Shown here: piece after piece, positions 1 to 34,334 of the stretch
Layout: the number at the start of each line of letters is the position of its first letter
Position numbering within the stretch: the stretch's first letter is position 1
From: Fidelibacterota bacterium
GTDB taxonomy: Bacteria > Fidelibacterota > UBA8477 > JABMPR01
Reading direction: 5' to 3'
Assembly: GCA_029939675.1 (NCBI GenBank)
Contig: JAOZSM010000005.1
Span: 1-34,334, forward strand
Length of the DNA: 34,334 nt
The notes under the pieces: model-generated
Database searches by the model: none
What the model saw: the letters and a program-made list of their open reading frames with translations, nothing else
Told to the model about the DNA's origin: nothing
Made by a program: the position numbers and the translations under genes

Positions 1-30
1 AGTCACGGGTGCTGATTTTTCTTTCGGCAT
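1..30 (-). CDS. fliG: Probable 5' end of flagellar motor switch protein FliG, truncated by the window edge
   Basis: An ATG at 30..28 sits 1 nt after the fliF stop (TGA, 34..32; the minus strand reads TGAGATG). It opens the frame MPKEKSAPVT, which runs off the window. fliG normally follows fliF. Only 10 codons are visible, so this is a positional inference. Confidence 0.3.
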   Translation of the reverse strand, partial: MPKEKSAPVT

Positions 31-31
31 C

Positions 32-1687
32 TCAGGTCGACCTATGTTGGGGTGTCATCCAGGTGCGCAGGAGTTTTGCAGTATCTTCAGGATTGTCCTT
101 GGAATACTCAACCACTTCTGCAGTCATCTTATCTTTGGCTTGTAATTTTGCACGTGCTTCCGGTGAGAGCTTTGACATGAAAACATCTGAATCAATATCT
201 ACATCTGGCAATGATCGGGCAATTGGTCCACCTTCAGCATCGATCGCAGCTACTCCAGGGCTTTGTGGAAGACCAGTTCGGGGATTAATTCCGCTGGGTA
301 ATGCTTCAGAGCTTGAGCCTCCATCAATCAGTACCGGCAATTCTATTTCATTGCTGACTGATTTCAGAAGTCCCCTGACAACCAGAAAAGCGACCAGGAT
401 ACCCAGGACCATCAGACCCTTGTTGATCAAGCTGGCCTGCAGCTCCTGATCAGCTAGCTCTTCAAAATATTCCCGATCATCTTCAACCAGACTCTTGTCA
501 AATTGAATATTCTGGACTTCGACAACATCTCCCCGCTCCGCTGAATAACCTACAGCACTCTTCACCAGGGCAGCAATTTGATTCAGATCCTGTTTACTGC
601 GCGGTACATAGACTCTTTCTGTTTCACCTGCGGCATTTTGGGAATCCTGGAAACTTCCATTTACCAGCACAGCAACCGTCTGTTTAGTAATGACTCCAGT
701 GTTGGCAACAAAATGTTCAACCGTTTTATTCAGTTCATAATTGGTGACAACATTCTCGTTTTCAAGGCTGGTATTGATATTATTCAGTGTGTCAATATTT
801 GTAGATGATTCAGCTTGGCGTTCTTCACTCACTACAACTACATTCTCTGGATCATAATACTCCTGAGTACGCTCTAATTGCTCAAAATTCATATCAACTG
901 ACACTTCAATCATGGAATTTTGGGGACCGACAATACCTTCCAGAAGATGCTGGACCTTGGCTTCGAGCTTCCTTTCAATAGTATGTCTGAGTTCCCACTG
1001 ACTGCTGGAAGCCCCCATGACCACCTCTTCATTCTGACCATCAGAAAGCAGATTTCCCTGGGTATCTACAACAACAACAGCATTGGCATCCAAGCCCTCG
1101 ACGCTGTTAGCAACCAGAGCAGCAATTCCTTTGACCTGACTCTCACCAACATATCTGCCTGGAGTTAAGCTCAAGACGATAGAGGCTGTGGCAGCTTCTC
1201 CCTTTTCAAAAAGTCGACCTTCGGGCATGACCAGATGAACTCGGCTATTTTGAACCCCGGGGAATTGATTGATGGTCTTTATCAGCTCACCTTCTAAAGC
1301 ACGGCGCATATTCAGTTGCTGCATAAAACTGGTCATTCCCAGTTTCTGGTCATCAAATAATTCATAGCCTGAAACAGATTGGCCAACATAACCGGCTTCA
1401 ACAAATCTCAAGCGGAGCTCTGAGGCATCTTCCTTGGGAACCAGAATAGTTGAACCGCCATTTTCAATCTCATAGCGAACCTTACTATTTTGGAGCTTAG
1501 CAATAATTTTACTGGCGTTTTTCGCATCAAGATCCGAATAGAGAATCACAAATTCAGGTCGATTCGCCCACAGGACCAGTGATATGGTAACGGAAAGCAG
1601 CAGTACAAATACTACTGCTAATACAGCACGCTGAGCTGGGCTGTATCGTCGAAATATATTTCCAAGGATGTTTAAAAGCTGGGTCAT
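32..1687 (-). CDS. fliF: Flagellar M-ring (MS-ring) protein FliF
   Basis: 551 aa. It has an N-terminal TM helix (AVLAVVFVLLLSVTISLVLW) and the typical FliF periplasmic region (YSDLD...A..I...L....V.Y....GG..I.VP). A second TM helix lies near residue 430 (LMVLGILVAFLVV). An AGGAG SD lies upstream. It follows fliE in the canonical order. Confidence 0.92.
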   Translation of the reverse strand: MTQLLNILGNIFRRYSPAQRAVLAVVFVLLLSVTISLVLWANRPEFVILYSDLDAKNASKIIAKLQNSKVRYEIENGGSTILVPKEDASELRLRFVEAGYVGQSVSGYELFDDQKLGMTSFMQQLNMRRALEGELIKTINQFPGVQNSRVHLVMPEGRLFEKGEAATASIVLSLTPGRYVGESQVKGIAALVANSVEGLDANAVVVVDTQGNLLSDGQNEEVVMGASSSQWELRHTIERKLEAKVQHLLEGIVGPQNSMIEVSVDMNFEQLERTQEYYDPENVVVVSEERQAESSTNIDTLNNINTSLENENVVTNYELNKTVEHFVANTGVITKQTVAVLVNGSFQDSQNAAGETERVYVPRSKQDLNQIAALVKSAVGYSAERGDVVEVQNIQFDKSLVEDDREYFEELADQELQASLINKGLMVLGILVAFLVVRGLLKSVSNEIELPVLIDGGSSSEALPSGINPRTGLPQSPGVAAIDAEGGPIARSLPDVDIDSDVFMSKLSPEARAKLQAKDKMTAEVVEYSKDNPEDTAKLLRTWMTPQHRST

Positions 1688-1707
1688 GTAGTATTACTCC
1701 TGAGGTC

Positions 1708-2025
1708 CTAAACCTGCATTCTTGAAATCTCTTGGTAAGATTCAAGTAATTTTGTTCTGATCTCGAGCATCAATTGAAAACTCAATTTAGATTCTTCCAT
1801 ACTCATCATGGCTTGAGCCAGGTTGTCCGATTTTCCTTCAATAACATTGGTAACCTGTTGCGCGGCTTCTTTGCTATTATCGTTGACGACATCTAAAAAA
1901 TCTGTAAGTGTATCACCAAAAGATTTGGTCGCTCCTACGGAAGTAGACTCAGGCTGGGACGGCTCGTTCTTACCAATGGTTTGAGTCCCCTGGATTGATT
2001 GAATCAATTCATATATTTGAGTCAT
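1708..2025 (-). CDS. fliE: Flagellar hook-basal body complex protein FliE
   Basis: 105 aa with a FliE-type C-terminus (AQAMMSMEESKLSFQLMLEIRTKLLESYQEISRMQV). It sits immediately upstream of fliF. Confidence 0.88.
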   Translation of the reverse strand: MTQIYELIQSIQGTQTIGKNEPSQPESTSVGATKSFGDTLTDFLDVVNDNSKEAAQQVTNVIEGKSDNLAQAMMSMEESKLSFQLMLEIRTKLLESYQEISRMQV

Positions 2026-2034
2026 AAAACCTTC

Positions 2035-2334
2035 CTAGCCAGCGACATCAAGTAGATGTCCCTTGTAAATTTGTGGACCATTATGTTTACCATAAAAACT
2101 TAAGTCATCTGGTTTTTCACTACCAAAAAGAACGTGTAAGGTAGCCATCTCAGGTCCAGACAAAACTGCATCACGGGCTGGAGCCACTTGCAGTTGTTCT
2201 TCTTTTTCGATAAGTGTTCGCAGGAAATTTGCTTCTTCATTCGCTGATGTTTCCGGACTCTGAGAACGATTTTGCTGATAAAGCTTATCAGCCTGCAAAT
2301 ATCCCGTGTTCGCTGCTTGTACTCTAATGTCCAT
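2035..2334 (-). CDS. Hypothetical 99-aa protein inserted between flgC and fliE
   Basis: The ORF is tightly packed. Its ATG lies 2 nt after the flgC stop and its stop lies 9 nt before the fliE ATG. I recognise no motif. The sequence is hydrophilic with no TM segment or signal peptide. Confidence 0.55.
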   Translation of the reverse strand: MDIRVQAANTGYLQADKLYQQNRSQSPETSANEEANFLRTLIEKEEQLQVAPARDAVLSGPEMATLHVLFGSEKPDDLSFYGKHNGPQIYKGHLLDVAG

Positions 2335-2336
2335 AC

Positions 2337-2834
2337 TTAGATCTCGAAGGTCCGTTTGGCCATGGTTTTGGAAGCTTTCATAACAGTAATATTGGCCTCG
2401 TAAGCTCTACTGGTTGCCATAAGATCAACCATTTCCTCGATGACATTCACATTGGGTAATTTCACATAACCATTTTCATCTGCTCGTGGATGGCTGGGAT
2501 CATGTACAACCTTATTACCAGAGACCTCAACCACATCATACATGTTTTCGGGTGTTGCAGAGAGATTCCCCTTGGCTGTTGATCCTGAACTGGCGCCAAG
2601 ATGTTTATCACTCGACCGGTTAAGTTTAAGGGACATTTTAGCACCAAAGCTGGTGGCATCTGCACTGCTTGCACTTTTCAGCAAGGCAACTTTTCGTTGA
2701 TACAATTTCCCGTTTTTATCTGGTAGCGCCTCAGCATTGGCGATGTTCTCAGAAATAACTTCCAGACGTTTCATTTGGGAGGCAATCCCACCATAAGTTT
2801 TTTTAAGTGCTGAAAATATGCCTTGAACTTCCAT
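2337..2834 (-). CDS. flgC: Flagellar basal-body rod protein FlgC
   Basis: 165 aa. The N-terminus has the rod-protein motif (ISENIANAEA). The C-terminus is FlgC-like (GYVKLPNVNVIEEMVDLMATSRAYEANITVMKASKTMAKRTFEI). Confidence 0.92.
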   Translation of the reverse strand: MEVQGIFSALKKTYGGIASQMKRLEVISENIANAEALPDKNGKLYQRKVALLKSASSADATSFGAKMSLKLNRSSDKHLGASSGSTAKGNLSATPENMYDVVEVSGNKVVHDPSHPRADENGYVKLPNVNVIEEMVDLMATSRAYEANITVMKASKTMAKRTFEI

Positions 2835-2845
2835 TATCCTGCCTC

Positions 2846-3238
2846 CTACCTATTCCGACCAACAATGGCAGCTGATAAACCTGAATAGCTCCGAGCCAAG
2901 GCACGGGTGACAAATTCATGTCGAATCTGGTTAACACTCAGATCGGTCATTTCGCGTGCCAGATCAACTTGCCCATCAGGGTTATTCTGAATTTCGCTTG
3001 ATCTACTTCCACTCCAACTGGAATGGGTGATATGTTTATCCCGACTGGTTTTTACTCCAGAACTATCAATAGCTGTCTTCAATTGCGCTGAAAAATCTGT
3101 ATTGATCCGTTTGTAGTTATCGGTGTTTGCATTGGCAATATTCTGCGCAATTGCCTCGTGCTGCTTACCGTAAAGATGAGTAGCCTGTTTTAGCAGGTTT
3201 CTATAGTCGGAATTGAGTAATTTTGTATCCATGGGCAC
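2846..3238 (-). CDS. flgB: Flagellar basal-body rod protein FlgB
   Basis: 130 aa with the rod motif IAQNIANANTDNYKR and a C-terminal LAREMTDLSVNQIRHEF. The track start at 3238 is a GTG; an in-frame ATG lies at 3232, so the exact start is uncertain. Confidence 0.88.
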   Translation of the reverse strand: MPMDTKLLNSDYRNLLKQATHLYGKQHEAIAQNIANANTDNYKRINTDFSAQLKTAIDSSGVKTSRDKHITHSSWSGSRSSEIQNNPDGQVDLAREMTDLSVNQIRHEFVTRALARSYSGLSAAIVGRNR

Positions 3239-3245
3239 CTAAATA

Positions 3246-3261
3246 TTCAATTGCTGTGCCA
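3246..3261 (-). promoter_or_regulatory. Sigma-54-like -24/-12 element (TGGCAC-N5-TTGA) upstream of flgB
   Basis: The minus strand reads TGGCACAGCAATTGAA. The -24 box is perfect, but the -12 box is TTGA instead of TTGC. It ends only 9-15 nt from the flgB start codons, which is too close for a normal leader. See the findings. Confidence 0.3.
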
Positions 3262-3463
3262 CCATTATTCCCGGTGCCTTAGCCCTCGCACCAATTCTAA
3301 CGTGGCTACACTTTTATTCTTATTTATCAACATGTTAGGTGACTTTATACAGTTAATAGTTGTTGGATAATCCGAGTCTTTCAGGCGGGATATACAGTAC
3401 TGGAGCGGAAAATATTGCCAAAGGGCGGTTAATTTGTACTGAATGTGTTCTGCGGCTTCAGCT

Positions 3464-3492
3464 AATAAAAAGTCCCAGACAATGCCGGGACT
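3464..3492 (-). terminator. Rho-independent terminator ending the che/regulator operon
   Basis: The minus strand reads AGTCCC-ggcattgtct-GGGACT followed by TTTTATT. It lies 30 nt downstream of the sigma-54 activator stop codon. Confidence 0.75.
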
Positions 3493-3522
3493 TTCGTAAG
3501 AATATAAAGTAGTTGATAATAT

Positions 3523-4893
3523 TTAATCGAGCTTCAACATATCCTGATTCATTTCATCGTAAAGATGCAATTTATTACGCAGAGTACGGACGCTAATACC
3601 CAGTAAATCAGCTGCCTGGGTTCGATTGTTTGCGGTTCGTTTCAAAGCGTTGTGGATCATTTGTTTCTCCATCTCAGCAATGGTTGTCACTGTTTTGATG
3701 GAACTGGCATCATCAACATTAAGGATCTCTGATTCCAGGTTGAAATGTTCCCTGGTAATCTGTTCATCCTCACCTGAGTAAAGGACTGCTCGCTCAATGA
3801 TGTTTTCTAGCTGGCGCACATTACCAGGCCAATCTTCCATTGTTATTGACTTTAAGGTATCCAGAGCGACTTCCTTGTGCTCATAGCGGTACTTAAGTTT
3901 AAACTTGGCCAGAAAATGATCCACCAGTAAAGGTATGTCAGAATTTCGTAATCTTAAGGGCGGCACTATAATAGGAAATACGTTCAAGCGATAATACAGA
4001 TCAGCTCTGAATTGTCCATTCCTGATCAGTTTATCCAGATCTTGATTAGATGTGGCTATCACTCGCACATCCACATCCAATTCCTGGGTATTACCGACCC
4101 GGGTTATAGTGTGATTCTGAAGTACTCTGAGTAATTTTGCTTGCATGTTAGGGGGAATTTCACTGATTTCATCCAAAAGCAAGGTTCCACCATCGGCTTC
4201 TTCAAACAGACCTTTATGCATTCTAATGGCATTGGTGAAGGAACCCTTTTCGTGACCAAACAAGGTGCTTTCAAACAATGATTCCGGGATGGCTGAACAG
4301 TTAATCTTCAAAAAGGGTTTATCTGACCGGTTACTTCCATCATGAATAGATTGAGCGATGAGTTCTTTGCCCGTCCCACTTTCGCCCTGAATAAATACGG
4401 CAGCATCACTTCGGGCAACTGTACTGATCTGAGAAAATACTCTAACCATCTCCACACTTTGACCGATGAGTCTAGTATATTTTCGATCATCAGATAATTT
4501 ACGCTTCAGCGTTTTATTTTCAGCTTTCAGGTCCTCATACTCAAAGTAGCGATTTACACGGGACTCTATCTGTGATATTGAAAAAGGTTTTGTTACAAAA
4601 TCAAAAGCACCCTTTTGGAGTGCGTCAACAGCTGTCTCAACAGTTCCATAAGCAGTAATAATTAAAAACCCCAGAGTCTCATCAACACTTCTAGCGGCAA
4701 CCATAAATTCAATACCGGTCATTCCCGGCATCATCAAATCAGAGATGACCAGATCAAACTGCTTTTCAGCAAGAATTGCCAGGGCAGATTTTCCATCTTT
4801 GGCAATGTCAACCTGGAACCCGGATGTAGAAAGCGTTTCATTCAGAATCGTTCTGAGACTCAGATCATCATCAACTACGAGTATTTTCTTCAT
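3523..4893 (-). CDS. Sigma-54-dependent response regulator (NtrC/FlrC/FleR-type: REC + AAA+ + Fis-type HTH)
   Basis: 456 aa. It has a receiver domain (VVDDD...DLVISDLMMPGMTG...KPF) and Walker A GESGTGKE. The sigma-54 contact loop is FGHEKGSFTNA, a variant of GAFTGA. Walker B is LLLDEI and the C-terminal HTH is NRTQAADLLGISVRTLRNKL. Confidence 0.9.
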   Translation of the reverse strand: MKKILVVDDDLSLRTILNETLSTSGFQVDIAKDGKSALAILAEKQFDLVISDLMMPGMTGIEFMVAARSVDETLGFLIITAYGTVETAVDALQKGAFDFVTKPFSISQIESRVNRYFEYEDLKAENKTLKRKLSDDRKYTRLIGQSVEMVRVFSQISTVARSDAAVFIQGESGTGKELIAQSIHDGSNRSDKPFLKINCSAIPESLFESTLFGHEKGSFTNAIRMHKGLFEEADGGTLLLDEISEIPPNMQAKLLRVLQNHTITRVGNTQELDVDVRVIATSNQDLDKLIRNGQFRADLYYRLNVFPIIVPPLRLRNSDIPLLVDHFLAKFKLKYRYEHKEVALDTLKSITMEDWPGNVRQLENIIERAVLYSGEDEQITREHFNLESEILNVDDASSIKTVTTIAEMEKQMIHNALKRTANNRTQAADLLGISVRTLRNKLHLYDEMNQDMLKLD

Positions 4894-4925
4894 TCTTTAC
4901 CCTTTGGATTATCTTCATGATAACT

Positions 4926-5513
4926 TTATTGTTTTAACCGCCCTTGTTGCTCAAGATAAATTTTGTGCGCATGGGCATGGGTCACTGTTTTTTTTAAGGT
5001 GACTACTCCAGTAGTCGGTCCATTTTTTTTCTGATCTTCCAGTTGTTGACGAAGATCAGCCACTTCCTGTTCCAACTGCGAGATTTTCTCTAAATGTGCA
5101 TGATTAGCTTTTTTTAGCTGATTACTATTGAGCGCCCGTTCAATAGAGGCAATTACCTGTTCCACAGAAAACGGCTTTATCAGGTAATCATGAATATTCT
5201 GCCTTAAACCTTTAATGGCACTGCTGATACCTGGATAGCCAGTCATAAGAATACTAATAACCTCAGGATACATTTCCCTGATCATTGAATTCAGCGTGAT
5301 CCCATCGCGATCAGGCAATTGGATATCGGATAAGAGGCAATCTATCTTAATTGCATTGGCAACGCGTAAAGCTTCAGCCACATCATAGGCTGTATGAACT
5401 TCATAACCTTGCTCGCTCAGTCCGTATTCAAATATTTCCACAATTGTTTTATCATCATCAACAAGAAGAATGGATAACGGAGTTCTTTCTAAAGTCATAA
5501 TACTCTTACTCAC
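4926..5513 (-). CDS. Response regulator: receiver domain plus C-terminal coiled-coil tail, with no recognisable output domain
   Basis: 195 aa with REC motifs (ILLVDDD, CLLSDIQLPDRDG, LIKPF). A heptad-like tail follows (HLEKISQLEQEVADLRQQLEDQKK). Its ATG overlaps the upstream stop by 4 nt. Confidence 0.8.
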   Translation of the reverse strand: MSKSIMTLERTPLSILLVDDDKTIVEIFEYGLSEQGYEVHTAYDVAEALRVANAIKIDCLLSDIQLPDRDGITLNSMIREMYPEVISILMTGYPGISSAIKGLRQNIHDYLIKPFSVEQVIASIERALNSNQLKKANHAHLEKISQLEQEVADLRQQLEDQKKNGPTTGVVTLKKTVTHAHAHKIYLEQQGRLKQ

Positions 5514-6895
5514 TGGTTAAACTTTATGTTGCTAGCATCATAAAACAAACGTGAACTCAACTTAATAGTAATCTTTTTAGCTGAATCAGCATCGAAGGGA
5601 TACGTTAAAATAGAATAGGCCATACTCAAGTTTGTTTTCGACTTAGATTCCAATTTTCCTGACTCCAATTCATTCCGAACATTGGCCAGATGATGGTCAA
5701 GTCCCACAGGATTTCCACCGGCTGCCAAAATTAGGAGTGTATCGATTCCAGCCCAGTGCAGGCGTTTGCCAGGGCCCAATTGATCAGCGATCTTATTTCT
5801 CCAGGCTTCACGTATGAGAGCGAAATCTGTATCATCTTCAGAAGCACCCGAGGCAACTAAACGGGCCATGGCGATGCTGATGGGTGTATCTGACTCGTCA
5901 CTGAGAGCCAGCTCTGCTTTGATCAGATTACGCATGGCTTGGGCGGGCTCATATTTTCTGGATTCCAGAATATCATTGGGTCGCTGCTTTTTTGCACCAA
6001 TTATAGGGGCGATCTGGGTGGCTAATATTTTTAAAAGGGTCAGTTCATCTTCATCATGATAGTGATGATCCTGATGCTCAATAATTACCAGGTAGCCTTC
6101 CAGTACACCTTGATATTTAATAGGCACAAAGATGATGCGACGACAGGCTTCAGGAAGGGTGATAGTTTTTCCATCCAGATCAAACTGCAGCCCAACATCA
6201 ACCAAGATTGTCGGTTCATCTGAAGTCAGGCTTTTTCCGTTAAAAAGGGAATCTTTTGAAAACTTAAAAAGTCGCTTAAAGACCTTCGCTGCTTTTCCGG
6301 CATAGTTTACTTTATAATCTGATCCATCTACACTACACTCACAGATCAGAGCTGTGTGGATATGCATGCTTTCTGCCAGAGTGTCAAACAGCATTTCAAC
6401 AGCATGCTTCTTTTCTCTCACCTGGTAGATAATATTACTAATATCATAGAACATGGTGATCTGAGCTAACATGTTACCGATCTTATCATGCAACACCTGA
6501 TTTTCCCTTCGCAACAGGAGCTGCTCCAGCGCATGGCCGAGGATGCTGTCTATTTCTTCTAACCGAAATGGTTTCTTAATATAATCATAGACTCCCTGTT
6601 GAACTGCATCAATCGCAGATTCAACAGAAGCATAACCGGTAAAGATGATGATCTGAGTATCAACTTTTTGACGACGAATCTCCTTGACCAGTTCCATTCC
6701 ATTAATACCGGGCATCATCAAGTCGGTAAAAACGATATCAAATGAGGTTTTCTGGATCAATTCAATGGCTTCAGCTGAATCACTAATTCCAGTAACATTG
6801 TACCCTTTTTCACCCAGAAAATTTAGAAGGATCGTCACAATCATCTCTTCGTCATCGACGATCAGGATTGAGATTGTATTATTTTTTATATCCAT
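5510..6895 (-). CDS. Response regulator with REC + GAF-like + degenerate GGDEF-like domains
   Basis: REC motifs are ILIVDDEE, VFTDLMMPGINGMEL and IKKPF. The middle region is GAF-like (FVPIKYQGVLEGYLVI...DELTLLKILATQIAPII). The C-terminus lines up with a GGDEF domain, but the signature reads HWAGIDTLLIL, so AGIDT replaces GGDEF. I placed the start at ATG 6895 (MDIKNN..) because it has a GAGAGG SD 7 nt upstream. The track ORF extends to 6937 and would overlap the upstream gene by 32 nt. Confidence 0.65.
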   Translation of the reverse strand: MDIKNNTISILIVDDEEMIVTILLNFLGEKGYNVTGISDSAEAIELIQKTSFDIVFTDLMMPGINGMELVKEIRRQKVDTQIIIFTGYASVESAIDAVQQGVYDYIKKPFRLEEIDSILGHALEQLLLRRENQVLHDKIGNMLAQITMFYDISNIIYQVREKKHAVEMLFDTLAESMHIHTALICECSVDGSDYKVNYAGKAAKVFKRLFKFSKDSLFNGKSLTSDEPTILVDVGLQFDLDGKTITLPEACRRIIFVPIKYQGVLEGYLVIIEHQDHHYHDEDELTLLKILATQIAPIIGAKKQRPNDILESRKYEPAQAMRNLIKAELALSDESDTPISIAMARLVASGASEDDTDFALIREAWRNKIADQLGPGKRLHWAGIDTLLILAAGGNPVGLDHHLANVRNELESGKLESKSKTNLSMAYSILTYPFDADSAKKITIKLSSRLFYDASNIKFNQ

Positions 6896-6905
6896 TGCAT
6901 ACCTC

Positions 6906-8306
6906 TCAAACCTTGGGTTCCACAAGTAAATCATCATCCCTGCGGTAAATAGTCACATGACCTTTGATAGACGCACTAAAATATTTCTTATGCCCAATTG
7001 TCACTGTAACCTTACGATATAATCTATCTCTGATCTTGACTGCGTATTCTGGAGATTGCACCTGGGTTTTCTGAGTTAATTGCTCAGTTTCTAGTCTTGC
7101 TTCCTCTACCCGGGCTCTGAATTTAATGATGGCTCCGTGCAATTTTGTGAGCTCTTTCTCCCTTTCAGTCGAAATCGTACCAAGTCGCTGTCTAAGCAAG
7201 TTCAGGAATTCCATCCGTTTCAGGAGTGAATCCAGTTTTTGATATTCTTCCGCCAACCTGATTTTGGATTGCCAAAGTTTAGATTCTTCCTCACCCATAT
7301 CGCTACGGGTCAGGACCATTTCAGTCAGAATGTTGCGTTCTGAACCAGCAATCAGGCATTCGATACCTTTTTCCGCAACTGTTTTGCCACCACGGAGCAA
7401 ACCCTCATTCTCAATGAGCATGATTCTGCCCCCGGATGTAATATTTGAATTGATGGCGTAGTGTTTAATAACCACGTCGTTTTTCACGCTAGCAGTAGCA
7501 TCTTGCATAAATCCACAATTTAAATCATCCCCTGCCAGTATCCTGGCTCGTTGTCTGCCCAAAACGCCATTTTGAATTATAATACTACCATTTTTTGAAT
7601 ATATCTCAGCTGCTTCTACACTCCCATGGATATAAATAGAGTCCGTGGCCTCAACCCGAAAGCCGGACCGTACATCTCCATCTACCATAACAGTTCCATT
7701 ATATTTCACATTCCCGGTACTGAAATCGACATCACCGTGGATGTGGTAAACATTATCTATGACAACTTCACCCCTTTTCATCAGGGCAACCCCGTCGATG
7801 GCTGCAAAAAGGGTCAATCCATCTGCAGAACACCAGGTATTCTTCCCTGTAGGAATACGCAATGGCGCAAGTTGATCTATTTCAAGGGCCTTTCCTGTTA
7901 CCGTTGAACCTGCTCTGGCAGGGCTTCCCGGTAACAGGGAAACAATTTCATCATTCTTGTTAACTGCTTTAAATTGATTTAGTATTTTATAATCAGCTTT
8001 ACCATCCACACTGATTTTGGGGCGATTCTTTTCAGCGATATCAATAGCCCAGACAAGCTCATCAGCTTTTCCGTCAATGATGTCTTCACCCTCGGCAATG
8101 ATGAGTTCATGGACGGGATCCTGATTTTCATGAACAATTTGTATGGTATGGTGATTAACACCAATTTTTACACCGGCGTCTGCCAGCGCCGTTTCAATTT
8201 CCGCCACTGTAGGGAATTCACTCCCCTGGCTACTGATCGACAGCAGAGCCGACATCTCATCACTTGAGATGGTAATGGTTATTCTGTCTGCTCTATAGAC
8301 TGTCAT
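6906..8306 (-). CDS. FapA-family protein (flagellar assembly protein A, DUF342)
   Basis: 466 aa. It shows the repetitive beta-helix pattern typical of DUF342 (GDVDFSTGNVKYNGTVMVDGDVRSGFRVEATDSIYIHGSVEAAEIYSKNGSIIIQNGV...). The motif GLLRGGKTVAEKGIECLIAGS follows, then a C-terminal coiled coil. Confidence 0.65.
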   Translation of the reverse strand: MTVYRADRITITISSDEMSALLSISSQGSEFPTVAEIETALADAGVKIGVNHHTIQIVHENQDPVHELIIAEGEDIIDGKADELVWAIDIAEKNRPKISVDGKADYKILNQFKAVNKNDEIVSLLPGSPARAGSTVTGKALEIDQLAPLRIPTGKNTWCSADGLTLFAAIDGVALMKRGEVVIDNVYHIHGDVDFSTGNVKYNGTVMVDGDVRSGFRVEATDSIYIHGSVEAAEIYSKNGSIIIQNGVLGRQRARILAGDDLNCGFMQDATASVKNDVVIKHYAINSNITSGGRIMLIENEGLLRGGKTVAEKGIECLIAGSERNILTEMVLTRSDMGEEESKLWQSKIRLAEEYQKLDSLLKRMEFLNLLRQRLGTISTEREKELTKLHGAIIKFRARVEEARLETEQLTQKTQVQSPEYAVKIRDRLYRKVTVTIGHKKYFSASIKGHVTIYRRDDDLLVEPKV

Positions 8307-8324
8307 TTCAGGTTTACAATCACT

Positions 8325-8588
8325 CTATTGATCTGAATATTGAAAGCGCAATTCAGAGCTTTTCCCACAGGAGCATTTATGAATCACACCAACGATCATA
8401 TCTCCCTCATAAATAGGCTGAAAAAATTCCACTCCCTCCCCGCTTGCCTCTTCGCGGGGGTCGAGATGAATCGTCCCTTTTACCCGGTTCCGAGTGCTTT
8501 TGATCACACCCTTTTTTTGACGCTTCTTGTGAATCAAGAACTGACTTTCATTATCATCAACTTCTATAAATTGGTCATCTTTTCCCAT
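8325..8588 (-). CDS. Hypothetical 87-aa protein
   Basis: The ORF lies in the operon between the CheZ-like gene and fapA. It has a basic stretch (HKKRQKKGVIKSTRNRVKG) followed about 20 aa later by EASGEG. This only faintly recalls the PilZ RxxxR...D/NxSxxG pattern and is not sufficient for a call. Confidence 0.4.
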   Translation of the reverse strand: MGKDDQFIEVDDNESQFLIHKKRQKKGVIKSTRNRVKGTIHLDPREEASGEGVEFFQPIYEGDMIVGVIHKCSCGKSSELRFQYSDQ

Positions 8589-8621
8589 ATTATCACCGAT
8601 TCCGATCTAAGTCAGATCCTG

Positions 8622-9245
8622 TTAACCAAATAACGAGTCGATATCATCCTGGGATATTTCCTCGTGATGAATTTCATCTTTAGTTTTATCCTCAAACTCT
8701 TGTTTTTCAAGTTCCCGAGACTCATTATCAATATTTTCTTCAATGGCCTCAAGCACTTTTTTACCAATGGATGTGGAAATCTTGGCTTCTTCTAACGAGG
8801 CAAAAAGTATGGTAAATTTCTCATATATGGCACCCAAAATCTTATTGGCATGGGCTAATTTTTGGGATGTAATATCCTGAAATTGCAGCGCATTCACGAT
8901 ATTGGCCACCTCATCATGCATAAGGTTAATACTTTCAGCCTGGGACCCTTTCTCAAGATCAGGCAAAGCTTCCAATGCTGCAGATATCCGATCCAGGGCA
9001 TCCAGTATCTCTACCGTAGCATATTCTGTGGCCTTGCTAACATCATCAATCCGATCCGATGCAGTCGGCAATTTATGAGCACTATCCTGTAGCGAACTAT
9101 TCATATCCGACATAAGGGGCATGATCTTTTTTAAAAATGAAAACAAATCACCCAGAAATGGAATGACTTCATCACCGAATTTAAAAAAACCGCGCATATC
9201 ATTGATGCGGGATAAAACCTCATCTAGCTGATTACTCTTGTTCAT
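8622..9245 (-). CDS. CheZ-family CheY-P phosphatase (CheZ-like)
   Basis: 207 aa and helical. It contains LQFQDITSQKL, which matches the CheZ active-site motif (FQDLTGQ with the catalytic Gln). It has an acidic C-terminal tail (EEISQDDIDSLFG) like the CheY-binding peptide of CheZ. It lies directly downstream of cheY. Confidence 0.6.
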   Translation of the reverse strand: MNKSNQLDEVLSRINDMRGFFKFGDEVIPFLGDLFSFLKKIMPLMSDMNSSLQDSAHKLPTASDRIDDVSKATEYATVEILDALDRISAALEALPDLEKGSQAESINLMHDEVANIVNALQFQDITSQKLAHANKILGAIYEKFTILFASLEEAKISTSIGKKVLEAIEENIDNESRELEKQEFEDKTKDEIHHEEISQDDIDSLFG

Positions 9246-9265
9246 TTAACTGACCTCGATCCCGT

Positions 9266-9637
9266 CTACTTTATTATATCACTAATTTTTTTCTTCAAAA
9301 CTTCCGGCGTAAAAGGTTTAACCACATAGCCATTCACCCCAATTTTTACCGCTGTGATCACATCCTCTTTCATGCCTCTGGTTGTCACCATAAGAATCGG
9401 TTTATCCTTATACTTGGGGTCCTCTCTGAGTTTAACGACAAGTTGCTCGCCGTTCATTTCAGGCATATTCCAATCTGTGATGATCAGATCAACTTCCACA
9501 CCTTCCAACTTCTCCAGTGCATCAGCACCATGTTCAGCTGCAATAAGATCTGTATAACCGATCTTGTTCAATGAGTTCTGGATGATTCGCCGCATCGTGG
9601 GTGAATCATCGACAAATAAAACCTTCAAGTCGCTCAT
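9266..9637 (-). CDS. cheY: Chemotaxis response regulator CheY
   Basis: 123 aa, single domain: KVLFVDDSPTMRRI, LIITDWNMPEMNG, VTTRG, NGYVVKPFT. The DW-NMP and Y-VKPF signatures are CheY-specific. Confidence 0.92.
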   Translation of the reverse strand: MSDLKVLFVDDSPTMRRIIQNSLNKIGYTDLIAAEHGADALEKLEGVEVDLIITDWNMPEMNGEQLVVKLREDPKYKDKPILMVTTRGMKEDVITAVKIGVNGYVVKPFTPEVLKKKISDIIK

Positions 9638-9661
9638 AATATTATCCCTTCATTCTTCCCA

Positions 9662-10732
9662 TTAATTTATTGTTGCTAAAGATTTTACCAAACCATCTAC
9701 ACTTAAAACTGCCGCTGTTAATCCTGCATCTACAGCTGCCTTCGGCATTCCATACACCACGCAGGTTGCTTCATCCTGGGCCAGAATAATGCCCTGTTTT
9801 GCATGTAGTTTGGCTAGCCCTAACACGCCATCTTTGCCCATTCCAGTTAGGATCAAACCCAATACTCTTGATCCGTATACATCCACAGCAGATTCAAACA
9901 AAACATCCGCTGAGGGATGGTATAACAATTCTGCAGGCTCTGGGCTTAACCTGACATATACGTGGACTCCTCGTCTCTTCAAAAAGAGGTGGTCACCCCC
10001 TCGGCCGATGTAGGCAGTGCCCGGTGATAGTTTTTCACCATCTTCTGCTTCCTTGACATGAATTTTGCAGATATTATCCAAACGACGAGCAAATGTGTCT
10101 GTAAACTCTTTTGGCATATGCTGAGCAATGATAATTGGATGAGGAAACGTTTCAGGGAGGGAGGTCAACAGTGATTGGACCACTGGAGGACCACCGGTTG
10201 ATACACCAAAGGCAAGCACTGATATTTGAGCTGATTTCAGGTTATGAAAGCCCGGCTCCCCTGCGGGAACCTGTTGGTCAGCAACTTTTGCGCGGGGAAC
10301 TCTAGATAATACTGGTCTACGAGCTGTTAAAATCCGATTGCTTTTGGCCACAGATTTTACCTTGGCAATCAGATCATCCTCAATCTTAGTGATATCAATT
10401 GCAACAAAAGATTGGGTCTTTGGAATATAGTCGACTGCACCAAGCTCCATGGCCTTGAGTGTGGTGGCTGCTCCTTTTGTCGTGATGGAGCTTACAACCA
10501 GAATCGGGGTCGGAGCTTTTTCCATGATCATTTTGATACAGGTTATGCCATTTGTACGGGGCATTTCCATATCAAGCGTGACAACATCCGGTTTGAATTG
10601 TAAAACTTTCTGAAAACCTTCTTCCCCATCGCGAGCGGTTCCAACCACCTTGATCTGGGGATCGCGTTCCATCATCAGACTTAGCGCTTTACGCATAAAT
10701 GCGGAATCATCAACAACAAGAACTCGGATCAA
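9662..10732 (-). CDS. cheB: Protein-glutamate methylesterase/glutaminase CheB (REC + methylesterase)
   Basis: 356 aa. It has a receiver domain (VLVVDDSAFMRK, VVTLDMEMPRTNG). The catalytic domain carries GVSTGGP, AQHMP and TGMGKDG (Ser/His/Asp). The TTG start overlaps the cheA stop (TTGA). Confidence 0.92.
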   Translation of the reverse strand: MIRVLVVDDSAFMRKALSLMMERDPQIKVVGTARDGEEGFQKVLQFKPDVVTLDMEMPRTNGITCIKMIMEKAPTPILVVSSITTKGAATTLKAMELGAVDYIPKTQSFVAIDITKIEDDLIAKVKSVAKSNRILTARRPVLSRVPRAKVADQQVPAGEPGFHNLKSAQISVLAFGVSTGGPPVVQSLLTSLPETFPHPIIIAQHMPKEFTDTFARRLDNICKIHVKEAEDGEKLSPGTAYIGRGGDHLFLKRRGVHVYVRLSPEPAELLYHPSADVLFESAVDVYGSRVLGLILTGMGKDGVLGLAKLHAKQGIILAQDEATCVVYGMPKAAVDAGLTAAVLSVDGLVKSLATIN

Positions 10733-12885
10733 GTCGGAGCACCTCCCATTTCAACACCTGATTCAAGAATTTGGGCTACATCCAGAATAAGTGAAACCTT
10801 TCCGTCGCCTCTTAAAGTGGCACCAGCAAAATACTTTACTTTCCCAAGTGCTTGTCCCAGGGGTTTAACTACCGTTTCCTCCTGACCCAGGAGGTTTGAG
10901 ACAACCAGACCCAATCTCCGATCAGCAATTGAAACAATAACAATATATTTTTCTGCATCCGGATCCTCTTCATGAGGAACATCCAACAGTCGATCCAGGC
11001 TTAAAATCGGCAAAACAGAATTCCGGAGAGTCAGCACTTCGTGTCCCTTCACTGAGGAGATCATTCTCTTCTCCATCCGCAGGGTTTCTGAGATTGCAAT
11101 CAAAGGGATGATATACATTTCGTCCCAGACCCTAACTACCATTCCTGTCATAATCGTCAGAGTCAGGGGCAATTTAATAATGAACACTGACCCCTTCCCC
11201 ACTTCTGATTCAATCTCAACCCCACCATTTAGTCTGGATATGTTGGTATTCACCACATCCATACCAACTCCCCGACCAGAGACATCAGTAATTTTTTCCG
11301 CCGTACTGAAACCAGGCTTGAAAATCATATTGATAATTTCTTTGGGTTTCATCAGAGCAGCTTCATCAGCGGTGACAATCCCTTTTTCCAAACTTTTTGC
11401 TAAAATCTTATCAGGATCAATACCTGCTCCGTCATCCCTGATCTGAATTACGATCTGATTGCCTTCCTGAAAGGCATTGAGACTAATGATACCTACACGG
11501 GGTTTGCCTTTTGATTCCCTAACTTCAGGCGTTTCAACACCATGATCCAAGGCATTACGCAAGAGGTGAATCATGGGGTCACCGATAGCTTCAATTACCG
11601 ATCGGTCCAATTCAGTTTCCTCACCTGTGATCACCAGGTCGATCTCTTTATTCTTGTCCTTGGCTAGATCACGAACCATTCGGGGGAATTTACGAAAGAC
11701 GTTAGCAATGGGGAGCATGCGCATCTGCATCACGCTCTCCTGGATCTCAGTTGTGATATATCCTAAAGAATTGTTCAGACTATCCAGATCACCTACTTCT
11801 TTATTATTGGGATAGGTCTTTTTAAGGAGATGACTAACCTGGAGCAGCCGATTCTTTCCCAACACTAATTCACCAGCGATATTCATCAAGTTATCCAGTC
11901 GACTTACATCTACCCGAATAGTTTGTTCGATCCGTTTTTTTGCGGCTGGTTTATTTTGTTGCTTCGCAGGAGAAGCAGCGGCTGGTTTTGTTACAGCCTG
12001 TTTGGGGCTTGCCTTTTTAGGCTCAATTTTTTCACCCAGAATCGTGTGTAAATTTTTGAATAACTCTGAAGTATCATGGGCTTTAAGATCGTTGGTACGA
12101 ACTTCTTCCAAGACAACCCTCATATAGTCAATGGATGCCAGAAGGGTATCAACCATGAAAGTGTCAGGCTCCAGTTTTTTCTCACGCAGTTGCCCCAGAA
12201 CATCTTCCGATTTATGCGCAACGCTGGACATCTGTTCAAGACCTACCAGACCACAATTCCCTTTAAGTGTATGAAACACCCTGAAGATCTCATTCACCAG
12301 GTCTTGATTTTCAGGCTCAATTTCCAACGACATGATCTCATTGCCAACGGTCTCCACCATCTCCGTGCTTTCATTGACAAATTCATCAATCAATTCCTGC
12401 GGCATACCTTCTGCAAGTGATGGAATCTGATCCATATCTTCTGCAATTTCCAGACTGGTTGAAGGATCTTTCTCAACTTTAGTGGATTTCCCTTTTAGCA
12501 ATTTTGAAATTGAATTTTCAAGATCGGCCGTATTGTATTCTCGCTCAATTCGGGCTTCTACATCCCCCATAAACATCTTAAACCAGTCGGAAGATTCAAG
12601 CAGGACATCAACAATCTCAGGATTTGGTTCAAGTTCTCCGCTGCGGATTTTATTGAGCAAATCTTCTGAGGAGTGCGCTAGATCCATACAGGTTTCAAAA
12701 GCAAGAAACCCGCTGGTTCCTTTGATTGTATGAAAGGCTCTAAATATGCGATTGATCACCTCATCATCTGTCTCTGTTTCGATGAGTAATAAATCCTGGT
12801 TCAATTGTTCGATAAGTTCATTGGTCTCAATCACAAAGTCATCAAGAATTTCAGCCAAATCCCCTAGCTCATCATACATACCCAT
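10729..12885 (-). CDS. cheA: Chemotaxis histidine kinase CheA with two tandem HPt (P1) domains
   Basis: 718 aa with two HPt signatures (RAFHTIKGTSGF and RVFHTLKGNCGL). A Pro/Ala/Lys linker follows. The P3/P4 region has RVDVSRLDNLMNIAGELV, HLLRNALDHG, DDGAGID and GRGVGMDVV. A C-terminal CheW-like P5 domain is present. Confidence 0.93.
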   Translation of the reverse strand: MGMYDELGDLAEILDDFVIETNELIEQLNQDLLLIETETDDEVINRIFRAFHTIKGTSGFLAFETCMDLAHSSEDLLNKIRSGELEPNPEIVDVLLESSDWFKMFMGDVEARIEREYNTADLENSISKLLKGKSTKVEKDPSTSLEIAEDMDQIPSLAEGMPQELIDEFVNESTEMVETVGNEIMSLEIEPENQDLVNEIFRVFHTLKGNCGLVGLEQMSSVAHKSEDVLGQLREKKLEPDTFMVDTLLASIDYMRVVLEEVRTNDLKAHDTSELFKNLHTILGEKIEPKKASPKQAVTKPAAASPAKQQNKPAAKKRIEQTIRVDVSRLDNLMNIAGELVLGKNRLLQVSHLLKKTYPNNKEVGDLDSLNNSLGYITTEIQESVMQMRMLPIANVFRKFPRMVRDLAKDKNKEIDLVITGEETELDRSVIEAIGDPMIHLLRNALDHGVETPEVRESKGKPRVGIISLNAFQEGNQIVIQIRDDGAGIDPDKILAKSLEKGIVTADEAALMKPKEIINMIFKPGFSTAEKITDVSGRGVGMDVVNTNISRLNGGVEIESEVGKGSVFIIKLPLTLTIMTGMVVRVWDEMYIIPLIAISETLRMEKRMISSVKGHEVLTLRNSVLPILSLDRLLDVPHEEDPDAEKYIVIVSIADRRLGLVVSNLLGQEETVVKPLGQALGKVKYFAGATLRGDGKVSLILDVAQILESGVEMGGAPT

Positions 12886-12903
12886 GAGAAATACTCCGTT
12901 CCC

Positions 12904-13281
12904 TTATTCGTCACCAGTGCCTAGATATTTGGACACGTGGTATTGAACCATTTTCGCATCAAATGGCTTAACGATATAACTGTTTGCACCGGCTGCTTTT
13001 CCTCTTGCCTTGGTTGCTTCGCTACGCTCGGAGGATAGGATGATAACAGGAAGGTCAGCATAATCCTGAGAGCCTCTGATAGTTTCGATCAATTCAAACC
13101 CATCCATATTTGGCATATTTAAGTCAACAATAGCCAGATCAACCCGGGTTTGTGATAACTTCTCCAGGGCATCCATTCCGTCTTCAGCAGCCACTACTTC
13201 AAAATTCTTCATCTTCAAGCTAAACGACACAAACTTACGCATGGTTGATGAATCGTCTGCTATGAGTATTACTTTTTTCAT
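12904..13281 (-). CDS. CheY-like single-domain response regulator
   Basis: The start is set at MKKVILIADDSSTMRKF (ATG 13281), which has a GGTGAT SD-like sequence upstream. REC motifs are LAIVDLNMPNMDG, ILSSE and YIVKPF. The track ORF (to 13398) adds 39 aa that overlap cheR and look non-coding. Confidence 0.85.
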   Translation of the reverse strand: MKKVILIADDSSTMRKFVSFSLKMKNFEVVAAEDGMDALEKLSQTRVDLAIVDLNMPNMDGFELIETIRGSQDYADLPVIILSSERSEATKARGKAAGANSYIVKPFDAKMVQYHVSKYLGTGDE

Positions 13282-13294
13282 GTTATCACCTGAC

Positions 13295-14170
13295 CTACTC
13301 TTTCTTATAGACAAAGGCACCTGGAAAGTGCTCAACCTTGAATGCTGAACTAACACCATGGAGCGATTCTGCTTCTCCAAGAAGCAAATAACCACCATGA
13401 TTTAGCACATCATAGAAAGCCTTAATCACCTTTTTTTTCATCTCTTTATCGAAATAGATCAATACATTGCGACAAAAGATAAAATCCAGACCACGATTTT
13501 GGCGTATGGTATTAATATCATTTAAATTGAGATAATCGAATTTTACCATCTTTCGAATATCATCATTAACGGTAAAGCGATCACCTTGAGCCGTAAAATA
13601 CTTCGACTTATAATAAGTACTGACAGTACCTCGAAAGGAATTGCGACCATATTCAGCCTTGCTGGCTGCATCCAAAATCCTGCGGCTGATATCAGTCCCT
13701 TTTAGCGAAATATTCCAACGACTCACTCCAATACCAAGAGTTTCTTTGATCATCATGGCTAAAGTGAATAACTCTTCACCTGATGATGAAGCAGCGCTCC
13801 AGATATTGACGCGTTTGTTCGCCGCTTGAGTTCTCTCCTTGATCATTTCAGGGAAAAGCGTTTTATTAAAGACATCCAGTTGCTTTGGATACCTGAAGAA
13901 ATAGGTCTCATTGATGGTAATAAGACTATAAATTTTCTTCAGCTCTTCAGTTTGAACTGATAGACGTCTCAAATGATTATAGTATTCCTGGAAACTCTCC
14001 AGGCCAAGTTCATTCAGCCGACTGCCCAACCGACCCTCTAGGAGATATAGCTTATTTTCAGGGAAAAATATCCCGCTTTTGTCATAAATCAGATCTCTTA
14101 GACTTTTAAAAAGTTCTGGGCTCAGTTTTCGACCATTTTTATTTCCGAGTAACATTATTCTAGTGCCCAC
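13295..14170 (-). CDS. cheR: Chemotaxis protein methyltransferase CheR (full length)
   Basis: 291 aa. It has the N-terminal helical domain (FKSLRDLIYDKSGIFF), TYFFR, the SAM motif VNIWSAASSSGEELFTLAM and FIFCRNVLIYFD. The GTG at 14170 overlaps the upstream gene by 11 nt; an alternative ATG lies at 14155. Confidence 0.88.
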   Translation of the reverse strand: MGTRIMLLGNKNGRKLSPELFKSLRDLIYDKSGIFFPENKLYLLEGRLGSRLNELGLESFQEYYNHLRRLSVQTEELKKIYSLITINETYFFRYPKQLDVFNKTLFPEMIKERTQAANKRVNIWSAASSSGEELFTLAMMIKETLGIGVSRWNISLKGTDISRRILDAASKAEYGRNSFRGTVSTYYKSKYFTAQGDRFTVNDDIRKMVKFDYLNLNDINTIRQNRGLDFIFCRNVLIYFDKEMKKKVIKAFYDVLNHGGYLLLGEAESLHGVSSAFKVEHFPGAFVYKKE

Positions 14171-15059
14171 TCAACAATTTAACCAGCTCTTTGATAACAA
14201 TTACTTCGTCCTCGATGCTCATCACAAATCGCTCAAAGTCCATTTCTGCAAGCTTTTGTGAAGCATTTCTCAGAATCACCCAACCGGTCTCTTCCCGAGG
14301 AATGCTGCGCTGAAAGTTTCTGCCAAAACTGATTGATTGTAGATTTGCAACGATATCCGCAATCTGAACCAGAGCAGTGGATACTTGATTTGCAGGCTCT
14401 TGAACCAGCTCCGGTGAATGATGATACTTTATCGCATTCAGGATCGATTCAGGTAGCTGCCACTTTTCTGCGACCCAGCTACCAATGGTCATATGATCAA
14501 TTCCCAAAATATGATTTTCAGCCTCTTCAGCACTGGTCAGGTTCTCAAGAGCATATTCAATAATCTGAACATATTTTTCGGGTTCAAGTCGGTACAATAT
14601 TATTTTTCCAACGTCATGCAGGAGGCCCAATGCGTAGGGACTGCTACCGGTTTGGATTCCCAGTGATTCCTGTAATAACTGAGCAATGTGTCCCACTCCC
14701 GCACTGTGTTCCCACAGCTTATCCCAATGCAGCCCAGCGGGATCATCGGAATCTGACAGCGTATTCATTACTGAAAAACCTATTGATAGATCACCTAGTT
14801 CCTTCATACCGATAATCACTAGAGCATGTCGCAAAGACTCAACCTTGCGGTGCATGCCATAGTAGGCTGAGTTGGCAATCTTTAAAACTTTCATCGCCAG
14901 AGGCGGATCTTTCTCGATAATAGGCAGTAATTGATTAACTGATAGCCTGTCATCATTCGTCACCTGCATAAGCTCCGTAGCAATCAACGGCAGAGAGGGA
15001 ATACGAGTGAGAGAGTTAATCTGCTCCCGATAGTATTTATGGGATCGTTCAATCGACAT
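14160..15059 (-). CDS. HDOD domain protein (copy 1)
   Basis: 299 aa with the HDOD signature LPLIATELMQV...LLPIIEKDPPLAMKVLKIANSAYYGM...SLRHALVIIGMKEL and LGLLHDVGKIIL. It is a clear paralog of 17056..17991. Confidence 0.8.
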   Translation of the reverse strand: MSIERSHKYYREQINSLTRIPSLPLIATELMQVTNDDRLSVNQLLPIIEKDPPLAMKVLKIANSAYYGMHRKVESLRHALVIIGMKELGDLSIGFSVMNTLSDSDDPAGLHWDKLWEHSAGVGHIAQLLQESLGIQTGSSPYALGLLHDVGKIILYRLEPEKYVQIIEYALENLTSAEEAENHILGIDHMTIGSWVAEKWQLPESILNAIKYHHSPELVQEPANQVSTALVQIADIVANLQSISFGRNFQRSIPREETGWVILRNASQKLAEMDFERFVMSIEDEVIVIKELVKLLSGH

Positions 15060-15071
15060 GATACTTCTCCC

Positions 15072-16340
15072 TCATCGGTCCTTTGACCAGTTATCCAGGA
15101 TTCTTTGAGCTTCAGTTCGGATTTCCTCCTGTTCGTCTGTAGCCAATATCTGAAGAATGTCCAGGGCTTCTTTGAGTTCGAAAAGCTCAACTGAACGCAT
15201 GGCAGCTAGCAATCGTAAGCCACTGAAATTTTTTAAGATACTCAATAATACAGGTTGTGCTTGCTCCAGAGGAATATTGTCAAAAGATTCCAGGGCAGAA
15301 TATGCTACCCAATCATCCTCATGATTTACAAGCTTCAGCAGTGCATCAGCATAGCCGGCATACCCTTTGGCATGGCGAATCAACCCCACAATCACGTTTG
15401 AGGGCAAGGTCTCAATTTTATTGAAAAACTCAGCAATAGTTGGATTATTGGGTTGCAAAGTAAATTGATGTAAAACCAGCGCTATGACTTCTTCCTCTAC
15501 AGTCGTAAGAGCTTCAAAAACGCTTTCCATAAACTGAACCTGTTGCTCATCGAGTACCAGATGATTCGCACTCTGACCGATCTTTAAGATTGCCAGGCAA
15601 ATATGATCTCTTAAGAAGTCTGGAGCAGTATCCATAAATTTGTATAGAGATTCTAAGGCGCTGGCTTGCCCCAAATTGCCAAACGCATCAATTATAGCAA
15701 AAGTAATGACTGGATCTTCTTGTTCCAGTCTGTCAGTAAGAAACTTAACGGACTCCTCTTGTCCAATGAGGCCAATTGCTTCGACGACTTCCGGCTCCAG
15801 TCCGCGATTTCGATCAAAAAGCTTATACAAAGCTGGTAATGCACCAGGATCACCAATTTTACCTAAAGCCTCTACTGCAGAAACTGCCACATTACTTACC
15901 TCATCCTCCAAGGCAGATTGACAAAGATTGGGAACTGCCTCAGAGTTACGAGCCAATCCCAGAATATCCGCACTGAATTTTCTGACATCCTCGTTGGAAT
16001 CCACCAAGGCCAATATCAAATCCTTAACAGCAGATTGACCATATTTAACCAGTACAGAAGCAGTGATGTTGCGTACTTCAATGCGCTCACTACCCAACAG
16101 GGGCGTCAATTTCCCAGTGCACACTTCGGGTTCAAGGGATTCTAGAATCTCAGAAGCAGCTTCGCGTACTGCCCGATTATCATCCTGAATTCCTTCAACA
16201 AGAATATCTATTACAGCGATAGCTTCGAATGCTCCCAGATCATAGATGGCCCAACGTCTTTCATCTGAGTCACTGGATTTCAACCGGAATAGAATGTTCT
16301 CGAGCTTTTGTTTGAGTTCTGTGTTTACATTACTTTCCAT
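15072..16340 (-). CDS. HEAT-repeat (PBS-lyase-type HEAT) protein
   Basis: 422 aa, all-helical. Units of the form D..VR..A...L recur (DDNRAVREAASEILESL, SNEDVRKFSADILGL, VSNVAVSAVEALGKIGDPGALPAL, EEIRTEAQRIL). Confidence 0.75.
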   Translation of the reverse strand: MESNVNTELKQKLENILFRLKSSDSDERRWAIYDLGAFEAIAVIDILVEGIQDDNRAVREAASEILESLEPEVCTGKLTPLLGSERIEVRNITASVLVKYGQSAVKDLILALVDSNEDVRKFSADILGLARNSEAVPNLCQSALEDEVSNVAVSAVEALGKIGDPGALPALYKLFDRNRGLEPEVVEAIGLIGQEESVKFLTDRLEQEDPVITFAIIDAFGNLGQASALESLYKFMDTAPDFLRDHICLAILKIGQSANHLVLDEQQVQFMESVFEALTTVEEEVIALVLHQFTLQPNNPTIAEFFNKIETLPSNVIVGLIRHAKGYAGYADALLKLVNHEDDWVAYSALESFDNIPLEQAQPVLLSILKNFSGLRLLAAMRSVELFELKEALDILQILATDEQEEIRTEAQRILDNWSKDR

Positions 16341-16355
16341 TCTATCATCCTTCCC

Positions 16356-17048
16356 TTAACGGGTCCTGTCCAAAAATCTGAAAAAGTGATTTCCCGGACT
16401 AATCCTCTCTAGTCCAATGGATCGCATAAAGCGACTACCAATTGATTCTAGATAAATAAAACCATGGGGATCAAGGTTCTTGATCAGCTTAGTCACAATT
16501 TTTTTGCGGTATTCCATTTCATAGTAAAACAGCACATTCGTACAAATCAGAATGTCATATTTTTTTGATACCTGGTGGGTAATTATGTCTTCCATAATAA
16601 ACTTGATTTTGCGTTTTACTTCATTTCTGATACTAACTAGTTTATTATCCACTATAGTGATATAGGCAGCATATTCCTTTAGTCGATCAACCTCGGCCCC
16701 ACCGATCCCATACTCGTTTTTCAATCCAATTTGAATCATTGATTCAGTGATATCTGAAGCCCGCAGTTCGAAGCGACAGAGATTGTTCGCCGGATGTTGC
16801 TGGATCCATTTATGAATCAATAAAGCAATGGAATAGGCCTCGCGTCCATCTGAGCATCCAGCAGACCAGATATTAACGCTTCCTCGATCTTTCAATTCGA
16901 GTAACACAGTATCACTCAAGGTCTTATATAGATCCTGTAAACGAAAAAAACCAGTTGCTGTAACCAGGGTACTACTGGCAAAGAACCCTTTACGGTCGCT
17001 GTTGGCATCCAGTGTGGCATCATATACGTGTCTGGTCATTTCGTTCAT
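16356..17048 (-). CDS. CheR-like SAM-dependent methyltransferase, short form
   Basis: 230 aa. It has the CheR catalytic-domain motifs GFFR, NIWSAGCSDGREAYSIALLI and ILICTNVLFYYE. Only about 35 residues precede the FFR motif, against about 85 in the full-length CheR of this window. The N-terminal helical domain is therefore truncated or absent. Confidence 0.75.
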   Translation of the reverse strand: MNEMTRHVYDATLDANSDRKGFFASSTLVTATGFFRLQDLYKTLSDTVLLELKDRGSVNIWSAGCSDGREAYSIALLIHKWIQQHPANNLCRFELRASDITESMIQIGLKNEYGIGGAEVDRLKEYAAYITIVDNKLVSIRNEVKRKIKFIMEDIITHQVSKKYDILICTNVLFYYEMEYRKKIVTKLIKNLDPHGFIYLESIGSRFMRSIGLERISPGNHFFRFLDRTR

Positions 17049-17055
17049 CTTCCAC

Positions 17056-17991
17056 TCACATATTCAGTAATTTTACCATATCCCGCACAGCACCCCAGTG
17101 TTCCTCGAGGTCGATCAGGAAGTCATTAAAATCTGTTTCCTGGGCTCTCACGGATCTGACCTGAATCATTTCCCAGGCTTCGGGGATGTCATCGGATGTT
17201 CGGAGTTTGCGGTAGCCAAAATTCAGTCGAATATTATTTGCTATAAAATTGGCCAACTGCACTAAGGAGCCCGCTAACCTGAGTTCTACATTTTCGATGT
17301 TAGAGAGGTTGTGATGATTCCCATTGACAGTCTGTACATACTCACTTAGCCCCCACCGTTCGGCGATCCAGCGACCAGCCTGTTGATGTGTAATACCAAA
17401 AATCCGGGCCTCTGCCTGAATCATAGAGACCTTTTCGGTCATGCTCAGGGTATATGCTTGATCAAATTTTTCGGGTTCTAAACGAAAGAGAACCAATTGT
17501 CCAATATCATGCAATAATCCCAGAGAATAAGGGCTTTCATCAAATCGGGTACCTAATTCATCATCCAGCAGCTCGGCAATATGTCCTACGGCAACACTGT
17601 GTTCCCAAAATTTATTCCAGGGAATAGAACTCTGAGTACCACTTCGGGACATTGATTTGAGTACAGAAAAGCCCAGAACAATTCCAGCCAGCTCGCGCAT
17701 TCCAATAATCACCACGGCTTGTCTCAAAGAATTCACTTTCCTACTCATACCGTAATAAGCCGAATTGGCAACTTTCAATATTTTCATTGCCAGCGAGGGA
17801 TCCTGTTCAATGATGGGCACTGTTTGAACCACTGAAAGTTTATCTTCCCGCATAATATTTTGAATTTCCAAAGCAATGGTCGGCAAAGTTGGCAGGCCAA
17901 TAAGTGACTGAATCCGATCCTTATAGTATTGAGCTTTTGAATCCAAGTCAGCTTCTCCTCGGCATGAAGGCAAAACCACCCAATTTTTCAT
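17056..17991 (-). CDS. HDOD domain protein (copy 2)
   Basis: 311 aa by the track. HDOD signature: LPTLPTIALEI...VPIIEQDPSLAMKILKVANSAYYGM...SLRQAVVIIGMREL and LGLLHDIGQLVL. The true start is probably the TTG at 17946. It has a GGAG 8 nt upstream and lies 1 nt after the upstream stop (TGACTTG). That start removes the 44-nt overlap. Confidence 0.8.
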   Translation of the reverse strand: MKNWVVLPSCRGEADLDSKAQYYKDRIQSLIGLPTLPTIALEIQNIMREDKLSVVQTVPIIEQDPSLAMKILKVANSAYYGMSRKVNSLRQAVVIIGMRELAGIVLGFSVLKSMSRSGTQSSIPWNKFWEHSVAVGHIAELLDDELGTRFDESPYSLGLLHDIGQLVLFRLEPEKFDQAYTLSMTEKVSMIQAEARIFGITHQQAGRWIAERWGLSEYVQTVNGNHHNLSNIENVELRLAGSLVQLANFIANNIRLNFGYRKLRTSDDIPEAWEMIQVRSVRAQETDFNDFLIDLEEHWGAVRDMVKLLNM

Positions 17992-18775
17992 ACTTTAGAT
18001 CAGACTTGGATATGAAATTAATTTTAGCGGCAATGGCATCCAGCATCAATACTTTTGAGAGCGGACTGCTTTTGATTGCCGCGTTGGGCATATCTTTGAA
18101 CATGGCCGTTCTGGGCTCTTGGATCATAGTGGTACCCCCATTAAGAACCATGGCCTTTAATCCCTCAGCACCATCACTTAGCATACCTGACATAATCACG
18201 GAAATTGCATTTTGCTTGAAGGCGATACCTGCATTAGCAAATACCCGATCAATTTCGGGATGGAATTTTGGTTTTTGCGGCTGGCGCAATATGGAAAATG
18301 ATTTTGTCATCGCTTTAAAATTATGTGATTTATCGCCTTCCAGGAAATAAAGCTTAGATGCGCGGATAGATTCTCCATCCTTGGCAATTTGGATCCTCTG
18401 GGATAAGCCATTCTTCATCTGAAACTTAGTCATGAATTGGAATCCCGGATTGTGATGCATAACGATAACGATGGGGATATGGGGTACAACAATATGTTTC
18501 ATTAAAGATCGCAGAGCTACATCCCCGCCTGCTGAACACCCCAGAAAGGCGATCTTGGTCCAGGCCAGGTGGATTCTTTTCACCTTTAAAAACTCTTCGA
18601 GACTGTGCAGGATCGGATCTGGAGCACCTGCCATCATTACATTTGCTCTGGGATGGGAACGTGCTTCCAGAACTGTATTGGCCAGTTCCATTTGCAATAT
18701 TCCCCCGGATACACCGGCAGAGGGACTGACCGAGATTCCAGCAAAGGCCGCTGCGATCGGATCCCGTATGATCAA
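17948..18775 (-). CDS. CheB-like methylesterase catalytic domain without a receiver domain
   Basis: 275 aa. It aligns by eye to the CheB C-terminal domain of this window with the triad retained: GCSAGG (Ser), VMHHNP (His) and SGMLSDG (Asp). HPEIDRVF and MFKDMPNAAI are also present. About 70 N-terminal residues have no recognisable motif. The track start is a TTG, so the exact start is uncertain. Confidence 0.72.
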   Translation of the reverse strand: MIIRDPIAAAFAGISVSPSAGVSGGILQMELANTVLEARSHPRANVMMAGAPDPILHSLEEFLKVKRIHLAWTKIAFLGCSAGGDVALRSLMKHIVVPHIPIVIVMHHNPGFQFMTKFQMKNGLSQRIQIAKDGESIRASKLYFLEGDKSHNFKAMTKSFSILRQPQKPKFHPEIDRVFANAGIAFKQNAISVIMSGMLSDGAEGLKAMVLNGGTTMIQEPRTAMFKDMPNAAIKSSPLSKVLMLDAIAAKINFISKSDLKYEKLGGFAFMPRRS

Positions 18776-18827
18776 TTTCTGGTCCTAAAATCATCGTGAT
18801 TTCTCATTTTCCTTCATGGATCACTTG

Positions 18828-19568
18828 TTAATTTAAAGTGACTGTTCCCTCATCAAATACATTCTCTAGATTTAATAATATCAATAATTTATTCACATTA
18901 TCACGAATTTGTGAATCACGAATCTTTACAACTCCACTGATATAATCCGTCCCAATATTTGTTTGAACACCTGTTGTAGATTCGATGTCGTTCTCATAAG
19001 CGTGCATGATTTCAGATACATAATCGACCAAAAACCCAATAGCTTGATTATTAATCTGTAAAACAATGATTCTTGTTTTATCGGTCCAAGTCACTTCTTT
19101 AAGGGCAAAACGCTTATGCAGATCGATTACAGGTGTAATGTTTCCGCGGAGATTCATCACGCCCAGGATAAATTCGGCAGCATTGGGCACCCGTGTAATT
19201 TCTGTAAATCTGACAACTTCCTGAACTTTAATGATGTCAACACCAAAAAGTCTGTCTGCCAGTGTAAAAACAACCAGATCTATCACCTTTTGGTCAGAAT
19301 CCTTTGATGCTCCCTCGATTCCTGGCTGTTCAGGACTCAGGGGTTTTTGATCGTTAGATGGGGTTGCTGTTTCTGATTCGACAACCTGCTCCTTTTTCAT
19401 CTTTCGGGTAGGTGACTCTGGCTCGTTCTCAGCTTTGTTTGGTTCTACTTTAGGCAGATCAACTAAATCATTCTGCTCTGTACTACTTTGAACATCCTGA
19501 TCCTGAACAACATTATTCTTCTCGTTCACATCCTTGTTCATTTTTCTAAGTTTTAGAATATCAACCAT
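18828..19568 (-). CDS. cheW: CheW-domain coupling protein with a ~100-aa low-complexity N-terminal extension
   Basis: 246 aa. The C-terminal 140 aa form a CheW domain (LVVFTLADRLFGVDIIKVQEVVRFTEITRVPNAAEFILGVMNLRGNITPVIDL). The N-terminal part is rich in E/K/Q/P/S and has no predicted fold. An AGGAAG SD lies upstream. Confidence 0.85.
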   Translation of the reverse strand: MVDILKLRKMNKDVNEKNNVVQDQDVQSSTEQNDLVDLPKVEPNKAENEPESPTRKMKKEQVVESETATPSNDQKPLSPEQPGIEGASKDSDQKVIDLVVFTLADRLFGVDIIKVQEVVRFTEITRVPNAAEFILGVMNLRGNITPVIDLHKRFALKEVTWTDKTRIIVLQINNQAIGFLVDYVSEIMHAYENDIESTTGVQTNIGTDYISGVVKIRDSQIRDNVNKLLILLNLENVFDEGTVTLN

Positions 19569-19582
19569 GGTTTCTTCCTGGG

Positions 19583-20404
19583 TTAATCGTTCAAATAAAA
19601 TATATCATTGACAGCATCATTGATTTGTTCGATGGCGACCTTTGTTACCCCAGCTGTCATGGCATGCAGTAAGCTGAATGAGGCAATATGATTAATCACA
19701 CGCGGCATGCCTTTGGACAACTCCCACAAACGCGTTACCGCTTCATCTGTAAATGGAAAACCAGCCATAAATCCAGCGACCTGTAATCTATGAAGCAGGT
19801 AATGGCGGGTTTCTTTTTTATCTAAGGGTTTAAGGGTAATTGAAAAGCGAATCCGTTCTACTAAAGCCCGGTATGCTCTATTTTTTAGTCGTTTGGCAAG
19901 CTCTGGTTGGCCCAGCATAATTACAGAGAGTAAATTTTGAGTATCAGTCTGGAAGTTGGTCAATAATCTGATCTCATCAAAGATTGCCTTTTTGGGGATG
20001 GATTGGGCCTCATCAATAATAACAACCGGATGGATTCCCTGTTGATATAGATCAACTAACCCAGTTGTTATCTGTTTTAAAACATCCCGTTTAAAATACT
20101 TAGGTTCAACGTTTAGAAGAGAGCTGCATATTTCTTTAAGAAAAGCTGTTGGTGACATTTGCGGGTTAATAATCCAACAGATCTTGTGCTGTTCCAGATC
20201 AAGTGAGTCTACCAATAATCTTGAAATGACCGTCTTTCCTGAGCCTATCTCACCGATTACCAGACCAAGTTCATGCTGTTCAATAGCATATTTAACCCAC
20301 TCCAGGGTAGTTGCATGAATCTGACTGGCGTAGAAAAATTCAGGATCAGGCGTTAAACCAAAGGGATCGCGGTTAAGTCCAAAATGTTCAATATACAAAC
20401 TCAT
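19583..20404 (-). CDS. ExeA/GspA/MshM-like AAA ATPase (COG3267-type)
   Basis: 273 aa. The N-terminus is HFGLNRDPFGLTPDPEFFY, typical of ExeA-like proteins. Walker A is GEIGSGKT and Walker B is VVIIDEAQ. It is the first gene of the che operon. Confidence 0.7.
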   Translation of the reverse strand: MSLYIEHFGLNRDPFGLTPDPEFFYASQIHATTLEWVKYAIEQHELGLVIGEIGSGKTVISRLLVDSLDLEQHKICWIINPQMSPTAFLKEICSSLLNVEPKYFKRDVLKQITTGLVDLYQQGIHPVVIIDEAQSIPKKAIFDEIRLLTNFQTDTQNLLSVIMLGQPELAKRLKNRAYRALVERIRFSITLKPLDKKETRHYLLHRLQVAGFMAGFPFTDEAVTRLWELSKGMPRVINHIASFSLLHAMTAGVTKVAIEQINDAVNDIFYLND

Positions 20405-20554
20405 AGGTTATTCGTCCCGAATGGAGCCCGGTGCTCCGGTTGACTTAGTGCTGAATGTTGTTTCTTTGAGAGCCACACTCTGGTGGTTTGGATACGGTTT
20501 TCCGCACTTCCAACTTTCCTCCTATTGGAGCCGCTTCATGCGACTCACTCATTT

Positions 20555-20571
20555 TGGCACAAATCATGCCA
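20555..20571 (-). promoter_or_regulatory. Near-palindromic sigma-54-type -24/-12 element in the divergent intergenic region
   Basis: The minus strand reads TGGCAT-GATTT-GTGC, with the correct GG-N10-GC spacing, about 150 nt upstream of the ExeA-like ATG. The same bases on the plus strand read TGGCAC-AAATC-ATGC, about 330 nt upstream of the hybrid kinase. The sequence alone does not resolve the orientation. Confidence 0.45.
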
Positions 20572-20901
20572 CCGCTACTGCTCTTATTCCAGATCGGAAT
20601 ATTGATACTTTACTATCTGTTTAATATGATTTTAGAGAATTAATAATATTAACTACAAAAAGACTTGTATTGGCTAATCGGAAATATTTACCATGTAGCA
20701 ATGGAACTATTTTCCTGGTTATCTGAGCAAACTAATGGGTCTCATGATTCCCGGTGTACCAAACCATTCCGCACATTACTTCCTGGTAAAGCAAGTGTCT
20801 GCGCTTTAATTCCATGGTTTCACAATGATTAATTTTTACTTTCTGACCATAAGTATCGTTAAGCACTTAGGTTACAAAATTCACAATGAAAGAGCATATA
20901 T

Positions 20902-22782
20902 ATGGGTTCGACAACATCAACGTTTAAATCTTTTTTCTATGATCACCCTGATGGTGTTATTCTTCGAGATAGAGAGGGAACCATCCTTGAAATCAATAAC
21001 GCTGCCTTGGATATTCTGGGATACTCCCGGGACGAACTTGTGGGAAAGAAAGAAGTTGAAATTATTGATTTCACCCGGATTGAGCCTGCCATTCTGAATA
21101 TGATGATTAGGAGTGTCTTTAACGGTGAGCATTATACTGCAGATCTATTTGCAAAAAAGAGCGACGGCACCAGTATTCCCATTCAGCTGCTTGTGAACCG
21201 GATTCAATATCAGGGTGAAGATGTTTTGGCCTACACCATAGAAGATATTACCATGCGTTTTGAAGTTGATATTGCCATGCGAGAGAGTGAAGAACGTTAT
21301 CGTAGTCTGGTAGACCTTTCCCCCTTTGCTATCTTTATTGTATCTGGCGAAAAGATCGCCTATCTGAATCCCGCTGCAGTCGCGTTGCTCCGCGGTGATA
21401 ATCAATACGACATCATCGGTCAGCCCATGACCTCCTTCGTAACTCCTGCCGAGCATAGTGGACTAATCCGCTGTCTTGAGGAACGAGAGTTAGAGGGTAA
21501 GCGAGAATTGACTCATACACAGTTTCTGGATGTAAGACATAATGTGGTTGAAGTTGAGGCAATTTGTCTACCCATTGTATTCAAGGGGGTTCCATCCACT
21601 CAGATCATCGGTTTAGACATCACTGAGCGTCGTTTACTTGAAGAAGAGCTGCGTCAATCCCAAAAGCTGGAAGCAATTGGTTTACTGGCTGGTGGTATTG
21701 CCCACGATTTTAATAATATTCTTACCGGAATTATTGGATATGCAGGTCTGGGACTTGGAGTACTTGAGGCCAAGCATCCTGCTTTCAGATTTTTTCAACA
21801 AATTGAAATTAAATCCCAGGAAGCAGCCAAACTGGTTCATCAGCTTTTGGCGTTCAGTCGCAAAGATATTCTATCATTCACCAGTTTAGATTTGAATGAC
21901 ATCATTAGAAGCTCCAGTGACTTTTTGGGAAGAATATTACCAGAGGATATTGACTATACTACCTCTCCCTGTGACACTGATTGTACAATCAATGCTGATC
22001 CAGTTGCCTTACAGCAGATCTTGACCAACCTCTGCGTTAATGCCCGTGACGCCATGCCAGGTGGTGGGAGTATCTTTATCACTACGGAAATCATTTATCT
22101 GGAAGAAAATACAATTAATCCCTCCTTTGAGTTCAGTCCCGGCAATTTTGTCAAACTTATGGTAAAGGACATGGGTACTGGAATGGATAATGAAATCCTG
22201 GAACAGATGTATGACCCCTTCTTCACCACCAAGGGAATAGGCGAAGGCAGTGGGCTTGGACTATCCATGGTTTATGGTCTTGTAAAACAACACAAGGGTA
22301 TGATCCATTGCAAAAGCCGGATTGGTGAAGGGACAGTTTTTGAAGTCTATTTCCCACTCAGGGAGGAACGCTCACCCATTTCGAGTGTCATCAGGGAAGA
22401 AAAGGATATTATCCATGGACGTGAAACTATCCTGCTGGTTGAAGATGATATTGATGTACTGACCATTTTGCAGAGTATTCTTGAATCAGCCGGATACACT
22501 GTAAAAATGGCTAAAAATGGGAAAGTAGCCCTGGATATTATTCTGGGTACCAGCTATTCAATTGATCTGGTAATTACAGATCTAATCATGCCTGAGATGA
22601 GCGGAACTGAATTATATAAAAAAGTGGAACACTTGCCAAAGCGACCGGAATTCCTTTTCATCAGCGGATATGCCCGTGATTCTGAAATGCGAGGATTAAA
22701 ACTTAGTCCAACGGTTGAATTTATGAAAAAACCTTTCACAGCCACGGAACTAAATCGCCGGGTCAGAAAGGTATTAGATTAA
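20902..22782 (+). CDS. Hybrid sensor histidine kinase (PAS-PAS-HisKA-HATPase_c-REC)
   Basis: 626 aa with two PAS-like modules (GVILRDREGTILEINNAAL; SPFAIFIVSGEKIAYLNPAAV). The H-box is GGIAHDFNNILTGIIGYA. The N/G boxes are NLCVNARDAMP, DMGTGMD and GSGLGLS. The C-terminal receiver has ILLVEDDIDV, LVITDLIMPEMSG and MKKPF. Confidence 0.9.
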   Translation: MGSTTSTFKSFFYDHPDGVILRDREGTILEINNAALDILGYSRDELVGKKEVEIIDFTRIEPAILNMMIRSVFNGEHYTADLFAKKSDGTSIPIQLLVNRIQYQGEDVLAYTIEDITMRFEVDIAMRESEERYRSLVDLSPFAIFIVSGEKIAYLNPAAVALLRGDNQYDIIGQPMTSFVTPAEHSGLIRCLEERELEGKRELTHTQFLDVRHNVVEVEAICLPIVFKGVPSTQIIGLDITERRLLEEELRQSQKLEAIGLLAGGIAHDFNNILTGIIGYAGLGLGVLEAKHPAFRFFQQIEIKSQEAAKLVHQLLAFSRKDILSFTSLDLNDIIRSSSDFLGRILPEDIDYTTSPCDTDCTINADPVALQQILTNLCVNARDAMPGGGSIFITTEIIYLEENTINPSFEFSPGNFVKLMVKDMGTGMDNEILEQMYDPFFTTKGIGEGSGLGLSMVYGLVKQHKGMIHCKSRIGEGTVFEVYFPLREERSPISSVIREEKDIIHGRETILLVEDDIDVLTILQSILESAGYTVKMAKNGKVALDIILGTSYSIDLVITDLIMPEMSGTELYKKVEHLPKRPEFLFISGYARDSEMRGLKLSPTVEFMKKPFTATELNRRVRKVLD

Positions 22783-22823
22783 AGTAGACGGTAGTGAATG
22801 ATGGTTCTAGAAAGCTTATTCCT

Positions 22824-23306
22824 TTATAGATCTTTTATAATCCGGTCAGCGATCACATCAAGTACATCCATTGAATCATACTGACTTGTTTGAATCTTTT
22901 CCAGGACCTCCTGCATTCGTGTAGGCGTAAGTTTGGCGTGAGTTTGGTCTGGTTTGCCAACACTGGAAGTTTCAGAAACCTTGCCCGCTACGGTAGAAAC
23001 CACCTCAGGTGAAGAATAGAAGCCACCATCTATTTTTGCTTCAATTTCTTGCCGCTCGTCAGGACCAAGCGTTTCGATCTGGGGCATTTCCGCAGTAAAA
23101 CGTCGAACTTCAGCATCTCGCTGAAGCATGGTTCTAGCAGAATCGGATAATTTGAATTGATCTTGGGATTTATCTTGTGCTTTGTCGACTTTTGTGGGGC
23201 CTCGTGCTCCAACATCAGCAGAGCGTTTTACCTGCGTCTGCTTCTCATTCCGTTCCGTTCGTCTAAATTCCGGAGGAAGATTTCCAATATTTTTTATCGG
23301 GACCAT
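22824..23306 (-). CDS. flgM: FlgM-like anti-sigma-28 factor with a duplicated C-terminal helix motif
   Basis: 160 aa, largely polar and probably disordered. The FlgM-like segments are DQFKLSDSARTMLQ and RQEIEAKIDGGFYSSPEVVSTVAGKV. A second similar segment follows (RMQEVLEKIQTSQYDSMDVLDVIADRIIKDL). It is the last gene of the fliS operon. Confidence 0.5.
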   Translation of the reverse strand: MVPIKNIGNLPPEFRRTERNEKQTQVKRSADVGARGPTKVDKAQDKSQDQFKLSDSARTMLQRDAEVRRFTAEMPQIETLGPDERQEIEAKIDGGFYSSPEVVSTVAGKVSETSSVGKPDQTHAKLTPTRMQEVLEKIQTSQYDSMDVLDVIADRIIKDL

Positions 23307-23317
23307 GATCCTCTCCT

Positions 23318-23746
23318 CTAGATACTCCGAGTATCTAAGATAGTAGGTTGTTGTACATTCTTCATCACATTCGTCGCCTCGCCCCTATTATCGGCGATTT
23401 TCCCCATTTCTTTAATTGCATTCATTTTTCTCACCTGCAGAATATCTAATAGCTTGGCATCTGTGACAACAAGTGATTTTGCTATGGCAGATATTTGCTT
23501 TGCAAGCCTTGAATTCTTTAGTTCCAGATCACTCATATCCAGCTTTGATCTTTTTGATTCAAGGTGTTTCAGGCGCTCAATCCAATGGTCGCGGATATCC
23601 AAAAGGTCAAGGATCGATTTCAAAGATATGGTATCTGAATCATCCAGGATCTCCTGAGTTTTGGCCATGATCCCATGAAAACACTCCAATTCCTGTTCCA
23701 GAAGCAACTGGGCTGAGTGGTGTAATTGAATACCAGGGGCAATCAT
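23318..23746 (-). CDS. Hypothetical helical protein, possibly a FlgN/FliT-type flagellar export chaperone
   Basis: 142 aa, all-helical and Leu/Glu rich. Its ATG overlaps the flaG stop (TAATG). The position next to the flgM-like gene suggests FlgN, but I see no diagnostic motif. Confidence 0.35.
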   Translation of the reverse strand: MIAPGIQLHHSAQLLLEQELECFHGIMAKTQEILDDSDTISLKSILDLLDIRDHWIERLKHLESKRSKLDMSDLELKNSRLAKQISAIAKSLVVTDAKLLDILQVRKMNAIKEMGKIADNRGEATNVMKNVQQPTILDTRSI

Positions 23747-24114
23747 TAGATACTCCCCTCAAAGATCAATCCAGAGACTTCTCTTAACTTGGACATAAGA
23801 TGTAACATCTCTTCCCGTGGAATCTGTCTGATTTCTTCTCCTGATTCATCATCCATTACCTTGATAACAGGGGATGAACTACGATTATCATATGAGAATG
23901 ATACTTTTGTACCTATGCTTTGAACCACTTCAGTTACCCTTTGAACAAGGGCACTAAAATCTATGGAATCAACATCAATAGCGGCAATTGCTTGTTCAGT
24001 CTCTGACATTTTTCCCGGTTCAGTAACTTCTTTGATGGAAATAGCTTTTGATACGGGTTCAACCATTGGGATTGAAACCGAATTTTTAGTAAGTTCTACG
24101 ACTACAGCTTCCAT
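23746..24114 (-). CDS. flaG: FlaG-family flagellar protein
   Basis: 122 aa with the characteristic FlaG C-terminal block (VSFSYDNRSSSPVIKVMDDESGEEIRQIPREEMLHLMSKLREVSGLIFE). Confidence 0.8.
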   Translation of the reverse strand: MEAVVVELTKNSVSIPMVEPVSKAISIKEVTEPGKMSETEQAIAAIDVDSIDFSALVQRVTEVVQSIGTKVSFSYDNRSSSPVIKVMDDESGEEIRQIPREEMLHLMSKLREVSGLIFEGSI

Positions 24115-24126
24115 GATTCTCCTCCT

Positions 24127-25602
24127 TTACCTTATAAAGGAACTTAGAAAACTTTGTTGACTTTGTAAATTGTACATCATCTCTTGTAGACTCGTAAACT
24201 CTTGTGTTAGTTGTGACTCTCGACGATACAGGATATCATCCATCAGGCTAATTCGATCTGTCAAACTGGTAAGTTGATCCTCAATATTGTTCTTACTGCT
24301 ATCAATGGAACCACCCGTTTTGACGTAATTCTCCAGATAACCATCCAACTTGGTAGCCATACCATCAGATGCGTTGAACAGTTCAGACACATAACTCGAA
24401 TTCGTTTCGATAGCTGTTTGGAACTTGTCTGCATCTGCAATTGAAAGCTTCCCATCCGAATCAGCTTCTATGCCAATATTAAAGAGACGGGAATAGTCTG
24501 AATTGCTGACACCACTAACCATGCTCATCGAATAATTTCGAAGATCATAGACAATGCCGCGATAGGTTACGTCATCAGCAAGTGCACCACGCTGATAGGT
24601 GTTGGGATCAATCTGGGTCTTCTCACTGAGGTAGGTAAGGGCTTCATTATAAGCATCCAGGAAGCCATTAACTTCTGACTTGACTCCCTCTACATCTGCG
24701 ACGACAGTAACAGTTTGAGAAGCTTCGGTAGTATCCAACAGCTTGAGGGTTACTCCAGTAAGGGCATCAGTTACATTATTGCTGTCACGGTAGAAATCCA
24801 GTCCATCAATATTCATCTTTGAATTCAGCATGCTGGTAGTGGCGCTGGTACCAACTTCAGTTATGTACCCGCCGGCCGTCCCTGAAGATTGGACTGCGTT
24901 TGTTACACCCAGAGTTGATAGAAGATTGTCTGTTGAATCAGTGAAATCCATACGATAAGTGTAACCAGATGAGTCACTTCGCAATACGAGACGTGATTTA
25001 CCTGATTCTTCAGTCACTACCGATGCTCTAACCTGTTCCTCAGACCCGATAGTCTCAGCAGTTACAGCTGTATACATCGCACTATTAATGGCATCAGCAA
25101 TTTGGATCAATGCATCATTATTATCCAAAGCCAAATCTTCAGCCGATACGGTGATGGATAGATTCCTGCGATTAGCGGGATCTTCATCAGTAGGACTACC
25201 CACTTCAATCATAAAGGTTTGATCTGTGAGAAAACCACTAAAACTGGTATCTGTATCTGTGTACTGTTGTGAAACCCGGGTATCAGAGATGGCCAGTCGA
25301 TCAATGGTTATCGTATGATTTCCCAACCCTGCTGTAGCCCCGGCAGAGGCAGTAATAACATCACTATCGCTTACAGAAGCTGAACGTGAGGCAAAGTGGT
25401 CAGTAACTGGATCAGACAAGCGCTCAGCCTTTGATTGGAGGGCTGAGAGTTTGCTATCCAGATCCGAAAGGATGCTTTTTCGCTCATACAGATCATCTTG
25501 TCGATCGAGGAGATCATTTTTCGGTCCTGCTTCGTAGATCATGTATTGATCTACCAAGTATTGGATCGAATTTTGAGAACCTAATAGTGAGTTTACATCC
25601 AT
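24127..25602 (-). CDS. fliD: Flagellar filament cap protein FliD (hook-associated protein 2)
   Basis: 491 aa. The N-terminus is FliD-like (QYLVDQYMIYEAGPKNDLLDRQDDLYERKSILSDLDSKLSAL). The Thr/Ser/Asp-rich middle and the C-terminus (ISLMDDILYRRESQLTQEFTSLQEMMYNLQSQQSFLSSF) also fit. Confidence 0.88.
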   Translation of the reverse strand: MDVNSLLGSQNSIQYLVDQYMIYEAGPKNDLLDRQDDLYERKSILSDLDSKLSALQSKAERLSDPVTDHFASRSASVSDSDVITASAGATAGLGNHTITIDRLAISDTRVSQQYTDTDTSFSGFLTDQTFMIEVGSPTDEDPANRRNLSITVSAEDLALDNNDALIQIADAINSAMYTAVTAETIGSEEQVRASVVTEESGKSRLVLRSDSSGYTYRMDFTDSTDNLLSTLGVTNAVQSSGTAGGYITEVGTSATTSMLNSKMNIDGLDFYRDSNNVTDALTGVTLKLLDTTEASQTVTVVADVEGVKSEVNGFLDAYNEALTYLSEKTQIDPNTYQRGALADDVTYRGIVYDLRNYSMSMVSGVSNSDYSRLFNIGIEADSDGKLSIADADKFQTAIETNSSYVSELFNASDGMATKLDGYLENYVKTGGSIDSSKNNIEDQLTSLTDRISLMDDILYRRESQLTQEFTSLQEMMYNLQSQQSFLSSFIR

Positions 25603-25610
25603 TATCGCAC

Positions 25611-25937
25611 CTATCTGATGTTCATAGCCTCAGACCAGGTCTTACGCAGATCGATTAAAATCTCTTTAGCTGTATCATAATCGCGTTTGTATAAATGATC
25701 TAAAATACCGCTATAGACCTGGTAAAATGTTGACGATATGTCTCCAGCATCAAAGTTCAAGGCATTAATTAGCTGTTGAACTGCCTCCAAAGCTCTGGTA
25801 TGATCTTCCTGAATACAAGCCCTGATAGCAGCCTCATAGATGTATGAGATCAGCTCTTCAGGACTGGCAGTCATGATCTTTTGAACCAGATATGGATTAG
25901 GTTGTGATCCAGGGGTCATATTTTGGTTTGCCAACAT
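25611..25937 (-). CDS. fliS: Flagellin-specific export chaperone FliS
   Basis: 108 aa with the FliS pattern Y....IMTASPEELISYIYEAAIRA...A...Q.LINALNFDAGDIS..FYQVY..I...L.....D......I.DLRKTW. Confidence 0.85.
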   Translation of the reverse strand: MLANQNMTPGSQPNPYLVQKIMTASPEELISYIYEAAIRACIQEDHTRALEAVQQLINALNFDAGDISSTFYQVYSGILDHLYKRDYDTAKEILIDLRKTWSEAMNIR

Positions 25938-25958
25938 TTCATTATCTCCGGTGAATTG

Positions 25959-25973
25959 TCAAGTTCCATGCCA
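25959..25973 (-). promoter_or_regulatory. Sigma-54-like -24/-12 element (TGGCAT-N5-TTGA) upstream of fliS
   Basis: The minus strand reads TGGCATGGAACTTGA and ends 22 nt before the fliS ATG. It has the same TTGA -12 variant and the same close geometry as the element upstream of flgB. Confidence 0.3.
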
Positions 25974-26071
25974 GTCTCAGGGGTCAACTCCTGATCAGGA
26001 CAAAACCCCTTGGAATCGTTGCTGTCATTGGTCTAAACTTCCATGAGGTTTAAGACAAGGTTTACAAAGTC

Positions 26072-26114
26072 AAAAAACAATGAGGCTGGATAGGAAAGCA
26101 TTTCCCATCCAGCC
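26072..26114 (-). terminator. Rho-independent terminator of flagellin gene 1
   Basis: A 14-bp stem with one mismatch (GGCTGGATGGGAAA-tgc-TTTCCTATCCAGCC on the minus strand) is followed by TCATTGTTTTTTG. It lies 18 nt after the flagellin stop. Confidence 0.8.
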
Positions 26115-26131
26115 ATCATTATTGCCTTCCT

Positions 26132-26953
26132 TTAACGGAAGAGAGAGAGTACTACTTGTGGGGCACTGTTTGCCTGAGCAAAGGATGAGATAGCGGTCTG
26201 CTGAAGAATCTGCAGCTTCATCACTTCCATTTGTTCCTTGGCAAAGTCAGCATCCTCTACAGATGAACGGATCGCTTCTGTATTGGTAGATGCCACAGAG
26301 AGAGACTGTTCCTTGGAAGACAGTCGGACTTTGTATTCACCAACATCCTGGATCTTACTAGCAAGGGAATCGATGGCTGTACTAACAGTTGCGATAGCGC
26401 TACTGGCACCATTTGCACTAGCCAGTGAAATCGAATTGATAGACAGTTCAGCAGAATCTGCATCACCAAGACTAATAGTCAATTCATCCGTGGCACCTTC
26501 ACCAGTGTGAAAAGCACCACCATAGGTACCATCGATCAAGCTAGAGCCATTGAATGTGGTTTCTCCGACAATATCGTCAATTTCATCAATCAGAGCATTG
26601 ACCTGATCATCAATAGCGGTTCTCTGGGTGTTAGACAATGAATAATCAGCAGCCTGAGTTGCTTTTTCTTTGACTGTCTGGAGAATATCCATGACATTCT
26701 GATAACCACCTTCAGCTACATTCAAAACGTTCTTAGCTTGACTTACATTCTGTAAGGCAACATCTAAACCACGTTTTCTGGTCTCCAAGCTACGGGCTAA
26801 TTGATAACCGGCTGGATCGTCTGCAGCAGAGTTGATCTTTTTGCCTGTTGCCAGACGCATTTGGTGCGTTGCCATCTTATCACTGATGTTGGCCAGTGAA
26901 TTCATGTTCTGCATCGCTTGAATGTTCGAGTAAATCCTCGTTAGCTCACTCAT
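26132..26953 (-). CDS. Flagellin (short, 273 aa), paralog 1
   Basis: Conserved flagellin N-terminal D0/D1 (RLATGKKINSAADDPAGYQLARSLETRKRGLDVALQNVSQAKNVLNVAEGG) and C-terminal D1/D0 (EDADFAKEQMEVMKLQILQQTAISSFAQANSAPQVVLSLFR). There is essentially no hypervariable domain. Confidence 0.93.
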   Translation of the reverse strand: MSELTRIYSNIQAMQNMNSLANISDKMATHQMRLATGKKINSAADDPAGYQLARSLETRKRGLDVALQNVSQAKNVLNVAEGGYQNVMDILQTVKEKATQAADYSLSNTQRTAIDDQVNALIDEIDDIVGETTFNGSSLIDGTYGGAFHTGEGATDELTISLGDADSAELSINSISLASANGASSAIATVSTAIDSLASKIQDVGEYKVRLSSKEQSLSVASTNTEAIRSSVEDADFAKEQMEVMKLQILQQTAISSFAQANSAPQVVLSLFR

Positions 26954-26959
26954 TTGGAA

Positions 26960-26990
26960 CCTCCTTGTTTAGAGATGGGCATCCTTGCCC
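26960..26990 (-). promoter_or_regulatory. CsrA-type translational control leader of flagellin 1 (GGA hairpin plus GGA-containing SD)
   Basis: The minus strand reads GGGCA-AGGA-TGCCC (26990..26977), presenting AGGA in a tetraloop. ACAAGGAGG (26968..26960), overlapping the SD, lies 10 nt downstream. Confidence 0.6.
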
Positions 26991-27070
26991 ACATTGACGG
27001 TATCGTTGTTACGGTTTCAGGCTCCGTCACTACCTCATATAAAACCGTATTCAAAAAACCTTCTTCCCAA

Positions 27071-27096
27071 ATATCGCCAGTAACAGACAAACCTTA
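27071..27096 (-). promoter_or_regulatory. Sigma-28 (FliA/SigD)-type promoter of flagellin 1
   Basis: The minus strand reads TAAG-N14-GGCGATAT against the consensus TAAA-N14/15-GCCGATAT/AA. The predicted leader is about 110 nt. Confidence 0.55.
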
Positions 27097-27536
27097 GTTT
27101 TCGGTGTAAATACAGGCTTCAACGCCAATCAGCAAAAAGGATTTATAGATGAACAGGAAGATTTAATATTGTTGTGATTGATTGATGTATTATTCATCAA
27201 AAACGAAATGGATCAATAATATTCAATAAAATACAATAAAATCCAGTAATACAGTTGTACTATACTATAAATTCAACTACATCCATACTGTGTAATACTA
27301 ATTAGTGTCTGTCTATAAAGTTGCTGTTTCCAAAAACGTAAGAAACCATTGAAATGGTTACAAGCATCCTTAAGTGCATAGCAGCCCACGATTTAAAAGG
27401 CTGTGTAAAAACAGGTCTCAACCCGTTTTCACACAGCCAAATCTGGTGGATGTTTCGCAATCCCTGGGTTAAAACCCGAGGCTACTGAGAATAATAACAC
27501 CAAGATACATCGATTAGTTTCTATATTTTCCAGATC

Positions 27537-27561
27537 GTCACCCCGAGCGAAGTCGAGGGGC
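27537..27561. repeat. REP-like GC-rich imperfect hairpin motif (GTCACCCCGAGCGAAGTCGAGGGGC)
   Basis: CCCC...GGGG arms surround GAGCGAAGTCGA in an otherwise AT-rich spacer. It resembles short REP-like palindromes that I recall from other, unrelated genomes. There is only one copy in the window. Confidence 0.35.
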
Positions 27562-27610
27562 TATAATGTTGTTTTATGAACATGATTGACAAACTTCGTA
27601 TTGTTTTTTT

Positions 27611-27651
27611 AAAAAAAAGAGCCCCCGATAATTATCGAGGGCTCTTTTTTT
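27611..27651 (-). terminator. Strong bidirectional Rho-independent terminator
   Basis: A8-AGAGCCCCCGATAA/TTATCGAGGGCTCT-T6: a 14-bp stem with one mismatch, flanked by an A-run and a T-run. It lies 20 nt downstream of the HTH gene stop. Confidence 0.85.
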
Positions 27652-27670
27652 AATGATTGCAGTTAAAAGT

Positions 27671-27862
27671 TTACAGCTTGAGATCCTTTAGTTTTTCTGT
27701 CAGTATCTCATCAAACATCCGGTCCAAATGGTCTTTTTTAACCTTCCATTGGCCACCTAGCTTCAATCCGGGAATCTTTCCCTGTTGAACCAGGCGATAA
27801 ACAGTCTGCTCCTTAATTTTCAAATAACCTGCAACATCTTTGATACTCATAAAGTCGTTCAT
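27671..27862 (-). CDS. Small excisionase-family (MerR-superfamily) helix-turn-helix DNA-binding protein
   Basis: It has the typical motif MSIKDVAGYLKIKEQTVYRLVQQGKIPGLKLGGQWKVKKDHLDRMFDE. The start is set at ATG 27862 (MNDF..), which has a GGAGG SD 5 nt upstream. The track start at 27874 has no SD. Confidence 0.75.
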   Translation of the reverse strand: MNDFMSIKDVAGYLKIKEQTVYRLVQQGKIPGLKLGGQWKVKKDHLDRMFDEILTEKLKDLKL

Positions 27863-27889
27863 GGTCGCCTCCATTCACAATTCAGAATC

Positions 27890-27915
27890 AGGGGAGGATT
27901 TGTTTAACCTCCCCT
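27890..27915 (-). terminator. Hairpin immediately 3' of flagellin gene 2 (weak terminator or mRNA-stabilising stem)
   Basis: A perfect 8-bp stem AGGGGAGG-N10-CCTCCCCT lies 13 nt after the flagellin stop. It is followed by only a weak U-tract (GATTCTGAATTG), so read-through into the HTH gene is plausible. Confidence 0.45.
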
Positions 27916-27927
27916 ACTTCGTGCTAT

Positions 27928-28749
27928 TTATTTGAAAAGTGAGAGAACGACCTGGGGTGCCGAATTGGCTTGAGATAAGGATGAAACTGCCGTCTGCTGC
28001 AAGATCTGCAGCTTCAACACTTCCATCTGTTCCTTGGCAAAATCAGCATCTTCGATAACACTTCGAGTGGCCTCGGTATTCGTTACCGCGACTGAAAGTG
28101 TTCTCTCCTTGGTAGCCAGGCGAACTTTATACTGACCGACCTCCTGAATCCGGGCAGCAAGCGTGTCAATAGCACTACCAACAGTTGATATTGCACTGCT
28201 AGCACCATTCTCAGATGTCAGACTGATATTACTAATACCCAACGAACTTGAATCACCTTCGCCCAGGGATATCAATAGCTGATCGTTGGCTCCTTCACCG
28301 GTGTGGAAGGCACCATTATAATTACCATCGATCAGACTATCCCCATTGAAAGTGGTTTCACTAACAATATCATCAATTTCAGTGGTCAATGCTAAAACCT
28401 GCTCATTAATAGATGATCGCTGGTTGCTGGACAGCGAATAGTCAGCTGCCTGGGTTGCTTTTTCTTTGATGGTCTGGAGAATATCCATAATATTCTGATA
28501 ACCACCCTCTGCCACATTCATGACATTCTTGGCCTGACTTACATTCTGCAGGGCTGCTTCCAAACCCCGACGGCGAGTCTCAAGACTCTTCGAAAGTTGG
28601 TACCCTGCCGGGTCTTCCGAAGCGGAGTTGATCCGCTTTCCAGTTGCCAAACGCAATTGATGCATACCAATCTTCTGGTTGATCACACTCAGTGAGTTCA
28701 TCGACTGCATGGCTTGGGTATTGGTGTAAATTCTCATCAGGTCACTCAT
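27928..28749 (-). CDS. Flagellin (short, 273 aa), paralog 2
   Basis: It is colinear and gap-free against paralog 1, with roughly three quarters of residues identical by eye. It shares the same D0/D1 blocks and ends QANSAPQVVLSLFK. Confidence 0.93.
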   Translation of the reverse strand: MSDLMRIYTNTQAMQSMNSLSVINQKIGMHQLRLATGKRINSASEDPAGYQLSKSLETRRRGLEAALQNVSQAKNVMNVAEGGYQNIMDILQTIKEKATQAADYSLSSNQRSSINEQVLALTTEIDDIVSETTFNGDSLIDGNYNGAFHTGEGANDQLLISLGEGDSSSLGISNISLTSENGASSAISTVGSAIDTLAARIQEVGQYKVRLATKERTLSVAVTNTEATRSVIEDADFAKEQMEVLKLQILQQTAVSSLSQANSAPQVVLSLFK

Positions 28750-28756
28750 TTTGAAC

Positions 28757-28788
28757 CTCCTTGTTTAAACGGTGACATCCTTGTCACC
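28757..28788 (-). promoter_or_regulatory. CsrA-type translational control leader of flagellin 2
   Basis: The minus strand reads GGTGACA-AGGA-TGTCACC (28788..28771), followed by ACAAGGAGG over the SD. The stem sequence differs from that of paralog 1, but the AGGA loop and the spacing are conserved. Confidence 0.6.
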
Positions 28789-28879
28789 TATCACGATCTT
28801 TATCTCTCTAGTGGACTGTGATCGTTGTCAGCCCGGTCCGTGTTTTATAAATTTCAATAAACTTCAACACTCCCCACTA

Positions 28880-28907
28880 CTATCGGGAACTCATTCACTT
28901 TCTTTAA
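28880..28907 (-). promoter_or_regulatory. Sigma-28 (FliA/SigD)-type promoter of flagellin 2
   Basis: The minus strand reads TTAAAG-N14-CCCGATAG, that is TAAA-N15-CCCGATAG against the consensus TAAA-N15-GCCGATAA. The predicted leader is about 120 nt. Confidence 0.65.
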
Positions 28908-29151
28908 TCTTTTTGAGTATTATTTAATATTATTTGATAATATTTATGAATATCCGATAACTTATCACTACATATCTGATTCCGATAATATGCCCTTCTA
29001 TCTGTTTGTATTGTATTTATCCCATATCATCGCTTTAATCTTTCGTATGAAAGTAATAATTATCAATTACCTATACTCTAGCATGGGAACCAGAGAATCT
29101 ACAGAGAATATGGAGACATATTGGCAACTTGAACAAATCCGGCATTACATT

Positions 29152-29173
29152 GCGCCTCTGCGTGCGAGAGGGA
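29152..29173. repeat. Inverted, diverged copy of the CCTCTCGCA...CGCAGAG motif found in the 51-bp repeats at the window end
   Basis: The plus strand reads GCGCCTCTGCGTGCGAGAGGGA; its reverse complement is TCCCTCTCGCACGCAGAGGCGC. Compare TTCCTCTCGCAGAGACGCAAAGCCGCAGAG at 34122.. and 34231... It forms a CCTCT/AGAGG hairpin. Confidence 0.4.
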
Positions 29174-29283
29174 CTTTTTGCGGGGGCGTCAAACTTGTCA
29201 AACAGAAAAATATTTTGAATATAATAAACACCTTAGAAGTGAATATGGTATAACACTATATTGGCGCGCTTGTTTTTGAATTA

Positions 29284-29880
29284 ATGATATGGGAAAAGTT
29301 AGATCTCTTTATGAAAATACTGGTTGTAGATGATATAAAATATAATGGCATATTGGTTGTCAATGAATTGGAACGTTCAGGACACAATGTTGTTTTTGTC
29401 CTCTCCGGGATGGAAGCATTACGCGAACTCGCCACCAAAGGGTCTAATTTCGATCTGGTTATCAGTGACCTGATGATGCCTGGAATGGATGGACTGACTT
29501 TTTTTAAGAATACAACTAACCTGCCACAGTATAAGGACAATGCGCTCAAAACTCTGCCCCCCTTCATTCTACTGACCGCTTCAACTGATGTAAATCGTTT
29601 GGTTGAAGCTAAAATGGCTGGATTTTCAGATATTTTATTAAAACCTTTGGACAAGAACCGATTACACCAATCAATCGATTCAATTGAAACCCAGCAGGTA
29701 ACCTTTGAACGAACTCTGGCTCAAACCCTGGATTCCGTAAAAGAAATGATCGGCCAAATAAAAACCAGGGGAAATCTGGAAGCCGCAAAAACTACCGCTG
29801 GCTACCTGCAAGTCATGGTTAGCGATCTGTACACTTATGTTGAACAAGAGGATCCGGATGACACATTTATCGCAGAGTAG
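29284..29880 (+). CDS. Response regulator receiver protein with an unassigned ~70-aa helical C-terminal tail
   Basis: REC motifs are KILVVDDIKYNG, LVISDLMMPGMDG, LLTAS and LLKPL. The start may instead be the ATG at 29314 (MKILVVDD). Confidence 0.8.
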   Translation: MIWEKLDLFMKILVVDDIKYNGILVVNELERSGHNVVFVLSGMEALRELATKGSNFDLVISDLMMPGMDGLTFFKNTTNLPQYKDNALKTLPPFILLTASTDVNRLVEAKMAGFSDILLKPLDKNRLHQSIDSIETQQVTFERTLAQTLDSVKEMIGQIKTRGNLEAAKTTAGYLQVMVSDLYTYVEQEDPDDTFIAE

Positions 29881-29889
29881 GTTTAAACT

Positions 29890-30369
29890 ATGAAAATCAA
29901 CTGGAAACAAACCTTGGCAGTACGTTATTTTGGTTTTACAAAAATCCCCTTGATCCTCTTTGTTAGACCACGAATTCATATCCTGAATCAAGAACGTTGT
30001 GTTATCAGTATCCCCCTCAGACGCCGCACAAAGAATCACCTAAACAGCATGTATTTTGGCACATTGGCAGTCGGAGCTGATCTGGCTGGTGGCTTGCTGG
30101 CTATGGAATTAATTTCGAAAAGTAATCAAAAGATCAGTCTTGTATTCAAGGATATGCAGGTCAATTTCTTGAAACGAGTGGAAGCTGATGCTCAATTTAC
30201 GTGTCAGGATGGGGATAAAGTCAAGGCTCTGATCGAGCAGGTCGTAAGTACAGGTGAACGTCATCATGAAACGATCAATATTCAGGTAACTGCCCCGGAT
30301 AAATATGGTGATGAGCTCCTGGCAGATTTTTTCCTGACTGTGTCGCTAAAGAAAAAGGACACCGTTTGA
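29890..30369 (+). CDS. Hotdog-fold thioesterase-like protein (DUF4442/PaaI-like)
   Basis: 159 aa. The segment NHLNSMYFGTLAVGADLAGGLLAM resembles the conserved core of DUF4442/PaaI-type hotdog proteins. It is coupled to the upstream response regulator gene by a 9-nt gap. Confidence 0.45.
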   Translation: MKINWKQTLAVRYFGFTKIPLILFVRPRIHILNQERCVISIPLRRRTKNHLNSMYFGTLAVGADLAGGLLAMELISKSNQKISLVFKDMQVNFLKRVEADAQFTCQDGDKVKALIEQVVSTGERHHETINIQVTAPDKYGDELLADFFLTVSLKKKDTV

Positions 30370-30528
30370 TTGGTGTCCGTCCTTAAAATACCTGTTTCGC
30401 GTAATCCGACAAACCGTTAAAACGGTTAATATTTCTCCTAAACATCTGGTAACCCACAACTTAAGTCGTGGGATGCTGATATTTGCTTAAGCCTAATAAC
30501 GGTTTATTATTGAGTATATAGACAGCCG

Positions 30529-32181
30529 CTAATCACTCTTTTGAGTGAGAATGGTTTTCAGCTCTGTTCGAGAGGCTAAAAGTTCGATTGTTTTGAGAAC
30601 AACTGGGTCATGTTGCAACGAAGCAGCCACTCTGGCACCGTTTCCTCCAATCACATTGGCAAGCTCTGTTTCTAATCCACTCAGTATCTGAAGTCTATTC
30701 TGGTTGATCTCTTCCTGTTGTTGAATGGTCGCCAAGGCTTCCAGCTCAGTGCGCAGTGAGTTCATTTTATTAAATATTGTACTGTTTGAGTCGACCACAC
30801 CACCACTTTTACTGATCCAACGTTCCAGCTCACTCAAGGGAAGTAGATCTTGATTTTCCATCCAATGATAAAAACTATCCACCTGACTTTCGGCAAAGTG
30901 CATTGGTAAAGAAAGTCCTGGATGAGTTTCTTCGTAGTTCAGAGCATACCTGAAGAAAAGTCTTTTCCGCCATAGCTTTCTCTCCAGACGGCTCATGGTA
31001 AGATCTTCTACTTCCAAATCAGGAGTAACACCGCCTCCAGCTTCAAATCTACGATGATTCCCTGAGTAAAAAGCGTTGGTCTCCGTGGTGAGCAAATCCT
31101 CATAAATAACATCGGTGGCAATTTCTCGCTTTTGGATCAAACGTCCGCTGGGCAAATAATACTTCGCAGTGGTCAGCTTCAACCGAGTTTCTGGAGTAAG
31201 ACGCGTGACAGTTTGGACCAGACCTTTTCCAAAGGTCGATTCACCAATAACAACCGCACGATCATAGTCCTGCAAAACACCAGAAAGGATCTCGGAAGCT
31301 GAAGCCGATCCTCCATCAACCAGAATGGCCAAAGGCAGATCAGGGGCAACAATGGGACGCCGTCGAGCATGGTATTTTTTATTCGATTGATTAACCCGCC
31401 CTCTGGTTTCCAATAACAAGGCATCTTTATCAATAAAAAGGTCAGCACTCATCAATGCGGCACTCAATAATCCACCTGGATTACCCCTTAGATCAATAAT
31501 AAGACCATTTAAGTGCACTCGATTTAGTTTGCGGATGGCTTTTTCAAGATCTTCAGCTGAGAATTTGGAGAAGTTTGATAGTTTAACATACCCCATGCGA
31601 TCTTCTAAAAGACCAGAATAGCTCACATCAGGAACTTTGATCAATTCTCGTTCAAGTTCAAAAGTAATTAATTCCGCTTCACCTTCGCGCTTGATGAGCA
31701 ACTTTAATAGAGTCCCCTTTTTACCCCGAACCAGTCTGGCCGCTTTGTTCAGATCCAATTTTCTAGTCCAGATCGAGTCGATCTTGATGATTCTGTCACC
31801 GGCGTGAATCCCCTGCCGGAATGCCGGCGTCCCATCCATAGGTGAAATGACAATAAGAGAGTCATTCATCCGTCCCAGATGCATCCCCACGCCCCCGTAC
31901 TCGCCTTTTGTGATGGCGTCAAGGCGGTATGAATTATCGTCATTGATGTGTTGTGAATAAGGATCCAATTCCCTGAGCATGCCGCTGATGGCTGCATTTG
32001 ACAATTTTTCAGGATCAATCTCAGCAACATAGCGATTCAGAATAGTCTGATATACTTTTTTGATGGCACTTTCACCATCGACCCGTTCTGTGTTGGATTG
32101 TGTGTACAGACTTGCCGCCCACAAAGTGAGCATAAGCAAAGCTAATATTGGAAGAGAACCGTGGCGATACTGCATGTTCAA
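30529..32181 (-). CDS. ctp: S41-family carboxy-terminal processing (tail-specific) peptidase with PDZ domain
   Basis: 550 aa with an N-terminal signal/TM segment (LPILALLMLTLWAASLY). The PDZ region is GGVGMHLG...ISPMDGTPAFRQGIHAGDRIIKID. S41 motifs are IIDLRGNPGGLL and ILVDGGSASASEILSG...GESTFGKG. Confidence 0.9.
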   Translation of the reverse strand: MNMQYRHGSLPILALLMLTLWAASLYTQSNTERVDGESAIKKVYQTILNRYVAEIDPEKLSNAAISGMLRELDPYSQHINDDNSYRLDAITKGEYGGVGMHLGRMNDSLIVISPMDGTPAFRQGIHAGDRIIKIDSIWTRKLDLNKAARLVRGKKGTLLKLLIKREGEAELITFELERELIKVPDVSYSGLLEDRMGYVKLSNFSKFSAEDLEKAIRKLNRVHLNGLIIDLRGNPGGLLSAALMSADLFIDKDALLLETRGRVNQSNKKYHARRRPIVAPDLPLAILVDGGSASASEILSGVLQDYDRAVVIGESTFGKGLVQTVTRLTPETRLKLTTAKYYLPSGRLIQKREIATDVIYEDLLTTETNAFYSGNHRRFEAGGGVTPDLEVEDLTMSRLERKLWRKRLFFRYALNYEETHPGLSLPMHFAESQVDSFYHWMENQDLLPLSELERWISKSGGVVDSNSTIFNKMNSLRTELEALATIQQQEEINQNRLQILSGLETELANVIGGNGARVAASLQHDPVVLKTIELLASRTELKTILTQKSD

Positions 32182-32807
32182 CTATCCAAAAGCTGGTATA
32201 CCCGGGAAGCAATCGTGCTTTTTAATTCCTCAATACTTTTACGACCGTCAAGTACCAGGAATCGAGCGGGTTCTTCGCTGGCAAGTTTCAAATAGCCGTT
32301 TCTGGTTCTTTGCTTAAACTCAGCATTTTCAGCTTCCAAGCGATCCAACACCCGATCATCCATCCGGTCCTCGGCTGTTTCCAGAGGTGTATCAACCAGA
32401 ATTGTCAGATTGGGACGCACCTCTCCTATAGCCACATCAGCCACCTTCTGGATACTGCTCAATGGTAGACTACGACCGTAGCCCTGGTAAGCAATAGTAC
32501 TATCCACAAAGCGATCCAACAAAACGATCTCACCTTTATCCAGTGCTGGCGTGACCTTTTCAGTAATCAATTGATTGCGACTGGAAAAGTAGAGCAACAT
32601 CTCAGTAATAGGACTCATTTCAGTATTGTTTTTATCTAACAGGATATCCCTGATCTTCTCAGAGATTCCAGTCCCGCCTGGTTCACGAAAAAGATGAACG
32701 ACATAGCCTCTATCCAGAAGATCATGATAAAGCATCTTACATTGGGTCGATTTTCCAGACCCATCGATACCTTCAAAACTTATAAATAATGGTCGAGAGG
32801 TTTTCAT
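32178..32807 (-). CDS. tmk: Thymidylate kinase (dTMP kinase)
   Basis: 209 aa with the P-loop FISFEGIDGSGKSTQ, EPGGT, DRF..S..AYQG and a lid region. It overlaps both neighbouring genes by 4 nt. Confidence 0.92.
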   Translation of the reverse strand: MKTSRPLFISFEGIDGSGKSTQCKMLYHDLLDRGYVVHLFREPGGTGISEKIRDILLDKNNTEMSPITEMLLYFSSRNQLITEKVTPALDKGEIVLLDRFVDSTIAYQGYGRSLPLSSIQKVADVAIGEVRPNLTILVDTPLETAEDRMDDRVLDRLEAENAEFKQRTRNGYLKLASEEPARFLVLDGRKSIEELKSTIASRVYQLLDS

Positions 32808-33430
32808 TTTTTGGTTTTTGCTAATTGAATCAAAATCCAGATGTAATCATAAAAGGATAGGGCAGCCAGTAACCAGGCCAATAGAACTACAAATAAATAG
32901 GCGCGTTCTCCAGGCCAGGCTCCCATAAGGGTAAATAGAAAGATGATACCCATCCGGTCCCAACGGAGAAAATAGAGCCGGGGGATATTAATGGCCATGA
33001 GATCGTATTTCATCTGAAGATTGGTTAGTAGATAGAGACCGGAAATACCCAGCAGAGCTGCTCCACCAGTCCACCAGTGTCCCTGCATCCACATGTAGAT
33101 GGTAAGAGCCAACACCAAGGGTACTTCTTCCACAAAATGTTTAAACCGATTAGCCGGAACTGAACGATCTACAAAGAGATGTAGATATATCTGATCCATA
33201 AAAACCCAGAGAGCAACCAGAAGTGCTGTAAATAAATATGATCCAAAGAGGATGGTTAAAATAGCTAAACCTTCTATGCCGTAACGTAGCTGATTGAGCC
33301 AGGCCTTATCAATGTCACTACTCTGGATCTTTGCAATGGCATAATTCAAGGCTTTCTTCAACAATTTCTGAACAAAGCGGGGATAGTTGAAATCATCCCG
33401 GGCATACTCAAATACTTTGTCTGTAGTCAT
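32804..33430 (-). CDS. Hypothetical integral membrane protein (4-5 predicted TM helices)
   Basis: 208 aa with several long hydrophobic segments (GLAILTILFGSYLFTALLVALWVF; GGAALLGISGLYLL; YLFVVLLAWLLAALSFY). It is translationally coupled to rsmI and tmk. I recognise no family. Confidence 0.6.
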   Translation of the reverse strand: MTTDKVFEYARDDFNYPRFVQKLLKKALNYAIAKIQSSDIDKAWLNQLRYGIEGLAILTILFGSYLFTALLVALWVFMDQIYLHLFVDRSVPANRFKHFVEEVPLVLALTIYMWMQGHWWTGGAALLGISGLYLLTNLQMKYDLMAINIPRLYFLRWDRMGIIFLFTLMGAWPGERAYLFVVLLAWLLAALSFYDYIWILIQLAKTKK

Positions 33431-34104
33431 GCTTTTTTTCCTCCGATGATAATAACTACCTCACCTTTTATGTTGCGAGTGTCCAACTGTTCCCTGATCT
33501 CTGATACGGAACCCCGGATAAACTCCTCAAATTTCTTGGTAATCTCTCGTCCAATTACTACCTGTCGGTCACCCATATAATCAGCAATATCACGGAGTGT
33601 TCTCAAAATTCGGTGGGGAGACTCATATATAATCAATGTACGAGGATCTTCAGCAAGATATTTCATCCGAGTCTGACGACCCTTTTTGCGAGGTAAGAAT
33701 CCTTCAAAGGTGAAGCGATCAGATGGTAAGCCAGCGGCAACCAGAGCAGCTAACATAGCCGAGGCACCGGGAATAGGTACTATTGTGACGTCTGCGGCCA
33801 CAGCGGCCCGCACCAGAAAAAAGCCGGGGTCACTCACCAGCGGGGTTCCGGCATCAGTAATCAAGCCAATATCATCCCCTTTTTCCAGTTTACGCAAGAG
33901 ACCAGGAGTAACCTGTTCTTTATTGTGATCATGGTAAGCGAACATGGGCGTCTCAATCTCATAGTGCTTGAGCAAAACACCAGACACACGGGTGTCCTCA
34001 GCAGCAATCAAATCCACCATTTTCAAGGTATCTACGGCCCGAAAAGTAAAATCAGCCAAATTACCAATGGGTGTAGAGACGATATATAGTTTACCGGTTG
34101 ACAC
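33427..34104 (-). CDS. rsmI: 16S rRNA (cytidine1402-2'-O)-methyltransferase RsmI
   Basis: 225 aa. The tetrapyrrole-methylase-fold signature of RsmI is present (LYIVSTPIGNLADFTFRAVDTLKMVDLIAAEDTR, TDAGTPLVSDPG, VPIPGASA, F.GFLP.K...R, IIYESPHR). The start is a GTG. Confidence 0.9.
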   Translation of the reverse strand: MSTGKLYIVSTPIGNLADFTFRAVDTLKMVDLIAAEDTRVSGVLLKHYEIETPMFAYHDHNKEQVTPGLLRKLEKGDDIGLITDAGTPLVSDPGFFLVRAAVAADVTIVPIPGASAMLAALVAAGLPSDRFTFEGFLPRKKGRQTRMKYLAEDPRTLIIYESPHRILRTLRDIADYMGDRQVVIGREITKKFEEFIRGSVSEIREQLDTRNIKGEVVIIIGGKKA

Positions 34105-34106
34105 TA

Positions 34107-34157
34107 AATTCCAGTTTTATGTTCCTCTCGCAGAGACGCAAAGCCGCAGAGATTATT
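34107..34157. repeat. 51-bp direct repeat, copy 1
   Basis: AATTCCAGTTTTATGTTCCTCTCGCAGAGACGCAAAGCCGCAGAGATTATT is identical to 34216..34266. Confidence 0.9.
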
Positions 34158-34215
34158 GTTGTCAATAGTCTAAATGCTTCCCGGTCCGTTGCTAATTGGA
34201 AAAGAGTTGACCCTC

Positions 34216-34266
34216 AATTCCAGTTTTATGTTCCTCTCGCAGAGACGCAAAGCCGCAGAGATTATT
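34216..34266. repeat. 51-bp direct repeat, copy 2
   Basis: Perfect copy of 34107..34157, 109 bp downstream, with a 58-bp unique spacer between them. Confidence 0.9.
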
Positions 34267-34270
34267 ATAG

Positions 34271-34298
34271 TCGAAAGTCGAAAGTCGAAGGTTGAAAG
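34271..34298. repeat. Tandem heptamer repeat (TCGAAAG x4, degenerate)
   Basis: TCGAAAG TCGAAAG TCGAAGG TTGAAAG read directly from the sequence. Confidence 0.85.
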
Positions 34299-34311
34299 TT
34301 GTTTGAACTTC

Positions 34312-34334
34312 TAACTCCTAACTCCTAACTCCTA
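34312..34334. repeat. Tandem heptamer repeat (TAACTCC x3+), running off the window
   Basis: TAACTCC TAACTCC TAACTCC TA. The array is cut by the window end. Confidence 0.85.

Follow-up and report, generated by a model that had tools for sequence, protein, structure and literature searches.

A HEAT-repeat gene with cheR after it forms the conserved core of a chemotaxis module that we analysed in a 34,334-nucleotide stretch of DNA (the window) from an uncultured Marinimicrobia-type bacterium. In the window this core belongs to a flagellar chemotaxis operon with the gene order CheB'-HDOD'-CheR'-HEAT-HDOD-CheR, in which CheB' and CheR' are a receiver-less methylesterase and a shortened methyltransferase additional to the full-length enzymes. 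The HEAT-cheR pair recurs in at least seven phylum-level groups, the CheR'/CheB' couple appears from its sequence to be a genuine and conserved extra enzyme pair, and the HDOD genes are, to judge by their distribution, lineage-specific additions.

A HEAT-repeat gene and cheR in a flagellar chemotaxis operon

The locus is a tight cluster of 19 chemotaxis and regulatory genes on the minus strand (3523-20404), the 13 chemotaxis genes of which occupy positions 8622-20404 of the same strand; genes for FliF, rod proteins, flagellin, FliD and FapA in the same window provide the flagellar setting. An AAA_22 ATPase gene (19583-20404; Pfam AAA_22) opens the run and is followed by a gene for a CheW with an N-terminal extension of about 95 residues (18828-19568; Pfam CheW at residues 98-239), a pairing that related loci and those of Nitrospirota also show. 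After a gap of 52 nt come the six genes of the module, for which the coordinates and strand given in an earlier note on this DNA proved correct and all domain assignments were backed by Pfam. The close packing described there also held, with refined starts leaving gaps of 1-15 nt from the six genes through to CheY1, and no convincing intergenic terminator was found. CheY1 (125 aa; 12904-13281; Pfam REC) begins at an ATG at 13281, 13 nt past the cheR stop. Beyond it lie a CheA with two Hpt domains (10729-12885; Pfam Hpt in two stretches, H-kinase_dim, HATPase_c and CheW), a canonical REC-CheB (9662-10732; Pfam REC and CheB_methylest; NCBIfam CheB, 410 bits, above the cut-off), CheY2 (9266-9637; Pfam REC) and a CheZ-like protein (8622-9245) with a weak match to Pfam CheZ (2.4e-5, under the gathering score), the orthologs of which occupy the identical position in all related loci. 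All of these genes, like those described below, lie on the minus strand.

The HEAT protein (422 aa; 15072-16340) is of the PBS type, matching Pfam HEAT_2 in four stretches as well as HEAT_PBS (E 1.3e-37); the solved sequences nearest to it are designed alphaRep proteins. It has about 63 full-length orthologs. The exact six-gene order, noticed initially in the window alone, was found in three relatives (L087, L090 and L003) with HEAT proteins 46-70% identical. Across about 29 Marinimicrobia-type loci, however, HEAT followed by CheR is the sole constant, and CheB', HDOD', CheR' and HDOD are all variable. One Marinimicrobia lineage (L091 and L092), for example, reads HDOD'-HEAT-HDOD-CheR and has neither CheB' nor CheR'.

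More widely, cheR adjoins or nearly adjoins the HEAT gene in 65 of the 100 loci with sufficient downstream DNA. Since these loci were picked by motifs from the family of the window's protein, the share describes relatives of that family and not HEAT proteins generally. The sources include Zixibacteria, Ignavibacteria, Bacteroidetes MAGs, KSB1, KSB3, Nitrospirota, Deltaproteobacteria and soil metagenomes. In Deltaproteobacteria, including a Geobacteraceae MAG, the order is CheR-HEAT-CheR-CheB. Zixibacteria and Ignavibacteria have a REC gene interposed between HEAT and cheR, an arrangement that is equally consistent with a CheY partner.

The association extends to a natural fusion. A protein of 856 aa (P0254) carries CheR_N and CheR, HEAT, and again CheR_N and CheR domains in a single chain. 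Each half fits best to the CheR profile of its own position, upstream or downstream, and the HEAT part is 32% identical to that of the window. This fusion is rare: it forms one 90% cluster and occurs on two contigs, where a REC-CheB gene comes after it.

An additional methyltransferase and methylesterase

CheR' (230 aa; 16356-17048) consists of the CheR catalytic domain and β-subdomain and aligns to 5FTW from residue 66; Pfam recognizes the CheR SAM domain (E 5.3e-29) and no CheR_N, the N-terminal all-α domain being missing. The SAM motif is intact, as the earlier note had read it, with FFR, WSAGCSDGRExYS, ASD and NV...Y aligning to solved CheRs. An AF2 model (pLDDT 90.6) matched the C-terminal domain of CheR1 (5XLX) best, with a TMt of 0.82, and the MapZ-CheR1 complex 5XLY was among the leading structural matches. 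The family comprises about 20-24 orthologs, all of them short. In Salmonella, the N-terminal domain of CheR recognizes the methylation helix of the MCP, and a CheR lacking this domain might not methylate MCPs at all.

CheB' (275 aa; 17948-18775) carries a CheB_methylest domain at residues 78-252 (E 2.8e-36) and no REC domain by Pfam. Its TTG start at 18775 is backed by an N-terminus conserved across nine orthologs. The N-terminal extension of about 70 residues is itself conserved, predicted helical and modelled with pLDDT values of about 80-88; profile comparison with REC domains or linkers gave no match. Ser81, His107 and Asp201 align with Ser164, His190 and Asp286 of Salmonella CheB (1CHD/1A2O), so that the triad spotted earlier is kept, and it is invariant across 25 orthologs. 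The predicted structure of the catalytic part superposes on 3SFT with a TM of 0.81. Together, the catalytic and SAM-binding residues of CheR' and CheB' are invariant in 24-25 orthologs at 31-79% identity, which supports the reading of the two as a real, conserved methyltransferase/methylesterase pair within the operon.

The full-length CheR (13295-14155; Pfam CheR_N and CheR, E 9e-53) probably starts at the ATG at 14155, judging from the 286-aa ortholog in L087, although the open reading frame can be extended to a GTG at 14170. The earlier proposal that an HDOD+CheR unit was duplicated around HEAT did not survive sequence comparison: only the HDOD proteins are close (42% identity), whereas CheR' is 24% identical to the neighbouring CheR and CheB' 25% identical to the canonical CheB of the same operon. 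Local duplication of such a unit is further contradicted by the many CheR'-HEAT loci that have no HDOD' and by the separate clade of CheR'. In neighbour-joining trees CheR' forms a clade of its own, restricted to Marinimicrobia (100% bootstrap), which groups in 80% of replicates with the upstream-of-HEAT CheRs of Deltaproteobacteria and not with the neighbouring CheR, although this grouping could be long-branch attraction. The full-length CheR falls in a clade of downstream-of-HEAT CheRs common to other phyla, and all downstream CheRs cluster apart from CheR' and the upstream CheRs. CheB' likewise forms a separate, Marinimicrobia-restricted clade. On these placements, the upstream CheR is an old separate paralog and no local duplicate. 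In Marinimicrobia it has lost its N-terminal receptor-recognition domain and is usually accompanied by CheB'.

HDOD paralogs with a di-iron ligand set

HDOD' (296 aa; 17056-17946; Pfam HDOD 2.9e-51) most likely starts at a TTG at 17946, 1 nt past the CheB' stop, as in L087, the 70%-identical relative; the maximal open reading frame runs to 17991. HDOD (299 aa; 14160-15059; Pfam HDOD 5e-55, HD 1e-9) lies directly upstream of the full-length cheR. The two were rightly called paralogs, being 42% identical over 295 aa without gaps (E 2e-90), including the shared sequence blocks first remarked upon. The top PDB match of HDOD is 3HC1 (E 1.5e-30), in which five histidines and one aspartate hold two iron ions (PMC12075610). 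The residues of HDOD aligned to these ligands (His118, His148-Asp149, His189 and His213-His214) are invariant in 21 che-linked HDODs; HDOD' also conserves the five histidines and one aspartate, and Asp235 is replaced by Asn in its clade. The HDOD genes thus look like lineage-specific additions, duplicated once or twice, that have kept a complete putative di-iron ligand set. Obligate HDOD-CheR pairing, as first envisaged, is contradicted by an HDOD-free lineage with the order CheB'-CheR'-HEAT-CheR (L010, L011, L089 and L099-L102). An entire sublineage does without HDOD genes, so these cannot belong to the core mechanism.

Possible roles and related systems

We tentatively favour, at a little short of an even chance, a model in which the HEAT protein is a scaffold for adaptation enzymes, CheR' and CheB' form a phosphorylation-independent couple acting on MCPs, and the HDODs are di-iron regulators. 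The HEAT protein would hold the CheR-type enzymes, and via them CheB', at the receptor array, standing in both for the missing N-terminal domain of CheR' and for a pentapeptide tether, which is absent from the MCPs linked to the cluster in relatives. CheR' and CheB' would methylate and demethylate, or deamidate, ordinary MCPs beside the CheA-controlled REC-CheB. The HDODs may tune the adjacent enzymes through a signal at the metal site (redox, O2/NO or nucleotide). The scaffold role is suggested by gene order and the one rare fusion. A possible model for the HDODs is MapZ-CheR1 of Pseudomonas aeruginosa (5XLY, 5Y4R), in which receptor methylation is adjusted by a small accessory signalling protein that binds to CheR; MapZ, however, is a c-di-GMP receptor with a PilZ domain, its gene lying elsewhere in the genome, whereas HDOD is a domain of the HD superfamily with a di-iron site, encoded beside cheR.

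Alternatively, the HEAT protein could be a CheY-binding output or regulator whose adjacency to cheR reflects operon history only, which we consider somewhat unlikely. Cpc7 of Myxococcus xanthus interacts with CheY7 (PMC11514114), and OE2401F of Halobacterium, which has CheY, CheD and CheC2 as partners, is required for the motor to switch (PMC2666748); both che HEAT proteins studied to date bind CheY-type or switch proteins and not CheR (PMC2666748, PMC11514114). A single-domain REC gene directly follows HEAT in Zixibacteria and Ignavibacteria, a CheY gene directly precedes it in KSB3, and the window's operon has two CheY genes. Yet in Marinimicrobia, Deltaproteobacteria, Nitrospirota and soil loci HEAT is touched by cheR and never by a REC gene, and in the sole fusion found HEAT is combined with two CheR domains and no REC. 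CheY binding and scaffolding are, moreover, compatible with each other.

It is improbable that CheR' and CheB' instead reversibly methylate glutamates of HEAT or the HDODs, with HEAT as a soluble methyl-accepting signalling protein. The missing N-terminal domain of CheR' and its invariable position immediately upstream of HEAT are in keeping with a non-MCP substrate, as is the absence of an MCP gene from the window, where Pfam searches of open reading frames of at least 110 aa and tblastn with a related MCP were both negative, in agreement with the earlier note. That absence loses its force as a hint because the clusters of relatives do contain MCP genes, between HEAT and HDOD (L001, L006 and L104) or just upstream (L008, L097 and L107); the C-termini of these MCPs read ...QFKV and lack a pentapeptide tether. 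The HEAT consensus resembles ordinary PBS-type repeats and shows no MCP-like methylation motif by eye, and L091 and L092, in retaining HEAT and both HDODs, indicate that these function independently of CheR' and CheB'. Least probable is that the extra enzymes are decaying, non-functional remnants of a second, older che system. Both are shorter than canonical enzymes and each is missing from some related loci, but their reading frames are intact, their invariant residues, confident AF2 folds and translationally coupled 1-15 nt spacing are retained, and the N-terminal extension of CheB' is itself conserved.

Several known systems resemble the module in part. The M. xanthus Che7 cluster likewise combines a PBS-lyase-type HEAT gene with CheA, CheY, CheB and CheR (Darnell et al. 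2014, cited in PMC11514114 and PMC9040617), but Che7 is a non-motility pathway with CheY7 as the reported HEAT partner, whereas the cluster in the window is flagellar, flanks HEAT with CheR-type genes and adds a truncated CheR, a truncated CheB and HDODs; the likeness to Cpc7 is by description. OE2401F of Halobacterium salinarum, a HEAT_PBS protein required for taxis output, is also encoded in a che/motility region (PMC2666748), yet it is archaeal, its partners are CheY, CheD, CheC2 and archaellum accessory proteins, and its gene adjoins DUF439 (CheF) genes instead of cheR (PMC2666748). FrzF and WspC, CheR-TPR fusions, join a CheR unit to α-helical repeats that may mediate protein contacts or control methylation (PMC3447774). 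The CheR-HEAT-CheR fusion is formally analogous to them, but the module of the window has HEAT/PBS repeats in place of TPRs, normally on a separate protein of about 420 aa, and two CheRs, and its pathway is flagellar where those of FrzF and WspC serve alternative cellular functions. The deltaproteobacterial CheR-HEAT-CheR-CheB clusters (for example in the Geobacteraceae MAG locus L068) share the order of the window, with CheRs in the same two clades; they differ in a full-length upstream CheR, a HEAT protein of about 790 aa, and the lack of HDODs and a receiver-less CheB. Such clusters are not discussed in PMC2577667.

The CheB of Campylobacter jejuni is a catalytic domain without REC and the sole CheB of its system. 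CheB' differs, by description, in being extra to a REC-CheB and in its conserved 70-aa N-terminal extension. In the searchable literature we found no prior description of the HEAT-centred six-gene arrangement, and its core of a HEAT protein and a methyltransferase is a widespread, apparently undescribed component of bacterial chemotaxis systems.

The che operon and its surroundings

The che cluster belongs to a same-strand run of 19 genes on the minus strand (3523-20404). Within it, a receiver-less CheB paralog (CheB', 17948-18775), an HDOD protein (HDOD', 17056-17946), a CheR paralog without the N-terminal domain (CheR', 16356-17048), the HEAT-repeat protein (HEAT, 15072-16340), a second HDOD protein (HDOD, 14160-15059) and a full-length CheR (13295-14155) follow one another on that strand, and CheY1, CheA, REC-CheB, CheY2 and a CheZ-like protein come after CheR in the same orientation. 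With start codons refined against orthologs, the gaps within the six-gene block and into CheY1 measure 1-15 nt. No intergenic terminator stands out; terminator and promoter scans both stayed at chance level. Pfam scans and tblastn found no MCP gene in the window. The gene order, coordinates, spacing and domains reported in the earlier note, together with the missing MCP, were borne out in all particulars.

Flagellar genes lie on both sides of the run, with FliF and rod proteins on one and two flagellins, FliD and FlaG on the other. A chemosensory system of the F type is implied by this context. The flagellin genes (26132-26953 and 27928-28749, minus strand) encode 273 aa each and lie about 1 kb apart; the interval between them (26954-27927) contains no ORF of at least 110 aa.

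Several neighbours of the methylation genes are shared with relatives. An AAA_22 ATPase gene, followed after 14 nt by a CheW with an N-terminal extension of about 95 aa (18828-20404, minus strand), also heads che clusters elsewhere in Marinimicrobia (L006, L007, L087, L090, L097, L107), and a pair 38-43% identical lies beside cheA in Nitrospirota and other contigs (L051, L052, L072, L120, L144). By analogy with ParC/ParP, this pair might position chemosensory arrays through a comparable logic. CheA (10729-12885, minus strand) has two Hpt (P1) domains by Pfam; in the Zixibacteria and Ignavibacteria relatives, the alignment of CheA begins only at about residue 163, which means one Hpt. Between the CheZ-like gene and fapA, an 87-aa ORF without a Pfam match (8325-8588, minus strand) is kept at the same position in nearly all Marinimicrobia-type loci. 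Genes for FapA, a REC-GAF protein, a REC protein and a REC-sigma54-HTH activator resembling FlrC (3523-8306, minus strand) continue the che genes unbroken, and in most related loci FapA and REC-GAF hold that position. A PAS-PAS-HisKA-HATPase-REC hybrid kinase (20902-22782, plus strand) diverges from the che operon, with a similar gene in the same place in two loci (L087 and L090).

CheB', CheR' and the HDOD proteins

Profile searches with Pfam agree with the domain assignments made from the sequence for the extra CheB, the extra CheR and the HDOD proteins. CheB_methylest (PF01339; E 2.8e-36, aa 78-252) is the sole domain found in CheB', and there is no REC match. The AF2 model of CheB' reaches TM-scores of 0.81 to 3SFT and 0.77 to 1CHD, and S81, H107 and D201 align with S164, H190 and D286 of Salmonella CheB (1A2O), a Ser-His-Asp triad that is invariant in 25 orthologs. 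NCBIfam CheB models score it at 97-98 bits, far under their cut-offs of 293-342; one defining feature of canonical CheB, the N-terminal REC domain through which CheA phosphorylation governs activity, is absent. The first approximately 70 residues are kept among orthologs and are predicted to form a small helical unit (pLDDT of about 80-88). We rejected the possibility that this extension is a remnant of a receiver domain or linker, as profile-profile comparison aligned only residues 75-251, to the CheB catalytic domain, and nothing before residue 75. Foldseek likewise hit the catalytic part only and matched no solved structure to the extension.

CheR' carries the SAM-binding CheR domain (PF01739; E 5.3e-29) in which the FFR, WSAGCSDGRE, ASD and NV motifs align with 5FTW and 5XLY; the SAM-binding and active-site motifs are invariant across 24 orthologs. 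Only 28 residues precede the catalytic domain and Pfam gave no CheR_N match (PF03705), so that one defining feature of canonical CheR is missing. The alignment of CheR' to Bacillus subtilis CheR starts at residue 66, and the protein comprises the catalytic domain and beta-subdomain only. In Salmonella CheR, the N-terminal domain recognises the methylation helix. The AF2 model of CheR' (pLDDT 90.6) retrieved CheR structures as all ten of its best Foldseek matches; the best target-normalised TM-score, 0.82, was to the isolated C-terminal domain of Pseudomonas aeruginosa CheR1 (5XLX), and the MapZ-CheR1 complex (5XLY) was among the top matches.

Both proteins define small families. A word-indexed search collected about 24 short CheR' members, and a profile search of 1.84 billion cluster representatives yielded about 20 full-length ones before scores reached those of generic CheRs; the CheB' family numbers 27 members, followed by a similar drop to the generic level. 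The few named members of the two families come from Marinimicrobia, Neomarinimicrobiota or 'FCB group' MAGs.

The earlier note had read the cluster as a duplicated HDOD+CheR unit. CheR' is only 24% identical to CheR, and CheB' 25% identical to the catalytic domain of CheB. A bootstrapped neighbour-joining tree built on the CheR catalytic domain recovers CheR' as a single clade in 100% of replicates and in 80% places it with the CheRs encoded upstream of HEAT in Deltaproteobacteria; the full-length CheR of the window shares its clade with all the CheRs encoded downstream of HEAT, which span several phyla. On these pairwise identities and the tree, together with loci that have CheR' without HDOD', we rejected a tandem duplication of an HDOD+CheR unit. 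On sequence comparison, CheR' and CheB' are evolutionarily separate from the CheR and CheB of the window.

The HDOD domain (PF08668) scores 174 and 186 bits in HDOD' and HDOD, covering 195-196 of the 196 profile positions, and the two proteins are 42% identical over 295 residues without a gap. The closest solved relative of both is 3HC1 from Geobacter sulfurreducens, which holds two iron ions through five His and one Asp (PMC12075610). All 21 che-linked HDODs that we collected keep the residues aligned to 3HC1 (H118, H148, D149, H189, H213 and H214) without variation, with D235 changed to Asn only in the HDOD' clade; the di-iron ligand set of the 3HC1 type thus appears to be retained. The HDOD' copies of the window, L087, L090 and L092 form one clade, and HDOD' is a rare, late addition; the copy in L003 may be a second duplication.

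Mosaic architectures and the linkage of HEAT to cheR

We recovered approximately 29 Marinimicrobia-type loci via the HEAT protein and scored them with our own ORF/BLAST pipeline, which distinguished six architectures. The six-gene order of the window, CheB'-HDOD'-CheR'-HEAT-HDOD-CheR, recurs in L087, L090 and L003/L093. HDOD' is missing from CheB'-CheR'-HEAT-HDOD-CheR (L007, L009, L088, L094, L097), and CheB' as well from CheR'-HEAT-HDOD-CheR (L008) and from CheR'-HEAT-X-MCP-HDOD-CheR (L001, L006, L104). Loci of the form CheB'-CheR'-HEAT-CheR carry no HDOD (L010, L011, L089, L099-L102), and those of the form CheW-HDOD'-HEAT-HDOD-CheR carry neither CheB' nor CheR' (L091, L092). The more distant L004 and L108 have HEAT-HDOD-CheR. 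Across the approximately 29 loci, CheB' was found only where CheR' is present, and only one feature is constant: full-length CheR and the core che genes come after HEAT, either immediately or behind inserted genes. Because these loci form such a mosaic, with an HDOD-free architecture among them, the HDOD-CheR pairing is not obligate.

Several relatives have MCP genes inside or beside the cluster. A pentapeptide tether on these receptors was considered and rejected, as none of the cluster MCPs has one, their C-termini ending in ...QFKV. In L001 (11277-13410, with the MCP at 11842-13410), L006 (11277-13391) and L104, a two-TM HAMP-MCP and X, a protein of 177-183 aa, are inserted between HEAT and HDOD. 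X has a signal-peptide-like N-terminus and only a weak ABC_sub_bind match, and on this basis we rejected a CheD- or CheW-like identity for it. X is probably periplasmic and a binding partner for the MCP beside it, and the pair looks like a sensor cassette of binding protein plus receptor. Outside Marinimicrobia, Ignavibacteria loci L022, L031 and L053 have HDOD genes a few genes upstream of HEAT-CheR and metagenome contig L111 has HDOD-HEAT(602 aa)-HDOD; the association of HDOD with HEAT therefore extends beyond Marinimicrobia.

HEAT is a PBS-lyase-type repeat protein whose nearest solved sequences are the designed alphaRep proteins. Two collection scans gave 100 loci with enough downstream DNA, and cheR was next or nearly next to HEAT in 65 of them (48 directly, 9 after HDOD, 7 after REC or another gene and 1 after X-MCP-HDOD), a proportion that describes relatives of the window's HEAT rather than HEAT proteins generally, since the scans were seeded solely with motifs of that family. 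The loci come from Zixibacteria, Ignavibacteria, Bacteroidetes MAGs, KSB1, KSB3, Nitrospirota, Deltaproteobacteria and many soil metagenome contigs, the latter ordered CheY-CheA-CheW-CheW-HEAT-CheR-CheB; those without cheR encode mostly cyanobacterial giant HEAT proteins. In deltaproteobacterial loci, one of them from a Geobacteraceae MAG, the order is CheR-HEAT-CheR-CheB.

The CheR' profile search also surfaced P0254, an 856-aa protein in which Pfam finds CheR_N+CheR, HEAT repeats and again CheR_N+CheR. Its N-terminal CheR scores best with the deltaproteobacterial upstream-CheR profile (256 bits, against 220 with the downstream profile) and its C-terminal CheR with the downstream-of-HEAT profile (239 versus 153 bits); the CheR' profile gives the N-terminal half 108 bits and the C-terminal half 78. 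The HEAT part is 32% identical to that of the window (E 4e-22). P0254 is rare, forming a single 90% cluster, and occurs on two contigs, followed by REC-CheB. The three parts can thus work within a single polypeptide, in the order of the separate genes. Other proteins have two complete CheR units in tandem: P0256 (L157, 6001-7824), P0258 and P0259 (L158). P0256 is encoded among HWE/HisKA histidine kinase genes, and its contig carries a separate HEAT-CheR-CheY-CheA cluster on the other strand. The tandem fusions P0256 and P0259 come from other contexts and add little, and we set them aside as evidence.

A candidate scaffold for adaptation enzymes

The earlier model, with its duplicated and obligate HDOD-CheR pairs, is wrong, and its place is taken by a broader pattern, conserved, experimentally accessible and apparently unstudied. 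The components of this pattern belong to known families, and the arrangement of HEAT, CheR, CheB and HDOD in the window has no description that we could find in the searchable literature. The closest described systems are Che7/Cpc7, a haloarchaeal HEAT_PBS protein, CheR-TPR fusions and MapZ-CheR1, and in none of them does a HEAT protein between two CheR paralogs occur together with a receiver-less CheB and HDODs. CheR-TPR fusions hold repeats and CheR in one chain, whereas the window has separate genes 15 nt apart; the only CheR-repeat fusion in our set, P0254, has HEAT rather than TPR repeats. A paper on the che clusters of Geobacter (PMC2577667) does not mention HEAT.

We tentatively favour, at slightly less than even confidence, a picture in which HEAT is a scaffold for the CheRs, CheB' is independent of phosphorylation and the HDODs are di-iron regulators. 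HEAT would bind CheR-type enzymes and carry them to MCPs that have no tether, compensating for the N-terminal domain absent from CheR'. Since CheB' has no inhibitory receiver domain, it would be active independently of CheA phosphorylation, unless its own N-extension or HDOD' controls it. The HDODs would serve the enzymes beside them as di-iron sensors or regulators; that CheR can be tuned by accessory proteins is known from the MapZ-CheR1 complex.

Other readings carry less weight. HEAT could instead be a CheY partner, as are Cpc7 and OE2401F, and a che cluster with PBS-lyase-type HEAT repeats is what the Cpc7-like proteins and the window have in common; we consider this possible but unlikely, and it is compatible with a scaffold role. 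CheR' and CheB' might act on a non-MCP substrate: the window itself contains no MCP gene, several relatives place one at the cluster, and we judge the proposal improbable. Both paralogs lack a canonical domain, as decaying relics could; their catalytic residues are unchanged across orthologs, and we regard decay as highly improbable. Generalizing the scaffold reading is conceivable but, like the CheY reading, unlikely: CheR(upstream)-HEAT-CheR(downstream), with or without CheB, would be a phylogenetically widespread, undescribed scaffold of adaptation enzymes in bacterial chemosensory arrays, to which Marinimicrobia would have added a phosphorylation-independent CheR'/CheB' couple and di-iron HDODs passing a redox, gas or nucleotide signal straight to the methylation of receptors.

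Bacterial chemotaxis has its memory in the methylation of receptors. To our knowledge, it is still an open question for most bacteria how CheR and CheB are delivered to receptors without a C-terminal pentapeptide tether, and likewise why many systems carry several CheRs. A HEAT protein whose gene is tied to cheR across many phyla, and which one natural protein joins between two CheRs, would make a candidate for this delivery, and the scaffold idea is directly testable in culturable bacteria with the CheR-HEAT-CheR-CheB module. HDOD domains are very common in motility-related signalling proteins, yet we know of no established biochemistry for them; HDOD paralogs that keep all their di-iron ligands and are encoded between methylation enzymes offer a concrete assay context, and an HDOD signal into receptor methylation, if true, would be the first defined biochemical role for the domain. 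In Marinimicrobia, the truncated 'CheR' and 'CheB' genes should not be annotated as redundant duplicates or pseudogenes.
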